From Anaerolineae bacterium (lineage in GTDB: Bacteria > Chloroflexota > Anaerolineae > Epilineales > JAHCIE01): a stretch of 64,000 nucleotides of DNA. The stretch is from contig JAHCIP010000001.1 in assembly GCA_026129165.1 (NCBI GenBank), positions 13,766-77,765 of the forward strand, written 5' to 3'. Position 1 is the first letter of the stretch. Every line of letters begins with the position of its first letter. Under the pieces are notes generated by a model. That model was given only the letters and a program-made list of their open reading frames with translations, was not told the DNA's origin and ran no database searches. This document shows, one piece after another, positions 1 through 64,000 of the stretch. A program made the translations under genes and the position numbers.

Positions 1-37
1 AATCGAATTTAGGAGAGACTAAATTTGGGAGGCGGAT

Positions 38-1450
38 ATGAAAAGAGTACTCCTTATTCTCGGCGTCATCCTCGTCGCCAGCGCGGGCGTCTTCGCCTAT
101 CAACGCTTGAACACCCCGCCGCCCCCGCCACCTCAGACCGAAGTTGTGACGCAGCCCCGTATCCAGACGGTATCGGTGGAGGCGCGGCTGGCCCCGGCGC
201 GCCAGGCGCGGCTGGCGTTTAACGGCGCGGGGCGTGTCCAGGAGGTGCTGGTCCAGGCCGGCGACACGGTCCAGGCCGGGCAGGTCTTGGTGCGGCTGGA
301 GTCGGCGGCGCTACGGGACGTGGTGCGCCAGGCCGAAGCGGGCGTCCAGGTAGCCCAGGCCCAGCTCCAACGGGCGAAGCTTGGCCCCCGGGCCGAGGAC
401 ATTGCCGTCGCCGAGATGGCCGTGCGCGTGGCCGAGGCGCAGTTGGCGCGGGCGCAGGCCGGGCCGCGAGCGGAGGACATCGGCGTGGCGCAGGCTGGTC
501 TCAACGCGGCGCGGACGGACCTGGCGCGGGCGCGGGTCGGCGCGACAGCCCAGGACCTGGAGACGGCGCGGTTGAGCATCGAGCAGGCCAAGAACCAGTT
601 GTGGAGCGCGCAGGCGCAGCGCGATGCTGTATGCGGGCGCACGGGCGACGCGGAGAAGACACTCCAAAAGCTTGGCATTCCCCAGGCGGAGTGTGACGCG
701 GCGCGGGCGGTCGTGAATTCGAGCGAGCAGGCCGTCCAGATCGCGGAGCAAGCCTACGCGAAACTGGCGGCCGGGCCGAGGGCTGAGGATGTCAACACGG
801 TGGCGGCGCGGGTGGAGCAGGCCCAGGCGCAGGTGCGGGCCGCGCAGGGGGGGCCGCGGCCGGTGGATGTCCAGGTCGCGACGGTCCTGGTCGAGCAGGC
901 CCAGGCGCAGGCGCGGGCCGCGCAGGTCGGGGCGCGGCCGGTGGATGTCCAGGTCGCGACGGTCCTGGTCGAGCAGGCCCAGGCCCAACTGGCCCAGGCC
1001 AAGGCTGGCCCACGAGCGGCGGATGTGGCCGTCGCCGAGGCGGAAGTGGCCCGCGCCGAGGCCGCGCTCCAGGCGGCGCGTACCGCGCTGGCTGAGACCG
1101 AGCTAAAAGCGCCCTTCGCGGGCGTCGTGGCCCAGGTCCTGTTGCAGCCCGGCGAGGCGGCCACGCCGGCCACACCCGCCCTCCAGCTAGGTGACACGCA
1201 CACGCTACGGCTGGAGACGGAAGACCTGGCCGAGACAGACGTGGCGAAAATTGTGGTAGGGCAGACGGCCAGCGTGGCCCTGGATGCCCTGCCCGAGCAG
1301 TCCTTCAAGGCGAAGGTGACACGCATCAGCCCGGTCAGCGCGGAACGGCGCGGCGACACGGTCTACACCGTGTGGCTGGACTTTGACGGCGGTGCGCCGG
1401 AGGGCGCCTTGTGGGGCATGAAGGCGCTGGTTGATATTCAGCTTCACTAG
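38..1450 (+). CDS. HlyD/DevB-family periplasmic adaptor (membrane fusion protein) of a tripartite ABC exporter. N-terminal TM anchor, long coiled-coil hairpin with repeated 'AGPRAEDI' units, C-terminal beta-barrel domain.
   Basis: 470-aa ORF. N-terminal hydrophobic helix (LLILGVILVASAGVFAY). Repeated coiled-coil segments (GPRAEDIAVAEMAVRVAEAQLARAQ...). C-terminal motifs typical of HlyD/MacA adaptors (LKAPFAGVV...V.VGQTASV..DAL). Directly upstream of the FtsX permease and ABC ATPase genes. Confidence 0.8.
   Translation: MKRVLLILGVILVASAGVFAYQRLNTPPPPPPQTEVVTQPRIQTVSVEARLAPARQARLAFNGAGRVQEVLVQAGDTVQAGQVLVRLESAALRDVVRQAEAGVQVAQAQLQRAKLGPRAEDIAVAEMAVRVAEAQLARAQAGPRAEDIGVAQAGLNAARTDLARARVGATAQDLETARLSIEQAKNQLWSAQAQRDAVCGRTGDAEKTLQKLGIPQAECDAARAVVNSSEQAVQIAEQAYAKLAAGPRAEDVNTVAARVEQAQAQVRAAQGGPRPVDVQVATVLVEQAQAQARAAQVGARPVDVQVATVLVEQAQAQLAQAKAGPRAADVAVAEAEVARAEAALQAARTALAETELKAPFAGVVAQVLLQPGEAATPATPALQLGDTHTLRLETEDLAETDVAKIVVGQTASVALDALPEQSFKAKVTRISPVSAERRGDTVYTVWLDFDGGAPEGALWGMKALVDIQLH
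815..970 (+). repeat. Two tandem 78-bp near-identical repeat units (26 aa each) inside the adaptor coiled-coil region
   Basis: Units 815-892 and 893-970 differ at only a few positions. Encoded peptide VEQAQAQVRAAQGGPRPVDVQVATVL / VEQAQAQARAAQVGARPVDVQVATVL. A third partial unit begins at 971. Confidence 0.85.
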
Positions 1451-1472
1451 GGCGACTCGGTAGGGTACTGTC

Positions 1473-3710
1473 ATGATCCTCAAGAACCTGTGGCGGCGCA
1501 AGACGCGCACCCTGCTGACCCTGCTCGGCGTGGCCTTTGGCGTCGCGGCTGTCGTCGCCCTGTCCGCCTTTGGTGAGGGCTTTGCGTCGAGCTTCGAGAA
1601 GATGTTCGCCACGACCTCGGCCGACCTGACGGTGTCCCAGGCCGACGCGATGATGGCCTTCCTCAGCGCGGTGGACGACAGCCTGGGCGACGAGCTACGC
1701 CAGGTCGCCGGTGTCGAGGAGGTGGCGGGCGAAGTGTTTGGTATGGTCCAGATGGACGAGGCCCCCTACTTCATCGTCATGGGCGAGGACCCGCGCAGCT
1801 TCACCATGCAGCGCTATCGCCTCATCAGCGGTCAGCCCATCACCACCCGCAAGCAGATTCTGTTGGGTAAGCTCGCCGCCAAGAACTTCAAGAAAGAGGT
1901 CGGCTCGACGTTCAGGCTCAACGACTCCACCTACCGCGTGGTTGGCATCTACGAGACGGGCGTCAGCCTGGAGGACGGCGGGGCGGTCATGGGGCTGACC
2001 GACGCGCAGCGGGCCTTCGACAAAGAGGGCAAGGTCAGCTACTACAGCCTGAAGGTGAAGGATGTCCGCCGCATCAGCGAGGTCAAGGCGGCCATCGAGA
2101 AGCAGTGGCCGACGCTGGCGGCGGCGCGGTCCGGCGAGCCGTCGCGCCAGACCGAGATGTTCGGGCTGTACCGCTCGTTTGGCCTATTTATCGGCATCTT
2201 CGCCGTACTGGTGGGCGGGCTGGGCATGATGAATACGACGCTGATGAGCGTGTTCGAGCGCACGCGCGAGATTGGCGTGTTGCGAGCCGTAGGCTGGCGG
2301 CGGCGGCGCGTGGTCAACCTGATTCTGGGCGAGTCGCTCGTGCTCTCGCTGCTGGGCGGCCTCCTCGGTATCCTCATTGGCATCGGCTTAACGCTCCTGG
2401 TGCGACTCTCACCGGCCGTCGAGTCGCTGCTCCAGGGCATCCTGACCCCGACCATGCTGGCGCAGGCGCTGGTTATCGCCCTCCTGCTGGGAGCGGTGGG
2501 GGGCCTCTACCCGGCCTGGCGGGCGGCGCAACTCGCGCCCGTGGAGGCCATGCGCTACGAGGGCGGCAGCGGCGACGTGGGCCGCATCACCCGCCAGCTG
2601 ACGCGCTGGATTCCGGGCAGCGCCCTCCGCAACCTGTTGCGCCGCCCTACGCGCACGCTGGTCACGATCGTCGGCATCGGGCTGGGCGTCGGGTTTATCG
2701 TGGCCTTGAGCGCCATGTCCGAGGGCATGATCCAGGAGTTTACGACGCTGGCCGGCGCCGGGCAGATGGACCTGGTGGTGCAGGACGCCAAGGCGTCTGA
2801 TCTGTCCGTCGCCGCCCTGGACGAACGTGTCGCCGACCAGGTGCGTACCCAACCAGGCGTCAAGGGTGTCTCAAAGATGCTCATGAAGACGTCCAGCGCC
2901 CCCGGCTTACCCTACTTCCTGGTGTTTGGCGCGGATCCGCGTGAAGATTACGTCAAGCACTTCCGCATCCACGAGGGGCGCGTCATCGAGAAGTCACGCG
3001 ACATCATGATTGGCCGCTTCGCCGCCACCAGCCTGAAAAAGGGTCTCGGTGAGAGTATCCGCATCAACGGCGTCGGCTATCAGATAGTCGGTATCTACGA
3101 GACGGGCGTCTCCTATGAGGACACCGGCGGCGTCATCACGCTACGCGAGGCGCAGGAACGGTTTGGCATGGGGCGCAAGCTGACGCTGATGGGTGTCCAG
3201 TTGGACGATCCCAGCCAGGCCGAGAGCATGGCCCGGCAGTTGGAAGCGCAATTCCCCAGTATCACCGTCAGCCTGACGTCGGCCATGACACAGCGGACGC
3301 AGGACTTCGCCACGATGGATGCCATCCTGGGGGCGTTGGTGGCGCTGACGATGCTGGTGGGCGGGGTCGTCATGATGAACGCCATGCTGATGAGCGTCTT
3401 TGAGCGGACGCAGGAGATTGGCGTGCTGCGGGCGGTCGGCTGGCGGCGGCGGCGGATCATCGGCATGGTACTAGTCGAGTCGCTTGCTTTGAGCCTGCTG
3501 AGCGCGTTGATGGGGATTGGCATTGGCATGGGACTAAGCGCCCTGTTCACCCTGGTCCCGACGTATGGGACATTCCTCAAGGCGCTCTACTCGCCCAAGG
3601 TCTTCCAGCAGGTCGCCGCCCTGGCGCTCATTCTGGGGACGATTGGCGGCCTCTACCCGGCCTGGCGGGCATCCAGGATGCAGCCGATTGAGGCGCTACG
3701 GTATGAATAG
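1473..3710 (+). CDS. ABC transporter permease, fused tandem MacB/FtsX-like modules (internal duplication)
   Basis: 745-aa ORF. Two homologous halves, each with N-terminal TM, large periplasmic domain and C-terminal FtsX 4-TM bundle (SVFERTREIGVLRAVGWRRRRVVNLILGESL vs SVFERTQEIGVLRAVGWRRRRIIGMVLVESL). Both halves end ...LYPAWRA.QL.P(V/I)EA(M/L)RYE. Confidence 0.85.
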   Translation: MILKNLWRRKTRTLLTLLGVAFGVAAVVALSAFGEGFASSFEKMFATTSADLTVSQADAMMAFLSAVDDSLGDELRQVAGVEEVAGEVFGMVQMDEAPYFIVMGEDPRSFTMQRYRLISGQPITTRKQILLGKLAAKNFKKEVGSTFRLNDSTYRVVGIYETGVSLEDGGAVMGLTDAQRAFDKEGKVSYYSLKVKDVRRISEVKAAIEKQWPTLAAARSGEPSRQTEMFGLYRSFGLFIGIFAVLVGGLGMMNTTLMSVFERTREIGVLRAVGWRRRRVVNLILGESLVLSLLGGLLGILIGIGLTLLVRLSPAVESLLQGILTPTMLAQALVIALLLGAVGGLYPAWRAAQLAPVEAMRYEGGSGDVGRITRQLTRWIPGSALRNLLRRPTRTLVTIVGIGLGVGFIVALSAMSEGMIQEFTTLAGAGQMDLVVQDAKASDLSVAALDERVADQVRTQPGVKGVSKMLMKTSSAPGLPYFLVFGADPREDYVKHFRIHEGRVIEKSRDIMIGRFAATSLKKGLGESIRINGVGYQIVGIYETGVSYEDTGGVITLREAQERFGMGRKLTLMGVQLDDPSQAESMARQLEAQFPSITVSLTSAMTQRTQDFATMDAILGALVALTMLVGGVVMMNAMLMSVFERTQEIGVLRAVGWRRRRIIGMVLVESLALSLLSALMGIGIGMGLSALFTLVPTYGTFLKALYSPKVFQQVAALALILGTIGGLYPAWRASRMQPIEALRYE

Positions 3711-3727
3711 GGGCGGTGGTGGATGAT

Positions 3728-3812
3728 GCGTGATACGTAATGCGTGAAGCGTGAGGCTGAGGGCTGAGGGCTGAAAGCTGATAGCTGATAGCTGACCGCT
3801 AATAGCTCTGAG
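3728..3812 (+). repeat. Degenerate heptanucleotide tandem repeat tract (GGCTGAG / AGCTGAT units) in the 110-bp spacer upstream of the ABC ATPase gene
   Basis: gtgaggctgagggctgagggctgaaagctgatagctgatagctgaccgctaatagctctgagg lies immediately 5' of the RBS (gaggagagagag) and ATG at 3822. Confidence 0.7.
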
Positions 3813-3821
3813 GAGAGAGAG

Positions 3822-4634
3822 ATGACGCAGTATGTGGTCGAGACCCACGACCTGACCAAGATTTATGGCAACGGTCATGAGGTGCGGGCGCTGGATGGCG
3901 TCAACCTGACGGTGGCGGCGGGCGAACTGGTGGCGATTGTTGGGCCGTCGGGGTCTGGCAAGTCCACCCTGCTGAACATGATTGGCGCGTTGGACCGTCC
4001 CACCAGCGGCGAAGTGGTCATTGACGGCACGCCGCTGTCCAAGGTGCGTAACCTGGACCAGTTCCGCAGCCAGACCATCGGCTTCGTGTTCCAGACGCAC
4101 AACCTGATTCCAACACTGACGGGGCAGGAAAATGTCGAAGTGCCCATGTATGAGACCACTTTGAGTGGGTCGAAGCGCCACGGCCGAGCGCAAGAGCTTC
4201 TCAGACTGGTTGGGCTGGGAGAACGCATGCACTACCTGCCCGCGCTTATGTCCGGCGGCGAGCGCCAACGCGTGGCCATCGCCCGCGCCCTCGCCAACCG
4301 CCCCAGCATCATCCTGGCCGACGAGCTAACGGGGATGCTCGACTCGCGCACGACGCAGGACATTCTCGCCCTGCTGACCCAACTCAACGCCCAGCAGGGA
4401 ACCACGATGATCATCGTGACACATAACCATGAAGTGGCGCGGGCGACGCGGCGGGTGATTACCTTCCGCGACGGGAAGGTGCAGAGCGATGTGGCGATTC
4501 GCAGCGCCTACGAGAGCGACCTGCTGGACTGGAAGAGTTCCACGCTCGGTCAGGCGATCCTGCAGGGCGACGGCGTGCCGGAGGGACTAAAGGCTATCGT
4601 CCCCCAGCTAAGGGAGGCGTTTGACAAGGTTTAG
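3822..4634 (+). CDS. ABC transporter ATP-binding protein (MacB/LolD-type ATPase)
   Basis: Walker A GPSGSGKST, Q-loop, ABC signature LSGGERQRVAIARAL, Walker B IILADELTGMLD, H-loop VTHN. 270 aa. Confidence 0.9.
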   Translation: MTQYVVETHDLTKIYGNGHEVRALDGVNLTVAAGELVAIVGPSGSGKSTLLNMIGALDRPTSGEVVIDGTPLSKVRNLDQFRSQTIGFVFQTHNLIPTLTGQENVEVPMYETTLSGSKRHGRAQELLRLVGLGERMHYLPALMSGGERQRVAIARALANRPSIILADELTGMLDSRTTQDILALLTQLNAQQGTTMIIVTHNHEVARATRRVITFRDGKVQSDVAIRSAYESDLLDWKSSTLGQAILQGDGVPEGLKAIVPQLREAFDKV

Positions 4635-4683
4635 CGCCGTAGGGGGTATTAGTTCAAACCAGTAAGAACCATAGCGTTTATAC

Positions 4684-5538
4684 CTAGCGTCTAACAGTGA
4701 ATGCGCCTGATAGAACTAGGTTATTGGGATTCTCAAGATAGAATTCCACCCTATAAACTCCTGTTGGAAAGGGGAGTCCACAGTTAGTATTGGTCTTTGG
4801 GCACCAATTGACCCAATTAAACTCGAAATCGATACAATCGAAGCTGCTTTGCCCACAGATTTTGGGTCCGGTGTCCGAGCTCGAGTTGTCTGGATTTAAA
4901 ACGCCATCCTTATACCACTTTTGGAAAAAAGGCATTCCCCTGTATACATTCTCAACTTCCCATGTATAATAGATTTTGGTTACTACACCTCTAAACTCAC
5001 TCGTAGATATTCTACACTGCCCAGCCTGCAAGTCAAAGTCGCTATCTGCACAGAAAACAAGGTTGTAAAAACGCGGTGTACTTACTCGGGACGGTGGAAC
5101 ATTTGTTAGTGTGGCCAGCGGGATAACCACTACCTTTATCGTTGGCTGTTGGTTAGCTGCTGGCTGAGAGGTAGGGACAGTTATGTTTGTCTCTGCCGAA
5201 GAAGGAGGAGATAGACGACGGAACATTAGCCATCCCATTACGATGATTGTCATTAAGACAACAGAGGAGAGAAGCCCTAGCGCGACTAATTTTGATTGAG
5301 ACGTTCCTTTGATAAGTAGATCTTCTGTTCTAATATCGGGCCGATTTCGTTTAAGCCACGTCACTAACTCGCTGAGTCGTTCGCGACGATACAAATCGAA
5401 GATTAGCTGTCGAACTAATTCGCCTTTGTCTAGTCCTTCATAATCAATGCCTAGATCAGCTGCCGCGTCGCGGAGTTCATCGAAGTTTAGTCTTTGTCTT
5501 AGGACCTCGCGAAGAGCCGATTTGTCCCAGTTTGTCAT
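4684..5538 (-). CDS. Single-pass membrane protein in an AT-rich island: N-terminal cytoplasmic helical domain resembling effector-associated domain EAD1, one TM helix, S/T/P-rich linker, C-terminal six-Cys (presumably extracellular) domain of unknown fold
   Basis: 284-aa ORF. N-terminus LREVLRQRLNFDELRDAAADLGIDYEGLDKGELVRQLIFDLYRRERLSELVTWLKRNRPDI matches my recollection of the EAD1 consensus (F..EL..L...LGIDYE.L.G......LV.Y..R..RL.EL...L...RPD). TM = LVALGLLSSVVLMTIIVMGWLMF. C-terminal domain carries 6 Cys and W/F/Y-rich motifs (FNWVNWCPKTNTNCGLPFP). Local GC is far below flanks. Confidence 0.5.
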   Translation of the reverse strand: MTNWDKSALREVLRQRLNFDELRDAAADLGIDYEGLDKGELVRQLIFDLYRRERLSELVTWLKRNRPDIRTEDLLIKGTSQSKLVALGLLSSVVLMTIIVMGWLMFRRLSPPSSAETNITVPTSQPAANQQPTIKVVVIPLATLTNVPPSRVSTPRFYNLVFCADSDFDLQAGQCRISTSEFRGVVTKIYYTWEVENVYRGMPFFQKWYKDGVLNPDNSSSDTGPKICGQSSFDCIDFEFNWVNWCPKTNTNCGLPFPTGVYRVEFYLENPNNLVLSGAFTVRR

Positions 5539-5650
5539 TGGCGGCGTCTCCTAGACCTCCCGACTCTTTCTGTAACACGATTGTTATAAATCGGCTGTCG
5601 TAAGTCTACTATCCCGGTCAGTATGTGTCAAGATTGTCTTACACTGCTGG

Positions 5651-5672
5651 CTGAAAAGACCCCCGTGGGGGT
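5651..5672 (-). terminator. Putative intrinsic terminator for the minus-strand trkA-containing operon
   Basis: Minus-strand reading: ACCCCCACGGGGGT hairpin followed by CTTTTCAG, 10 bp after the stop of the TrkA-N gene. Confidence 0.4.
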
Positions 5673-5681
5673 AGACGTTTC

Positions 5682-6083
5682 TTACATTCCCTCTATGATA
5701 AGTTTCGCCATCACCTCGGCCTGGTTGACCGCGACATCGCAGCCCATCTCCGGCGTGAACAGCCAGGCATTTTTGGGGTTATTGACGCGGGCGATGACAC
5801 GGTGGACGTTGAACTCCTGCCGCGCCAGGCTCGTCACCACCAGGTTCGTCTCGTCCGCGCCCGTGACCGCCGCGACCAGGTCGGTCCGGCGGATACCCGC
5901 CGCCTCCAGCACATCGGGGTCGGTCCCATTGCCCATCACCACGACAGCCGCCGGCAGGTCATGGCGCAGCACGGCCGCGTGGTCGCTGCGGCTCTCGATG
6001 ACTGTAATCGGGTGGCCCTCGCTCATGAGAAGGCGCGCTAACCCCTCGCCCAGCTTTCCCCCGCCCACAATGATAACGCGCAT
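5682..6083 (-). CDS. TrkA-N (KTN/RCK NAD-binding) domain protein
   Basis: 133 aa. MRVIIVGGGKLGEGLARLL Rossmann GxGxxG motif typical of TrkA-N/RCK. Confidence 0.8.
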   Translation of the reverse strand: MRVIIVGGGKLGEGLARLLMSEGHPITVIESRSDHAAVLRHDLPAAVVVMGNGTDPDVLEAAGIRRTDLVAAVTGADETNLVVTSLARQEFNVHRVIARVNNPKNAWLFTPEMGCDVAVNQAEVMAKLIIEGM

Positions 6084-6091
6084 AGGGCCTC

Positions 6092-6736
6092 CTAACCCAG
6101 CAGCTTGACCAGCCGGTTGCTAGCCGTGTTGGTGACGGCCAGATGGATCAGGTCATCGGCCTCAAAGACAGCGCCGAGGCTGGGCAGAAAGGTATGACCC
6201 CGACGGGTGATGGCGACAACATGAACCTCGCCCGGCAGGGTCAGATCGGCCACCGTGCGGCCCACCAGCGTCGGCGGCGTCTCAGTCTCGACCAGGTCCA
6301 CCTCACCGCTCCCCAGGCTGGCGACCGCGTCCAGGTGCGAGAAGCACAGTAGCTCCGCCATGCGCTGGATGCCCCAGACAGTGGTGGAAACGGTGGGCAG
6401 GCCCAGGCGGCGGTAAATGTCGGCCTTGTGCGGGTCGTAGACGCGGGCCACGACGCGGGGGACGTGAAATATCTGGCGGGCAACTCGCGCCGTGACCACG
6501 TTGACGTCGTCGCTGGCCGTGACAGCCGCCAGCCCGTCGGCGCGGCGGACCCCCGCCGCCTCCAGCGCCTCGCCGTCGAAGCCGATGCCCACGACGGTGC
6601 GCCCCTTGAACGCACTGCCCAGGCGGCTAAAGGCGTCTGGGTCCTTATCCACCACAGTGACCTCGTGGCCGGTCTCTACCAGGCGGCGGGCCAACCCACC
6701 CCCCATGCGGCCACAGCCTACGATGATGAGTCGCAT
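6092..6736 (-). CDS. trkA: TrkA-family potassium-uptake regulatory protein (RCK N + C domains)
   Basis: 214 aa. MRLIIVGCGRMGGGLARRL GxGxxG motif. C-terminal TrkA-C-like segment (VGRTVADLTLPGEVHVVAITRRG). 19-bp overlap with the upstream P-type ATPase stop. Confidence 0.8.
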   Translation of the reverse strand: MRLIIVGCGRMGGGLARRLVETGHEVTVVDKDPDAFSRLGSAFKGRTVVGIGFDGEALEAAGVRRADGLAAVTASDDVNVVTARVARQIFHVPRVVARVYDPHKADIYRRLGLPTVSTTVWGIQRMAELLCFSHLDAVASLGSGEVDLVETETPPTLVGRTVADLTLPGEVHVVAITRRGHTFLPSLGAVFEADDLIHLAVTNTASNRLVKLLG

Positions 6737-9582
6737 ACAGCACCTCGTTCACGACGCCGGCCCCAGGCTTTGCGCGCTTCATCGGCCAGCAGCAGTAGGG
6801 GCGTCCAGGCCAGCAGGAACAGCCAATGGCTGGCCGGGAAGGCGGCTGTGCCGACGAAGGCCTGGAAAGGCGGAGCATAGACGATCAGGACAATCAGGAC
6901 CATCTCGACAGCGATACCCAGCCATACCAGGCGGTTGCTGAACCAACTCAGACGGAAGACCGACAGTCGCTCGGTGCGCTGGGCGAACAGGTTGCCAATC
7001 TGGGTCATGACCACCGCCGCCAACGCCATGGCCGTCGCGGCGCGGTACAGGTCACCCTGGGCTGGCAGGTCCAACCACTGACCCCTGTAGCCGTTAGTCC
7101 AGTACTGGAAATAGAAGGCCGCCATGACGGCCAGGCTCTGCAAAGGACCGAGGAAGAGGTAAGCCCGCGCCAGCAGACCCGGCGTAATGACATGCTCGTG
7201 GAGGCTGCGCGGCGGGCGGTCCATCGTGCCGGGTTCGGGAACCTCCGCCCCCAGCGCCAGCGCCGGGGCCATATCCGTCCCCAGGTCCACCGCCAGCACG
7301 TGCATCACATTGAGCGCCAGCGGTATCCGCCCCCCACTCAGGACGAATAGGATAAACGGGACAGCTTCCGGGGTGTTGCTGGTAAAGATGTAGGTCGTAA
7401 ATTTCTTGATGTTGGCGTAGACGGCGCGGCCCTCTTCGATGGCGTTGACGATGGAGGCGAAGTTGTCGTCGGTCAGAATCATGTCCGCCGCCTCCTTCGC
7501 CACGTCCGTCCCTGCCTGACCCATCGCCACACCAATGTCCGCCTTCTTGAGGGCCGGCGCGTCGTTGACACCATCCCCTGTAACGGCGACGATGTGGCCG
7601 AGAGTCTGGAGCGCTGCCACCACGCGCAGCTTGTGCTCCGGGGCGACGCGGGCGAAGATGACCTCGTCGGTCATGGCAGCCTGCAGGGCGGCATCGTCCA
7701 GAGTGTCCAGGTCCGCGCCGGTGAGGATGCGCGGCTGGGGACCGCGCAGGATGCCGATGCGGCGGGCGATACTCTCCGCCGTCAGGCCATAGTCGCCCGT
7801 AATCATAATGATGCGGATACCCGCGCGGTGGCACTTCGCCACAGCCTCGCTCACTTCGGGGCGAGGCGGGTCCATCATCGCCGCCAGTCCCAGGAAAACC
7901 AACTCGGTCTCAACCGTCTCTGGAGTATACTGGGGCAGGCTGGCCGGGACGGCGCGCATCGCCAGGGCCAGGACACGCAGCCCCTGGCGGGCGTAGTCGT
8001 CATTGGCGGCCAGGATAGCCTGGCGCTGAGTGTCGTCGAGGGGGACAGCCTGACCCCGACGCCAGACCTGGCTGCACAGCGCGACAATCTCTTTCGGCGC
8101 GCCTTTGACATAGGCAATGAGGCCGCTCTCTTCGCCCGTCACCCGATGGAGGGTCGTCATGCGTTTGCGCCGCGACTCAAACGGTATCTCCCGCCAGCGG
8201 GGCAGCGTCCGCATCTCGGTGTCCAGGTCCAGCCCCCCCTTGGCCGCGACGACGCGCAACGCTGCCTCGGTCGGGTCGCCGAGGATGGTCCAGCGCGGCG
8301 TCTCAGCGTTGGGGGGCAGCAAGCGGGCGTTGTTGCATAGTCCAGCCGCCAGGAGGAGTTGGCGGAGGTCGAGGGAGGAGTCATTGTCCGACGGCGTGAC
8401 AGACGAGATCGCACCGTCGGGGGCGTAGCCCACGCCGCTGACGGTGTAGGCGGCGCCTGGCAGCCATAGGGCGCGGACAGTCATCTCGTTCTGGGTGAGG
8501 GTGCCCGTCTTGTCGGTACAGATGACCGTCGCACAGCCCAGCGTCTCGACGGCCGACAGGCGTTTAACCAGGGCATGACGGCGCGCCATACGCTGGACGC
8601 CCATCGCCAGGGCCAGGGTAACGGTAGGGAGCAGCCCTTCCGGGACAAAAGCGACAATCATACCCAGCGCGAAGATGAAGCTCTCGGCCAGCGTAACCCG
8701 CGCCAGAAGGACGGCGAGGCCAAAGAACACCAGGCCCATGACGACGGCGATGACTGTCACCTGCTTGGTCACGCGGCCTAGCTCGCGTTGCAGGGGGCTG
8801 GGTTCCTCGGCGACGCTCTGGGTAAAGTGGGCGATGCGGCCAAACTCGGTACGCATGCCCGTCGCCACAACGACCGCCTGGCCCGTGCCGGCCGCCACAG
8901 ATGTGCCGGCGAAGACCAGGTTGGGCATCTCCACGGTCGCCAGATCGGTGCGGGTCACGGCATCCGCCGTCTTACGCACGGCGTCGGCTTCGCCGCTGAG
9001 GGTAGACTGGTCCACCCGCAGTTCGGCAGCCTGGACGAGCCGCCCATCGGCCGCCACGCGGTCGCCCTCGGCCAGCAGCAGGAGGTCGCCTGGCACGATC
9101 TCCTCGGCCGGGAGGCGCTGCTCCTCGCCTTGCCGTACTATGCGGGCGTAGGGAGACAGCAGCCGTTTGAGGGCTTCGGTGGCCCGTTCGGCCTTGAACT
9201 CCTGCCAGAAGCTAAACGCGCCGTTGATGACATTAACCATCCAGATGGCGATGCCCAACTGGGGCAGTTGGGCGATGAAGGCCACCAGGCCGCCGGCCCA
9301 CAGCAGCCAGGCCATCAGATGGGTAAAGTTAGCCAGGAACTTGACCCACAGCGGGACGCCGTGAACCTCCTGGAGGGCATTCCGACCATAGCGGGTCAGG
9401 CGAGCCTGCGCCTCGGCAAGCGTCAGGCCCTGGGGTGAGGTCTCCAGGGCCTGGTAAACATCGGGTATAGCGCGGGATGCGATGGGCGGGTCAGACGACT
9501 GTGGGTCGGGCAGGGAGGCGCGGGCTGGACGGGGTTCAGTCTCTGGCGGGTGGAGGGGGACAACCACGCGCGGTCGGCTCAT
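6718..9582 (-). CDS. P2-type cation-transporting P-type ATPase
   Basis: 954 aa. Motifs ICTDKTGTLT (phosphorylation site), VPEGLLPTVTLALAMG (PEGL), TGDGVNDAPALKKADIGVAMG. N-terminal cation-ATPase-N-like region, 10 predicted TM helices. Start ATG overlaps the stop of the upstream esterase gene (ATGA). Confidence 0.9.
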   Translation of the reverse strand: MSRPRVVVPLHPPETEPRPARASLPDPQSSDPPIASRAIPDVYQALETSPQGLTLAEAQARLTRYGRNALQEVHGVPLWVKFLANFTHLMAWLLWAGGLVAFIAQLPQLGIAIWMVNVINGAFSFWQEFKAERATEALKRLLSPYARIVRQGEEQRLPAEEIVPGDLLLLAEGDRVAADGRLVQAAELRVDQSTLSGEADAVRKTADAVTRTDLATVEMPNLVFAGTSVAAGTGQAVVVATGMRTEFGRIAHFTQSVAEEPSPLQRELGRVTKQVTVIAVVMGLVFFGLAVLLARVTLAESFIFALGMIVAFVPEGLLPTVTLALAMGVQRMARRHALVKRLSAVETLGCATVICTDKTGTLTQNEMTVRALWLPGAAYTVSGVGYAPDGAISSVTPSDNDSSLDLRQLLLAAGLCNNARLLPPNAETPRWTILGDPTEAALRVVAAKGGLDLDTEMRTLPRWREIPFESRRKRMTTLHRVTGEESGLIAYVKGAPKEIVALCSQVWRRGQAVPLDDTQRQAILAANDDYARQGLRVLALAMRAVPASLPQYTPETVETELVFLGLAAMMDPPRPEVSEAVAKCHRAGIRIIMITGDYGLTAESIARRIGILRGPQPRILTGADLDTLDDAALQAAMTDEVIFARVAPEHKLRVVAALQTLGHIVAVTGDGVNDAPALKKADIGVAMGQAGTDVAKEAADMILTDDNFASIVNAIEEGRAVYANIKKFTTYIFTSNTPEAVPFILFVLSGGRIPLALNVMHVLAVDLGTDMAPALALGAEVPEPGTMDRPPRSLHEHVITPGLLARAYLFLGPLQSLAVMAAFYFQYWTNGYRGQWLDLPAQGDLYRAATAMALAAVVMTQIGNLFAQRTERLSVFRLSWFSNRLVWLGIAVEMVLIVLIVYAPPFQAFVGTAAFPASHWLFLLAWTPLLLLADEARKAWGRRRERGAVCDSSS

Positions 9583-10631
9583 GACGGGCCAGCCCCCAGG
9601 AAGGCGGACGAGTAGAACCGCAGATACTCGTCCACATGGGAGGTCCAGTAGTCGCCGCTGTGACCCCCGGACCGACTCAACCAGGTATGGGGGACGCCCT
9701 CGGCCACCAGCTGTTGATGGAAGGCTTCTGCCGCCGGACTCCAGGTGTCTTGTGCCCCCATATCAATGCGCAGCTTGAGGGTGCGCGCGCGATCGGGATG
9801 CGCCTTGAAGAGCGGCACAGGGCTGTGGGTGTCAAACCAGGCCTGGTCGCCAAAGTAGTCGGGCGCCGTATCACGGGTGCGGAGGGCGGGGCTATGGGCG
9901 CCGACAATGCCAAACACATCACTGAAGTTCATCGCGATCTGCAACGCGCCACAGCCACCCATAGAAACCCCACCCACAGCGCGCTTCTCGCGGCTGGCCA
10001 GTGTTCGGAAATGGCTATCCACTTCCGCGACCAGGTCACGGGCAACGTAGGCGCCCCAGCGTGGCCCATTGTTGGCATGATCCACCCAGTATTCCTGGTC
10101 CCCCTGTGGCAGCACAATCAGGAACGGCTGGATCACGTTCGTTTCTATAAGATTCGTCGCCTTATCCAGCAGACCATAGTTGGCCCACTCAGCGTAGGAG
10201 CCGCCGCGGCCATGCAACATATAGAGGACCGCATAGCGTTGGTCGGGACTGGCATCGTAACCAGGGGGGAGATAGATGAGATAATGGAGGTCGCGGGCGA
10301 CCGAGGCGCTTTTGAAAACGCGGTCTTCGGTGCGAGCGGGTGAGGCAGGCTGAACCAGGAGGGTGGTGATACTATCGGCGTCGGTCGGCTGAGCGGCGAA
10401 CGCCTGATCGGGGCGGACAACAACGGAGGGCCGGAGCGCTATCACGCCGGCAACAAGGGCAATCAGCAGACCATGGACGAGGGACTGAAAGCGCTTCTTC
10501 ATGACTATACGTTGCCTATACTCCGCCAATGACTGGCTGCCCGACAAGTTCGGCCTACCTACCCGAGGACGTGTCTCAGGCATCTCGAACATTGGATACC
10601 TGTTCGTTCTATATCTTACGTACTCGGTCAA
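9579..10631 (-). CDS. Putative esterase (esterase D / enterochelin-esterase-like alpha/beta hydrolase) with N-terminal TM anchor
   Basis: 350 aa. YLIYLPPGYD....YAVLYMLHGRGG, nucleophile elbow GGVSMGGCGAL, HSGDYW near the C-terminus. N-terminal hydrophobic helix. Confidence 0.75.
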   Translation of the reverse strand: MTEYVRYRTNRYPMFEMPETRPRVGRPNLSGSQSLAEYRQRIVMKKRFQSLVHGLLIALVAGVIALRPSVVVRPDQAFAAQPTDADSITTLLVQPASPARTEDRVFKSASVARDLHYLIYLPPGYDASPDQRYAVLYMLHGRGGSYAEWANYGLLDKATNLIETNVIQPFLIVLPQGDQEYWVDHANNGPRWGAYVARDLVAEVDSHFRTLASREKRAVGGVSMGGCGALQIAMNFSDVFGIVGAHSPALRTRDTAPDYFGDQAWFDTHSPVPLFKAHPDRARTLKLRIDMGAQDTWSPAAEAFHQQLVAEGVPHTWLSRSGGHSGDYWTSHVDEYLRFYSSAFLGAGPS

Positions 10632-10660
10632 AAGTCACGCGGTTCTCGTCTATGAGTGCC

Positions 10661-11734
10661 CTACGGTCTGGCCTCCTCGCTCAGACTGTCCTCGCTGAGG
10701 TAGAGAGCACTGGCATAGAAGCGCAGATAATAGGGCACGTGGCCCCCCCAATAGTCCCACGAATGATCCCCAGGATAGCGACGCAGGATGTTCGGAATCC
10801 CGTCCCGTTCGAGCTGCTGCTGGAAGGCCTCAATACTTGGGCCGAGCGGATCGTCGAGGCCATCGTCGAGCCAGACTAACAGACCCCGCGCGATGTCAGC
10901 ATGGTCCTGGTAGAGGTGGACCGGGTCGTGGGCGTTGAAGTACGCCTCATCGCCAAAGTAGGCCGCAAGCTCCGAGCGCCGCCGTAACGTCGGGCTGTGC
11001 GCGCCGACAATGCTAAAGACGCCTGGGAAGTTGATGGCGAGCTGGAGGGCGCCGTGGGCGCCCATGGAGAGGCCGCCTATGGCGCGATGCTGGCTGTCCG
11101 GAAGAGTTCGATAAGTGTTATCTATCTCGCGCACCACGTCTTGCGCTGTATACGTCCCCCATTTGGGGCCGCCGTCGGCGTGATCCAGCCAATAGCTCTG
11201 GTCGCCTTGCGGCAAGACAATCAGGAAAGGCGGGATCTCGCCGCTGTTGATCATCTCATCGGCGCTGGTCAAGAGGCCCAGGTTGATCCACTCCGTATTC
11301 TGCCCGCCAATGCCGTGCAACATATACAACACAGGATAGCGCAGCCCCGGCTCGCCATCATAGCCCGGCGGCACATAAGCGAAGTAGGGCATGGTCCGAC
11401 CCAGCGACTCGCTAAAAAACGTGCCTTCCTCGACCCGCGAGGGCGAAAGCGGCGGACGGGGAGCGACGTCCACTTTTGGCGGCGGCGGGGTCACAGTTGG
11501 CTCGCCAGCCATAGCCGAGGTAGGGACGGGTGTAGCCGTGGGTGGAGACACCACCGTGACGACTCGCACCAGCACCGGAGCAGGCGTACTGGTCATCCAC
11601 ACGAGAGGACCAAGCGCCATGGGATTCAAGGGCGACGCCAGGCAAGCGGCTAGCGTGGCGACAAGTGAGAGAAGGATCACATGACGAAGCATGAATCGAT
11701 GTCTCAAAATGGTATTCAGATAGACGCTTAACAA
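10661..11734 (-). CDS. Putative esterase, paralog of the downstream gene, with N-terminal TM helix and Pro/Thr-rich linker
   Basis: 357 aa. FAYVPPGYD...YPVLYMLHGIGG, GGLSMGAHGAL, GDHSWDYW. Clearly paralogous to 9579-10631. Confidence 0.75.
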   Translation of the reverse strand: MLSVYLNTILRHRFMLRHVILLSLVATLAACLASPLNPMALGPLVWMTSTPAPVLVRVVTVVSPPTATPVPTSAMAGEPTVTPPPPKVDVAPRPPLSPSRVEEGTFFSESLGRTMPYFAYVPPGYDGEPGLRYPVLYMLHGIGGQNTEWINLGLLTSADEMINSGEIPPFLIVLPQGDQSYWLDHADGGPKWGTYTAQDVVREIDNTYRTLPDSQHRAIGGLSMGAHGALQLAINFPGVFSIVGAHSPTLRRRSELAAYFGDEAYFNAHDPVHLYQDHADIARGLLVWLDDGLDDPLGPSIEAFQQQLERDGIPNILRRYPGDHSWDYWGGHVPYYLRFYASALYLSEDSLSEEARP

Positions 11735-13317
11735 CTCCTGGGGCCGCCCACACGCCGCTTGTGGAGGCGGCTCGGCGTCTGTTCATCCGCAGTGGGCGAG
11801 TCTTGAGCGCCGGGTGTATCTACGGTCATATCTTGCAAGGCATCGGTGGCGCCTGGCGCGTCGAAGTCATCCAAGAAGGCGTCGTCGAAGCTGGCCTCCA
11901 TCACGCTGGAACCCGCGATGTGGGACGGAGTCGGCGTCATAGGCCGGAGCCGGTCGCTACCCGTGATTCCAGCCGCCACCACGAGTGTCACCATTATCAC
12001 GCCGAGCGGCGCAGCGAGGGTTCTGACGCGCTGGGTAGGAAGCCCAAGTGGCATAGCGAAAAAGGCAGCCACCAGGGGCAGCGTGGCCGGCGTCGGCCAA
12101 CCGAGGCGCGGGGCAAGCGGTGGCAGGCGCCGCAGTGTATCGCCAGCTCGGCTGGCCCAGCGCTGGGCATAGGCTGGCAGATGTAGTCGCGCCATGACCA
12201 GCGCCCATAGGGTCAGGATACCGACAGATTGGAGCACGGCATTCTGGACGGATGGATCGCCCGTCCAGCCATCTACTACCTCGTGCAGCCGGACGGCCAT
12301 AATGACGACGAAGAGGTGCAGACCGTAGGCGAGGAGGGAGTGCTGGCCGAGGGGCAGCAGCAGCCAGCCCAGGCCACGTAGGACCAGCCGCCAGCCGACA
12401 CTCACCAGGGCAAACGCGAAGCTGAAGATGAAAGCAAATACGAGGAGGCGGCCGAAACCGACATTAGGCTTGACATACAATTGCGCGATGACCAGGTCAC
12501 GGAAAGGCGAGGCGTCGAAGAACGCCAGATCGGTTCGGTACAGGCGGATAAACCAGGCTACCCCGAGACCGCACCCCACCAGGATGACCCAACGCGGAAT
12601 ACGGCCGAGCAGGCGGGACAGTCCTACCCGATGGAAGCCCAGCACCAGCCCCGTGATAAACAATACCTGCCACGCTGTGGCGGGGAAAACCGTGTTGCTG
12701 GCGACAGGCCAGGGCAGCTCCAGGCCGCCGGGGTTCTTCTGCCACACGGCCCACACCCCCCAGGACAGCAGCAGCACCAGGGGACTGAAGCCGCGCGCCA
12801 TCAGGACAAGCAGCGGGCCGGCCGCTACGACCAGGAACGTGTAGAGCAGGAGCACATCGGTCAAGTAGTAAGCCTGGCGGAGAGTCACGACACCCCAGAG
12901 CCACTCACCCAGGTTCTGGGGCGGCATTTCGATCCCCCACGGCATATGGAAGACTGTGGAGGCGGCGGCGAACAGGAGGGTCAACCCGATGGTCTGGAGG
13001 TAGAGGGTACGGGCGCGGTGGAGGCTCTTGAGCAAGACGGCGCGCAGCCCCTGGCGGACCGCAATACGCGCATAGACGATGCCCATCACCAGGCCGGAAA
13101 TAAAGACAAACGCCTCGGCGGCCGAGATGTAGAACTGATTCCCCCCTGTGATAGGGTAGAGCCACGAGTGTTCGCCGCCAATGTGATTGACCACCATCAC
13201 GAAAACGGCATAACCGCGCAGAAGATCGAAGCGCAGGTCGCGTTGGCTCGCGCCAGTGGAGGAGGGTTGTCCGAAGGGGGATGAATTCGCCGCTGAAGCT
13301 AGCATCGCCTGGGTCAT
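11728..13317 (-). CDS. Acyltransferase-3 family (OpgC-like) polytopic membrane protein with C-terminal Pro/Ala-rich extension
   Basis: 529 aa. N-terminal RFDLLRGYAVFVMVVNH motif typical of acyltransferase family 3. About 10 TM helices. 7-bp overlap with the downstream esterase start. Confidence 0.6.
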   Translation of the reverse strand: MTQAMLASAANSSPFGQPSSTGASQRDLRFDLLRGYAVFVMVVNHIGGEHSWLYPITGGNQFYISAAEAFVFISGLVMGIVYARIAVRQGLRAVLLKSLHRARTLYLQTIGLTLLFAAASTVFHMPWGIEMPPQNLGEWLWGVVTLRQAYYLTDVLLLYTFLVVAAGPLLVLMARGFSPLVLLLSWGVWAVWQKNPGGLELPWPVASNTVFPATAWQVLFITGLVLGFHRVGLSRLLGRIPRWVILVGCGLGVAWFIRLYRTDLAFFDASPFRDLVIAQLYVKPNVGFGRLLVFAFIFSFAFALVSVGWRLVLRGLGWLLLPLGQHSLLAYGLHLFVVIMAVRLHEVVDGWTGDPSVQNAVLQSVGILTLWALVMARLHLPAYAQRWASRAGDTLRRLPPLAPRLGWPTPATLPLVAAFFAMPLGLPTQRVRTLAAPLGVIMVTLVVAAGITGSDRLRPMTPTPSHIAGSSVMEASFDDAFLDDFDAPGATDALQDMTVDTPGAQDSPTADEQTPSRLHKRRVGGPRSC

Positions 13318-13710
13318 GACTCTATTTCCTTATGCTACATCGCCTGGTTTATCATCCATCTCAAGAGATAGAGTACTGTTTGGTGTAATAGTTTACCTCA
13401 GACTCGTCCAACCTGGAGACAGAAATGGCATAGCAAGAAACAAGCCGAATTGTGGAGTCGAGGTGGAAAATCGTCACGACAACGGACTGCCGACAGAGGA
13501 TGTCAGGGCTGCGGCGCTGCCCCAGGGACAGGCAGCCGCACCGGGTGTATTAGCACTATTTAACACGATGGATAGGGTCTAAAGTTTCACCCCCCACACA
13601 ACAAAACTGGCTTCAAGCGCCGGCCCGCACATGGGGCTAGAGCCTGAAACCAGTCCATTCGGCTGTGATGCTCCCGGGGCGCTGCCTTCCAGCGTCCACC
13701 TGGGCTGCGC

Positions 13711-14664
13711 TTACCCCGCGAAGGCGACGCCCTCCGCTTCGGCCTTCTCCTCGCTCTTCGCCTGTTTGACGACAAATTCGGCCGGACGGATGAGCAGCAT
13801 CGGCAAGCCGCCTCGGCGCAGCACATCCAGCGCCACGCTGCCAAACAGAGCGCGGCGCAGGCCGGTGCGGCCGTGGGTCGCCATGATGACCAGCGCCGCG
13901 TCGGCGCTGTACTCCTCTTCGAGGATGGACTGAACAATGTCGCCGGAACGGAGATCGGTGCGTACGTTTAGTCCCATCTGCCGCATATTGTGGGCCAGGC
14001 CAGCGATGTAGGCCTCGACTTCTTCTTGCTCTTTCGTCAATTGGCGGCCCACCTTGTCGGTATGGGTGACAATATCCTGCTCGGTGAGGATGGGGGGCTC
14101 GTAGACGTGCATGAGCGCCAGTTCGCCCTGGAATGCCTGGGCAAACGCCATCGCATGGGGCAGCGCCTCCTCGGCGAAGCTAGACCCATCCAGCGGCACC
14201 AGGAAGACCGGCTGGGGCTGGCTGAGAGGGACCAATTCCGGCTTGACGCCAGCTCGAATGAGCAGCACGGGCACGGGGCTATGATGGAGCACCGCCTCCG
14301 CGACCGAACCGTAGATGAGCCGGCTCAGACCGGAGCGGCCATGCGTTGTCATCACCACCACGTCCGCGCCGCGCAGGTTGATTTCATCCAGGATGCCCTC
14401 GACCGGCGGGGCATAGGGCACGCCCACTTCTACCTTCAGCCCGGCCTCGATGAGGGGAGTGGCCTTCGTCTTGAGATACAGTTCGACCTCATCCATCGAA
14501 GTGACCTGGACATCGCTGAGTGCTCCACCCGGCAGCGTTGTCATGTAGACGGCTTGCGTCAGGACCACGGTAGCATCTAGAGGCTTGGCTAGAGCGGCCG
14601 CGACAGGGATGGCCTGTTCGCTCAACTCCGACCCATCTAGTGGCACGAGAATAGTTTTGTACAT
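13711..14664 (-). CDS. Universal stress protein, tandem UspA domains
   Basis: 317 aa. Two repeats of the Usp pattern (ILVPLDGS...; VVMTTHGRSGL.R...GSVA; second copy MATHGRTGLRRALFGSVA). Confidence 0.85.
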   Translation of the reverse strand: MYKTILVPLDGSELSEQAIPVAAALAKPLDATVVLTQAVYMTTLPGGALSDVQVTSMDEVELYLKTKATPLIEAGLKVEVGVPYAPPVEGILDEINLRGADVVVMTTHGRSGLSRLIYGSVAEAVLHHSPVPVLLIRAGVKPELVPLSQPQPVFLVPLDGSSFAEEALPHAMAFAQAFQGELALMHVYEPPILTEQDIVTHTDKVGRQLTKEQEEVEAYIAGLAHNMRQMGLNVRTDLRSGDIVQSILEEEYSADAALVIMATHGRTGLRRALFGSVALDVLRRGGLPMLLIRPAEFVVKQAKSEEKAEAEGVAFAG

Positions 14665-14771
14665 TACGATACTCCTTATAGGTTCGCTAAGCCCTAGAGG
14701 TCTTGCCGACTTAGGGTCTTAGAATCTGAGTGATACCTGGATCATCTTGAACCGGGCGCCTTTCGGCTCGG

Positions 14772-15710
14772 TTACGCTATACCAGCCGGGACAGCCCCAT
14801 GGGAGGACGCCTGCTCGCGAATCAGACCGAGCGGGTGGACCAGCATCACGGGGTGGTCGCCTCGGCGGAGCACTTCCATCGCCACGCTGCCAAAAACCAG
14901 GCGATCCATACCGGTCCGGCCATGCGTCGCCATGAGCACAAAGACGGTGTTGAGCTCGTTGCTCTTGCGGAGGAGCGTAGTGGCCGCTGAACCTGTCTCG
15001 ACATAGGGTATGACGCGCAGCCCGTCCTGACGCAACTGGCGGGCCAGCCTCGCTAGATAGTCCTCGGCTTCCTGGAGTTCCATCTTGAAGATTTCATTGC
15101 CTAACTCTGGTTCCACCAGTGTCTCTGGCATCAGGGGCGAGGGCAGCGGGACCACCCGAACCAGGATCAGCATGGCATCGAGCACGCGGGCCATCTCGAC
15201 CGCATAGGGCAGCACGGCCTCGGCCACCGTCGAGCCATCCAGGGCGACGAGCAGCCCATCGCGGCCCGGGTCCAGGCGCGGCTCGATCAGGCTCTTGGCG
15301 CGCACCAGGAGCACAGGGACATGACTCTGGGTGAGAACGCTTTCAGCCACAGAGCCGTAGATAAAGCGGCCCACTCCCGTTCGCCCATGCGTCGTCATCA
15401 CCACCAGGTCGGCGTGCTCATCGGCCAGCGTCCACAGAATGCCCTGGCCGGGGTGGGCAGCGATGGCCCGAATATCCACCCGCACGTCCTGCAAGCGCAG
15501 CTCGCCGGCAATCGGGCGCAGATAATCATCGGCTTCCTGGGTGGCCGCCTCTTGCCGCTTTTCGGTTTCCCAGCCTGGCACGCCGGTGACCCAGACGCAA
15601 CGAACCAGCACCAGACGGGCAGCGGCGGCCCGCGCCAGAGCCGTCGCTAGGGGCAAGGCTCGTTCAGCCGCAGGAGACCCATCCAACGGGACAAGAATGG
15701 TGCGGAACAT
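14772..15710 (-). CDS. Universal stress protein, tandem UspA domains (paralog)
   Basis: 312 aa. ILVPLDGSPAAERAL...VVMTTHGRTGVGRFIYGSVA and a second domain MATHGRTGMDRLVFGSVA. Confidence 0.85.
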   Translation of the reverse strand: MFRTILVPLDGSPAAERALPLATALARAAAARLVLVRCVWVTGVPGWETEKRQEAATQEADDYLRPIAGELRLQDVRVDIRAIAAHPGQGILWTLADEHADLVVMTTHGRTGVGRFIYGSVAESVLTQSHVPVLLVRAKSLIEPRLDPGRDGLLVALDGSTVAEAVLPYAVEMARVLDAMLILVRVVPLPSPLMPETLVEPELGNEIFKMELQEAEDYLARLARQLRQDGLRVIPYVETGSAATTLLRKSNELNTVFVLMATHGRTGMDRLVFGSVAMEVLRRGDHPVMLVHPLGLIREQASSHGAVPAGIA

Positions 15711-15731
15711 AGCTACCTCCTCTTGTATCCC

Positions 15732-17027
15732 TTACAACAAAGCCTCGGCCAGTCCAAAAGTCGCCTCTCGGGTCGGCTGGAGTGTCTCGTCCAGCACGCG
15801 GCCCAGGCGGGCGATACCCTCGCGGATCATGTCCGGGGCCGCGTTCGAGAAGTTCAAACGCATCGTATTCTCACCGCCGCCACACGGGAAGAAGCTGTCA
15901 CCGGGCACGAAGGCGACCTTGCGCTCGATGGCGCGGGGCAGGATGTCCACAGCGCGCGCTCCTAGCGGCAGCGTGACCCACAAGAACAAACCGCCTCGCG
16001 GGTGCGTCCAGCGCACGCCGGTCGGGAAGTGCTCGGCCAGGGCTTCGAGCATGACGTCACGCCGCTCGCGGTAGACCTGGCGGATGAAACGCACATGGCG
16101 GTCCAGAAACTGGTCGTCGGCGACGGTGTGGGCAATGACCTGGGTAAAGGTCGGTGTGTGCAGGTCGCTGCCCTGTTTCGCCTGGACGAGCTTCTGAATC
16201 ACCTCGGCCGGCGCGATGACCCAGCCCAGCCGCAGTCCGGGGGCAAGAATCTTCGAGAACGTCCCTAAGTAGATAATATTACCGTGGTAGGTCGGGTGGC
16301 CGTTAGGCCCGGCCCCTTCCAGAGCGGCCAGGCTCGGTAGGTCCTCCCCTTCGAAGCGCAACTGGCCGTAGGGGTCATCCTCGACGACCGGGATGCCGTG
16401 CTCCTCGGCCAACTCGACCAGGCGGCGGCGGCGCGGCAGGCTCAGCGTGACACCGGCTGGATTCTGGAACGTCGGCAGGGCGTAAATCAGCTTCGGCCCG
16501 ACGCGCAGGGCGTCTTCCAGGGCGTCGGTCTGCATGCCGTCGTCGTCAATCGGCACGGGGATGTACTCCGCGCCGTAGGTGTTCCATGCCTGGAGCGCGC
16601 CCAGGTAAGTCGGCGCTTCGACCAGGAGGTGGTCGCCAGGATTGACAAAGACTTTGCCAATCAAGTCGAGCGCCTGCTGCGAGCCAGTGGTGATCAGGAC
16701 GTTCTCCAGCCCCACCTGGAGGCCGTCGCGGGCAGCGCGGCGGGCAATCATCTCGCGCAGCGGGCGGTAGCCCTCAGTTGTGCCGTATTGGAGCGCCTGC
16801 GGCCCCAAGTCGCGCAGGACACGGGCGGTGGCAGTAGCAAAGTCGGGAATCGGGAAGACTTCGGGGGCAGGCAGGCCGCCAGCGAAGGAAATCATATCCG
16901 GTTGTTCAGTCAGTTTGAGCAGCTCGCGGATGGCTGAGCTTCTCATGCGCTGGGTACGCTGGGCGTACCGTTGCGACCACAGAGTAGGCATAACTCCCTC
17001 CAGTGGGAGATGGACGACGGTGTCCAT
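15732..17027 (-). CDS. PLP-dependent aminotransferase (class I/II; LysN / MocR-aminotransferase-domain-like)
   Basis: 431 aa. SAIRELLK, YG.TEGYRPLRE, PTFQNPAG, active-site Lys context TFSKILAPGLRLGW. A shorter start at M13 (about 16991) is possible. Confidence 0.8.
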   Translation of the reverse strand: MDTVVHLPLEGVMPTLWSQRYAQRTQRMRSSAIRELLKLTEQPDMISFAGGLPAPEVFPIPDFATATARVLRDLGPQALQYGTTEGYRPLREMIARRAARDGLQVGLENVLITTGSQQALDLIGKVFVNPGDHLLVEAPTYLGALQAWNTYGAEYIPVPIDDDGMQTDALEDALRVGPKLIYALPTFQNPAGVTLSLPRRRRLVELAEEHGIPVVEDDPYGQLRFEGEDLPSLAALEGAGPNGHPTYHGNIIYLGTFSKILAPGLRLGWVIAPAEVIQKLVQAKQGSDLHTPTFTQVIAHTVADDQFLDRHVRFIRQVYRERRDVMLEALAEHFPTGVRWTHPRGGLFLWVTLPLGARAVDILPRAIERKVAFVPGDSFFPCGGGENTMRLNFSNAAPDMIREGIARLGRVLDETLQPTREATFGLAEALL

Positions 17028-17033
17028 GTAGGT

Positions 17034-19484
17034 TTATCCGCGCACCATGCGCCGACGATGGGCGACCGGCCGGCCGCTGAGGTCGGTGCGGCGGGCTTGC
17101 TCGGCAAAATGGCGCAGGCGGTCTTCCACCAGGCGGTGCACGCTGCCGTCGGGGAACTTCCCGTCATAGCCGCGCTCACCGGCCGGGTGGCCGGTCAATA
17201 TCTCAATCCCTTCTTCAATCGTGCGGACCGCCCAGATATGGAAGCGGCCGGCGCGCACAGCGTCAACCACCTCGGCTTTGAGCATCAGGTTGGGGATGTT
17301 AGCGGCCGGGATGATGACGCCCTGCTCGCCCGTGAGCCCCAGCGCCTGACACACGCTGAAGAAGCCTTCAATCTTATAGGTGACGCCGCCGACAGCCTGG
17401 ACCTCGCCAAACTGATTGACCGAGCCGGTGACGGCGATACCCTGGTGGACCGGGTAGCCCGACAGGGCCGATAGCAGGGCGTACAACTCGGCCGATGAGG
17501 CGGAGTCGCCCTCAATCTCGTCGTAGGCTTGCTCGAAGGTGATGGTCGCGCCGAGCGACAGCGGGATGTCCTGGCCGTACTGCCCGGCCAGGTAGCCCGA
17601 CAGCGTCAGGAAGCCCTTGGTGTGGATGGGGCCGGACATCTGTGTCTCACGCTCGATGCTCTGGATCGCGCCCTGACCAATAGAGACCCGCGCGCTGATG
17701 CGGGCCGGCTTGCCAAAGGCATAGTCGCCCAGGTCAGCGATGGCGATGCCGTTGACCTGGCCGACGCGGCCACCGGTCGTGTCAATCATGATCGTGTGGT
17801 CGGCGATGAGTTCCATCACCCGTTCAGCCACCAGGTTCGAGTAGTATTCCTGCTTGGCGATGGCCTGGTCCACATCCTCAGCGCGCACGACGGCATGACC
17901 CGCCCGCTCCGCCCAGAAGCTCGCCTCGGTCACCAGGTCGGCGATGTCCAACAGGCGGGTGGATAGCTTGCGCTTGTCCTCCTGCTGGCGAGCGCTGTAC
18001 TCCACCACACGCGCCACGGCCGAACAGTCGAAGTGCCTGAGGCCGTTCTCCTCCACGCGGCGGCGAATAAACGCCGCGTAGTGCATGACCTGGTCCTGGG
18101 TCCAGTCCATGTCCGGCGCGAAGTCCGCCTTGACCTTGAATAGCTCGTGGAAGTCCTCGTCGTACTGGTAGAGCATGTGATACAGGCTGAGGGGGCCGAT
18201 AAGGATGACTTTGAGGTCGAACGGGATAGGTTCGGGCCGCAGCGTTTCCATGGGCAGCGAGGTATACTGCTCGCCCAGGTTCTCGATTTGAATCTGGCGG
18301 CTGAGCAGCGCCCGCTTCAGGGCCTCCCAGGCGAAGGGTGTGCGAAGGACGTCCACGGCGCGCAGGACGAGAAAGCCGCCGGTGGCGCGGTGCAGCGCCC
18401 CCGGCTTGATATGCTGGAAGCTGGTGACCAGCGCGCCGAACGTAGACCGATAGTCCACACGGCCCACCAGGTTATAGTAGGTCGGGTTGCCCTCGATGAC
18501 GACAGGCGCGCCTTGGGTCGCACTGTGATCAATAAGGACATTCACCTGGTAGCGGGCCAGGCTCTCTTCCTGAGATACCGCGAGCATCTGCGTCATCGGG
18601 TTCGTCCCATCCCCCTCAGAATGCGCCGGCCGAAACTGGGCCAGGTTGTCCGGCAGGTCCTTCTGGACGCTGTCCAGGTAGGCCAGCACTTCGGGCTGGT
18701 CGGCGTAGGTCTCGCGCAGGTCCTCGAACAGCGGGCCGACGACGTAGAGGGCCACGTCGCGCTCCAATTGATGCGCCCGCTCGCCCAGGTCGCGCTCCAA
18801 CAGGTGCGCCTGGCGCAGCGTCGCGCCGATGCGCGCCTGGAGTTCCTCGCCGCGCTGCTCGTATTGCTCGCGCTGCTCTGGGGGCAGCTTCTCAAAGTCC
18901 TCGACCGAGATGGGCTTGCTATTGACCAGCGGGATGCTGGCGATGCCCACCTGGGTCTGCTGGAGGGCGAAGCCCAAGTCGTGAGCGTAGGCCTGCAACT
19001 CGGTGTAGAGTTGGTCGCGCTTGCGGCTCAACTCATTGAGCAAGTCCTGCTGGCGCTTGGCGTAGTCCTCGCTCTCGAAGGCGCGGGAGATTTCGCGCTG
19101 CGCTGCCTGGACAAACTGGTCCATGGCGCGGGCGAACTGTGCGCCTCGGCCGGCGGGGAGCGCTATGGCGTTGGGGCGGTCAGGGTCATCGAAGTTATAG
19201 ACGTAGACCCAGTCCGACGGCGTCGGCCGCGTCGGGGCGAAACGCTCCAGGTAAGTGCGAATGGTACTCTCACGCCCGGAGCCAGGCGCGCCCGCGACAA
19301 ATAGGTTGTAGCCCTGCGCGCTGACAGCCAGGCCAAATTCGATGGCGTCAATGGCGCGGGGCTGGCCAATGACGCCACTGAGGGCAGGGACATCGGCGGT
19401 GGTGTCAAAGGGTAAGCTGGTTGGGTCCAGGGTCCGACCCAGTTGGTCGGGGGTCAACGCGAGGCGTTCGAGTAGAGTAGACAT
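17034..19484 (-). CDS. Lon-related ATP-dependent protease (COG1067-type: AAA+ module with long coiled-coil insertion plus C-terminal Lon S16 proteolytic domain)
   Basis: 816 aa. Walker A GAPGSGRES. Long charged coiled-coil insert (EDYAKRQQDLLNELSRKRDQLYTELQ...). C-terminal Lon protease-domain-like region (SAELYALLSALSGYPVHQGIAVTGSVNQFGEVQAVGGVTYKIEGF) containing the putative catalytic Ser/Lys. Confidence 0.65.
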   Translation of the reverse strand: MSTLLERLALTPDQLGRTLDPTSLPFDTTADVPALSGVIGQPRAIDAIEFGLAVSAQGYNLFVAGAPGSGRESTIRTYLERFAPTRPTPSDWVYVYNFDDPDRPNAIALPAGRGAQFARAMDQFVQAAQREISRAFESEDYAKRQQDLLNELSRKRDQLYTELQAYAHDLGFALQQTQVGIASIPLVNSKPISVEDFEKLPPEQREQYEQRGEELQARIGATLRQAHLLERDLGERAHQLERDVALYVVGPLFEDLRETYADQPEVLAYLDSVQKDLPDNLAQFRPAHSEGDGTNPMTQMLAVSQEESLARYQVNVLIDHSATQGAPVVIEGNPTYYNLVGRVDYRSTFGALVTSFQHIKPGALHRATGGFLVLRAVDVLRTPFAWEALKRALLSRQIQIENLGEQYTSLPMETLRPEPIPFDLKVILIGPLSLYHMLYQYDEDFHELFKVKADFAPDMDWTQDQVMHYAAFIRRRVEENGLRHFDCSAVARVVEYSARQQEDKRKLSTRLLDIADLVTEASFWAERAGHAVVRAEDVDQAIAKQEYYSNLVAERVMELIADHTIMIDTTGGRVGQVNGIAIADLGDYAFGKPARISARVSIGQGAIQSIERETQMSGPIHTKGFLTLSGYLAGQYGQDIPLSLGATITFEQAYDEIEGDSASSAELYALLSALSGYPVHQGIAVTGSVNQFGEVQAVGGVTYKIEGFFSVCQALGLTGEQGVIIPAANIPNLMLKAEVVDAVRAGRFHIWAVRTIEEGIEILTGHPAGERGYDGKFPDGSVHRLVEDRLRHFAEQARRTDLSGRPVAHRRRMVRG

Positions 19485-19717
19485 GGGCAGATTCCTCTTG
19501 GCGCACCACAGTGTGACGCCATTTTGATTCTAACCCCATCTGGGTCTGTGTGGCGTTAAGAGAGGGCAACGGGTTAGGGAGGGATATTCACCTACCTCAT
19601 GTTCCATGCGGTCTCCATCTCGTCTCCACGAAAACTGCACATCCAGGAGCTAGAGTGGGGATAGCAATCAATGACCGGCGGCGCTTTTTCGACGCCGCGA
19701 CGAGATGGAGGTAGTGT

Positions 19718-20668
19718 ATGACAGTCCAGGCCCGACCACGCAATCCAGCCCTGAAGCCCCGCCGACGCGGGTGGCAGCGCTGGCTCGACCACCGGGGCTT
19801 CCGCCTGGTGAGCCAGCTTGGCTTCGCTGGCTTCATCCTCTTCGTGACAGTCCAACACCTTATCGTCGGTGAGAGCGGGCCGACCGTCACCCCTTCCCCC
19901 GAAGCGTTCTGCCCGTTCGGCGGCCTCGAAACCTTGTACCGCTATGTCAGTAGCGGCGGCGCCTTTGTGCCGCATACCCACCTCGCCAACGTGGTGCTGG
20001 CGGTGGCCGTGTTGCTCACCGCCTTCCTGGCGCGGTCCGCCTTCTGCGGCTGGGTCTGCCCGCTAGGTTTTATCCAGGACCTCTTGCACCGCCTGAGCAT
20101 GTTCGCCCAGCGGCGCGTGCCGTGGCTGCGCAAGGGCGTGAAGACGCTCCGCACCCGGCTGGCCTGGTTGGCCGTGGTAGATCGCCCCCTGCGCTGGCTC
20201 AAGTATGGTGTCCTGGCGTGGGCGATCACGGGCGCTGCCCTCTACGGCGTCATGGTCTTCCGCGACTACGACCCGTGGGCCGCGCTGCTGACCATCGCCG
20301 AGTGGAGCCTGACGCCGGGTCTGGCCGTCTTGCTCGTCGTCCTGGTCGCCTCGCTGTTCGTTGAGCGACCCTGGTGTCGCTATGCCTGTCCCCTGGGCGC
20401 CGCGAGTGGCATCGTAGGCAAGTTCAGCCCCATCTACCTGAAGCGGGAGGACAGTTCGTGTAAAGCGTGCGCCGTGTGTACCACGGCCTGCCCCATGGGC
20501 CTGCCGGTTCACACCTCGACGGTCATCGCCAGCGCTGATTGCATCGGCTGTCTGGAGTGCATCGGCGCCTGCCCGCGCAACGGAGCACTGGAAGTGAAAC
20601 TGGGTTTGCCCGGCTGGCGGCGCGAACAGGGCGTACCGGGTGGTCTGCGCATCAGTCATGAACATTAA
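19718..20668 (+). CDS. Membrane-bound 4Fe-4S ferredoxin-type protein (NapH/MauN/CcoG-like)
   Basis: 316 aa. Several TM helices. CxxCxxCxxxCP motifs (CKACAVCTTACP; CIGCLECIGACP) and upstream CPFG...CGWVCPLG pattern characteristic of NapH-like proteins. Confidence 0.7.
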   Translation: MTVQARPRNPALKPRRRGWQRWLDHRGFRLVSQLGFAGFILFVTVQHLIVGESGPTVTPSPEAFCPFGGLETLYRYVSSGGAFVPHTHLANVVLAVAVLLTAFLARSAFCGWVCPLGFIQDLLHRLSMFAQRRVPWLRKGVKTLRTRLAWLAVVDRPLRWLKYGVLAWAITGAALYGVMVFRDYDPWAALLTIAEWSLTPGLAVLLVVLVASLFVERPWCRYACPLGAASGIVGKFSPIYLKREDSSCKACAVCTTACPMGLPVHTSTVIASADCIGCLECIGACPRNGALEVKLGLPGWRREQGVPGGLRISHEH

Positions 20669-20678
20669 GGAGAACGGT

Positions 20679-21014
20679 ATGCGGCTCAATCCCTATGTCT
20701 ATGGTGTCCTGGTTCTGGCCCTGTTTTTGGGCAGCATCGGTGTAGCCCAGTCGGCGGGGTGGTGGTCAACCTCGGGTAAGGTGACGGCCAGCGGCGAGCG
20801 CGTCGCCCCCACCGGGGCCAATGTGGACGAGATCAAGGGCTGGATGACGCTGGGCGACGTGTCGAAGGCGTATGGCGTCAGCGTGGAAGCCATCGTGACC
20901 GAGTTCAAGTTGCCGGCCGACACGACGAGTGCGGCTCAACTCAAGAACCTGGAGAGCAGCACGTTCTCGGTCACGGCGTTGCGCGACTGGCTCAGACAGC
21001 GATCAGGGCCATAA
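20679..21014 (+). CDS. Small membrane-anchored hypothetical protein
   Basis: RBS AAGGAG 7 nt upstream of ATG 20679. N-terminal TM (VYGVLVLALFLGSIGVA). 111 aa. Confidence 0.4.
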   Translation: MRLNPYVYGVLVLALFLGSIGVAQSAGWWSTSGKVTASGERVAPTGANVDEIKGWMTLGDVSKAYGVSVEAIVTEFKLPADTTSAAQLKNLESSTFSVTALRDWLRQRSGP

Positions 21015-21164
21015 GGACCTCCACACAAACTCCACACCATCTGCGCGGAAGGTCCACACGGTGGAGATAAACTAGAGGCAGGACAACGAACAATCGAATA
21101 GTGACGAAGCAGTTCAACCAATCAATCTCAACACAAGCGAAAGAGCGAAAGGAAGAAACAGACA

Positions 21165-21803
21165 ATGAAACGCTGGATGCTGATTGTGACTCTCGTGATG
21201 GCGCTGATGCTGGTCTTTGGAGCGGTGACGTATGCGCAGGGACCGACGGGGAACCCGACGCCGGGCACGTGCCCGATGGGCTTCGAGCCGGGCCAGGGGC
21301 CTGGGCCGGGGGCCGGCCGCGGGCCGGGCATGGGCGGGGAACCGCGCGGTGGGCAGCCGGCCTGGGCGGGGATGGAGGACGAGGTCATCACGCTGCTGGG
21401 CATAACCGAAGAGCAAATCCAGGCCGAGCGGCAGGCCGGCAAGTCGTTGGTCCAGATCGCGGCCGACAAGGGCGTCACTGAGCAGACGCTGGTGACGACC
21501 ATCCTCAACGCCAAGAAAGCCGACCTGGACGCTCAGGTCGCGGCGGGGAGCCTGACTCAGGACCGGGCCGACGCGATGTACGCCCGCATGCAGACCCAGG
21601 TGGCGGCCGCCGTCAACCGCACGACGACCGGGCCGCGCGAGGGCCAGCAGGGTCAGGGCCTGGGCCAACCGGGCCAGGGTCAAGGGCAAGGCCAAGGGCA
21701 AGGCCAGATGAACGGCCTGCGCCAGGGTCAGGGACAGGGCCAGCCGCCCGCCACAGCGCCAGGACGCGGAACGACGGGCATGGGGCCGCGCTGGGGCCGG
21801 TAA
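21165..21803 (+). CDS. Secreted Gly/Gln/Pro-rich protein with central helical LTxxQ-like (CpxP/Spy/DUF2680-like) segment
   Basis: 212 aa. Signal peptide MKRWMLIVTLVMALMLVFGAVTYA. Low-complexity GPGPGAGRGPGMGG and GQGQGQGQGQ tracts. Central ITEEQIQAERQAGKSLVQIAADKGVTEQTLVTTILNAKKADL helical repeats. Confidence 0.5.
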   Translation: MKRWMLIVTLVMALMLVFGAVTYAQGPTGNPTPGTCPMGFEPGQGPGPGAGRGPGMGGEPRGGQPAWAGMEDEVITLLGITEEQIQAERQAGKSLVQIAADKGVTEQTLVTTILNAKKADLDAQVAAGSLTQDRADAMYARMQTQVAAAVNRTTTGPREGQQGQGLGQPGQGQGQGQGQGQMNGLRQGQGQGQPPATAPGRGTTGMGPRWGR

Positions 21804-21853
21804 AACCCTGGCTCACCACAAAGCGCGGTAGGGGGCCGGAAATAGGGTCGAGA

Positions 21854-21890
21854 GGAAGGGGTGCGTTTTCCGCGCCCCTTCCGTTTGCGG
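21854..21890 (+). terminator. Putative intrinsic terminator after the Gly/Gln-rich protein gene
   Basis: GGAAGGGGTGCG-ttttc-CGCGCCCCTTCC stem-loop followed by GTTTGCGG. Confidence 0.4.
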
Positions 21891-22023
21891 CCAGGTAACC
21901 GCGCCCCTGCGTCTCGCATCTAATAGGTGAGCAATCCTTCACGTGCGTGTCATGCTTCTATACCCCTTAGCTGACCGCCAAAGAGTATAGTAGAGATAGG
22001 GGTACGCGCATACGGAGCCGGGG

Positions 22024-22719
22024 ATGACACAGCAAATCCTGGTCGTGGACGATGACCGACAGATTGCGCGCCTGGTACGGGCCTATTTAGAGCAGGCTGG
22101 TTACCAGGCGCTGGTGGCGTATGACGGCGAGACGGCGTGGCGAAGCCTCAGCCACGACCGCCCCGACCTCGTCATCCTGGACTTGATGCTGCCTGACCGC
22201 GACGGCTGGTCCATCACGCGAGACATGCGCGGCGACAGGAGCCTGGCCCATATTCCCATCATTATGCTAACGGCGCGGGTCGAGGATACCGACAAGATTG
22301 TGGGGCTGGAACTGGGGGCCGACGACTACATCGCCAAGCCGTTTAACCCGCGCGAGGTAGTGGCCCGTGTGCGCGCGGTTTTACGCCGGGCCGCCGTCCC
22401 CGCGACCGCCCCTCACGTCATGGCGGCGGGCGACGTGCGGCTGGACCTGGAGCGCCACGTCGTCACAGTACGCGGGGAGGCGGTAGACGTGACCCCGACG
22501 GAGTTTGATCTACTCCGCATGCTCATGGAGCATCCAGGTCACGTGCTCACCCGGCAGGACCTGATTGAGAAGGGTCTGGGCTACGACTACGCCGGCGCAG
22601 AGAGAACGGTGGACAGCCACATTAAGAACCTCCGCAAGAAAATCGAGACGGACCCGGCCCGTCCCACCTACATCCAGACGGTGCATGGCGTGGGCTATCG
22701 CTTCCAGGCGGAGGTCTAG
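22024..22719 (+). CDS. OmpR-family response regulator (REC + winged-helix)
   Basis: 231 aa. ILVVDDD...DLVILDLMLPDRDG; C-terminal trans_reg_C motifs (LTPTEFDLLRML..., YIQTVHGVGYRF). Confidence 0.9.
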   Translation: MTQQILVVDDDRQIARLVRAYLEQAGYQALVAYDGETAWRSLSHDRPDLVILDLMLPDRDGWSITRDMRGDRSLAHIPIIMLTARVEDTDKIVGLELGADDYIAKPFNPREVVARVRAVLRRAAVPATAPHVMAAGDVRLDLERHVVTVRGEAVDVTPTEFDLLRMLMEHPGHVLTRQDLIEKGLGYDYAGAERTVDSHIKNLRKKIETDPARPTYIQTVHGVGYRFQAEV

Positions 22720-22724
22720 TCCGA

Positions 22725-24226
22725 TGAACCGCCTGTGGGTCCGCCTGACGCTGACCTTCGTCCTGGTGGCCGTGCTGGGCTTCGGGACGGCGGCCGTCCT
22801 CGTCAACCAGCAGGTGGCGACCCAGTTCCGGGGCTACCTGGCGAACTCGCAACTGTTGTCCTCCGGCCTGCTGGACCAGTTGGCTGACTTTTATGCTCGG
22901 ACGAAAAGTTGGGACGGCGTTGAGGCGGTGCTGGATGACGCGCGCGGGCCAGGCTTGGGGCAAGGCGGGATGGGACAGGGGCGCGGGCTGCGTCGAGGGG
23001 GGCCGAATGCGGTCCTGGCAGACGCCCGGGGGCAAGTTGTCTATGGCGACGCAGGGACACTGAGCCAGGCGCAAATGGACGCCGCGCTCGCGGTGCAGGT
23101 GGAGGGAAGGACGGTGGGCTACGTGCTCGTCCAGTCGCCAGGTCGGGCCGACATAACGACGCCAGCGCAGGCCTTCCTGGATCGGGTGCAGGGCGCCCTG
23201 GCGCAGGCCGGGCTGCTGGCCGGCGTCGTGGGGCTGCTGCTGGGGCTACTCATCGCCCGCGGCCTGGCGGCGCCCCTGGCCGAGGTAGCGAACGCGGCGC
23301 GGGAGTTAGCGGCCGGGCGGCGGGACCACCGGGTGCGCGAGCGCGGGACAGACGAGGTGAAGACGGTGGCGCAAGCCTTCAACGAACTGGCCGCCGACCT
23401 AGAAAAAGCCGAGACGCTGCGGCGCAACCTGGTGGCCGACATTGCCCACGAATTGCGGACGCCGCTGACAGTCATTCAGGGCAACCTGCGCGCGATTCTG
23501 GACGACGTCTACCCTCTGGACAAGAGCGAGATCGCCACTCTCTATGATGAAACGCTGGTCTTGAGCCGCCTGATTACGGATTTACGCGAACTGGCCCAGG
23601 CGGAAGCCGGCCAACTGGCGCTCCATCCGCAGCCCACCGATGTGGGACAGCTAGTCGAGGGGGAAGTAGCCCGATTCGCAGAACAGGCGCAGGCGCGTAC
23701 AATAAAGCTGACGGTGGTCACGCCTGCATCCTTGCCTCTCGTCCCCGCTGACCCGGACCGAGTGCGGCAGGTTCTGCACAATCTGCTGACCAACGCCCTG
23801 CGGCACACACCGGCCGGCGGCGAGATTACCGTGGCCGCAGAGACGGCCGAGGGACAGGGAGTAAGGGTGACGGTGCGCGACACGGGCAGCGGCATCGCCC
23901 CCGAAGACCTGCCCCATGTGTTCGACCGCTTCTGGCGGGCCGACCGCTCGCGGTCACGGGACGGCGGCGGGTCGGGGTTGGGCCTGGCGATTGCTAGACA
24001 GTTGATCGAGGCGCACGGCGGGCAGATAGGCGTAGACAGTCGCCTCGGTGGTGGCAGCCAGTTCTGGTTTATTTTACCCAAGGAGACCCCTCATGATAGC
24101 GACCCAACCGTTTGGCCGCACGGGCCACCTGAGCACGCGGACGATCTTCGGAGCAGCGGCGCTGAGCCGAGTCAGCCAGGCCGACGCCGACCGCACGCTG
24201 GACGTTCTGTTGGAGTACGGCGTTAA
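22725..24226 (+). CDS. Sensor histidine kinase (2 TM, HAMP, HisKA, HATPase_c)
   Basis: Begins [21 protein letters not shown] at ATG 22725, 5 bp after the RR stop. H-box [10 protein letters not shown]; N, G1, G2 boxes ([25 protein letters not shown]). C-terminal tail overlaps the next gene by about 134 bp, so the true stop is uncertain. Confidence 0.8.
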
Positions 24227-24950
24227 CCACATTGACACGGCCGCCAGTTATGGTGACTCGGAATTACGCATCGGGCCGTGGATGGCACGCCACCGCCAGG
24301 ACTTTTTCCTGGCGACCAAGACCGGCCTGCGCACCTACCAGGAGGCGCGTGACCAGATTCACCAGTCACTGGAGCGGCTGCGGGTGGATTCAGTCGACCT
24401 AATTCAGCTGCATAACCTGGCTCAGCCCGACGAGTGGGAGGTGGCGATGGGGCCGGGCGGGGCGCTGGAGGCAGCGGTTGAGGCGCGCGAGCAAGGTTTG
24501 ACGCGCTTTATCGGCGTCACCGGCCACGGCGTCATCATCCCGTCGCTGCACAAGCGCAGCCTGGAACACTTTGACTTCGACTCGGTCCTGCTACCCTACA
24601 ACTATGTCATGATGCAAAACCCGCAGTACGCGGCGGACTTCGAGGCGTTGATGGCGCTCTGCCAGGCGCGTCACGTCGCCGTGCAGACCATCAAGGGCAT
24701 CACGCGGCGGCCCTGGGGCGAGCAGGAACGGGCCTACTCGGTATGGTATCAACCGCTGGACCAGCCGGAGGCGCTGGAACGGGCGGTCCACTGGGTGCTA
24801 GGCCGGCCAGGGGTCTTCCTGAACACGGCCGGCGACATCACCTTGCTGCCGCGCGTATTGGAGGCGGCGGCGCGCTTCGAACGCCGCCCAACAGACGAGG
24901 AAATACAAAGCACGGTGGAGGAGTTGGCGATGGCGCCTCTCTTCACCTAA
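24093..24950 (+). CDS. Aldo/keto reductase
   Basis: About 285 aa from [44 protein letters not shown] motifs of the AKR fold. Confidence 0.75.
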
Positions 24951-24978
24951 TGATTCGCTTAGTCAAGGAGGACTAACC

Positions 24979-25443
24979 ATGTCAGCCAATGTTAAAGTCG
25001 CACGGGCCGTCTGGTCCGGCGGGTTCAAGTTCACAGCTATTTCTGGTTCCGGCCACTCCATCGTGATGGATGCGGCGGCGGAACACGGCGGCGAGGACGC
25101 CGGCGCGCGGCCCATGGAGGTGCTGCTGGCGACGCTGGCCGGCTGTACCGGGATGGATATGATCACGGTTCTGCGCAAGCAGCGCCAGCCGGTCGAAGGG
25201 CTGGAAATCCTGGTCCACGGCCAGCAGGCCGACCAGCATCCCAAAAAGTACACCGATATTACCGTCGAGTACGTCATCCACGGTAATGACATCTCGCCCG
25301 ACGCGGTCGAGCGGGCGATTCGGCTGTCGGAGGAGCAATACTGCTCGGTGGCGGCGACGCTAAAGGGCGCGGCCACCATCACCAGCACCTACCGCATCGA
25401 GCCGGAATATGAACTGGAACCGGCACTGGAGATGGAAGACTAG
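24979..25443 (+). CDS. OsmC/Ohr-family peroxiredoxin-like protein
   Basis: 154 aa. GSGHSIVMDA...GGED.G.RPMEVLLATLAGCTGMD and a second conserved Cys (EEQYCSVAATL). RBS AAGGAGG upstream. Confidence 0.85.
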   Translation: MSANVKVARAVWSGGFKFTAISGSGHSIVMDAAAEHGGEDAGARPMEVLLATLAGCTGMDMITVLRKQRQPVEGLEILVHGQQADQHPKKYTDITVEYVIHGNDISPDAVERAIRLSEEQYCSVAATLKGAATITSTYRIEPEYELEPALEMED

Positions 25444-25458
25444 CTCAGGCTGTCTGAT

Positions 25459-25493
25459 AGAGGGGTACCCGCGCGGTACCCCTCTATTCGTTT
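25459..25493 (+). terminator. Intrinsic terminator after the OsmC gene
   Basis: Perfect 11-bp stem AGAGGGGTACC / GGTACCCCTCT with 5-nt loop, followed by ATTCGTTT. Confidence 0.55.
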
Positions 25494-25562
25494 GGCAGCT
25501 TGACGCCGGGCGCAGGTGACGCTAGACTACAGGCTCGTTGACGGGCCAGGAGTAGGTAGAGT

Positions 25563-26369
25563 ATGCCGACAGTAGTGATTGTGGGGAGCACGCGCGGGAT
25601 TGGGCTGGGGCTGGCGCGGGAGTTTCTGGCGCGCGGCTGCCAGGTGATGATCAGCGGCCGCAGCCAGGCAGCGGTGGGCGAGGCGGTCACCCAGTTGGCG
25701 CAAGGTGGAGCGGGCGACCGCGTGGCCGGCCAGCCGTGCGACGTGACCCAGCGGGCGCAACTGCAGGCGCTGTGGGATGCGGCGCGAGCGCGCTGGGGTC
25801 GCGTGGACATCTGGATCAACAACGCTGGCATCGGGCATGACCAGGCAAAACTCTGGGAGCTGGCGCCTGGGAGGGTCGAGGCAGTCGTGGAGACCAACCT
25901 CCTGGGGCTGATGGTTGGCTGCCAGGTAGCCATCGCGGGCATGCTGGCGCAAGGTGGTGGGTACGTGTATAACATGGAGGGGTTTGGCAGCGACGGACGG
26001 GTACGCGCCGGGATGTCGGTGTATGGCAGCACCAAAAGCGCGGTCCACTACCTGACCAAAGCGCTGGTCGAGGAGGTCAAGGGAACGCCCGTGAAGGTCG
26101 GCTCCCTCAGTCCCGGCATGGTGCTGACTAACCTGCTGACCGACCCCTTCAAGGATGACCCTAAGGGGTTCGAGCAGGCGAAGAAGGCGTACAACATGCT
26201 GGCCGACCGGGTGGAGACGGTGACGCCGTTTCTGGTCGAGAAGATGCTGGCGAACGAGAAGTCGGGGGCGCGTATTCGGTGGCTGACGCCGGGCAAGCTG
26301 CTCGCCCGCGTCGCCCTGGCCCCCTTCCGCAAACGCAACATCTTCCGTCCTGACGATAAATTGGGATAG
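25563..26369 (+). CDS. SDR-family short-chain dehydrogenase/reductase
   Basis: 268 aa. VIVGSTRGIGLGLA (TGxxxGIG), NNAGIG, catalytic YGSTKSAVHYLTKAL (YxxxK). Confidence 0.85.
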   Translation: MPTVVIVGSTRGIGLGLAREFLARGCQVMISGRSQAAVGEAVTQLAQGGAGDRVAGQPCDVTQRAQLQALWDAARARWGRVDIWINNAGIGHDQAKLWELAPGRVEAVVETNLLGLMVGCQVAIAGMLAQGGGYVYNMEGFGSDGRVRAGMSVYGSTKSAVHYLTKALVEEVKGTPVKVGSLSPGMVLTNLLTDPFKDDPKGFEQAKKAYNMLADRVETVTPFLVEKMLANEKSGARIRWLTPGKLLARVALAPFRKRNIFRPDDKLG

Positions 26370-26443
26370 ACTTCACTGCATGAGCCGATGCGAAGCAGTT
26401 CCATACCTACTGACGGAATAAGATACGTATTTCAATAGGAGTA

Positions 26444-27814
26444 ATGTTGGTGACCACATCGCTACGTTCAGTCCCTAGCCGCCGCAGCCGGTTTGCGCTC
26501 GATATTGCGCTTGAAGTCCAGCGCCAGGGAACCCTCAAGTTCTTTGAATCCACATGGCGCCGCTATGGCGATCTGGCGCGGCTCCAGATTGGCCCGCAGG
26601 CTATCTTTTTGGCTGTGCATCCCGACCATGTTCGCCGCATCAATGTGGATCAACGTGACATCTATGGCAAGTACGCCAGCTACGAAGACGTGCGCAGGTT
26701 GTTGCTAGGCGATGGGTTGGTGGGCAGCAATGGCGCGTTATGGCGTCGGCAGCGCAAGTTGATGGCTCCCTTTTTCACCCCACGGGCCGTGGAAACGTAC
26801 TTGCCGATTATTGTGGAGGATGGCGCCTGGTTCCGCGAGCGCTGGGATGCAGCAGCTCGACGTGGCGAACCGCTGGACATGCTCACCGAAATGTCGGTGC
26901 TGACCGCCTCGATCATCTTGAAAAGCATGTTCAGCACGGAAGCGACCGACACCATTGACTGGGTCAAAGGCGCGGTTGAGACCATGATCGGGTTTGTCTC
27001 AAGCCGCCAGATGAACCCGCTTCACGCGCCGCTGTGGGTCCCGACGCCTCGCAATCGTGCCTACCTCGAGGCCCGCACCCGCGTTCACGACTACATCCAG
27101 GGCATCATCAGGCAGCGCCGCGCGCAACCACCCGACAGCTGGCCGAATGATCTGCTGTCGCGCTTGATGCAAGCGCGCGATGACGAGACGGGCGAGCCAA
27201 TGTCTGATTCACTGCTGCGCGATGAATCCATCACCATCTTTTTTGCCGGCCACGAGACCACCGCCCGAACCCTCGCGTTCTTGTGGTATGCTTTAGCCGA
27301 GCATCCAGACGTTGCCGCACGGCTGCACACCGAGATTGATACGGTGCTCAGGGATGATGCGCCGACGCTTGACCATCTCAAACAACTTCCCTATACGCTG
27401 CAAGTGATCAAGGAAACCCTGCGCTTATATCCGGCCGCCCCGATGTATGCGCGTGACGCGGCGGCGCCCGACATTATTGATGGCGTACCTGTGCCGGTCG
27501 GCGCACGGATGATCGTGATGCCCTACCTCACGCACCGCCATCCCGATTTCTGGCCCGACCCGCTACGATTCGACCCTGACCGATGGCGCCCGGAGCAGGA
27601 AGCCGCGCGCCACCGCTATGCGTACCACCCATTTGCGGCGGGGCAGCGCATATGCATTGGGAATAACTTCTCATTGTTCGAATCCCATCTCCTGGTGGCT
27701 ATGCTGGCCCGCCACTTTGTGCTACGTAGGGCGCCAGGCCACACGCCCCAGTTGTGGATGGACGGCACGCTTGGGTCACGCAATGGCTTGCCCATGCTGG
27801 TGGCGCGGCGATGA
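26444..27814 (+). CDS. Cytochrome P450
   Basis: 456 aa. I-helix AGHETT, ExxR (ETLRLYP), heme loop HPFAAGQRICIGNNFSLFE (FxxGxRxCxG). Confidence 0.9.
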   Translation: MLVTTSLRSVPSRRSRFALDIALEVQRQGTLKFFESTWRRYGDLARLQIGPQAIFLAVHPDHVRRINVDQRDIYGKYASYEDVRRLLLGDGLVGSNGALWRRQRKLMAPFFTPRAVETYLPIIVEDGAWFRERWDAAARRGEPLDMLTEMSVLTASIILKSMFSTEATDTIDWVKGAVETMIGFVSSRQMNPLHAPLWVPTPRNRAYLEARTRVHDYIQGIIRQRRAQPPDSWPNDLLSRLMQARDDETGEPMSDSLLRDESITIFFAGHETTARTLAFLWYALAEHPDVAARLHTEIDTVLRDDAPTLDHLKQLPYTLQVIKETLRLYPAAPMYARDAAAPDIIDGVPVPVGARMIVMPYLTHRHPDFWPDPLRFDPDRWRPEQEAARHRYAYHPFAAGQRICIGNNFSLFESHLLVAMLARHFVLRRAPGHTPQLWMDGTLGSRNGLPMLVARR

Positions 27815-27881
27815 GGCGTTCCAGTACAGAACATCTACGCACCGGTCTCAAATAGACTGATACTAGACGAAGGGGAGTGGT

Positions 27882-29129
27882 ATGGGCCTGACACTGTCGG
27901 AGAAGATTATTTCGGCCCACGCGGGCAAGACGGTCCGCGCGGGCGACATCGCCATTGTAGATGTGGACGGAGTGATGGCGACGGACGCCGGCGGGCCGCT
28001 GGCCGTCAAGGCGTTTCGGGAGATGGGCGGGACGCGACCCTGGCGGCCGGACCGCGTGTCGCTGGTCCTGGACCACGCTGCCCCCGCGCCCACCGAAACC
28101 ATCAGCAACCTCCATAAGATGCTGCGCGACTTCGCGCGGGAGACGGGCTGCCACTTCTATGACATCGGCATGGGCATCTGCCACCAGTTGATGGTCGAGA
28201 ACCAGCACGTCAGGCCCGGCGACCTGTTCCTGGGCGCCGACTCGCACACACCGACCTACGGCGCGTTGGGCGCGTTCGCCATCGGTGTCGGCTCGACGGA
28301 CATGGCGGCGGTCATGTTTACCGGCAAAACGTGGCTAAAAGTCCCCAAGACGGTCAAGATTGTCCTCCATGGCCGGCTGCGGCCTGGCACGGTCGCCAAA
28401 GACCTGATTCTCTATCTCGTGGGCCAGGTCGGCGGCGATGGCGCGAACTACCAGACCGTCGAGTTCACCGGCGAGGCAGTGCGGCCCATGACGCTGGCGA
28501 GCCGCATGGTCTTGGCGAATATGGCGGCCGAGATGGGGGGCAAGGCGGCGCTGGTGGACATGACCGACCTGGAATTGCCCTACCCCTTCGAGCCGCTGTT
28601 CCCCGACCCCGACGCCGAGTACAGCCAGACCCTCGAGGTGGATGTGTCGCACTTGCGGCCCATGATCAGCCGGCCGCACTCGCCCTCAGACGCCGTGCCC
28701 ATTGACGAGGTGGCCGGTCAGCGCGTGGACTACGCCTTCCTCGGCTCGTGCACCAATGCCCGGCTGGAGGACCTCCACGCGGCGGCGGCTGTCCTGAAGG
28801 GCAAGCGTATCGCGCCGACGGTCCGCCTGCTCATCGCGCCTGCCTCGAAACGCATCTTCAATGAAGCCATGCGCGACGGAACGCTGGAGACGCTGTCGGA
28901 GGCCGGAGCGGCCTTCCTGACGTCAGGCTGTGGGCCGTGCGTCGGGTCACATCTGGGCGTACCAGGCAATGGTGAGGTCGTCATCTCCAGCACCAACCGC
29001 AACTTCAAGGGGCGCATGGGCAACCCCAACGCCCTCATCTACCTCGGCTCGCCCGCGGTGGTCGCGGCCTCGGCGCTCACGGGCGTGATTACCGACCCGG
29101 CGACGGTGGTGGATGGGGAGGCGCTATGA
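27882..29129 (+). CDS. leuC: 3-isopropylmalate / homoaconitate dehydratase large subunit (archaeal-type short LeuC/HacA)
   Basis: 415 aa. Aconitase-family motifs (GICHQ, DSHT, CTNARLEDL, SGCGPCVG). 4-bp overlap with the small-subunit gene. Confidence 0.8.
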   Translation: MGLTLSEKIISAHAGKTVRAGDIAIVDVDGVMATDAGGPLAVKAFREMGGTRPWRPDRVSLVLDHAAPAPTETISNLHKMLRDFARETGCHFYDIGMGICHQLMVENQHVRPGDLFLGADSHTPTYGALGAFAIGVGSTDMAAVMFTGKTWLKVPKTVKIVLHGRLRPGTVAKDLILYLVGQVGGDGANYQTVEFTGEAVRPMTLASRMVLANMAAEMGGKAALVDMTDLELPYPFEPLFPDPDAEYSQTLEVDVSHLRPMISRPHSPSDAVPIDEVAGQRVDYAFLGSCTNARLEDLHAAAAVLKGKRIAPTVRLLIAPASKRIFNEAMRDGTLETLSEAGAAFLTSGCGPCVGSHLGVPGNGEVVISSTNRNFKGRMGNPNALIYLGSPAVVAASALTGVITDPATVVDGEAL

Positions 29130-29623
29130 AGACGCTTAGCGGACACGCGCATGTCTACGGCGACAACATTGATACCGACCGCATTATCCCCGGCAAGTAC
29201 ACCAAGACGCTGGACCTGAGCCAGTTGGCGGCGCATGTCATGGAAGACCTGGACCCCCAATTCAGCCGGACGGTGCGGCCAGGCGACATCCTGGTGGCCG
29301 GACAGAACTTCGGCTGCGGCTCGTCGCGCGAGCAGGCCCCCGTCGCGCTCAAGGCGGCGGGCATCACCGTCGTCGTCGCCAAATCCTTCGCCCGTATCTT
29401 CTACCGTAACGCCATCAACATTGGGCTACCGGTGGTCGAAGTCGAGGACCATGCCATCGCGCCGGGCGCGACGGTGACGGTGGATCTGGAGGGCGGGACA
29501 GTCACGGACGAGGCGACCGGTCAAGCCTACCGCGCGACCCAGATGCCCCAGCAGATGATTGATATTCTGGCCGAGGGCGGGCTGGTGAACTATCTGGCCA
29601 AGTACGGCGGGTACAGGGAGTAG
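29126..29623 (+). CDS. leuD: 3-isopropylmalate / homoaconitate dehydratase small subunit (LeuD-type)
   Basis: 165 aa. VYGDNIDTDRIIPGKY, GQNFGCGSSREQAP motifs of the aconitase swivel domain. Confidence 0.8.
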   Translation: MKTLSGHAHVYGDNIDTDRIIPGKYTKTLDLSQLAAHVMEDLDPQFSRTVRPGDILVAGQNFGCGSSREQAPVALKAAGITVVVAKSFARIFYRNAINIGLPVVEVEDHAIAPGATVTVDLEGGTVTDEATGQAYRATQMPQQMIDILAEGGLVNYLAKYGGYRE

Positions 29624-29648
29624 GGATTAAAGAATAGGGAGTGGGAAG

Positions 29649-30113
29649 ATGACAGACAAACAGGCGGCGGGTTTGCCGTCGCTGGTAGGGCTGAACCACG
29701 TGGGATTTGGGGTGCGCGACCTGGACGCGGCGGTGGCCTTCTGCCAGGACGTGCTGGGGTTGGAACTCGAACAGCGCATCCGCATCGAGTCGCCGGGCGA
29801 CGATAAGATGGCGCGCTGGTTCGATGTCGCGCCAGGGTCGGTGGTGCAGGGCGCGTTCCTCCGCCTGCCCGATGGCAGCCGCATAGAGTTGGTGGAGTGG
29901 CAGTCTCCAGAGCCGACCGAGACGACCATGCCCCGCAACACCGACGCCGCGGGGCGCCACCTGGCGATGAGCGTGACCGACCTGGACGCGGCCGTCGCCT
30001 ATCTCAAGGCCCAGCCGGGGGTGCGCGTGATGGAGGTTCACCCGCGCGGCTTCGCCTACTTCGAGACACCCTTTGGCATGTACATCCAGATGGTGGCGGT
30101 CACGAAGGGGTAG
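29649..30113 (+). CDS. VOC-family (glyoxalase/bleomycin-resistance/dioxygenase fold) protein
   Basis: 154 aa. LNHVGFGVRDLDAAVAFCQDVLG... paired beta-alpha-beta-beta-beta modules; HLAMSVTDLDAAVAYL. Confidence 0.7.
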   Translation: MTDKQAAGLPSLVGLNHVGFGVRDLDAAVAFCQDVLGLELEQRIRIESPGDDKMARWFDVAPGSVVQGAFLRLPDGSRIELVEWQSPEPTETTMPRNTDAAGRHLAMSVTDLDAAVAYLKAQPGVRVMEVHPRGFAYFETPFGMYIQMVAVTKG

Positions 30114-30120
30114 ACCTACT

Positions 30121-30480
30121 ATGGACTCGACGCTTGAGGTTATCGACCAGTTCAACGGAGCGTTCAACCGCCACGACGTAGACGCCATTATGGCCTTGAT
30201 GACCGAGGATTGCGTCTTCGAGAACACCTTCCCCGCGCCGGACGGGGAACGCTATGTCGGGCAGGCGGCGGTGCGGGGCTTCTGGGAACGTCTCTTCGCG
30301 GCTTCGCCCGATGCCGTCTTCGAGGCCGAGGCCGTCGTAGCGTGTGACGAGTACGCCATCCACCGCTGGCGGTATCGCTGGGGCGGCGACAGCCCGGACG
30401 CGGGCCATGTGCGCGGGGTGGACATCTTCCGCGTCCGCGACGGCAAGGTGGCCGAGAAGCTATCCTACGTGAAAGGCTAA
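30121..30480 (+). CDS. SnoaL-like / NTF2-fold small protein
   Basis: MDSTLEVIDQFNGAFNRHDVDAIMALMTEDCVFE... pattern typical of SnoaL_2 / ketosteroid-isomerase-like proteins. About 119 aa. Confidence 0.6.
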   Translation: MDSTLEVIDQFNGAFNRHDVDAIMALMTEDCVFENTFPAPDGERYVGQAAVRGFWERLFAASPDAVFEAEAVVACDEYAIHRWRYRWGGDSPDAGHVRGVDIFRVRDGKVAEKLSYVKG

Positions 30481-30548
30481 GGCCAGGACACCCGCTACGA
30501 CGCCAAGCGTGTCCCACACTGGCGACCTACGCCCCGCCATAGACGCTG

Positions 30549-32075
30549 CTACACCGTCGCGTAGAGACTATCCACGACCGCATCTATCTCCGCGTCGAGC
30601 AGCTCACCCGCCAGCCGGCGCGTGACCAGCGCCACTAGAGCCGCCGCGCCCTCCGTCAGACGCCCTTCTGCATCCCAGAGCCAGGGGACGGGCAACTGGC
30701 GCAGCGCGGCGATGTGAACCTGGGGGAAGACCGCGCGCGTCTCCTGAAACCGGGCGCGGTAGACCTCGCGCAGCAAACGCGAGTTGAGCAGGCCGAGCAG
30801 ATAGAGTAGGGTATCGCGCCGCCCATCACGCGCGTGGGCGCAATGGACCGAGTTGAGGGCGACCACGCCTTGCTCGTCCAGGGCGAAGACCAGCGTGTCG
30901 GCTGTCTGTCGGCTGACGAGCTTGGGGGGCGCGAAGACCGCCGGCCGACGGAGCGAAGCCCCCCGCTGTTTGAGGTCCGGCGTCAGACAAGCCGGGTCAT
31001 AGTGGATGACATCGCGCGTCGGCAAGACGCGGTAGGGTGTGACGTGACGCCCCTCGATGACGGGACGCCACGTCGGCTGTGGGGGACCGGGGGGGTTAAT
31101 CAGCCGCGCACGGCCCTCGGCTGGCCCAGGGTTTACCCCGTCGCGGACCTCGGCCAGTTGGTCGAGTGGAACGGCCCTCTGCCAGACCCGGTCGCGTAAG
31201 TCAGCCTGTTCCCCTGACCCACCGCGCAGCCACGGCTGCTCGGCCCGCCGCGCCAGGTCCTCCCGGCTCACCACGACTTCAGCCAGCGGCTGGTCCGCCG
31301 TCAATCCCTCGGTCGTGGCAAAGGTGCGGAAAACGGTCGCCCCCTCTCCCGGCCCCACGACCACCACCAGGGGGCGCACCGTCGCCTCGTCAAAGACCGT
31401 GAAGTCCAGCCAATCCACCGCCCGCAGACCCCCCATCACCACGGCACGCCGCATGGAGGCGTAGGAGGCGTTCAGACCCAGCGTGTCGGGCACGATGAGC
31501 GCGGCGACGCCAGTGGGCCGCCGGTGGTACAGCGCCAGCGCCAGGAAGAACAGGAACAGATTGCGCCGCCCGCCCACCACGTCCCCGTAGCGAGCCGTCA
31601 GCGCGGCCTCGACTGCCGGCGCAGGCTTGCGCGACTCACGCGCATAGAACGACACATAGGGCGGGTTAGCGAGGAGAATGTCGCAGGCGGGGAGGACTGC
31701 CCCATCGAGAAGCGCGTCAGCGCAGAGCACATTGGCGGCCAGGTCGGTATCGGGATGGGTAGGCGCTTCGGGACCGAGCGCTTCCCGCAGTAAGACGCGG
31801 CGCGTCTGTTCCACAGCTGATAGGTCAATGTCCACCCCGAAGATGGAGGCTCGCAGTCGGGCCAGCCGTTCCTCCACCGTCAGGGGCCGACCCCGCTGGG
31901 CGGCTTCGTCGTCCAGCAAGCGCCGATAGGCTGCGACCAGGAATATCCCAGCGCCACAGGCGGGGTCCAGGACACGCGGCGGCCCCTCGCCCGCCCAGGC
32001 CGCCCACGCCCGCCTTAGCATGTGACGCACGATGGGCAGCGGCGTGTAATAGACCCCCTGCCGTCTATTCCCCAT
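30549..32075 (-). CDS. N6-adenine-specific DNA methyltransferase, gamma-class (TaqI/Eco57I-like) with C-terminal TaqI_C-like target-recognition domain. No cognate endonuclease detected.
   Basis: 508 aa. Motif I VLDPACGAGIFLVAA. Motif IV LANPPYVSF (NPPY). Preceding YYTPLPIVRHML typical of Eco57I-family MTases. C-terminal LVFALDEQGVVALNSVHC...LLGLLNSRLL resembles the TaqI C-terminal TRD. Confidence 0.8.
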   Translation of the reverse strand: MGNRRQGVYYTPLPIVRHMLRRAWAAWAGEGPPRVLDPACGAGIFLVAAYRRLLDDEAAQRGRPLTVEERLARLRASIFGVDIDLSAVEQTRRVLLREALGPEAPTHPDTDLAANVLCADALLDGAVLPACDILLANPPYVSFYARESRKPAPAVEAALTARYGDVVGGRRNLFLFFLALALYHRRPTGVAALIVPDTLGLNASYASMRRAVVMGGLRAVDWLDFTVFDEATVRPLVVVVGPGEGATVFRTFATTEGLTADQPLAEVVVSREDLARRAEQPWLRGGSGEQADLRDRVWQRAVPLDQLAEVRDGVNPGPAEGRARLINPPGPPQPTWRPVIEGRHVTPYRVLPTRDVIHYDPACLTPDLKQRGASLRRPAVFAPPKLVSRQTADTLVFALDEQGVVALNSVHCAHARDGRRDTLLYLLGLLNSRLLREVYRARFQETRAVFPQVHIAALRQLPVPWLWDAEGRLTEGAAALVALVTRRLAGELLDAEIDAVVDSLYATV

Positions 32076-32613
32076 TCCCTATGCCTTCGTCTTCCTCCAA
32101 CCCCAACGCCATGAGATAACCACGCGCCCGTTCGGTCAGGGGGTAGCGGTTGACCAGTTTCCAGAAGGCGGGTGAGTGGTTGGCCTGTTCCAGGTGCGCC
32201 AGTTCGTGCACCAGGACATAGTCACGCACCCAGGCCGGCATCTTGGCGACACGGTCGCTGATGCGAATCGTCCCCAGGCCGGGGGTGCAGCTGCCAAACC
32301 GTTTCGCCTGATTGGTGACGTAGCTGATGCTCGTCCAGCGCAGGCGGCCGCCAAAGTAGCGCTGGTTCAACTCCTGAGCACGCCGAGCCAGGTCGTCGTC
32401 GCTGACCCGCAGCGACCGTTCGGCCCGCCGCTGGAGGCGCTGCGTCAACTTTTCCACGATAGGCTTCAGGTCGGCCTCGCTGATCCCCTGCGGGGCCAGG
32501 ATTTCGATGCTTCCGTCCGGGAGCGGGCGCGCGCTGACCGTACGCTGGCGGCGCTTACTATAGTTGACTTTAATAGTAGGCGGTGTGGAAGTAGGTGGCT
32601 GAGAGCGTGGCAT
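32065..32613 (-). CDS. DUF45 / YgjP-like zinc-dependent hydrolase (annotated elsewhere as 'M48-family metallopeptidase'; WLM/SprT-like HExxH fold)
   Basis: 182 aa. YVLVHELAHLEQANHSPAFWKLV (HExxH + downstream His/Trp). Family-typical N-terminal region. 11-bp overlap with the MTase start. Confidence 0.75.
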   Translation of the reverse strand: MPRSQPPTSTPPTIKVNYSKRRQRTVSARPLPDGSIEILAPQGISEADLKPIVEKLTQRLQRRAERSLRVSDDDLARRAQELNQRYFGGRLRWTSISYVTNQAKRFGSCTPGLGTIRISDRVAKMPAWVRDYVLVHELAHLEQANHSPAFWKLVNRYPLTERARGYLMALGLEEDEGIGNGE

Positions 32614-32727
32614 GACCCAAGTATAGCACAGCGTGGGCCAAATCGCCGGCTCGAACGCTCGTTCTTGACGGCGGCACGCGCCCTGCTATACTTTGACTAT
32701 CAACGTCGCTACCCAGGAGAGACATCC

Positions 32728-33090
32728 ATGCCAACATTAACCATCGAGGGCCGCGGCGCGGTCGAGGTTCCGTCAGACAAGCGGCTGGTGCGGGCCATTG
32801 AGGACAGCGGCGTGCCGATCCTGCACCGCTGTGGCGGCAACGCCCGCTGCACCACCTGTCGCGTCGAGTTTATCGCTGGTGAGCCGGACACGATGACGGA
32901 GGCAGAGTATAACAAGCTCAAGGATCGCGGCCTGCTCGGCCAGGTCCGCCTGTCGTGCCAGAGCCTGTGCCACCACGACATGACTGTCCGCCCCTTGATG
33001 ACGATGGACAACCAGGACGTGTCCGACCCCGGTCCCACGCCCGAAGCCTATATCACGCCCGACCCGGTCTGGGGGCCGTGGCCGCGCTGA
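32728..33090 (+). CDS. 2Fe-2S ferredoxin (plant/adrenodoxin-type fold)
   Basis: 120 aa from ATG 32728 (RBS AGGAGAG upstream). Cys ligand pattern HRCGGNARCTTCRV...(~30 aa)...SCQ typical of 2Fe-2S ferredoxins. Confidence 0.7.
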   Translation: MPTLTIEGRGAVEVPSDKRLVRAIEDSGVPILHRCGGNARCTTCRVEFIAGEPDTMTEAEYNKLKDRGLLGQVRLSCQSLCHHDMTVRPLMTMDNQDVSDPGPTPEAYITPDPVWGPWPR

Positions 33091-33119
33091 GCGACCTTTC
33101 TAACTGCTTGTCCGAGTGA

Positions 33120-33149
33120 CCTCCCGAAGGTTCGGCAACCTTCGGGAGG
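33120..33149. repeat. Perfect palindromic element CCTCCCGAAGGTT-cggc-AACCTTCGGGAGG (copy 1 of 2 in window)
   Basis: 13-bp perfect stem between ferredoxin stop (33090) and FAD-oxidoreductase start (33162). Identical stems recur at 46953-46982. Confidence 0.85.
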
Positions 33150-33161
33150 TTGGAGCCACGT

Positions 33162-34472
33162 ATGCCTGACCCGAACCATTATCAGGTCATTATCGTGGGC
33201 GGCCGACCGGCCGGCGCGACACTGGCCGCCCGCCTGGGCCAGGCCGGACTGCGCGTTCTCCTGCTCGAACGGACGACGCTGCCCAGCCGGCCCGCCGTGT
33301 CCTCGCCCGCCATCTATGCCTGTACCATGCGGCTGCTGGACGAGATCGGCGCTGATGAGGCAGACTATGCCCGCCAGACGCCGAAGCTGCGCCGGTGGGT
33401 CTACGAGATCCGCGACGACTTCCGCACTGTCAACCAGGTGCCAGAAGTGTGGGGCCGCGACTATGGCTACGCCATTGACCGCGCTCGCTTCGACGACGCC
33501 CTGTGGCGGCTCGCCGCCCGCAGCCCTAGCGTCACCGCCCGCCAGGGCTTCAGCGTAACCGACCTGCTGTGGGAGGGCGAGCGGGTGGCCGGGGTAGTCG
33601 GCAAGGCAGCCGGCGGCGGGGAGGAACGCTTCACGGGCGACCTGGTGGTCGGCGCGGATGGGCGCTTCAGTCTCGTCGCGGCTAAGGTCAAGGCTGCCAG
33701 CCACGACGTCCGAACCGACCTGCCCACCAGCCTGTACTACGCCTACTGGCGCGGCGTCGAGTCGTATGATGGGACTGGCCCCTGTGTTCAAATCTACGGC
33801 CCCGGCTACGGCCTCGGCTTCCTGCTCATGGACAGCGCGGATGACACCTGCGCTGTCGTCACCGAGGGCCAGTCGGCGGTGCTGGACCCAGACCAGCGCG
33901 GCGGGGCCGAGGCGATGTATATGGGGCTGCTGCAACAGCATCCGCAGCTCTGGCGGCGGCTCAAACATGCCGAGCGCGTGACGACGGTGCGCGGCATGAA
34001 GAAGGTCGGCAACCTGTACCGCCAGGCGGGCGGGCCAGGCTGGGCGCTGGTCGGCGACGCCTATCACCAGGTGGACCCCATAGACGGCCAGGGCGTCTTC
34101 GACGCGGTATTTACAGCGCGGGTGTTAGCCCAGGCCATTCTGGCCTACACGCGCGGCGAGCAGACCTGGCCCCAGGCCCTGGCCGCCTACGATACGGAGG
34201 CGCGCGCCGAGACCTTCCCGATGTACCGCGAGACGCTGAACCGGGTCCAGCGCGAGTTGTACACGCGCCACTCGGACTGGGCCTTCAAGACCTGGTTACG
34301 CTGGATCAGTCAGGACCCGGTCTACAAGCGCCGCCTGGCCCTGCTCATCACGCGGGGCATCCCGGCCGAGGGCTGGCTGCCGTCGTCCGTGTTCTTTGGG
34401 GCGCTGGCGCGGGGCGCGTGGGGCGACGTCAAACGCCTCTGGCGGCGCGACGAGCCGGCCCTCGCGTCGTGA
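33162..34472 (+). CDS. FAD-dependent oxidoreductase / monooxygenase (geranylgeranyl-reductase / UbiH-like fold)
   Basis: 437 aa from ATG 33162 (ORF track used upstream TTG). YQVIIVGGRPAGATLAARLGQAGLRVLLLER dinucleotide-binding motif, GD motif (LVVGADGRFS), later GDA.H motif (ALVGDAYHQVDP). Confidence 0.75.
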   Translation: MPDPNHYQVIIVGGRPAGATLAARLGQAGLRVLLLERTTLPSRPAVSSPAIYACTMRLLDEIGADEADYARQTPKLRRWVYEIRDDFRTVNQVPEVWGRDYGYAIDRARFDDALWRLAARSPSVTARQGFSVTDLLWEGERVAGVVGKAAGGGEERFTGDLVVGADGRFSLVAAKVKAASHDVRTDLPTSLYYAYWRGVESYDGTGPCVQIYGPGYGLGFLLMDSADDTCAVVTEGQSAVLDPDQRGGAEAMYMGLLQQHPQLWRRLKHAERVTTVRGMKKVGNLYRQAGGPGWALVGDAYHQVDPIDGQGVFDAVFTARVLAQAILAYTRGEQTWPQALAAYDTEARAETFPMYRETLNRVQRELYTRHSDWAFKTWLRWISQDPVYKRRLALLITRGIPAEGWLPSSVFFGALARGAWGDVKRLWRRDEPALAS

Positions 34473-34572
34473 TGAAAGGCTGTTTGTCTGTTAAAGGATA
34501 GTTTCGACTGTCACCCTGAGCCGAAGGCGAAGGGTCTCGCTTGACTAGACAAGATGCTTCGCTTCGCTCAGC

Positions 34573-36459
34573 ATGACAATCGAAGCATATGTGGGACGAG
34601 GAGGTGAGGAGAGCGCCATGTTGAGTACGATGCCGACGGTTTTAACCGAGCGCCAGGGCGAACTGTGGCGCGACGAGCGCCGCCTGCTGGAACGCCTGCT
34701 CAGCCTGCTGAGCCGCTGGGAGACGTCGGCCGACGAACTGGCCGTGCTGCGGCAGGCGCTGGCCCAATTGGACGAGCTGTTCTTACTGGTCATCGCGGGC
34801 GAGTTCAACAGCGGCAAGACCGCCCTCATCAACGCCCTGCTGGGCGAGCGTTACCTCACGGAAGGCGTGACGCCAACTACCGCCGAAATTCACCTGCTCC
34901 GCTACGGCGACAAAGGCCCCGGCCAGCGCGAACGGGGCCTGCTCATCATGACCTACCCCGCGCCCTTCCTGCGCGAGATTAACGTCGTGGACACGCCGGG
35001 GACCAATGCCATCCTGCGTGAACACGAGGAGATTACCCGCGAGTTCGTCCCCCGTAGCGACCTCGTCCTGTTCGTCACCTCGGCCGACCGCCCGTTCACC
35101 GAGAGTGAACGCAACTTCCTGACCGCCATCCGTGACTGGGGCAAAAAGATTGTCATCGTCATCAACAAGATTGACATCTTCGAGACAGCCGAGGAACAGG
35201 CCCAGGTGGTCCAGTTCGTGCGCGACAACGCCCGCGGCCTGCTCGGCATCACCCCCGAGGTCTTTCCGCTGTCGGCCCGCCTGGCCCTCCGCGCCAAGGC
35301 CGGGGCGGATGGGGCCGATCTGACGGCTAATCCCTGGTGGCAGGCGAGCCAATTCGAACCCTTCGAACGCTATATCCATGAGACGCTCAACGAGCAGAGC
35401 CGCATCCGCCTCAAGCTGCTGAACCCACTCGGCGTCGGCCTCAAGCTGGTCGGCGACGTGCGCGGCACGATGGAGGAGCGCCGTGTCTTGCTGAGCGATG
35501 ACCTCAAGACGATTGAAGTGGTCGAGCGCCAACTGGTCACGTACCGCGAGGATATGCAGGCCGAGTTCGAGCGCCGCTTCGACCGGGTGGACAACACCAT
35601 CCTGGAGATGCGGGTGCGCGGCGAGGAGTTCTTTGACGAACGGCTCCGCCTGCGCCGCGCCTTCGACCTGCTCAACTCGGGCCGCCTGGCCGAGGACTTT
35701 GAACGCATCGTCGTGGCCGATACCCCCCAGGTCGTCGAGAACCAGGTGCAAGCCATGATTGACTGGATGGTGGAGCGTGAGATGCGGGAGTGGCGAGTCA
35801 TTGCCCGCGAATTGAGCCGCCGCCAGAAGACGGAGTTTCTGGGCAGCGCGGCCAGCGAGGCGGCGGGCGGCTTCGAGTACAACCGCCGCGAGTTGCTGGA
35901 TAGTGTCGGGAAAACGGCTGTCCAGGTGGTATCGCGCTACGACCGTCAGGTGGAGAGCCAGGCCCTGGTCGAAGGGGTGCAGGATGCACTCGCCGGGACC
36001 GCCCTGGTCGGCGTAGGGGCGGTTAGCCTCGGCATCATCCTGCATGCCCTGCTTGCCAGCGCCATGGCCGACGCCACGGGCATCCTGGCGGCCAGTGTCA
36101 TCGGCGCCTTAGGGCTGGCGATCCTGCCCTACAAGAAGGGCCAGGCCAAGGCCGACCTGCGCGCCAAGACGGAAGAACTACGCACGGTCCTGCGCGAGTC
36201 GTTGGGCAAGGAATTCGAGAGCCAGTTGGATCGCTCGGTCGAACGGCTCATGGAGGCCCTCGGCCCCTATAGCCGCTTCATCCGCAGCGAACACGAACGG
36301 CTGGTAAGCGTCCAGGCAGAACTGGACGACGTGGGCCAGGGGCTGCGCGACGTGCGCGACCAGATTGACCGCGTCCTGCCCGAGCGGGCGCCCGCGAACG
36401 CGGCGACTCCAACTGGCGTTCTCCAACTTCCCTCTCCCTTTGGAAGAGGATCGGGATGA
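34573..36459 (+). CDS. Bacterial dynamin-like GTPase (BDLP/DynA/LeoA family)
   Basis: 628 aa (start may be M16 at 34618). G1 GEFNSGKTALINALLG, G2/G3 DTPGTN, G4 INKID. Long helical stalk. Hydrophobic paddle near the C-terminus (GTALVGVGAVSLGIILHALLASAMA...ILP). Confidence 0.8.
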   Translation: MTIEAYVGRGGEESAMLSTMPTVLTERQGELWRDERRLLERLLSLLSRWETSADELAVLRQALAQLDELFLLVIAGEFNSGKTALINALLGERYLTEGVTPTTAEIHLLRYGDKGPGQRERGLLIMTYPAPFLREINVVDTPGTNAILREHEEITREFVPRSDLVLFVTSADRPFTESERNFLTAIRDWGKKIVIVINKIDIFETAEEQAQVVQFVRDNARGLLGITPEVFPLSARLALRAKAGADGADLTANPWWQASQFEPFERYIHETLNEQSRIRLKLLNPLGVGLKLVGDVRGTMEERRVLLSDDLKTIEVVERQLVTYREDMQAEFERRFDRVDNTILEMRVRGEEFFDERLRLRRAFDLLNSGRLAEDFERIVVADTPQVVENQVQAMIDWMVEREMREWRVIARELSRRQKTEFLGSAASEAAGGFEYNRRELLDSVGKTAVQVVSRYDRQVESQALVEGVQDALAGTALVGVGAVSLGIILHALLASAMADATGILAASVIGALGLAILPYKKGQAKADLRAKTEELRTVLRESLGKEFESQLDRSVERLMEALGPYSRFIRSEHERLVSVQAELDDVGQGLRDVRDQIDRVLPERAPANAATPTGVLQLPSPFGRGSG

Positions 36460-36604
36460 GGGTCTCACATCGTTGGTGAGCTTTCTAAGACCCTCACCCC
36501 AACCCTCTGCCAGAGGGGAAGGGGCACGTTAAGCGGCATGTAGAAAAGCGCCATAGCGAGAAGGAACCGATTACATCCCAGGGCGGGGGCCAGGAGAACA
36601 CTGT

Positions 36605-37351
36605 ATGCTTCGACACTTGTTCGCCCGCCCGTCGCTCGCCCCCCGCGTCACGCTTGGCCCCGCGCTAGTTCTGCTATTTGGCGTCAGCCTCGTCGCCCCA
36701 GCCTGTCAACCCACCCCAACGCCTCCCCGCCCTACTCTGTCCCCATCGCCAGCTGCCACAGCCCTGCTTGGTGAGGTCAAGACGCTGACGCCTATCGCCG
36801 CGCCAGCCACCGCTACCACTCCTCCCTCCACTGCGACGATCCCACTCCCCACCCTCACCCCCACCTCACTCCCCAGCTTAACCCCCTCGCCGACTGCGAC
36901 GCCAACCCTCGAACCAAAAGCCTGGCTGGCGCAAGCCATGCTCCTAGCGATGAACGCCGAGCGGGCACGGTCCGACGCGGTGACGCCGGCCTTCTCGCAG
37001 GGCCTCGCCCCGGTCAAACCCCAACCTCTGGCGTGGGATGAACGGGTGGCTCGCGTCGCCGACGCCTACGCCCGCGACATGGCGACGCGCGGCTTCTTCA
37101 GCCATACTTCGCCCGAAGGCAAGACGCCCGAGGCCCGACTACGCGACGCCGAAATCGACTTCTCCCTCGCCACCGAGAACATCTACATGGCGCGGGAGCC
37201 CGGCGCGGTTGAGACGGCCATGACCTGGTTCATGCAGGACCAACTCCATCGTGATAGTATCCTGAATCCACGTTATAATCGGACAGGCATCGGCGTCTAT
37301 ATCCAAGACGGTATGGTATACTTCGTCCAAATGTTTATCACCGCCCCCTGA
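36605..37351 (+). CDS. Secreted CAP-domain protein (SCP/PR-1/Tpx-1-like) with Pro/Thr-rich linker
   Basis: 248 aa. Signal peptide. P/T/S/A-rich region. C-terminal CAP motifs (GFFSHTSPEG...; ENIYMAR; HRDSILNPRYNRTGIGV). Confidence 0.75.
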   Translation: MLRHLFARPSLAPRVTLGPALVLLFGVSLVAPACQPTPTPPRPTLSPSPAATALLGEVKTLTPIAAPATATTPPSTATIPLPTLTPTSLPSLTPSPTATPTLEPKAWLAQAMLLAMNAERARSDAVTPAFSQGLAPVKPQPLAWDERVARVADAYARDMATRGFFSHTSPEGKTPEARLRDAEIDFSLATENIYMAREPGAVETAMTWFMQDQLHRDSILNPRYNRTGIGVYIQDGMVYFVQMFITAP

Positions 37352-37361
37352 CAGGCCTACT

Positions 37362-37817
37362 ATGCAACTACCCGCTACGGTCCTGGCCGACCTTTACGCC
37401 CATGCCCGCGACGAGTACCCCCATGAGTGCGTCGGCGTTGTCTGGTCCATCGAAGATGGGCCGGCGACGCGCTGGGAAGCAGTCCGCTTCACCAATATCC
37501 AGGACCAACTTCACGCCCGCAACCCCGATCTCTACCCGCGCACGGCGCGTACGGCCTACACCATCGGCCCGCGCGACTGGCGAGCCTTGGATGCGCGGCT
37601 GGAGGAGCCAGGGACACACCTGGCCGTGATCTATCATTCGCACCCCGACCACGATGCCTACTTCTCGGAAGAGGACACCTACTTCGCGGCCCAGGACGGC
37701 CAGCCCTCCTTCCCCGACACCGTCTATCTCGTCCTATCCGTTCGCCACGGTGAGGTCGTCGGCCACCGCGCCTTCCGCTGGAACCCGGCCCAACAGGCTT
37801 ACGAAGAAGTTATGTAA
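37362..37817 (+). CDS. JAMM/MPN+ (Mov34/PAD-1) family metalloprotease
   Basis: 151 aa. E(x)n HSHP(x)n SxxD JAMM motif: HECVGVV ... VIYHSHPDHDAYFSEED. Confidence 0.8.
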   Translation: MQLPATVLADLYAHARDEYPHECVGVVWSIEDGPATRWEAVRFTNIQDQLHARNPDLYPRTARTAYTIGPRDWRALDARLEEPGTHLAVIYHSHPDHDAYFSEEDTYFAAQDGQPSFPDTVYLVLSVRHGEVVGHRAFRWNPAQQAYEEVM

Positions 37818-37833
37818 ATACCGGAACAACCCC

Positions 37834-39069
37834 TTGCGCAATCGCACCCTCATCCTCTACCTGGCCGGCATCGGCTGTGTCGGCTTCACCGTGGACGGCG
37901 GCATCTACGCCGTCATCTTCAACCTGTTCCTGCTGCGCCTCGGCTATGGCCCCGACTTCATCGGCCTCGTCAGCGCCCTAGGGCTGCTCGTCTTCACGCT
38001 GGTCAGCATCCCGGCGGGACTGCTCGGCGCGCGTAAGGGCACCCGCCGCATGATGCGCCTGGGCATCCTGATCATGATGGTCGCGGCGGGCCTAGGGCCG
38101 CTGGCCGAGTTTGTCCCGGACTCCGCTCGCAGCGGCTGGCTCATTGCCGTGTTCATCGGTCTCAACCTGGGCGTGGCGACCTTCTTCGTCAACGCGCCGC
38201 CCTACCTGATGGCTTCGATCCCGGCCGATCAGCGCGAACGGTTCTTCTCGCGCCAAGTCGCTCTGTGGTCAATAGCGGCCTTCGCGGGCAGCCTGGCCGG
38301 CGGGCTGATCCCCGGCCTCATCGCGCCCTACCTCGGCGTCGGCCTCGACAGCCCTACCCCCTTCCGCTATCCGCTGTTCCTCGCCTCGGTCGCCCTGCTG
38401 CCGGGCCTGCTCGCCGTCTCTGCGCTGCGTGATGTGAGCGGCCTGCCCTCGCCCGACCGCGAGCGCGTCGAGGACACGGGGCCTACCCCTCGCCGGCTGC
38501 TCGTCACACTGGCCCTGGTTCGCATGCTCCAGGTCGGTGGCATCGCCGCCAGCGTGCCCTTCTTCAATGTCTACATGGATAGCGCGCTCCACGTCCCCAC
38601 AGCTCAAATCGGCCTGCTGACCTCGTTGGGCCGGCTGCTTTCCGCGCCCACCGCCCTGCTCACCCCGGTCCTCACAGCCCGCCTGGGCGCGACGCGGACC
38701 GTCTTCTGGTCGTCGCTGGTCAATGCCGTCGCCAACCTGCCCATGGCCTTTCTCCCCCACCCGCTGGTCGGCGGGTTGAGCTTCATCGGCGTCACCTCGA
38801 TTTCGTCCATCCGCTATGCCAGCTTTCTGACCTTCTCGATGAGTGTGGTCTCGGCCCGCGCCCGGTCGGCCCTCAGCGGCATCTCGGAGATGGCGTCGGG
38901 CGTCTGTTTCACCCTCATCTCCCTCGGCGGCGGCCAGATTATCGCCCGCTACGGCTTCCCGCCCTTATTCATCATGGGGACGATGATCAGCCTGGTGGGC
39001 ACGGGCTTGTTCTGGGTCGCGTTCATGGTCAAACGGTCTGCTGTCAGCGAGCCGGTGACTCAGACATAA
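37834..39069 (+). CDS. MFS transporter
   Basis: About 411 aa from in-frame TTG 37834, just after the JAMM stop (no ATG before the first TM). 12 predicted TM helices. MFS signature-like G(x)LGARKGTRRMMRLG between TM2 and TM3. Confidence 0.65.
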   Translation: MRNRTLILYLAGIGCVGFTVDGGIYAVIFNLFLLRLGYGPDFIGLVSALGLLVFTLVSIPAGLLGARKGTRRMMRLGILIMMVAAGLGPLAEFVPDSARSGWLIAVFIGLNLGVATFFVNAPPYLMASIPADQRERFFSRQVALWSIAAFAGSLAGGLIPGLIAPYLGVGLDSPTPFRYPLFLASVALLPGLLAVSALRDVSGLPSPDRERVEDTGPTPRRLLVTLALVRMLQVGGIAASVPFFNVYMDSALHVPTAQIGLLTSLGRLLSAPTALLTPVLTARLGATRTVFWSSLVNAVANLPMAFLPHPLVGGLSFIGVTSISSIRYASFLTFSMSVVSARARSALSGISEMASGVCFTLISLGGGQIIARYGFPPLFIMGTMISLVGTGLFWVAFMVKRSAVSEPVTQT

Positions 39070-39127
39070 TTTACCCTTCCTACCCTTCCCACTCTTCCTA
39101 TTTCTTTCCTTGTCTTCGGAGGACCCC

Positions 39128-40189
39128 ATGCTGCCCGTATTTGACGGCCACAACGACACCCTGCTCAACCTGTACCTGACCCAGCGCGGCGGGGGCCGCA
39201 GCTTCTTCGAGGCCAGCGACCGAGGCCACATTGACCTGCCCCGCGCCCGCGAGGGCGGCTTCGGCGGCGGCTTCTTCGCCTGCTTCACGCCGAACCCTCG
39301 TATGGCCGACATTACCGCCGATGAGGGTCTGATCAAGACCGCCACGGGTTTCGAGTTCCCGCTCGCCGCCCCCATTGACCTGGCCTACGCCCAGCGTACG
39401 ACGTTTGGCCTGGCGGCGCTGCTCTTCCGGCTGGAAGCCCAGTCCGACGGCCAACTCAAGGTGGTGCGGACGGCGGACGAACTGGAAGGGTGTCTGACGA
39501 ATGGTGTCGTGGCCGCCATCTTTCATATCGAGGGCGCGGACGCCATTGACACGGACCTGGACACCCTGGAGGTGCTCTACCAGGCCGGGCTGCGCTCGCT
39601 GGGCATCGTCTGGAGCCGGCCCACCGCCTTCGGCCACGGCGTCCCCTTCCGCTTCCCGTCGTCGCCCGACACCGGCCCCGGCCTGACCGATGCCGGCAAG
39701 GAACTCGTCCGCGCCTGCAATCGCCTGGGTATCATGGTGGACCTATCGCACCTCAACGAGCAGGGCTTCTGGGATGTCGCCGCCCTATCCGACGCGCCCC
39801 TGGTCGCCACCCACTCCAACGCCCACGCCCTGTGTCCCGTGACGCGCAACCTGACCGACAAGCAGCTTGACGCCATCCGCGACTCCGACGGTATGGTGGG
39901 CCTCAACTTCGCCGTGGGCTTCCTACGCGAGGACGGCCTCAACAACGCCGACACGCCGCTGGAGACTATGGTGCGCCACATTGACTACCTGGTGGAGCGC
40001 GTCGGCCTGGACCGCGTTGGCTTCGGCTCCGACTTCGACGGCGCCAGAGTGCCAGCCGACATCAAGGACGTGACGGGTCTACCGAAGCTGCTTGACGCCC
40101 TCCGCGCCGCCGGCTACGACGAGCCGAGCCTGCGCAAGTTGGCCTACGAGAACTGGCTGCGCGTCCTCCGCAAGACCTGGCGAGGGTGA
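39128..40189 (+). CDS. Membrane dipeptidase (peptidase M19, renal-dipeptidase family)
   Basis: MLPVFDGHNDTLL N-terminal motif. HIEGADAID, VDLSHLNEQGFWDV, THSNAHALCP, GFGSDFDG, all typical of M19 dipeptidases. Confidence 0.85.
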   Translation: MLPVFDGHNDTLLNLYLTQRGGGRSFFEASDRGHIDLPRAREGGFGGGFFACFTPNPRMADITADEGLIKTATGFEFPLAAPIDLAYAQRTTFGLAALLFRLEAQSDGQLKVVRTADELEGCLTNGVVAAIFHIEGADAIDTDLDTLEVLYQAGLRSLGIVWSRPTAFGHGVPFRFPSSPDTGPGLTDAGKELVRACNRLGIMVDLSHLNEQGFWDVAALSDAPLVATHSNAHALCPVTRNLTDKQLDAIRDSDGMVGLNFAVGFLREDGLNNADTPLETMVRHIDYLVERVGLDRVGFGSDFDGARVPADIKDVTGLPKLLDALRAAGYDEPSLRKLAYENWLRVLRKTWRG

Positions 40190-40440
40190 ACCTAACCCCC
40201 CGGCCCCCTTTCCTGCTAGGGAAGGGGGAGCAGCCCGGAGTTAACTCCCCTCCCTTTTTAGGGGAGGGGTTGGGGGAGGGGTTCAGCGCGGCCATACCTA
40301 ACCCTCCGACCCCCTTCCCTGGCAAGGAAGGGGGGCAGACCGTTCCGACCCCCCTCCCTTCGTAGGGGAGGGGTTGGGGGAGGGGTCCATCTCCACTCCA
40401 ATCAAGTAAGGCTACCCAAACGATGGGTAGCCTCAGCCGA
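40190..40440. repeat. Two tandem copies of a ~105-bp composite palindromic element, each with a C5TTYCC..GGAAGGGGG hairpin and a CCCCTCCC..GGGGAGGGG hairpin ending in GGGGAGGGGTTGGGGGAGGGG (G-quadruplex-capable)
   Basis: Unit 1 about 40191-40283, unit 2 about 40301-40388. Located between convergent gene ends (dipeptidase stop 40189; small minus-strand gene stop about 40560). Confidence 0.8.
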
Positions 40441-40559
40441 ATCTATTCAGTTTGAGAGCTGATTCCTGAGTACTGACGACCGACGACTGCTCCCCGGGCG
40501 GGCCTTCATCACCGTACACGACAGCGGGCATTTGGCGCATGGTCTTACCCGCCTGGGAC

Positions 40560-40872
40560 TTACCGACGCGCGTTGGTGATTGGCGCGTAGCGCGACCCAT
40601 CCGCTTCGACCGACAACTGGTACTTCCACGCACTGTACCGCTCCTGGGGACTGGGAACCGCGCGGTTCCCACTGCGCCCAACCGTGGCAGAGTACTGGTC
40701 GTGCTGGCGCGCCTTGAAGTCCAGGAAGCGGTCCCGGGCCGCCTGGTACGCGGCGCTCGGCTGCCAGGTATACGTTGGCCCATCCGCCTGGGCCGGCGAC
40801 GTCAATGCTGAGTGGTAGATAAGGGCCACGAGCGCGAACAGGATGGCGAAGAGGGTAGTCTTAGTCTTCATG
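40560..40872 (-). CDS. Small secreted hypothetical protein
   Basis: Starts MKTKTTLFAILFALVALIYHSALTSPAQA (signal peptide) at ATG 40872. The longer ORF-track start would read through a repeat element. Confidence 0.4.
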
Positions 40873-41065
40873 GTCAGGTCCTTTCTGGTGGTTGGTCCTT
40901 TGTCCTCGGTCTTCCGTCTTCCGCCTGCCCCCCGCAATGGGGGGGCCTCCGTCCTCTAGCGTGGCCCCATTGAACCACACCAACGCGCCAAAGTCCTACC
41001 CCTTTTGAGGAGAAAAAGGGGTATAATTGGGGGTATAAAGTTGTCCCAGGGGGTAGACCTGCCAG

Positions 41066-44065
41066 ATGTCTGATCTATCCTTCGGTCAGTGGCTCAAGCG
41101 GCGGCGGGCCGGGCTGGGGCTGACCCAGGCCGAACTGGCTGACGCGGTCGGCTACAGCCGCGAAATGATTCGCAAGCTCGAAGTGGACAGGCTGCGGCCC
41201 TCGAAGGCGCTAGCCGTGCGGCTGGCCGCAGTCCTCCAGCTCCCGCCCGAAGACCACGCCGCGTTTATCCGCTTCGCCCGCGACGAGGGCAGCGACCCGC
41301 CGCCTCCCCTGCCCACGCAGACCACCAGCGTCCCCCCACCCTCCACACTCGACGCTTCACGCTCCACCTCTGCTCCCCTCCCCCACAACCTGCCCATTCC
41401 TCCCACCCCCCTCGTCGGGCGCGAGGCAGAGACGCGACAGGTCGCCTCTCTCCTCCACCGTCCCGACGTGCGTCTCGTCACCCTCACCGGCCCCGGCGGC
41501 AGCGGCAAAACGCGCCTGGCGCTAGAAGTGGCGCATACGCTGACGAAAGACCGAGGACGGAAGACGGAAGACGAAGGGCGAAATACGAAATACGCATTAC
41601 GCACTACGGACGGCGTCTTCTTCGTCAACCTCGCGCCTATCACTGACCCCAGCCTGGTGATAGCGACGATAGCACAGGCGTTGGACGTGCGGGAGAGCGG
41701 GGGGCGTCCCCTACTGGAGAGCGTGAAGGACTACCTACGCGAGAAGGAGATGCTACTGCTGCTGGACAACTTCGAGCAGGTGGTCGAAGCGGCTCCTATC
41801 GTGGCCGACCTGCTGGCCTACGCGCCGGGTCTCAAATGTCTCGTTACCAGCCGTATCCCGCTGCACCTGCGCGGCGAGAAGGAGTTCCTCGTTGAACCGC
41901 TCCCGCTGCCAAGCCGGGATAGCCGACCGCTGACGGTAGACGGCCGCCAAGAAACGGATTACGCGGCGCGCATCACGCAATATGCCGCCGTTGCCCTGTT
42001 CATCCAGCGGGCGCAGGATGTGAAAGCCGACTTCCAGGTGACGAACGAGAACGCCCCCGCCGTGGCTGAAATCTGCCATCGGCTCGACGGCTTGCCCCTC
42101 GCCATTGAATTGGCGGCGGCGCGGGCGCGCGTCCTCACGCCGGAAGCCATGCTCCCCCGGCTCCAGCGCCGGCTGGCATTCCTGACCAGCGGCCCCGCCG
42201 ACTTACCGGCCCGTCAGCAGACGCTCCGCGCCACCATTGACTGGAGCTTTAGTCTGTTGACAGCAGGCGAGCAGGCTCTCTTTACCCGGCTGGCCGTCTT
42301 CCACGGCGGGTTCACCCTGGAAGCGGCCGAAGCGCTGTGCGGCGACGACGACGGAGGACGAAGGACGGAGGAAGAGAACTCTCGTCCGTCGTCCGTCCTC
42401 CATCTTCCGTCAGTCCTGGACGGTGTCGAATCGTTGGTCGCCCAGAGCCTGGTGCGGCGTGCCCTGCGTGGCAGCGCCGAGGCAGAAGCAGCCTCGCTGC
42501 CGTTCACCATGCTCGAAACGATCCGCGAGTATGCCCTGGACCGCTTTGCGGCCAGCCCAGAGGCTGGCATGGTCCGACAGAGACACGCCCAGTATTACCT
42601 TGGTCTGGTGGAGGAGGCGGAGCCTCAACTGATGGGGGCTGGGCTGACGGCCTGGTTGGGGCGGCTGGGCGCGGAGTGGGAGAATATCCGGGCGGCGGTG
42701 GGTTGGCTGCGAGACAGCGCCCAGCCAGAGGCCCTGCTCAGGCTCGTTGGCGCGTTACGCCGCTTCTGTGAACTTCAGGGACGCTCCAGCGAGGCGTTGG
42801 CCTGGCTGGAGGAGGGTTTGAACCAGGGCGGGGAGGTCGCGGCGGCGGTGCGGGCCAAGGCTCTCCATGTGGCGTCAAATCTGGCGCAGAACATGGGCGA
42901 CCTGGACGGCGCGGTGCGGTTGGGCGAGGCGAGTCTGGCCCTCCGCCGCGAGTTGGGCGACCAGCAGGGCATGGCGCGGACGCTCAACAACCTGGCTGTG
43001 ACGGCCTGGTCGCAGGGCAATTTCAGCCAGGCCCGCGAGTTACACGCGGCCAGCCTCGCCATCAAACGCGCGCTCAACGACCGGCTGGGCATGGCCTATT
43101 CCCTCAACAACCTGGGCCTGATTGCCACCGACCAGGACGACTACCCCACCGCGCGGGCCTTGCTAGAGGAGAGCCTGACCCTGCGGCGAGAATTGGGCGA
43201 CCAGCACGGCGTCGCCGTCTCCCTTCTCAACCTGGGCAATGTGGCCCGCCAGCAGGGTCAATTGGGGGAAGCCCGCGCCCTCTACGAGCAGAGCCTGGCG
43301 CAGTTACGCCGCCTGGGAGATCGGGCCAATGAGGCGCGGGTGCAGAGCGTGCTGGGTCTCACCCTGGCCGAGCAGGGTGACTACGCCGCCGCCTTCGCCC
43401 ATTTGCAGGCCAGTCTGGACCTGCGGCGGACGCTCGGCAATAAACGCGACATCACCGTGTCGCTTAACAATCTGGGGCAGGCCGCGCTCTATCAAGGCGA
43501 TGTGGCCTGGGCGCGGCTGGTGTTTGAGGACGCCCTGGGCCTGGCCCGCGAGGGCGGCGCGAAGATGGGGCAGGCCAACGCGCTGGTCGGGCTGGGCCAG
43601 GTGGCCCTGGCTGAGGGGCGGTGGGAAGACAGCCGGCGCTATCTGCTGGCGGGGCTGGACCTACAGCGCGAGCTGGGGGATCAGGGAGGGGTAGCGACAA
43701 CGCTGCTCGCCCTGGCGAAGCTCAATGCCCACGCTGGCGACATGGGGAACGCTCTTGCTAGGGCGCGCGAGAGCCTGGGCGAGTTGCACCGGCTGGGCCT
43801 TCAACTATTCCTGGCCGATGCCCTTGAAACCTTAGTCGGGCTGCTTGGGCGTGGCGATCCCGATGGGGCAACCCGCCTGGGCGGGGCAGCCGCCGCCTTG
43901 CGGGCGAGACTGGGGATTCCGCTGCCGCGAGGCGCACAAGGGGAGTGGGCGCGACGGCTGGACGAACTGAGGGGAGCGCTGGGGGGGAATCGTTTCGAGG
44001 CCCTGTACCAGACGGGCCACACGCTACCCCTCACTGAAGCCGTCGCGGAGGCGCTGGCGGATTGA
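41066..44065 (+). CDS. STAND-type regulator: N-terminal XRE-family HTH, NB-ARC/AAA ATPase module, C-terminal TPR array. Carries two in-frame insertions derived from a palindromic repeat family.
   Basis: 999 aa. HTH LGLTQAELADAVGYSREMIRKLE. Walker A LTGPGGSGKTRLA, Walker B LLLLDNFEQV, GLPLAIELAAA (NB-ARC GxP-like). About 12 TPR units (...LNNLA...YSLNNLG...LLNLG...). Low-complexity inserts TKDRGRKTEDEGRNTKYALRTTDG and DDDGGRRTEEENSRPSSVLHLPSVLDG. Confidence 0.8.
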   Translation: MSDLSFGQWLKRRRAGLGLTQAELADAVGYSREMIRKLEVDRLRPSKALAVRLAAVLQLPPEDHAAFIRFARDEGSDPPPPLPTQTTSVPPPSTLDASRSTSAPLPHNLPIPPTPLVGREAETRQVASLLHRPDVRLVTLTGPGGSGKTRLALEVAHTLTKDRGRKTEDEGRNTKYALRTTDGVFFVNLAPITDPSLVIATIAQALDVRESGGRPLLESVKDYLREKEMLLLLDNFEQVVEAAPIVADLLAYAPGLKCLVTSRIPLHLRGEKEFLVEPLPLPSRDSRPLTVDGRQETDYAARITQYAAVALFIQRAQDVKADFQVTNENAPAVAEICHRLDGLPLAIELAAARARVLTPEAMLPRLQRRLAFLTSGPADLPARQQTLRATIDWSFSLLTAGEQALFTRLAVFHGGFTLEAAEALCGDDDGGRRTEEENSRPSSVLHLPSVLDGVESLVAQSLVRRALRGSAEAEAASLPFTMLETIREYALDRFAASPEAGMVRQRHAQYYLGLVEEAEPQLMGAGLTAWLGRLGAEWENIRAAVGWLRDSAQPEALLRLVGALRRFCELQGRSSEALAWLEEGLNQGGEVAAAVRAKALHVASNLAQNMGDLDGAVRLGEASLALRRELGDQQGMARTLNNLAVTAWSQGNFSQARELHAASLAIKRALNDRLGMAYSLNNLGLIATDQDDYPTARALLEESLTLRRELGDQHGVAVSLLNLGNVARQQGQLGEARALYEQSLAQLRRLGDRANEARVQSVLGLTLAEQGDYAAAFAHLQASLDLRRTLGNKRDITVSLNNLGQAALYQGDVAWARLVFEDALGLAREGGAKMGQANALVGLGQVALAEGRWEDSRRYLLAGLDLQRELGDQGGVATTLLALAKLNAHAGDMGNALARARESLGELHRLGLQLFLADALETLVGLLGRGDPDGATRLGGAAAALRARLGIPLPRGAQGEWARRLDELRGALGGNRFEALYQTGHTLPLTEAVAEALAD

Positions 44066-44067
44066 CC

Positions 44068-44355
44068 TCACGCCCGCCGCTTGAGGAGAATCCACTCGCG
44101 CCGCTTGGGTGGGCGGTCCAGGTAAAGCTCGAAGACCTTCTCGTCGGTGGTGCGGACGACATAATAGTTGCGGTGGCGGCGGTGGATCCAGCCGTGGACG
44201 TGGGCGTAGTTGGGGATGCCCCAGTCCTGCCACTCCTGGAGGACTTCGGCCACCGTATAGCGGTCACCGCGCCACACGAAGGCCGTCGGCATCATCCGTT
44301 CCTGGCTGTACTCGACCTCAATCGGTTCCGAGATAAACTCTTCGCTCATCTCCAC
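44068..44355 (-). CDS. Hypothetical 95-aa protein (W/H/R-rich; no recognised domain)
   Basis: Complete ORF, MEMSEEFISEPIEVEY...HGWIHRRHRNYYVVRTTDEKVFELYLD. 2-bp gap after the STAND stop on the opposite strand. Confidence 0.35.
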   Translation of the reverse strand: MEMSEEFISEPIEVEYSQERMMPTAFVWRGDRYTVAEVLQEWQDWGIPNYAHVHGWIHRRHRNYYVVRTTDEKVFELYLDRPPKRREWILLKRRA

Positions 44356-44423
44356 CGCCGCCTGCTTGTGGGGCAGCCTGTCGAGGCTGCCAGCACAGGC
44401 TGGAAAGCCTGCGCCACGACTGG

Positions 44424-44663
44424 CTAAAACACGGGTGGCTCACCCCGCCACTGCTCGTCCTCCGCCGAGTCGGCCTCAAAGTAGCGTTCCTCGTCCGCGC
44501 CCTGTTGGGCCAGGACTTGCATCCGTTCGTCCAGGGACCGCTGCGACAACTTCGTCTCGCCCGCCATCAACTCGCTCAGGAGGGTATAGGCGGTCGTCAG
44601 CTTCGCCTGGGGCAGCTGGTGCACCAGGTCGGTCAGTTCAGCGACGGTGACTTCCTTTTTCAT
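44424..44663 (-). CDS. Hypothetical 79-aa acidic protein, possibly DUF2281-like antitoxin-type
   Basis: MKKEVTVAELTDLVHQLPQAKLTTAYTLLSELMAGE pattern (L..LP...L.....L..L) reminiscent of DUF2281. Acidic tail. Confidence 0.3.
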   Translation of the reverse strand: MKKEVTVAELTDLVHQLPQAKLTTAYTLLSELMAGETKLSQRSLDERMQVLAQQGADEERYFEADSAEDEQWRGEPPVF

Positions 44664-44803
44664 CGGTAGCTCCTCGTATCAAGGTTGAGGCTCGCCGTGG
44701 CCGAGATAGTCAGCAATGCGCACTTCATCATTGATGGCGCACCTGGCCGGATCCCAGACGAGCATAGTGCGATCAGGGTTAATCTCGTACTTCTCACGTT
44801 CCT

Positions 44804-46159
44804 CTAGATGCCCCCAACAAATCTACCCGGGTTGAGCGTCCCCTGTGGGTCGAACTGGGTCTTGAGCGCCTGCATCAGGCGGAAGTCGGAGCGCGTCGGC
44901 CCCCACACGCCGATGGCCATCTTGATGGCGGTCGGTGCGTGCTCGACCACACTCGTCCCGCCCAGGTCGGCCAGCCGGGCGCGGAGGGCGTGACCTGCCT
45001 GAACCAGGCGTGCCTGGAGAGCTTCCTCCTCCCCAAAGCCGCGCATCGTCGTCAGCACCACACCGTTGCCCGCATAGGCGATCTGGCCGACGGGCAGACC
45101 GTGGTCACGGGCGACGGCCTGGGCCGCCTGCATGGCGTCGGCGACGCGGCTGGGCAGCACGGCGTTCTTGAAGCGCAGGGCGCGGCGGGCCGTCATGTCC
45201 AGCGGCAGGTCAGCCAGCGCCGCCCAAAGTTCAGCGTCCGCTTCCACCGTTCGCGGCGCGCCCCCCACCCGCTCGGCCATCTGGCCCAACTCGCGCAGTT
45301 GCCGTTCAACGGCGGGCGGGATGCCGCCGAAGCGCGCCAGAAGCAAGACCTCGGTGGCGGGTGGGGCCAGGTCGGGGACGCGGAAGAGGGCCTGGCGCAC
45401 CGCGCCCATATCCAGGATGCATAGGGCAGCCGGCGTCATGGACGAGGTGAGGACCTGGCCCGCGAGTTGGCCGGCCACGTCTAGGGTCGGGCAGATGACG
45501 GCCAGCGTCCCCCACGTGCGCGGCAGCGGCTGGAGCTTGAAGGTGGCCTCCACGACAACACCCAGCGTACCCAGCGAGCCGACGAACAGCTTGGGCAGAT
45601 CATAGCCGGCCACGTTCTTGACCACCTTGGCCCCGCCGAGATAGACCATCCCGTCGGCCTGGACGATGCGCAGGCCAATGAGCAGGTCGCGCGGCGTGCC
45701 GAAGCCCAGGCGGTGCGGGCCGCTGGCGGCTGTAGCGATGAGGCCGCCTAGCGTGCGGTTCGCCCCGCCCGGCGGATCCAGCGGGAGCCACTGACGCCGC
45801 TCGCCGAGGGTTTGCTGAAGTTGGCCGAGGGTGATGCCCGCCTGGACGGTCACGGTCAGGTCGGCCGGCTCGTATTCGAGAACGCGGTTCAGCCGGCTCA
45901 GGTCGAGGACCAGGTCGGCGCGGCGCGGGGGCTCGCCCAAGCCTAGTGTCGTCCCCGCTCCACGAGGGATGACCGCCAGCCCCTGGCGATTGGCCCAGGC
46001 CAGCGTCGCGGCCACCGCCTCCTCGTCGCCAGGGCGCACAATCAGGCCCGGCGTCACGCCCTCAATGGCGGCTTCGGCCAGGGCGTCGGGCTCGGTTTGA
46101 ATATGCTCAGGGCCGAGGGCATCGGCCAGTTGGTCAGGTAAGGTAAGTGAATTTATCAT
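44804..46159 (-). CDS. FAD-binding oxidase subunit, GlcE-like (glycolate oxidase FAD-binding subunit homolog)
   Basis: 451 aa from ATG 46159 (MINSLTLPDQLADALGPEHIQ...). FAD_binding_4 motifs (RGAGTTLGLG, P.ADLVLDLSRLNRVLEYEPADLTVTVQAGITL). Start overlaps upstream stop as ATGA. Confidence 0.7.
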   Translation of the reverse strand: MINSLTLPDQLADALGPEHIQTEPDALAEAAIEGVTPGLIVRPGDEEAVAATLAWANRQGLAVIPRGAGTTLGLGEPPRRADLVLDLSRLNRVLEYEPADLTVTVQAGITLGQLQQTLGERRQWLPLDPPGGANRTLGGLIATAASGPHRLGFGTPRDLLIGLRIVQADGMVYLGGAKVVKNVAGYDLPKLFVGSLGTLGVVVEATFKLQPLPRTWGTLAVICPTLDVAGQLAGQVLTSSMTPAALCILDMGAVRQALFRVPDLAPPATEVLLLARFGGIPPAVERQLRELGQMAERVGGAPRTVEADAELWAALADLPLDMTARRALRFKNAVLPSRVADAMQAAQAVARDHGLPVGQIAYAGNGVVLTTMRGFGEEEALQARLVQAGHALRARLADLGGTSVVEHAPTAIKMAIGVWGPTRSDFRLMQALKTQFDPQGTLNPGRFVGGI

Positions 46160-46929
46160 CGGCGTAACATCGCTATCATGGCCTGCGCGGTGGTCAGTTC
46201 GGCGCGAACGTCCGCCTCCCGAATGGGAACTTTGGACGGGTAGCGCGAGTCGGTGTAGTACTTCTGAACCTGTTTGCACAAGGGCATGTAATGGATTAGG
46301 GCCGGATCGTACTTGAGGGCCTCGTCTAACAACTCGACTAGCTCGTGAGTACGCTGAAGCCGCCAGCCGTGATGGATGAGAAAGGCTTTCAGGAACTTTT
46401 CGAGGGCCTGTTGCAGGAAGAAGGCGGCTCCCTCGGCATCACTATCTTGAAGCAGGACTTTGATGCGGCGTAAGTCGCGCTCGGCCTTCGCGTACCACTC
46501 CTGTGCATAGCGGCGCGCCCGGGGGGTGCTGCCATAGCTCGGCGGCCCTGGCTCCCGCACCACCCGCACAGAGGATCTGTCGGCGGGGGACCGACGGTAG
46601 AGCCACTCGCCCTGGCGCAGAATGTCCTCGATGAAGTGGTCGCCGATGTCCAGCCGCTCGTTGATTTCATCCGGTGTGTACACCAGAATGTCCATTGGCC
46701 CGTAGGGGTGACGCCCATCTTCGCCCTCCAGGCAGGCTCGCGCTTCCCTGTAACGCTCGGCTGAGGACGCGAGCGTGGTCTTGATGAGCAGCAGGTCAAT
46801 GTCGCTGTCGGGGCGGGGATGGCCGTAGGCCTGGGAGCCGAACAGGATAATCGCTTCGGGCGCATAGCCTTCGACCAGCCGGGCGACGATCGTCTGGATC
46901 ACCTCTTGCCTCTCCACTGTCACTACCAT
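46156..46929 (-). CDS. Fused minimal nucleotidyltransferase (MNT) + HEPN domain protein
   Basis: 257 aa from MVVTVERQEVIQ. MNT motif ILFGSQAYGHPRPDSDIDLLLI (GS...[DE]xD). C-terminal HEPN with Rx4HxL motif (GWRLQRTHELVELL). Confidence 0.75.
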   Translation of the reverse strand: MVVTVERQEVIQTIVARLVEGYAPEAIILFGSQAYGHPRPDSDIDLLLIKTTLASSAERYREARACLEGEDGRHPYGPMDILVYTPDEINERLDIGDHFIEDILRQGEWLYRRSPADRSSVRVVREPGPPSYGSTPRARRYAQEWYAKAERDLRRIKVLLQDSDAEGAAFFLQQALEKFLKAFLIHHGWRLQRTHELVELLDEALKYDPALIHYMPLCKQVQKYYTDSRYPSKVPIREADVRAELTTAQAMIAMLRR

Positions 46930-46952
46930 CGTCCCCTCCTCTGACCCTCCAA

Positions 46953-46982
46953 CCTCCCGAAGGTTCCACAACCTTCGGGAGG
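46953..46982. repeat. Palindromic element CCTCCCGAAGGTT-ccac-AACCTTCGGGAGG (copy 2 of 2)
   Basis: Same 13-bp stems as 33120-33149. Sits in the 75-bp spacer between the PRTase stop and the MNT-HEPN start. Confidence 0.85.
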
Positions 46983-47004
46983 TTCCTAAGATACAAGGAG
47001 GCCA

Positions 47005-47537
47005 TTGGCATCCAGACCTTGCGCCGCCAGCGCCTCGACCAGTTCCGGGTGCGGTTCCCAACGGCCCTCGGCGTATACCTGGCGGTCCCAGGGGAAGAGG
47101 GCCAGGGCATCGCTGACGAGGGCGACCAGGTCGGGCATCGGGTTGGCCCACGAGTGGGCGACGAGGCAGGCGGTGACGACGTCGGCCGCGCCACGCGCCC
47201 GAACCTCCTCGGCTACCAGGGCCAGCGTCTCGCCCGTGTCCGCGATTTCATCTATCACCGCCACCCGCTGCCCCTGGACCGCGTCGGGGACGGGAACCTT
47301 CCAGACCGGGCGGCTGGCGACGACGCGATCCTGGACCCGGCGAGTGACGCGCACCGGGTAGAACTCGCAGCGCAGCATACAGGCGACGGCGGTGGCGGGA
47401 AAGAGACCCGTGCGCGCCACGCCGACCACCAGATCCACATCACGCGCCGCTTCCGCCAACCGCTGCGACAACTGGTAGAACCGCGACCAGCCGATGTCTT
47501 CAATTCCCTGTCGGTGGGCGTAGTCGTAGCTTTGCAT
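47005..47537 (-). CDS. Phosphoribosyltransferase-domain protein (type I PRTase fold)
   Basis: 177 aa from MQSYDYAHRQGIEDIGW. PRPP-binding loop RVAVIDEIADTGETL. The longer ORF-track start reads through a repeat element. Confidence 0.65.
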
Positions 47538-47547
47538 GGGGCTTCTC

Positions 47548-47614
47548 GACCAAGGACGAAAGACCAAAGACCAACAAGGAGATATATTGGTCGTTGGTCC
47601 TTCGTCCTTGGTCC
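47548..47614. repeat. Imperfect ~26-bp inverted repeat hairpin of the GGACGAA(A/G)GACC family filling the glcD-stop to PRTase-start spacer
   Basis: gaccaaggacgaaagaccaaagaccaacaagg-agatatat-tggtcgttggtccttcgtccttggtcc. Related copies at 40876-40924, 41542-41613 and 42344-42423. Confidence 0.8.
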
Positions 47615-49063
47615 CTACAAGGTGTGGTCCTCCGCCACGACCTGGGGCAAGCGGCGGTGCTTCTTGCCGACTTCGTAGCATGCCTTCGAGGTCGGGAACA
47701 TCTTGCCGGGGTTGCACAGTCCAGCCGGGTTGAACGCCGCGCGCACCTGGACCATCGCCCGCAGATCCGCCCCGTCGAACTGGTCGCACATATCCTCGCG
47801 CTTCTCGACGCCGATGCCGTGCTCGCCGCTGATGGAACCGCCCGCCTCGATGCACACCCGCAGGATATCGGTTCCGCACTTCACAACCGCCCGCACCTGG
47901 GCCGGGTCACGCTCGTCGAACAGAATCAGCGGGTGGAGGTTGCCGTCGCCGGCGTGGAAGACGTTGGCGATGCGGAAGCCGTACTGCCGGCTGATCTCGT
48001 TGACGCGGTGGAGTACCCACGGCAGCTTGGTGCGCGGGATGACGCCGTCCTGGACGTAGTACGACGGCGACAGGCGGCCCATCGCGCCGAACGCGCCCTT
48101 GCGCCCCGCCCACAGCTTGTCGCGCTCGGCGGTGGTCTTGGCCTCGCGCACCTCGCGCGCCCCCTGAGCGCGGCATAGCTCGGCCACGTGGTCGGCCAAT
48201 CCTTGCAGGCCGTCGGTAAACCCTTCCAGGTCAATCAGCAGCACCGCCGCCGCGTCTGTGGGGTAGCCACACTTCTTGGCCGCCTCGACGGCGCGGATGG
48301 CGGTGTTGTCCATCATCTCCAACGCGGCGGGGATCGTCCCGTCGGCGATGATGGCCGACACAGCATTGCTGGCGTTGTCCACGGCGTCGAACACAGCCAG
48401 CAGTGTCTTGACCGCTTCGGGCTGGTGGACCAGGCGCACCAGAACCTCGGTGACGAGACCCAGCGTCCCCTCCGAGCCGACCATTAAGCCGGTCAGATCG
48501 TAGCCGGGCGCGTCGGCGGTGGGCAGCCCCAGCCTCACGACCTCGCTGTCTGGCAGCACCGCCTCCAGCATATGCGTGTGATTAGACGTGACGCCGTAGG
48601 CCAGGCAGTGCGGGCCGCCCGAGTTCTCGGCCACGTTGCCGCCAATAGTGCACGCCCGCTGGCTGGACGGGTCCGGCACGTAGTAGAAGCCCTGACCCGC
48701 GACAGCCGTAGTGACATCTATGTTGACCACGCCTGGCTGGACCGTCGCCCGCAGGTTGGGCAGGTCAATGTCGAGGATGCGCCTCATGCGGGCGAAGGAG
48801 ACGACGATGCCGCCCTGGACCGGCACGGCCCCGCCAGAGAGGCCCGTCCCCGCGCCGCGCGGCATGAAGGGCAGGCTGTGCTCGTTGGCGAGGCGCACCA
48901 CCGCCGCCACCTCCGCCGTCGTCTCTGGAAAGACGACAAAGTCGGGTTGCGCCTTGTCCAGCGCGCCATCGTACTCGTAGAGCGCGACGTCCTGGGGGCG
49001 GTGCAGCACCTTGTCCTGGCCGAGGAGCGTCTCTAACTGGCGGAGAATCGTCGTCTTATCCAT
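47615..49063 (-). CDS. FAD-linked oxidase, GlcD-like (glycolate oxidase / D-lactate dehydrogenase family)
   Basis: 482 aa. FAD_binding_4 (VVFPETTAEVAAVVRLANEHSLPFMPRGAGTGLSGGAVP) plus C-terminal FAD-oxidase_C domain. Confidence 0.8.
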   Translation of the reverse strand: MDKTTILRQLETLLGQDKVLHRPQDVALYEYDGALDKAQPDFVVFPETTAEVAAVVRLANEHSLPFMPRGAGTGLSGGAVPVQGGIVVSFARMRRILDIDLPNLRATVQPGVVNIDVTTAVAGQGFYYVPDPSSQRACTIGGNVAENSGGPHCLAYGVTSNHTHMLEAVLPDSEVVRLGLPTADAPGYDLTGLMVGSEGTLGLVTEVLVRLVHQPEAVKTLLAVFDAVDNASNAVSAIIADGTIPAALEMMDNTAIRAVEAAKKCGYPTDAAAVLLIDLEGFTDGLQGLADHVAELCRAQGAREVREAKTTAERDKLWAGRKGAFGAMGRLSPSYYVQDGVIPRTKLPWVLHRVNEISRQYGFRIANVFHAGDGNLHPLILFDERDPAQVRAVVKCGTDILRVCIEAGGSISGEHGIGVEKREDMCDQFDGADLRAMVQVRAAFNPAGLCNPGKMFPTSKACYEVGKKHRRLPQVVAEDHTL

Positions 49064-49072
49064 CGTCGCTCC

Positions 49073-51616
49073 CTATGCCCACTTCACCAACGTCGTCGCA
49101 AAGCGATGCGCCAGGCCGGGGTGCTTGGGCAGGACGCGCACGTTAAAGGCGAGGCTGCCACTGGCGCGGGCAAGAATCTGGCCCTGGTAGGTAGACACGC
49201 CGTTCTGGCTGCTGACAAAGCTCAGCGGCGTGCTGGCGATGTCGGCAGGCTTGCCGTTACGCACATTCCAGCTCACCGCTTCGACCTGGACATCGTCGGG
49301 CGAGAGGACGCCCAGCCAGATCTGGGCCGTCAGCGGGATGGACGCGCCGACAGCCAGCTGGCCTTCGCGCGGGGCATCCACCGCCAAGCCCACCTGCGGC
49401 CAGGCAGCGCGCACATGATCGAGCCAGGCGGCCAGCTTCTTGGCGGGCGCGCAGTCGTCGGCGTTGAGTTGGGCGCCAATGGCGTCGGCAGGCAGGTAGA
49501 GCTTCTCGACATACTCCTTGAGCATCCGCCGGGCGCTGAAGCGCCAGGCCAGCGTCTTAATCGCATTCTTCATGACGCGCACCCACGCCTTCGGCACGCC
49601 ATTGTCACGGGTGTAGTAAGCGGGAATCAAGTCGTGTTCCAGGGTGTCGTAGAGCGAGACAGCATCAGCCTCGTTCTGGGTCTCCTCGTTGGCGTAGGCG
49701 CGGCCCTCGCCGATGGCCCAGCCGTTCTCACTGTTGTAGCCCTCCGGCCACCAACCATCGAGGACGCTCCAGTTGGGCACGCCGTTGAGCGATGCCTTCT
49801 GGCCGCTGGTGCCGCTCGCCTCACGCGGGCGGGCCGGGTTGTTGAGCCACACATCCACCCCCTCGTTGAGGAAGCGGGCCGTCTCCATATCGTAGTCTTC
49901 GATGAAGACCACCTTGCCCGCGAACTCCGGCGTGCGGGAAAGCTGGTAAATCTGGCGGATGAGGGCCTTACCCGGCTCGTCGGCGGGATGAGCCTTGCCG
50001 GCGAAGACGAACTGCACCGGGCGGCCAGCCTGCGTGATGAGGTTATAGAAGCGCGGCAGGTCGCGCATAAAGAGCGTGGCCCGCTTGTAGGTGGCGAAGC
50101 GGCGGGCAAAGCCGATGGTCAGCGCGTTGGGGTCCAGGACGCGCTCGGCCTCGGCCAGCGCACGCGGTCCCTCGCCCAGCCGTTCACGGTGTTTGACCGT
50201 CTCTTGACGCGCATAGTCCACTAGGCGGCGCTTCAACTGGCAGTGAACGTCCCACAGCTTCTCATCGGGGACCTGGTCTATCTTTGCCCACAACTTGGGG
50301 TCGTCCAGGTGGGCGTACCAATCCTGGCCAAGATATTCCTTGTACAGTTCGTCCATCATCTGAGCCAGCCAGGTCGCGGTGTGGACGCCATTGGTAATCG
50401 AGGTGATAGGAACCTCGGCGGCGGGGAGGCCCGGCCAGAGGTCAGCCCACATGGCGCGCGACACTTCGCCGTGGAGCGCGCTTACCCCGTTGTCGAAGGA
50501 CGACAGGCGCAGCGCCAGGACCGTCATGCTGAATGTCGGCCCCCAGGGCTGATCCAGCCTCGCCAGTGATAGAAACTCCTCGCGCTCTACGCCGAGTAGC
50601 GGCCAGTAGTCGCGGAAGAAGGTGTCCATCAGGTCCAGGCTAAACGCCTCGTTGCCAGCGGCGACGGGTGTGTGGGTCGTAAACACGGTGTTAGCGGCCA
50701 CGGCCTGCCGCGCCTCCTCAAAGGCCAGCCCTTCGCCCTGGACCAGTTCACGGATGCGCTCCAGGCTGAGGAAGGCCGAGTGGCCCTCATTCATGTGCCA
50801 CACCGTAGGATGGATGCCTAAGGCACGCAGAATGCGTACTCCGCCGATGCCCAGCACGATTTCCTGGGCGATACGGAGGGCGTGGTCGCTGACGTAGAGC
50901 TTGCCGCCGAGATCGCGGTCGCTCGGCTGGTTCTTCTCCACGTCGGTATCCATCAGGTACAGCGGGATGCGGCCCACCTGGAACTTCCAGACCTTGGCAT
51001 AGACACGGCGACCGGGCAGGTCCACATAGACTTCGACCTCGCGGCCGTCGGGCGTCGTGGCGGGGGTCGCCGGCACTTCCGAGAAGCGGATCTTCTCGTA
51101 GAAAGCCTCCTGAACGCCCTCAGCCGTGATATGTTGGACAAAATAGCCCTGCGGGTAGAGGAAACCGACGCCCACCAGCGGCAGGCCCAGGTCGCTGGCC
51201 TCCTTACAGTGGTCGCCCGCCAGGACGCCCAGACCGCCGGAATAGATGGGCAGCGACTCGTGCAGGCCAAACTCTGGCGAGAAGTAGGCGATGACGGTGT
51301 TGGTCTTGTCGGGGTGGGCTTGCTTGAACCAGGTATGGTCGGCCGCCATGTAGTCGTCCAGGTCGGCCAGGACCGCGTCGTAACGCGCCAGGTAGGCCGG
51401 GTCCGTGGCGGCCCGTTCCAGGGGGCCGGACTGGACACGGCTCAGGAAGCGGACAGGGTCATGGCCTACCTCTTCCCATAGCTGAGGGTCCAGGTCAATA
51501 TACAATTGTTGTGCGGCGGGACACCATGTCCACCATAAATTGTAAGCCAGTGAATGCAGGCGGTTGAGCCGCTCTGGAATCACGGGAAAAACCGAAAATC
51601 GGCCATAGGACTGCAT
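49073..51616 (-). CDS. glgP: Alpha-glucan phosphorylase (GT35, GlgP-like with DUF3417 N-terminus)
   Basis: 847 aa. ...AYFSPEFGLHESLPIYSGGLGVLAGDHCK..., PLP-Lys region (GTSGQKASLNGVPNWSVLDGWW). Confidence 0.85.
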   Translation of the reverse strand: MQSYGRFSVFPVIPERLNRLHSLAYNLWWTWCPAAQQLYIDLDPQLWEEVGHDPVRFLSRVQSGPLERAATDPAYLARYDAVLADLDDYMAADHTWFKQAHPDKTNTVIAYFSPEFGLHESLPIYSGGLGVLAGDHCKEASDLGLPLVGVGFLYPQGYFVQHITAEGVQEAFYEKIRFSEVPATPATTPDGREVEVYVDLPGRRVYAKVWKFQVGRIPLYLMDTDVEKNQPSDRDLGGKLYVSDHALRIAQEIVLGIGGVRILRALGIHPTVWHMNEGHSAFLSLERIRELVQGEGLAFEEARQAVAANTVFTTHTPVAAGNEAFSLDLMDTFFRDYWPLLGVEREEFLSLARLDQPWGPTFSMTVLALRLSSFDNGVSALHGEVSRAMWADLWPGLPAAEVPITSITNGVHTATWLAQMMDELYKEYLGQDWYAHLDDPKLWAKIDQVPDEKLWDVHCQLKRRLVDYARQETVKHRERLGEGPRALAEAERVLDPNALTIGFARRFATYKRATLFMRDLPRFYNLITQAGRPVQFVFAGKAHPADEPGKALIRQIYQLSRTPEFAGKVVFIEDYDMETARFLNEGVDVWLNNPARPREASGTSGQKASLNGVPNWSVLDGWWPEGYNSENGWAIGEGRAYANEETQNEADAVSLYDTLEHDLIPAYYTRDNGVPKAWVRVMKNAIKTLAWRFSARRMLKEYVEKLYLPADAIGAQLNADDCAPAKKLAAWLDHVRAAWPQVGLAVDAPREGQLAVGASIPLTAQIWLGVLSPDDVQVEAVSWNVRNGKPADIASTPLSFVSSQNGVSTYQGQILARASGSLAFNVRVLPKHPGLAHRFATTLVKWA

Positions 51617-51779
51617 AGAACATCCTTGTCGAAGGTCGCGGGAGTCCCCCAGAAACCTGGATAGGTCGAGGGCACGGCCACCACCAGGAGATAGAGGAAA
51701 AAGGCTGCATTTTCCCCGTGACTATTCTAGCAGAAAGCGGGGCCAGGGACAAACCATCAGGGGGCGGTAGGAACTGTTT

Positions 51780-51885
51780 GATGGGGTGCATATACTATAG
51801 TCAGTACTAGTCAGTAGCCAGTCGTCAGTAGACACTAGCCAGTCGTCGGTAGTCGGTAGCCAGTCGTCGGTGAATAGTAGAAGGA
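51780..51885 (+). repeat. Tandem short repeats (TAGTCAGTA and AGCCAGTCGTCGGT units) in the 5' leader of the aldo/keto reductase gene
   Basis: tagtcagtactagtcagtagccagtcgtcagtagacactagccagtcgtcggtagtcggtagccagtcgtcggtg, 10-110 bp upstream of start 51891. Confidence 0.7.
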
Positions 51886-51890
51886 GCTAA

Positions 51891-52874
51891 GTGATGCGAC
51901 AACGCCAGTTGGGCCGCCAGGGGCTAGGGGTGTCCGAGATGGGGCTGGGCTGTATGGGCATGTCCGACTTGTACGGGGGGCGCGATGAGAGCGAAGCCGT
52001 TGCCACGCTTCACCGCGCCCTCGACCTGGGGTTGACCTTCCTGGATACGTCTGATATGTACGGACCGTTCACCAATGAGCGCCTCGTCGGCCAGGCCATC
52101 CGCGACCGACGCGACGAGGTCGTTCTGGCGACTAAGTTCGGCAATCAGCGCGCGGAAGACGGCCGCTGGCTCGGTGTGCGCGGCGATGCCGAGTACGTGC
52201 GTCAGGCATGTGACGCCTCGCTGCACCGCCTGGGCGTGGATCACATTGATCTCTACTATCAGCACCGCGTAGACCCGAAAGTCCCCATCGAGGAGACGGT
52301 CGGCGCGATGGCGGAGTTGGTGCACGCGGGTAAGGTGCGCTACCTGGGCCTATCGGAGGCCGCGCCAGCGACCATCCGCCGCGCCCACGCCGTCCACCCC
52401 ATCACCGCGCTCCAGACCGAGTACTCGCTCTGGACAAGGGAGGTCGAGGCCGAGATTTTGCCAACGGTGCGCGAGTTGGGCATCGGGTTTGTCGCGTACA
52501 GCCCGCTTGGGCGCGGCTTCCTGACCGGGCGCATCACTAAGCCAGAAGACCTCGAAGCGGCCGATTCACGGCGTGGTATGCCCCGCTTCCAGGGCGAGAA
52601 TTTCCAGCGCAACCTAGACATCGTAGAGCGCATCCAGGCGCTCGCGGCTGAGAAGGGCGTCACACCCGCCCAACTAGCGCTGGCATGGGTACTGGCCCAA
52701 GGTAAGGACATTGTGCCAATTGTTGGAACCAAGCACCGCGTCTACCTGGAGGAAAACGTCCAGGCAGTGAATATTGAGTTGACGGCGGAGGACTTGGCTG
52801 GTATCGGAGCCGCGCTTCCGCCCGGCATCACGGCGGGCGAGCGCTATGCCAATATGGCGTCGGTCAATCGCTAG
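51891..52874 (+). CDS. Aldo/keto reductase (Tas/YajO-like)
   Basis: 327 aa. [45 protein letters not shown] motifs. Confidence 0.85.
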
Positions 52875-52913
52875 CCGCTAGTTGCCAGCGCCCACTTTGA
52901 CGCGGCGTATGGG

Positions 52914-54263
52914 ATGGGCTACAATGCCAGCCTCACGCCAAAACAGGAGCCGCCTGTGACCTCAACCGCTATTGTCGCTCAGGCCGAAGCCCAGATTCGC
53001 GCCCACACCATTCCTGGTCTTGACGGCCTGGACAACGACGCGATTTTCCCCAACTACGGTGGACTGTCCATTGCCAACATCGCGCCTACCTTCGCCTCGC
53101 TGTTGGGCATCGAGGCGGGCGGCACGCCTCTCTGGGACCCCCTCTGGGAGCCGTATCGCGGTCGGGTGGACCGAGTCGTCTTTATCATCCTCGACGCGCT
53201 GGGCTACCTCCAACTGCGCGAGGCATTGGACGCCGATCCAGGGGCTAACTTCCACCGCATAGCGCAGGCTGGCCTCCTCGTCCCCCTCACCTCTGTCTTT
53301 CCTTCGACCACCACCGCCGCCACGACTACCTTCGCCACAGGCCGCGCGCCCCTGGAACATGGCCTGCTGGGCTACGAGTTGTTCCTGCGCGAGTTCTCGC
53401 GCGCGGCGAACATGATTCTCCTCAGCGGGCGCGGGGCCAGGCGGTCGGGCGAACTGGTGGACCTGGGGCTGAAGTACGACACCTTTGTGCCGGTCCCCAG
53501 CGTGGCGCAGCGCCTGGCTGTCGAAGGGATCCCCACGTTTGTCATGCTGCCCTACAATATCCTGGACAGCGGCCTGTCCAAACTCCAGTATCGTGGTGGC
53601 AAGATGGTCCCCTATCTCAGTTCGGCGGATATGTGGGTGGGCGTGCGCCACCTGCTCACCGCGCGGCCGGGCCCCGCGCTGATCTCGGTCTACTGGCCGG
53701 GCGTGGACAGCGCCGCCCACCACTACGGTCCCGACACGGAGATGACCAAGGCCGAGATTCGCAACCTGGCCTACTCACTGGGCCGCGAGCTACTCGACGG
53801 CCTGCCCGCCAGCGCCCGGCGGCGGACCCTACTCGTCATCAGCGCCGATCACGGCCAGATGCGCTCGCAGCCCCAGGACGCCATGGAGTTGGCGCATCAC
53901 CCCGACCTGGCCCGACGTCTGCTGTTCGCGCCGACGGGCGAGGCGCGCACGGCCTATCTGTACGCGCGTCAGGGCGAGAAGGCGGCCGTGCTGGACTATC
54001 TGCGTCAGACGCTAGGGCAGCAGTTCGCCGCCTGGGACAGCGACGCGGCCTATGCCAGCGGGCTGTTTGGCCCAGCCGCTAGCGCGGCCCCCGAAGCCCG
54101 CTCCCGCCTGGGTGACGTGGTCCTCGTGGCCCGCCAGACGTATTCCCTCCAGGTCGAGGGCGTGCACAAGCCGCCGGCTGAGATGCCCGGCCGCCACGGC
54201 GCGCTCAGCCCGGCCGAGATGCTCGTGCCCTGGCTGGCGGCGCATCTAGAGGATGTGGCATAA
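52914..54263 (+). CDS. Alkaline-phosphatase-superfamily protein (type I phosphodiesterase / nucleotide pyrophosphatase-like)
   Basis: 449 aa. FIILDALGY (metal-site Asp), FPSTT (nucleophile Thr/Ser region), LLVISADHGQ (DHG metal-binding) in AP-superfamily order. Confidence 0.5.
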   Translation: MGYNASLTPKQEPPVTSTAIVAQAEAQIRAHTIPGLDGLDNDAIFPNYGGLSIANIAPTFASLLGIEAGGTPLWDPLWEPYRGRVDRVVFIILDALGYLQLREALDADPGANFHRIAQAGLLVPLTSVFPSTTTAATTTFATGRAPLEHGLLGYELFLREFSRAANMILLSGRGARRSGELVDLGLKYDTFVPVPSVAQRLAVEGIPTFVMLPYNILDSGLSKLQYRGGKMVPYLSSADMWVGVRHLLTARPGPALISVYWPGVDSAAHHYGPDTEMTKAEIRNLAYSLGRELLDGLPASARRRTLLVISADHGQMRSQPQDAMELAHHPDLARRLLFAPTGEARTAYLYARQGEKAAVLDYLRQTLGQQFAAWDSDAAYASGLFGPAASAAPEARSRLGDVVLVARQTYSLQVEGVHKPPAEMPGRHGALSPAEMLVPWLAAHLEDVA

Positions 54264-54287
54264 GGAATAGGGATTAAGGATAAGGGA

Positions 54288-54743
54288 GTGGGGATGCAGG
54301 AGTCAGGTTTGCAGGTCACAGGCGCACCGAGACCGCGCACGGCGCAACTGCGCGTGCGGCGCATCGGTTACCTCGCGCTGGCGAAGTTCGGCTGCCTGCT
54401 GGGCGGGCTGGCGATGATCCTGCCGGGCCTGGTGTGCGGCTTGGTGAGCGTGAACCTGGTCCACGTGGTGCGGGCCTGGCTCGAAAGCTGGCAGCAATTC
54501 AGCCTGATCCTGCTAGGCCAGAACCTCGGCTCGCTCGACCTGATTAACGCCCTGCGCCTGACCGCCGTGCTGGAGCGGCTGCGCCTGCTGGACCAGACGA
54601 GTCCCGTGGCGCTGCTGAGCATTACGGTGGCTGTCTCGCTCCTCGGCGGACTGCTGCTGGCGCTCGTCGTGTGCCTGGTCGGCCTGGGCTACAATGTCCT
54701 GGCCTGGTTGACGGGCGGTCTCACGCTCGAGGTAGAGGAATGA
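54288..54743 (+). CDS. Small polytopic membrane protein, unknown function
   Basis: 151 aa, 3-4 hydrophobic helices. RBS-like GGGAGTGGGG upstream. Confidence 0.35.
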   Translation: MGMQESGLQVTGAPRPRTAQLRVRRIGYLALAKFGCLLGGLAMILPGLVCGLVSVNLVHVVRAWLESWQQFSLILLGQNLGSLDLINALRLTAVLERLRLLDQTSPVALLSITVAVSLLGGLLLALVVCLVGLGYNVLAWLTGGLTLEVEE

Positions 54744-55032
54744 GGGCTGGGGTGGCGAGCCGGGCAGGGCGAGACGTCGGGGCGGCCGCGGTGGGCGAGA
54801 GGGAGGGCCGGGTGGCACGTGTGGCTGAGGGGCACGGCTGGCAGTCCGGGCGGCTGAATACGGCCCGTGTCAGGCTAATGCCATAGCTGGTAAAACACTC
54901 GTTGCAAAAATGCTGCGCGTGATCGTAATGTCCACAGTCATGCCCCTGACACTCAGGACAGCCTTTGAAAATGACGGTAACGGTAGAAGGCGAGCCGCAC
55001 AGGCCGCAGGCCGGACGCATGAAATGTCGCAT
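54721..55032 (-). CDS. Possible small zinc-ribbon protein
   Basis: MRHFMRPACGLCGSPSTVTVIFKGCPECQGHDCGHYDHAQHFCNEC: two CxxC pairs plus His cluster. C-terminal part is low-complexity antisense of the neighbouring gene, so extent is uncertain. Confidence 0.3.
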   Translation of the reverse strand: MRHFMRPACGLCGSPSTVTVIFKGCPECQGHDCGHYDHAQHFCNECFTSYGISLTRAVFSRPDCQPCPSATRATRPSLSPTAAAPTSRPARLATPALIPLPRA

Positions 55033-55270
55033 GGCGATGTCCCTCTTGACAAACGGAGACGAATGCACTGCCCCCAGTATAGCAAGCGGCGTACCACTCT
55101 GCCATAACCGGCTTCACAGGCAATCTGTGAAGCCGGTTACACTAATGTCTGACGACTACCTGGCTATTTCCCACGTAGACTGGCCTGCCGCGCCAACCTC
55201 GGTATAATCTATGCGTATAGAAGATGGATGTCGAATAAGCGTGCACAACAGGGGCGAGAAAGTATAGCGT

Positions 55271-55996
55271 ATGAAAACGTTGATGGCCTACTATCGGGAA
55301 CGCGAGGCGGCGCTCCGTCAGAGCCTCGACAAGGCCGCGACGGTGGCCGATGCCGTCGTCCTTTTACAGCAGGAGTTAACCTGGCTGGAAGGGGTCATCA
55401 GCGGCGGGCTGACGCTGCCCCAGCAGCGCGCCCTCGTCACCATGTTCGAGGTGCTGCGGGCGTCGCTGCGCGGTCTCAAAGACGGGGTGCGGCTGGACCG
55501 TGTCCCCCAGTCGCGGACCATCCTGTACGACATTGTCCAGGGAGTGCTGCGCATGATGGGCCTGGGCGCGTCCCCGGATGGCGGCGCGGCGCGGACCTTG
55601 TTTCGCGTGCGGCTGGACGCCAACGCCTATCTCCAGCACTTCGCGCAGGGCCTGACCACCGTGGACCGCTGGCTTGCCGAACAGCCGACGGCCGCGCCCC
55701 AGGAGGACCGCCGCGACCTGCTCGAATTCCTCCAGCGTCTCATGGGGGACGCCCACACCGGCGACACGGCGCTGCTGGCCGAACGGCTGGAAGGGCTGCC
55801 GCAGGTGATGGAGCGTTACGGCATGCGCTATGTGTACTATGACCCGACCATGCCGTCGCGCTCGCCCGCCGCTCGCCGTCTGTTCAAGTTTGAGCCGAGC
55901 CTCGACCCAGGCCAGCGCCAGCCGCAGACCCTCCTGCCTGCCGTCGTCCAGGGCGACGAGGTGCTGTTCCGCGGCCTGGTCACGGAACCCAGGTAA
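55271..55996 (+). CDS. Hypothetical helical protein (241 aa), no recognised domain
   Basis: Complete ORF with plausible start. Predicted all-alpha. Confidence 0.35.
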   Translation: MKTLMAYYREREAALRQSLDKAATVADAVVLLQQELTWLEGVISGGLTLPQQRALVTMFEVLRASLRGLKDGVRLDRVPQSRTILYDIVQGVLRMMGLGASPDGGAARTLFRVRLDANAYLQHFAQGLTTVDRWLAEQPTAAPQEDRRDLLEFLQRLMGDAHTGDTALLAERLEGLPQVMERYGMRYVYYDPTMPSRSPAARRLFKFEPSLDPGQRQPQTLLPAVVQGDEVLFRGLVTEPR

Positions 55997-56014
55997 CGCT
56001 CAGGAGACTCTAGC

Positions 56015-56383
56015 ATGGCCGACCCCATGTATGACAGGCGCGATCAGTACGAGAAAGTCCAGGAGGTCCTGCTGCCCGGTGAGCAGGTCGAAGCCGTGTT
56101 TGACCTGATTGGGACGGGGACGGGCTTCGTGGGGATTACGTCCCACCGGCTCATTGTGTACGACAAGGCGTTCTTGCGCAAGATGAAGGCAGTCGTCTCC
56201 ATCCCCTATAATCGCGTCCTGACCCTCGCGGCTGAGGACCAGTCCGGGCTGATGACCGGACGCGGCTTCTTCGGCAGCAGCCACCTGATCATTACGACGA
56301 GCCACGGCGAGCACGATTTCGAGTTCCGTGGCGCGGACAAAGCGCACCTGGCCCATAATCTGATTCTGAGGCACATCCTGTAA
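56015..56383 (+). CDS. Bacterial PH-domain (bPH_2/YdbS-like, DUF304) protein
   Basis: 122 aa. LLPGEQVEAVFDLIG....FVGITSHRLIVYD pattern typical of bPH_2. Confidence 0.5.
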   Translation: MADPMYDRRDQYEKVQEVLLPGEQVEAVFDLIGTGTGFVGITSHRLIVYDKAFLRKMKAVVSIPYNRVLTLAAEDQSGLMTGRGFFGSSHLIITTSHGEHDFEFRGADKAHLAHNLILRHIL

Positions 56384-56406
56384 GTCCGTTACCCGGAAGA
56401 GGAGCC

Positions 56407-57249
56407 ATGCTCAACCCGATTCGCTGGCTGACCCCCATCCTCTTGCTCGCGCTCGCCCTGGCCTTCGTCGGGCCAGCCGCCGCTGATGAGCCGCCCGCGC
56501 CGCGCGGGCGGGTCTTCCTCGACCCCGGCCACGGCGGCCCGGATCCAGGGGCCGTCTTCTACGGCGACGGCTTTACGGTCAGGGAGGCCGAAGTCAACCT
56601 GGGCGTCGCGCTGCTGACGGCAGACCGCCTGCGGGCGCGCGGCTTTGAGGTCTTCCTCTCGCGTGAAACCAACGACCAGGCCGGGGGGAGCGAGGACGCC
56701 AACGGCGACGGCCGCGTGACGACCCGCGACGGCCTGCAATCGGTGGTGGACGAGGCCAACCGCAGCGGGGCCGACCTGTTCCTGTCCATCCACCACAACG
56801 GCAGCACCAACCGCGCGGCGTCCGGCACCGAGGTCTACTACTGCGCCGACCGCCCCTTCGCCGACGCCTCGTTCGGCTTTGGCGCGTTGGTGTTGAATCA
56901 CCTGCTCGCCAAGCTCCAGGCGCAAGGCTACACCTCGTACAACCGGGGTGTCATGGATGACAGCGCCCTCTACACGCGCGGCGCGTACCGCGGCCACCTG
57001 TTTGTCCTGGGGCCGCTCCGCTCGCCACGACCTGCGGTTGGGCCGAGGACCGATGCTGGGCCACGTCCTGACGCTTTTCCCTCGGCCCGTTCCGCGCCCA
57101 AGCTCCGCGCCACCGAGATGCCCGGTGTCCTGTCCGAAGCCTTGTTTGTGAGCAACCCGACCGAAGCCTGGCTGCTGAGCCAGCCGCGCATCCAGGCGGC
57201 GCTGGCCGATGCCTTTGCCGATGCCGTGGATGACTACTTTACGCCGTGA
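56407..57249 (+). CDS. N-acetylmuramoyl-L-alanine amidase (Amidase_3) with signal peptide
   Basis: 280 aa. VFLDPGHGGPDPGAV, ADLFLSIHHNG, GTEVYYC motifs (Zn ligands His/Glu/His). Confidence 0.8.
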   Translation: MLNPIRWLTPILLLALALAFVGPAAADEPPAPRGRVFLDPGHGGPDPGAVFYGDGFTVREAEVNLGVALLTADRLRARGFEVFLSRETNDQAGGSEDANGDGRVTTRDGLQSVVDEANRSGADLFLSIHHNGSTNRAASGTEVYYCADRPFADASFGFGALVLNHLLAKLQAQGYTSYNRGVMDDSALYTRGAYRGHLFVLGPLRSPRPAVGPRTDAGPRPDAFPSARSAPKLRATEMPGVLSEALFVSNPTEAWLLSQPRIQAALADAFADAVDDYFTP

Positions 57250-59260
57250 CCGGCTCTGGCCGCTGGCGCTGACCCTGCTGGCGGCCTTGCTCCTGGCCTA
57301 CACCCTCCAGCCGGACATCAACGGCAGCCATGATGCGTACATGGAGGATGTGGGCGAGTTCCAGAATGTGCTGGCCCACTGGGGTACGGCGCACAGTCCG
57401 GGCTACCCTCTCTATTCGCTGGTTGGCGCGGCCTTCGTGGCGGGCGTACACCTGGCCGGCGTGCCCTATGCCCTGGCCGCGTCGCTGTTTTCGGCCGTTA
57501 TCACCCTGGCCGCTCTGCTCGGTCTGTACTATCTGTTGCGGGTTCTGGATGTAATGCCGCCCCTGGCGGCGCTGGCGTGCCTCGTCCTCGCCGCCACGCG
57601 CCCGGTCTGGGTCCACGCCTCGGTGGCCGAAGTCTACGCCCCTGTACTCGGCTTCATCGTCCTGGCCCACCTGATCGCCGTCCAGTGGAGGCGCGACCGC
57701 CGCCCCAAACGCCTCTACCAACTCCTGGCGACGCTAGGCTTCGGCGTCGGGCATCACCCGCTCGTCGGGCTGGCCGCGCCGGGGCTGGCGCTGTTCGTCG
57801 CCCCGCTGGCCCTCCGCGCGCTCTGGGAACGCCCTCGCCGCCTCCTCCCGGCCCTGGTCAGCCTGCTGGCTCCCTTCCTGATCCACCTCTATCAGCCGCT
57901 GCGGGCCTGGACCGGCGCGGCCTGGGTCTACGGCCAGCCGAGGACCTGGGACGGCTTCTGGTTCCAGGTCACGGCCCGCGAGTATGCTTCGCTGCTGCGG
58001 CCTAGCCTGGCGCCGGGCGTCCTGGCCGAGGGTATGCTCCATGCGCTTACTTCGCTGGCGGGGGACCTGACCTGGCCGCTGCTGGTGGTGGGGATCGTGG
58101 GGCTGGTGGTGGGTGTGGTGCGAGGAGAATGGCCGCCGACTCAAGTCGGGGCTAGCGGGCCTGACGGCCAAAGCGTCTACCCTGAGTACAGAGCACTTCG
58201 CACCTCTGTGGACGCGGCTGTCTCTCGTCCGCGAAGGCGGACGGCCAGCCGAAGGCTTCCTAGGCCCGACTTCCAGTCGGCGCCCCCCCTGCTTGCCCTG
58301 TCGTTCGCGACGCTCGTCGTCGTCAATGTCGGCTTCGCCAGCTTCTACCCCCGCGCCGTCTTTCTGTCGGCGACGCTCATGCCGGCGCTGCTGGGGCTGA
58401 CCGTCGGCGTCGGGCTAGCGGCCCAGGCGGTCGTCAGTCGGTGGCGGGCCGCGCTGCCGCTTGCGGCTGGCGGTCTGGCCCTGGCCTCAGTGGTCCTGGT
58501 CGTGGGTAACGCCTCCTTCGTGCGCGGCCTGACTTACGACCCGTATGGCCGCCAGCGCATCGAGACGACGGCTCGCGCCGGCCTCCAACCGCCCGATCCC
58601 ATCCTGGTCGCCGCCTGGGGCCGTGACTATTTCGCCCTGGCGTATGGGGAGCTTACCGGGGCGCTGCCGCCCTTGGGCATGGTGGATCACCGCGCCAATA
58701 TGGCCGAACTGGTCGAGAGCGGCCGGCCGGTGTATGTCGTCAGCCCGACGTTCTACACGTTGCCCTTCGACTGGTGGCAGAAGCGGCTGGGCCGCGCCCG
58801 CCTGACGTCGTACCCTGGCGACCTGGTGCGAGTCTCCAACGAACGCCTCCTGGGTGATGAGGATCTGCCGGCTGGGGCCACCCCAGTTGTCATGGGGCCG
58901 ATCACGCTACGCGGCTGGCAGGCGACGCCGCAGGACGGCGGCCGCGCCTGGGCCTTGACCCTCTACTGGACCGCGCCCGAACGAGTCCGCGAGGACTACA
59001 GCGTCTTTGTCCACGTGTCCGACCGCGACCAGATTGACGGCCCAGACGCCATCATCGCCCAGGCCGACCGTGGCGCGCCCGTCTACGGCTGGTATCCTAC
59101 CTCGCGCTGGTCACGGGATGAGATCGTGCGCGACGACTACCTGATTCCGATCCCCGATGGCAAGACGGCCCGGCTCATCGCGGTCGGGCTGTACGCTCAG
59201 GACGGCCATGGCGTCTTCCAAAACCTCGGCCAGGCCACTATCCCCTTACCGGGCCACTAA
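57209..59260 (+). CDS. DUF2723 (TMEM260-like, GT-C-fold glycosyltransferase-like) polytopic membrane protein
   Basis: 683 aa; 5' end overlaps amidase, so start uncertain. DINGSHDAYMEDVGEFQNVLAHWGTAHSPGYPLYSLVGAAF matches the DUF2723 N-terminal signature (D..EF....G.AHPPGYPL). More than 10 TM helices plus C-terminal soluble domain. Confidence 0.6.
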   Translation: MPLPMPWMTTLRRDRLWPLALTLLAALLLAYTLQPDINGSHDAYMEDVGEFQNVLAHWGTAHSPGYPLYSLVGAAFVAGVHLAGVPYALAASLFSAVITLAALLGLYYLLRVLDVMPPLAALACLVLAATRPVWVHASVAEVYAPVLGFIVLAHLIAVQWRRDRRPKRLYQLLATLGFGVGHHPLVGLAAPGLALFVAPLALRALWERPRRLLPALVSLLAPFLIHLYQPLRAWTGAAWVYGQPRTWDGFWFQVTAREYASLLRPSLAPGVLAEGMLHALTSLAGDLTWPLLVVGIVGLVVGVVRGEWPPTQVGASGPDGQSVYPEYRALRTSVDAAVSRPRRRTASRRLPRPDFQSAPPLLALSFATLVVVNVGFASFYPRAVFLSATLMPALLGLTVGVGLAAQAVVSRWRAALPLAAGGLALASVVLVVGNASFVRGLTYDPYGRQRIETTARAGLQPPDPILVAAWGRDYFALAYGELTGALPPLGMVDHRANMAELVESGRPVYVVSPTFYTLPFDWWQKRLGRARLTSYPGDLVRVSNERLLGDEDLPAGATPVVMGPITLRGWQATPQDGGRAWALTLYWTAPERVREDYSVFVHVSDRDQIDGPDAIIAQADRGAPVYGWYPTSRWSRDEIVRDDYLIPIPDGKTARLIAVGLYAQDGHGVFQNLGQATIPLPGH

Positions 59261-59400
59261 CAACAGCGGGAACAGCCGAGGCCGGCTGGCGTGATTGTCA
59301 TGCCGAACCAAGTGAGGCATCTACTCTGGCAGGCTTTCTCAGAGCAGGCGCCTCACTATGTTCGGCATGACGGAGAGACGAGTATTTTCGCTAGGCTATT

Positions 59401-61572
59401 TTAGTCGCCGGCGGGCGAAGCGGCTGCGCCAGCCGGGACACGGCGGGGGGGCAGCGGGAACGACTCGGGGGCCGGCTCCCAGTCGTGGGGATAGGCCAGC
59501 GCGCCCATCTCCGGCATGTCTAGCCCGCCCAACTCGGTTTCCGGCGAGACCCGCAGGCCCACCACGCGATCCACCACCTTGAAGAAGACATACGAGATGC
59601 CAAAGGCCCAGACAAAGGCGACCACCGCGCCGATGACCTGCGCCACCAACTGGCTGGCGTCGCCGTAGAACAGACCCCGCGCGGTCAGCCCGCCGTAGTT
59701 CATCGTGCCGTCGGCGAACAGGCCGAGCGCGATCTGTCCCCACAATCCGTTGCAGCCGTGAACCGCGATGGCCCCCACCGGGTCGTCCACCTTGAGCTTC
59801 TGGTCAATAAAGGCGGCGGCAACGCATACCAGGATGCCGGCCACAGCGCCAATGATGAAGCCATTCATCGGGCTGACGAAGCCGCTCGGCGCGGTGATCG
59901 CCACCAGACCGGCCAGGAAGCCGTTGGCCGTCATGCCGGGGTCGGGCTTCTTGGTCGTGATCCACATGTAGAGCATGGCGACCAGACCGCCGGAGGACGA
60001 TGCCAGCATCGTCACGACGGCTACCATACCCAGTCGCAGGTTGCCGTTGCCCGACGCGCCCAGTGTCGAGCCGGGGTTGAAGCCGAACCAGCCAAAGCCC
60101 AGGATGAGCACACCCAGCAGGGCAATGACCATGTTATGACCGGGGATGGTATTGCTCGTGCCGTCCTTGTTGTACTTGCCAAGGCGCGGCCCGATCACTA
60201 TCGCGCCTGCCAGCGCGGTCCAGCCGCCCACGGCATGGACGACACCGCTGCCCGCGAAGTCCAGGTAGCCCTGGCCCAGGCCAAGCTTGCCCAACTGGCT
60301 CAACCAGCCGCCGCCCCAGACCCACATGCCATAGACAGGGTAGATGATCATCGAGACGAACAGGCCGTAGATGCAGAAGGCGCTCCACTTCCAGCGCTCG
60401 GCCATCGAGCCAGTGGGGATGGTCGCTACCGTGTCCATGAACACCATCTGGAACAGGAACATGACCGCGACGCCCACATCATAGGTGCCGTTGAGGAAAA
60501 AGCCCTTCAGCCCGAGCAGACCCCAGTCTATGCCGCCGATGTGGACCGTCAACATGCGGTCCAGGACGGCCAGGCCGCCCAGGTTGCCCACGCCGACCGT
60601 GCCGATGCCGCCGAACTGGAACGCGAAGCCGCAGACAAAGTAGCCCGCCATGCCCAGGAAGTAGACCACGAAGTTCATGGTCATGGTATGGGCGGCGTTG
60701 CGGGCGCGGGTGAAGCCCGTCTCAACCAGGGCAAAGCCGGCCTGCATGAACATGACCAGGAAACCAGCCACTAGCGTCCAGGTGAAGTTGATGCCCAGGC
60801 GATTCTGGTTGACCAGGTCGGCCAGCTTGAGGGCGAAAGGTTCGGCCTTCTCGGCCGCCTGGAAATCAGCCTCGTTGAGTGTCCCAGGCGCGACCCCGAT
60901 CAGGTTCGCCCCGCTGCCAGTGGTGATGCCGGCCGGGTCTTCCACCGGCGTCGGGCCGTCGGCCAGCGCGGCCAGCGGAACCAGGAGGGCCAGCAGAATG
61001 CCGACTACCGCGAGGAGTCGAAGACTCTCCAGCCGGCCCAGCCGGCTCAGGGTCGGTGTGACGGACTGCATTCGGTGGGGCAGAACGCCAATCACGGCTG
61101 CTTGCTGCTCACGCGAGAGCCACAGGTCGAGGCGCGAGAACCCTTGCAACCGTAACCGCTGCCCGGCGACAGAGTAGCCATCGAACTCACTCCACGACCG
61201 GGTCACAATGCCGTTGACATCCAGCCCCTGCGACGTAAACCGGTAGCGCACGGGCAGGGCGACCAGGACCAGCGCGCCCATGACAACGAACGCCTGGACG
61301 GGCAGCGGCGCCCAGCCCGCGACCGAGCCGATGAGCAGGGCCAGGCCCAGCGCGTACAGATTGGTCCGCTGACGCAGGATGCGCTGGCGGACGCCGACGT
61401 TCAGTTCCAACACGATCCGGCCCGGGGCCGGCTTGCGCAGCGGCCCCATGGTCTGGGCCAGCGCGATGACGAACATGAGACCAAACAGAAGAACAGCCAA
61501 CATACTCAGGTCCTCCTTAATAGGGTGTAAAACCAGCACCTTCCAGAGGACATCATGGTCAAACCTCGACAC
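59401..61572 (-). CDS. amt: Ammonium transporter (Amt/MEP/Rh family) with a long ORF-contiguous N-terminal membrane extension
   Basis: Amt core from about aa 168 (internal ATG at 61071: MQSVTPT... signal-like LRLLAVVGILLALLVPLAALA, then DFQAAEKAEPFALKLADLVNQNRLGINFTWTLVAGFLVMFMQAGFALVETGF...). The preceding 167 aa (3-4 TM) is in frame with no stop. Confidence 0.8.
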   Translation of the reverse strand: MSRFDHDVLWKVLVLHPIKEDLSMLAVLLFGLMFVIALAQTMGPLRKPAPGRIVLELNVGVRQRILRQRTNLYALGLALLIGSVAGWAPLPVQAFVVMGALVLVALPVRYRFTSQGLDVNGIVTRSWSEFDGYSVAGQRLRLQGFSRLDLWLSREQQAAVIGVLPHRMQSVTPTLSRLGRLESLRLLAVVGILLALLVPLAALADGPTPVEDPAGITTGSGANLIGVAPGTLNEADFQAAEKAEPFALKLADLVNQNRLGINFTWTLVAGFLVMFMQAGFALVETGFTRARNAAHTMTMNFVVYFLGMAGYFVCGFAFQFGGIGTVGVGNLGGLAVLDRMLTVHIGGIDWGLLGLKGFFLNGTYDVGVAVMFLFQMVFMDTVATIPTGSMAERWKWSAFCIYGLFVSMIIYPVYGMWVWGGGWLSQLGKLGLGQGYLDFAGSGVVHAVGGWTALAGAIVIGPRLGKYNKDGTSNTIPGHNMVIALLGVLILGFGWFGFNPGSTLGASGNGNLRLGMVAVVTMLASSSGGLVAMLYMWITTKKPDPGMTANGFLAGLVAITAPSGFVSPMNGFIIGAVAGILVCVAAAFIDQKLKVDDPVGAIAVHGCNGLWGQIALGLFADGTMNYGGLTARGLFYGDASQLVAQVIGAVVAFVWAFGISYVFFKVVDRVVGLRVSPETELGGLDMPEMGALAYPHDWEPAPESFPLPPRRVPAGAAASPAGD

Positions 61573-61581
61573 TGAGGATCA

Positions 61582-62205
61582 CTACCGCGTCAACCAACCG
61601 GGCAGCGTCAGACGGGGCAGGGCGACACGCCGCGTAATGCTTTGTTTAGCCCGCTCGCGGGCCTCGACCAGCAGACGCCGCGCATAGTCGCGCGCGCCGT
61701 CGTCCGCGCTGGGCAAGCGCACCGCCGTTTGCAGTTCCACGACCGCCTCGGCGTAGAAACCCAGTCGCAGGAAGAACTCGCCGCGCTTGAGGCGCACGAT
61801 AAAGTCATGAGGCGCGAGGGCCAGCGCCTCGTCCAGCAGCGCCCGCGCCTCGGCCACACGGAACTGTCCGAGCCGCGCCGCACCGAGGTAGGCATGCACG
61901 ACCCCGTCGGTCGGGAGGAGCGCCTGCGCGCGTTCCAGGTAGCCAGCCGCCCCGGCCCACTCCTTCTGGCGCAGGAGGGCGACGCCCAGACCCAAGTAGA
62001 CATCCGGGTGGTCAGGCGTCTCGCGCAGAGCGCGTTCGAGGCTCCGACGCGCCTCTTCCGTATCACCGTGAGCCAGCCGTTCATAGCCCTCGGTCAGCGC
62101 ATCTACCGTCGCCGCCGGCGGGGCGAGGCGCGAGCCACAGGCCGCGCAAAACCGCGCCGAGACCGCATACGAAGTTCCACAGTGCGTACAATACTGCATC
62201 GCCAT
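61582..62205 (-). CDS. TPR-repeat protein with N-terminal zinc-ribbon
   Basis: 207 aa. MAMQYCTHCGTSYAVSARFCAACG zinc ribbon. About 4 TPR-like units (AEARALLDEALALAP...). Confidence 0.6.
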   Translation of the reverse strand: MAMQYCTHCGTSYAVSARFCAACGSRLAPPAATVDALTEGYERLAHGDTEEARRSLERALRETPDHPDVYLGLGVALLRQKEWAGAAGYLERAQALLPTDGVVHAYLGAARLGQFRVAEARALLDEALALAPHDFIVRLKRGEFFLRLGFYAEAVVELQTAVRLPSADDGARDYARRLLVEARERAKQSITRRVALPRLTLPGWLTR

Positions 62206-62344
62206 AAAACCTCTTCATACAACCAACCGTAGGGGCAGGCCCCTGTGCCTGCCCTGGGGGAACGCTGAAGCGGGCAACCACCGCCCAGGTAGGGCAACCA
62301 CGGGGGGTTGCCCCTACACGTCTCCGTGCCTGCCCTGGGAGGCG

Positions 62345-63562
62345 TTAGTCTGCTTGGGCCAGGCCGTCCAGACCCGCTGGCGGCGCGGGCAGCGTCGCTT
62401 CGGCCAGGCCACCCGCCGGGCGCTCGGCCAGGGTAAACTTCAGGAGGAGCGGCGTGACCAGCGTCGTCACCAGCGCCATCAGCACCGTGGCGGCGAACAC
62501 ACTGTTATCAATCCGACCGGAACCGAGACCAATACTTGCCATGACCAGGGCGACTTCGCCGCGTCCCACCATGCCGCAGCCAATCATGACGGCTTCGGAC
62601 ATGGGCCGGCCACTCGCCCTGGCCCCCAGACCGCAGCCGATAATCTTGGTGACAATCGCCAGCCCGACCAGCAGCAGCGTGAACATGGGCAGGTCGCCCA
62701 GGCCGGTCGGCTGCATCTCCAGACCGATGCCGACAAAGAAAATGGGAACCAGGAAGCCGTAGCCGATATGCGAGGCGCCCTTGACGACCCAGTGGCGCAC
62801 TTCGTCCACCTGGCCGACCAGCACGCCAATGAGGTACGCGCCCGTGATGGCCGCCATCCCGCCCAACGCTTCGGCTGACCAGGCATAGACGAGCACCAGA
62901 CCGAGGATGAGGGCCAGGCCGACTTCGGGGCTGTGGTGGCGGTGGATCCAACGACCAATGACCGGCACCGCGAAGCGGCCCACCACCAGGGCCAGGCCGA
63001 GGTAGAGCGCCATGTGCAGGACAGATGTGAGGGGCGCGGTCCCGCCGCTAAAGCCCAGGACGATGGACAGGACAAGGATGCCCAGCACGTCGTCTATGAC
63101 CGCCGCCCCCAGAATCGTCATCCCCACGCGGCTCTTGAGGTGGCCCAATTCTGACAGCACCTGAACCGAAATGCTCACCGAGGTCGCTGTCAACAAGGCG
63201 CCCACAAACAGGGCATTGGCCGTCGTGAAGCCGAAGGCGACCGCCAGGCCGTAGCCCGCCATGAAGGGCAGCGCTACTCCCCCGACAGCGGTTAGGAAGG
63301 CCCCTTTCCCTACGTCCCGCATCTGGACCATGTCCGTCTCGACGCCGGCGATGAACATCAGCAGGATGACCCCCAGCTCGGACAACACGCGGAGCGGCTC
63401 ATCCAGGTGGATCCAGTTCAGCAGCGACGGGCCAAGCACGACACCGACCATCAGCTCGCCAAATACAGCGGGCAAGCCGATACGTGTACTGACCAGGCCG
63501 ACAAGGCGCGCGCCGATCAGAATGGTGATGAGGGGAACTAACAATTGGATGGCGGGTGACAT
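62345..63562 (-). CDS. Cation:proton antiporter (CPA2 / Kef-NapA-type Na+/H+ exchanger domain)
   Basis: 405 aa, about 12 TM. GVILLMFIAGVETD, AVIDDVLGILVLSIVL motifs typical of Na_H_Exchanger family. Confidence 0.8.
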   Translation of the reverse strand: MSPAIQLLVPLITILIGARLVGLVSTRIGLPAVFGELMVGVVLGPSLLNWIHLDEPLRVLSELGVILLMFIAGVETDMVQMRDVGKGAFLTAVGGVALPFMAGYGLAVAFGFTTANALFVGALLTATSVSISVQVLSELGHLKSRVGMTILGAAVIDDVLGILVLSIVLGFSGGTAPLTSVLHMALYLGLALVVGRFAVPVIGRWIHRHHSPEVGLALILGLVLVYAWSAEALGGMAAITGAYLIGVLVGQVDEVRHWVVKGASHIGYGFLVPIFFVGIGLEMQPTGLGDLPMFTLLLVGLAIVTKIIGCGLGARASGRPMSEAVMIGCGMVGRGEVALVMASIGLGSGRIDNSVFAATVLMALVTTLVTPLLLKFTLAERPAGGLAEATLPAPPAGLDGLAQAD

Positions 63563-63585
63563 TCCAAACCTCCTGACGACGGACC

Positions 63586-63617
63586 ACTGACTACTGACTA
63601 CTGACTACTGACTACTG
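63586..63617 (-). repeat. Heptanucleotide tandem repeat (CTGACTA)x4.5 on plus strand = TAGTCAG in sense of the downstream minus-strand antiporter gene, in its 5' leader
   Basis: actgactactgactactgactactgactactga, 24-55 bp upstream of the antiporter start (63562). Confidence 0.8.
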
Positions 63618-63708
63618 AAATAGCGGAAGCCCCTGGCAGCAGACTACGCATGGACCAGGGGCTTCGCGGGCCGCATATTCAGTTGATGGAACTAACCAAC
63701 GCTCGGCG

Positions 63709-64000
63709 TTAGGATACCTTTACGCCATTGCCGCCGTTCACCCCGTTGCGGACCGGTATCTTCTGCCGCCGGGTGTCAATGTCGTCCTCGTAGGTCAGCG
63801 CGTCGCGGCCCCGCTCGCCCGTGCGGATACGAATCACCTCTTCGACCGGGTAGACGAAGATGAGGCCGTCGCCGATGCCGCCGGTGCGCGCCGCATCGCT
63901 GATCGCCTCGATGGTCGGCTCGACATTGTGGTCGCTGAGGACGATGTTAAGCTGGATGCGGGGTAACAGGTCCACATAGTACGTGCCCTGGCGGCCCACG
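63709..64000 (-). CDS. P-II nitrogen regulatory protein (GlnB/GlnK family), 5'-truncated by window edge, with unusual C-terminal extension
   Basis: GRQGTYYVDLLPRIQLNIVLSD...TGGIGDGLIFVYPVEEVIRIRTGERG matches P-II T-loop/B-loop regions. N-terminal ~30 aa lie beyond 64000. C-terminal ~30 aa extra (TYEDDIDTRRQKIPVRNGVNGGNGVKVS). Confidence 0.7.
   Translation of the reverse strand, partial: VGRQGTYYVDLLPRIQLNIVLSDHNVEPTIEAISDAARTGGIGDGLIFVYPVEEVIRIRTGERGRDALTYEDDIDTRRQKIPVRNGVNGGNGVKVS

Follow-up and report, generated by a model that had tools for sequence, protein, structure and literature searches.

The question raised by this locus is how two repeat segments came to lie in frame within the gene of a large bacterial regulator, and what kind of repeat they represent. 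The window, that is, the whole stretch of DNA analyzed here, comprises 64,000 nt of contig JAHCIP010000001.1 from an Anaerolineae bacterium (Chloroflexota). ORF prediction, Pfam and TRF bore out a preliminary description of a 999-aa HTH-NB-ARC-TPR gene with two in-frame repeat segments, referred to below as site 1 and site 2 (Table 1). Both segments are heptanucleotide tandem arrays; in our reading, they probably belong to the class of 7-nt repeat that fills the intergenic regions of this genome, and here are translated inside a coding sequence and persist in permissive loops of the protein.

Table 1. Host gene and period-7 arrays of the window, in order of position
Feature	Position	Strand	Description and basis
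Mixed-unit array	3711..3813	+	TGATGCG grading to GAGGCTG, then GATAGCT; directly 5' of SD and ATG at 3822
Short CTGANNN array	40452..40489	.	Overlaps 3' ends of - strand ORFs 40433..40783 and 40447..40629; period scan and register display
Intergenic GACNRRR array	40885..40925	-	GGAAGAC GGAAGAC CGAGGAC AAAGGAC; 5' leader of small signal-peptide gene, ATG 40872 (-)
Host gene	41066..44065	+	999-aa HTH_3 / P-loop NB-ARC / TPR STAND protein, intact; ORF and Pfam
HTH-NBD linker array	41329..41368	+	In-frame CCACNCT-type units; TRF 41336-41367, period 7, 4.6 copies; period scan
Site 1	41542..41613	+	About 10 degenerate [G/T]ACGNAN heptamers in a single register; TRF and register display
Site 3	41916..41968	+	Probable decayed array, GACSGNN then NACGSNN units; weak signal
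Site 2	42344..42415	+	Inverted heptamer array; (GGACGRA)n arm 42347-42372, loop, reverse-complement arm 42382-42411
Intercistronic GACNRRR hairpin	47548..47613	-	(GACCAAG/GACGAAA)n and reverse complement; lies between FAD-oxidase stop (47615) and next-gene start
(TAGTCAG)-type array	51804..51872	+	Directly 5' of SD/start of aldo-keto reductase gene
Short intergenic AAGGRAT array	54251..54295	.	TRF, period scan and register display
(CTGACTA)6.6 array, + strand reading	63567..63628	-	Equals (TAGTCAG)n in 5' leader of - strand gene starting at 63562

Pfam assigned HTH_3, NB-ARC, AAA_16 and TPR domains to the host protein, which shows the Walker A and Walker B motifs, the GLPLAIE of ARC and the NB-ARC fold that characterize STAND NB-ARC proteins. 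GPGGSGKT, LLLLDNFEQ and LDGLPLAIELAAAR were invariant in an alignment of the protein with its homologs (alignment A1). An AF2 model of residues 101-600 reached a mean pLDDT of 89 and matched NLR resistosomes, Apaf-1, CED-4 and 6mfv in Foldseek. PADLOC and NCBIfam searches with the NBD returned no specific family, and a contig search for relatives of the protein gave at least 600 matches, with identities of at most 46% among the matches listed. Compared with the syntenic ortholog, dN/dS was 0.29 over the whole gene and lower in the NBD (0.23) and the TPR region (0.16); the host gene is under purifying selection. DNA identity to the same ortholog climbs from about 0.55 to 0.88 at 42050-42095, corresponding to the conserved GLPLAIELAAAR motif, and the N-terminal 340 aa of the host protein are closest to other paralogs and non-orthologous to the N-terminus of its nearest orthologs. 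This identity jump and the N-terminal affinity suggest exchange between paralogs and a mosaic host gene; the mosaic structure could also be an assembly chimera of the MAG.

The preliminary description had also raised the possibility that the gene is decaying. An intact gene with a dN/dS of 0.29 is not decaying, and the view that it is a pseudogene gathering junk repeats, or that the inserts are assembly artefacts, is largely refuted and in our judgement extremely improbable. The low complexity of the inserts, the finding of the exact protein in a single MAG contig and the mosaic host gene would all suit such a view, but the frame is unbroken over 999 codons, the catalytic motifs have been conserved, dN/dS is 0.16-0.29, the fold is predicted with confidence, and equivalent arrays are found in independent assemblies from ENA, NCBI, JGI and Logan.

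Displayed in register, positions 41542-41611 of site 1 read GACGAAA GACCGAG GACGGAA GACGGAA GACGAAG GGCGAAA TACGAAA TACGCAT TACGCAC TACGGAC, and TRF reported period-7 arrays at 41542-41573 and 41579-41594. The translation, TKDRGRKTEDEGRNTKYALRTTDG, forms the loop joining the helix after the P-loop to strand beta2, which measures 26 aa against a family baseline of 9 aa (+17 codons) and was modeled as coil (residues 59-82, pLDDT 65-68). AAATACGAAATACGCAYTACGC is present in site 1 of the window, in an intergenic hairpin of locus L001 and in nine other array-bearing metagenome contigs. In the same loop, four homologs (P0017, P0025, P0028 and P0040) carry PPLPSQRERGAGGEG-type peptides, another repeat type; these may derive from the CCCTC/GGGAG hairpin repeats that occur in the window at 36430-36523 and 40182-40386.

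Site 2 was covered by TRF period-7 arrays at 42350-42372 and 42382-42416, and its inverted-repeat arms (I7, I9; 42347-42372 and 42382-42407) are 81% complementary. Being an array followed by its own reverse complement, site 2 forms a hairpin, with a predicted RNA folding energy of -41.5 kcal/mol (z -2.5 vs shuffles). It is translated as GDDDGGRRTEEENSRPSSVLHLPS, adds 15 codons to the family baseline and corresponds to residues 326-349 of the AF2 model, with a pLDDT of 56-65; the peptide stretches that arrays are predicted from the DNA to encode include GRRTEEENSRPSSV and RNTKYALR. The charged, low-complexity, in-frame loops announced in the preliminary description were thus recovered as tolerant surface loops of low pLDDT. 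Its placement of site 1 just after the P-loop also stands, while site 2 proved to lie within the NB-ARC module itself, in its winged-helix part, and not between the NB-ARC and TPR domains. Similarly, the claim that both segments are multiples of 3 holds for the 24 translated codons of site 2 but not for the 80-nt segment originally delimited, and the original coordinates were 1-2 nt off the codon boundaries.

Two further arrays in the gene, the linker array and the decayed site 3, had been overlooked, as had the 7-nt periodicity itself. The linker array makes this part of the protein about 8 residues longer than in homologs (columns 101-120 of alignment A1). At site 3, lag-7 autocorrelation was 0.38 against 0.19-0.33 at other lags; its translation, ...LTVDGRQETDYAARITQY, separates the sensor-I strand from the first ARC helix and exceeds the baseline by 10 aa.

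The relation of these segments to intergenic DNA was evident at several levels. Exact matches to GGAAGACGGAAGAC were found at 40909-40922 (-) and at 41559-41572 (+), and three consecutive GACNRRR units occurred 13 times in the window against 0.04 expected, with 12 of the 13 matches in sites 1 and 2 and in the arrays at 40885-40925 and 47548-47613; the earlier assignment of the two segments to one family with the intergenic elements near 40876-40924 and 47548-47614 was thereby confirmed. The intercistronic hairpin (I4) has 27-nt arms that are 93% complementary, with an RNA folding energy of -50.4 kcal/mol (z -10). Across the window, a period scan detected 10-11 arrays of period 7, compared with 0-1 at periods 4, 5, 8, 10, 11 and 13 and 0.12 in shuffles, and, multiples of 3 apart, no period other than 7 was enriched. 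Chloroflexota loci yielded 30 period-7 arrays vs 0-4 at other periods, and array density fell from 156/Mb in the window to 38.6/Mb in the Chloroflexota loci and 5.5/Mb in loci of other phyla. Rfam gave nothing above the gathering score, with only sub-threshold matches to generic hairpins (miRNA models).

Seven of the 11 window arrays were counted as intergenic, one of which (40452-40489, some 70 nt 3' of the signal-peptide ORF, whose stop is at 40560) overlaps small predicted ORFs, and four arrays lie directly 5' of an SD or start codon. The unit families include GACNRRR, AATACGM, TAGTCAG and others. All of the arrays are degenerate: runs of identical units never exceed two, and arrays show gradients of sequence from unit to unit. 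The genic arrays are open in 3/3 sense frames, and five of the seven intergenic ones have stops in most frames; the array at 40885-40925 is open in 6/6.

Among 119 homologs, the three loops that correspond to sites 1, 3 and 2, with baselines of 9, 15 and 16 aa, were expanded in 19, 37 and 40 members, respectively. With a decoding threshold set above the 99th percentile of control segments, 8, 12 and 19 of these expanded loops decoded as translations of heptamer arrays, with many different units, and arrays were confirmed at the DNA level at loop sites in L001, L002, L004, L083 and L084. The insert peptides vary with the unit (GRRTED.., AEGRRQK.., RIEDRGW.., IENEELR..). Two proteins that are 92.7% identical (P0027 and P0047) differ by a sole indel of exactly 7 aa, that is, three units, located within the array, and their relatives at 80-86% identity have either an array-free loop of 16 aa or another unit.

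The preliminary description had proposed to compare the two inserts among orthologs, and the outcome was mixed. Site 2 is common to all four orthologs with the repeat and hairpin kept at the DNA level: units have changed on both arms with complementarity retained (co-varying arms), and the copies differ in length (72, 90, 93 and 93 nt) and in the number and order of their units. At the 27 aligned codons of site 2, omega was 0.70 vs 0.29 for the whole gene. Site 1 is missing from the nearest orthologs (P0002-P0004). The alignment with L001 shows a 51-nt gap there, with no evident direct repeat; since the N-terminal modules compared are non-orthologous, this gap is not a true empty site. For the same reason, the absence of site 1 from the nearest orthologs gives no date, and the idea that it is lineage-specific was dropped.

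Intergenic arrays at orthologous loci likewise keep their position and change in unit order and length. At the position of the intercistronic hairpin, L001 and L083 hold an array with other unit content; the (TAGTCAG)-type array at 51804-51872 is longer than its counterpart in L001; and a 130-nt hairpin array of L001 corresponds to an array-free spacer of 10 nt in the window, a difference suggestive of an insertion or deletion event. The P0027/P0047 indel, the bare or different loops of the relatives, the shifting intergenic arrays and the unit gradients together suggest that arrays turn over in place. The same heptamer units, even in the same composite orders, recur at unrelated places, and such a vocabulary counts against purely local slippage, which predicts none.

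This common vocabulary, with its composite motif across unrelated loci and organisms, could instead indicate that the arrays, and the hairpins in particular, are small REPIN/MITE-like mobile elements copied by a dedicated enzyme, with STAND loops merely tolerating their insertion. The hairpin architecture of many copies, the presence or absence of the 130-nt array between orthologous spacers, and a GACNRRR hairpin array exonised in an unrelated methyltransferase gene of L001 would all fit. We nevertheless judge this explanation unlikely: no fixed termini or constant length were seen, nor any target-site duplication at the gap in the non-orthologous module of L001, orthologous copies differ in unit order, near-identical proteins are separated by a three-unit indel, and arrays grade from one unit into another. 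The interpretation of the segments as MITE- or REP-like elements in the preliminary description did not survive these comparisons, since they are degenerate 7-nt arrays of variable unit content and length, in which the arms of a hairpin are themselves arrays and not terminal inverted repeats with fixed ends. The arrays appear to be neither classical MITE nor REP elements, and the way in which they arise and spread is what we infer below.

Under the reading of the segments as translated heptamer arrays, three 7-nt units (21 nt) would yield a 7-residue periodic peptide in which all three frames of the unit are used, and an inverted pair would yield a purine-arm peptide (D/E/G/R/K/T) followed by a pyrimidine-arm peptide (P/S/L/V). 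Survival within a gene would be limited to arrays with no stop in the sense frames and with a total length divisible by 3, and persistence to a few permissive surface loops, namely those after the P-loop helix, before ARC1 and in the winged helix, together with the HTH-NBD linker. The protein, otherwise under purifying selection, would thus gain disordered loops that evolve nearly neutrally. Replication slippage may account for the birth and turnover of arrays in place, intrastrand template switching for inverted arrays, and gene conversion for their passage into the same loop in paralogs, presumably with no transposase-driven insertion of a defined element. Seeding of the arrays by conserved local codons was also considered; it appeared plausible by eye and left the same units in intergenic DNA unexplained. 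The codons concerned are GAC GGC GTC and CTG GAC GGT, on the right flank of sites 1 and 2, respectively, and ACG CAG TAC GAG at site 3.

The co-varying arms of site 2 in four orthologs could reflect selection on the hairpin itself. More generally, the intragenic arrays may be selected for a function of their own, either as hairpin or heptamer sites tuning expression or as a contingency switch that turns the STAND protein off, because adding or losing a single 7-nt unit changes the reading frame. The hairpin kept at site 2 despite unit changes on both arms would fit such selection; intergenic arrays stand directly 5' of SD or start codons, like the TAACTGA repeats, for which binding by a regulator has been proposed (PMC4679880); and perfect tracts exist in some paralogs, such as the six perfect ACGGACT units at site 3 of L002. 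We consider a function of this sort quite unlikely: the window arrays are degenerate, with two perfect units at most, so slippage should be rare, and the long perfect non-triplet tract within an ORF that marks a contingency locus is absent from them. In addition, site 2 folds only modestly better than its shuffles, the insert is nearly neutral, array-free close relatives exist, and template switching also yields complementary arms at birth. A further idea, which we regard as a rather improbable speculation, is that Chloroflexota keep a conserved heptamer vocabulary (e.g., AATACGA/ACTACGC, GACGGAA) by means of a sequence-specific array-generating enzyme or an RNA/DNA-binding regulator, with the arrays of HTH-NB-ARC-TPR genes used as hairpin regulatory modules or frameshift switches of NLR-like sensors. 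If true, it would mean a repeat-driven, variable repertoire of STAND receptors in environmental bacteria.

Translated heptamer arrays, as favored here, would show the recruitment of a non-triplet SSR into proteins: across a large family, three positions of a conserved ATPase domain would repeatedly have gained disordered loops, built from a 7-nt unit read in three frames. They would also account, in annotation, for charged or proline/serine-rich low-complexity segments (GRRKTED, RNTKYEI, LPSSVL, RIEDRGW, PSSILD) of Chloroflexota proteins. Orthologous loci with fast turnover, covarying hairpin arms and units common to distant genomes offer a system for studying how arrays are generated, and heptamer-repeat biology, known and unexplained in cyanobacteria, Xanthomonas and Beggiatoaceae, would be extended to Chloroflexota. 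In a literature search covering few subscription journals, no paper was found to describe heptamer arrays for either Chloroflexota or NB-ARC genes.

The consensus units of cyanobacterial STRR repeats are CCCCAGT, TTGGTCA and CAACAGT. The units of the window arrays differ from them, and only TTGGTCC/TTGGTCG (47587-47613) resembles TTGGTCA; the arrays are therefore the same kind of repeat and not members of the cyanobacterial families. As with STRRs, the arrays of the 64-kb window consist of head-to-tail 7-nt copies, about 10 of them in one register at site 1, show an excess of period 7 and are mainly intergenic, often near starts. The wider group of heptanucleotide SSRs in large GC-rich bacterial genomes (cyanobacterial STRR, Xanthomonas/Nostoc GGGNATC) was described by Mrazek et al. 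2007, as cited in PMC4679880 and PMC4692102. According to these citing accounts, they too consist of head-to-tail 7-nt units with period 7 over-represented, are mainly intergenic and often tens of nt from start codons, include tandemly inverted copies, and vary in length and sequence among close relatives. The arrays described here differ in their Chloroflexota host and in their units (GACNRRR, AATACGM, TAGTCAG and others), and they are translated within a conserved domain, whereas those SSRs are reported in the same accounts to be under-represented in coding regions.

Similar too are the TAACTGA repeats of marine Beggiatoaceae, whose 'reverse' copies in ORFs encode the 7-residue periodic peptide LSVISYQ (PMC4679880). 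Both kinds of repeat stand just 5' of start codons, stop codons in the unit restrict the placement of both, and the window unit CTACTGA has the ACTGA core in common with TAACTGA; however, intragenic TAACTGA copies are mostly found at protein termini or in hypothetical proteins (PMC4679880), while those described here are internal, occupy recurrent loops and are often inverted pairs. Each family of REPINs has its own conserved sequence, together with an associated RAYT transposase, and REPINs lie outside genes (PMC3116915). Short hairpin-forming repeats, abundant in intergenic DNA and arranged in inverted pairs, are common to them and to our arrays, in which a conserved full-length sequence was unseen.

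With Borg tandem repeats, which evolve fast, lie in ORFs, create new disordered segments and occur at similar places in homologs (PMC9879509), the arrays share the formation of disordered segments at similar places in homologous proteins. The unit here, unlike that of Borgs, is 7 nt, and therefore the frame is kept only by the total length and a single-unit change would shift it. Lastly, Rickettsia palindromic elements fall into defined families of discrete elements, about 150 bp long, each with a conserved peptide (PMC10969869). In both systems, palindromic DNA lies in frame at tolerant positions of functional genes and adds a peptide compatible with the fold; the inserts described here are arrays of 7-nt units without fixed sequence, length or ends, in place of a discrete element of ~100-150 bp with a conserved peptide. 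The in-frame repeat insertion at this locus is unusual, as the preliminary description had proposed, and it has precedents in the Rickettsia elements and in the reverse TAACTGA heptamers within ORFs (PMC10969869, PMC4679880).

The 999-aa STAND protein, which is identical to an NCBI entry for a TPR protein from an Anaerolineae MAG, was assigned by Pfam an N-terminal HTH_3 domain, a P-loop region (AAA_16, AAA_22, NB-ARC) and C-terminal TPRs. Both flagged segments of its gene, sites 1 and 2, are made up of 7-nt tandem units, a periodicity that the preliminary description had missed. In register, site 1 comprises approximately ten units (GACGAAA, GACCGAG, GACGGAA, GACGGAA, GACGAAG, GGCGAAA, TACGAAA, TACGCAT, TACGCAC and TACGGAC), and site 2 consists of a (GGACGRA)n array followed by its own reverse complement, with arms that are 81% complementary. 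A lag-autocorrelation scan of the window returned 10–11 arrays of period 7, against 0–1 for periods 4, 5, 8, 10, 11 and 13; shuffled sequence gave 0.12. The GACNRRR ×3 pattern was matched 13 times in the window (0.04 expected), with 12 matches lying within sites 1 and 2 and two intergenic elements, and the 14-mer GGAAGACGGAAGAC was found exactly in site 1 and in one of those elements. Both results confirm what the preliminary description had stated, namely that the flagged segments are repeats of one family with the intergenic elements. The window arrays outside these loci were built from other units.

Coordinates of heptamer arrays and associated features in the window
Feature	Coordinates	Strand	Remark
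STAND ORF	41066..44065	+	999 aa
Site 1	41542-41613		GACNRRR family
Site 2	42344-42415		GACNRRR family
Site-2 arms	42347-42372; 42382-42407		
Period-7 arrays	41542-41573; 41579-41594; 42350-42372; 42382-42416	+	Tandem Repeats Finder
Third genic array	41329-41368		HTH-NBD linker
Site 3	~41916-41968		decayed array, weak
Intergenic elements	40885-40925; 47548-47613		GACNRRR family
GGAAGACGGAAGAC	40909-40922	-	exact match
GGAAGACGGAAGAC	41559-41572	+	exact match
Arrays followed by SD and start codon	3711-3813; 51804-51872; 63567-63628		long

With regard to reading frame, the three clear genic arrays contained no stops in any of the three sense frames, whereas 5 of 7 intergenic arrays had stops in most frames, all remaining window arrays being tallied as intergenic, including 40452-40489, which overlaps small minus-strand ORFs. 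The GACNRRR intergenic arrays were open in 6/6 frames and are therefore translatable in any of them. Genic arrays are filtered for stop-free units and for a length divisible by 3. Three of the window arrays stop a few nucleotides short of the SD and start codon of the gene that follows, and the orientation of the (TAGTCAG)n arrays relative to the downstream gene was identical for both genes concerned. Other repeats were also recorded in the window: a coding 78-nt tandem repeat (26 aa; 2.2–2.8 copies, 83–94% identity; peptide VEQAQAQ.RAAQ.G.RPVDVQVATVL) at 811-1026 in the ORF 38..1450 (+), and an isolated inverted repeat at 59297-59371 (32-nt arms, 84% complementary, 11-nt loop), which lies between convergent ORFs with ends at 59260 and 59401 and is probably a terminator-like hairpin.

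The preliminary description had interpreted the segments as palindromic MITE/REP-like elements exonised in frame or, alternatively, as a sign that the gene is decaying; its repeats and their kinship stood, and decay did not. Compared with the syntenic ortholog locus L001 (ENA ERZ28614660), dN/dS was 0.29 over the gene as a whole, 0.23 in the NBD and 0.16 in the TPR region; the value for the site-2 insert was 0.70 (27 aligned codons). The Walker A, Walker B and LDGLPLAIELAAAR motifs were invariant across the family alignment, and an AlphaFold2 model of residues 101–600, built from 84 aligned sequences, reached a mean pLDDT of 89. Its PDB matches were NB-ARC proteins, among them 6mfv, a STAND-TPR protein, as well as Apaf-1, CED-4 and plant NLR resistosomes. 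Site 1 was modelled as a coil (pLDDT 65–68) joining the post-P-loop helix to strand beta2, site 2 as a coil (pLDDT 56–65) within the winged-helix subdomain, and site 3 had a pLDDT of ~80. The gene is alive, and its inserts are, as modelled, loops. In this functional gene, heptamer arrays are translated within loops that tolerate them.

The gene itself is a mosaic. DNA identity to L001 was ~0.55 up to nt 42050 and ~0.88 from nt 42095, switching sharply at a conserved motif, GLPLAIELAAAR / CHRLDGLPLAIELAAAR. Residues 341–999 showed 84–95% identity to the homolog P0002, and residues 1–340 were nearest to other paralogs (HTH, P0018, 72%; NBD, P0100, 70%). The left-flank synteny (CARDB, Fer4/CCG and TehB genes) present in L001, L083 and L084 was absent in the window. 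The gene is therefore either a recombinant of STAND paralogs or a MAG assembly chimera; on both readings, the lack of site 1 in P0002–P0004 gives no proof of recent insertion. Repeats of ~11 nt (GCGGGAAAAAA/GCGGTAA..) were observed directly 5' of the STAND start in the three fully syntenic orthologs (L001 9950-10000, L083 3850-3915, L084 2820-2875), and were absent from the differing upstream region of the window.

Across 119 homologs, three loops had tight baselines of 9, 15 and 16 aa, with expansions of 6 aa or more in 19, 37 and 40 proteins, respectively. To see whether the inserts could be translations of 7-nt periodic DNA, every insert peptide was scored against the complete set of 1,608 stop-free heptamer necklaces, with random segments from the same proteins as controls; 8, 12 and 19 inserts at sites 1, 3 and 2, respectively, exceeded the control 99th percentile. 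Many units underlie the decoded peptides, among them RNTKYEI, (AAATACG)n; KTEDGRR, (AAGACGG)n; TDYGLRT, (ACGGACT)n; NSQFSIL, (AATTCTC)n; and KAEGRRQ, (AAGGCAG)n. Arrays at these loop sites were confirmed on DNA in L001, L002, L004, L083 and L084, with L002 carrying three arrays in a single gene, six perfect ACGGACT units among them. At site 1 of P0017, P0025, P0028 and P0040, PPLPSQRERGAGGEG-type peptides replace heptamer translations; these may derive from CCCTC/GGGAG hairpin repeats (window 36430-36523, 40182-40386), in which case the loops would take in any small repeat present in the genome. These hairpin repeats belong to a second family, rich in CCCCTCCC/GGGGAGGGG, at 40182-40386, 36430-36523 and 62229-62317, one repeat being a 104-nt unit ×1.9 immediately downstream of a gene ending at 40189. 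Site 3 also tolerates non-heptamer tandem duplications: P0094 and P0044, near-identical elsewhere, differ there by two additional copies of a 16-aa (48-nt) unit, GRGGAGDAGGLTQYEA. In L001, which is from a related genome, the gene for an RlmI-like SAM methyltransferase (5878-7200, minus strand) has a GACNRRR hairpin array (STEDQRPKTEDQEPSVTHHPPPTVLRLPSSVHRL, 6550-6653) lying in frame between the PUA and methyltransferase domains, and exonisation therefore extends beyond STAND genes.

Heptamer arrays are rapidly gained, lost and resized. The homologs P0027 and P0047 (92.7% identity) differ by a single indel over the whole protein, of 7 aa (21 nt, three units), located within the array, and members of their subfamily at 80–86% identity have a bare 16-aa loop or another unit. 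Intergenic arrays at orthologous loci kept their position and varied in unit order and length; the FAD-oxidase and glycogen phosphorylase genes flank a ~130-nt hairpin (17290-17425) of AATACGA/ACTACGC/ATCACGC units in L001, and in the window are only 10 nt apart (49063-49073). The site-2 hairpin array lies at exactly the same position in all four syntenic orthologs (72, 90, 93 and 93 nt), and its arms vary jointly (GGACGGA/TCCGTCC in the window and L001, GGCAGAA/TTCTGCC in L083 and L084). Such conservation would suit selection of the arrays as RNA/DNA hairpins, binding sites or frameshift switches; however, the inserts evolve near-neutrally, units are degenerate in the window and close relatives have no arrays, which makes this reading quite improbable.

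Period-7 arrays reached a density of 156/Mb in the window; the corresponding values were 38.6/Mb across 51 Chloroflexota loci and 5.5/Mb across 33 loci from other phyla. The units of the L001 17290-17425 hairpin are those of window site 1, and the composite motif AAATACGAAATACGCAYTACGC was present in site 1 and the L001 intergenic hairpin. In a metagenome collection, this motif occurred on 10 contigs, 9 of them array-bearing, often with hairpin arrays, and in two of the contigs SD and ATG were immediately 3' of the array. Mobile elements of REPIN or MITE type could account for this common heptamer vocabulary and for the presence/absence polymorphism, but the arrays have neither fixed ends nor fixed length, and we consider this origin unlikely. 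Array growth would rather proceed by replication slippage, inverted arrays would arise by template switching, and gene conversion may spread arrays between paralogs. Simple local slippage does not predict the sharing of specific units.

No Rfam family matched the arrays, and our literature search found no report of heptamer arrays for Chloroflexota or NB-ARC genes. According to summaries of Mrazek et al. 2007 (PMC4679880, PMC4692102), heptanucleotides are the over-represented class of long SSRs in many bacteria, chiefly intergenic. TAACTGA repeats in reverse within ORFs yield LSVISYQ repeats, chiefly at protein termini (PMC4679880); in Rickettsia, discrete palindromic elements (RPEs) are inserted in frame (PMC10969869); and Borg tandem repeats, with units divisible by three, encode disordered regions (PMC9879509). 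The placement of window arrays 5' of SD/start resembles that of the Beggiatoaceae TAACTGA repeats, and the window unit CTACTGA likewise has an ACTGA core. In contrast to these known systems, the present arrays belong to another phylum and have other units, are frequently inverted, lie, in the STAND gene, inside a conserved domain, and recur across one large family at the same three loops.
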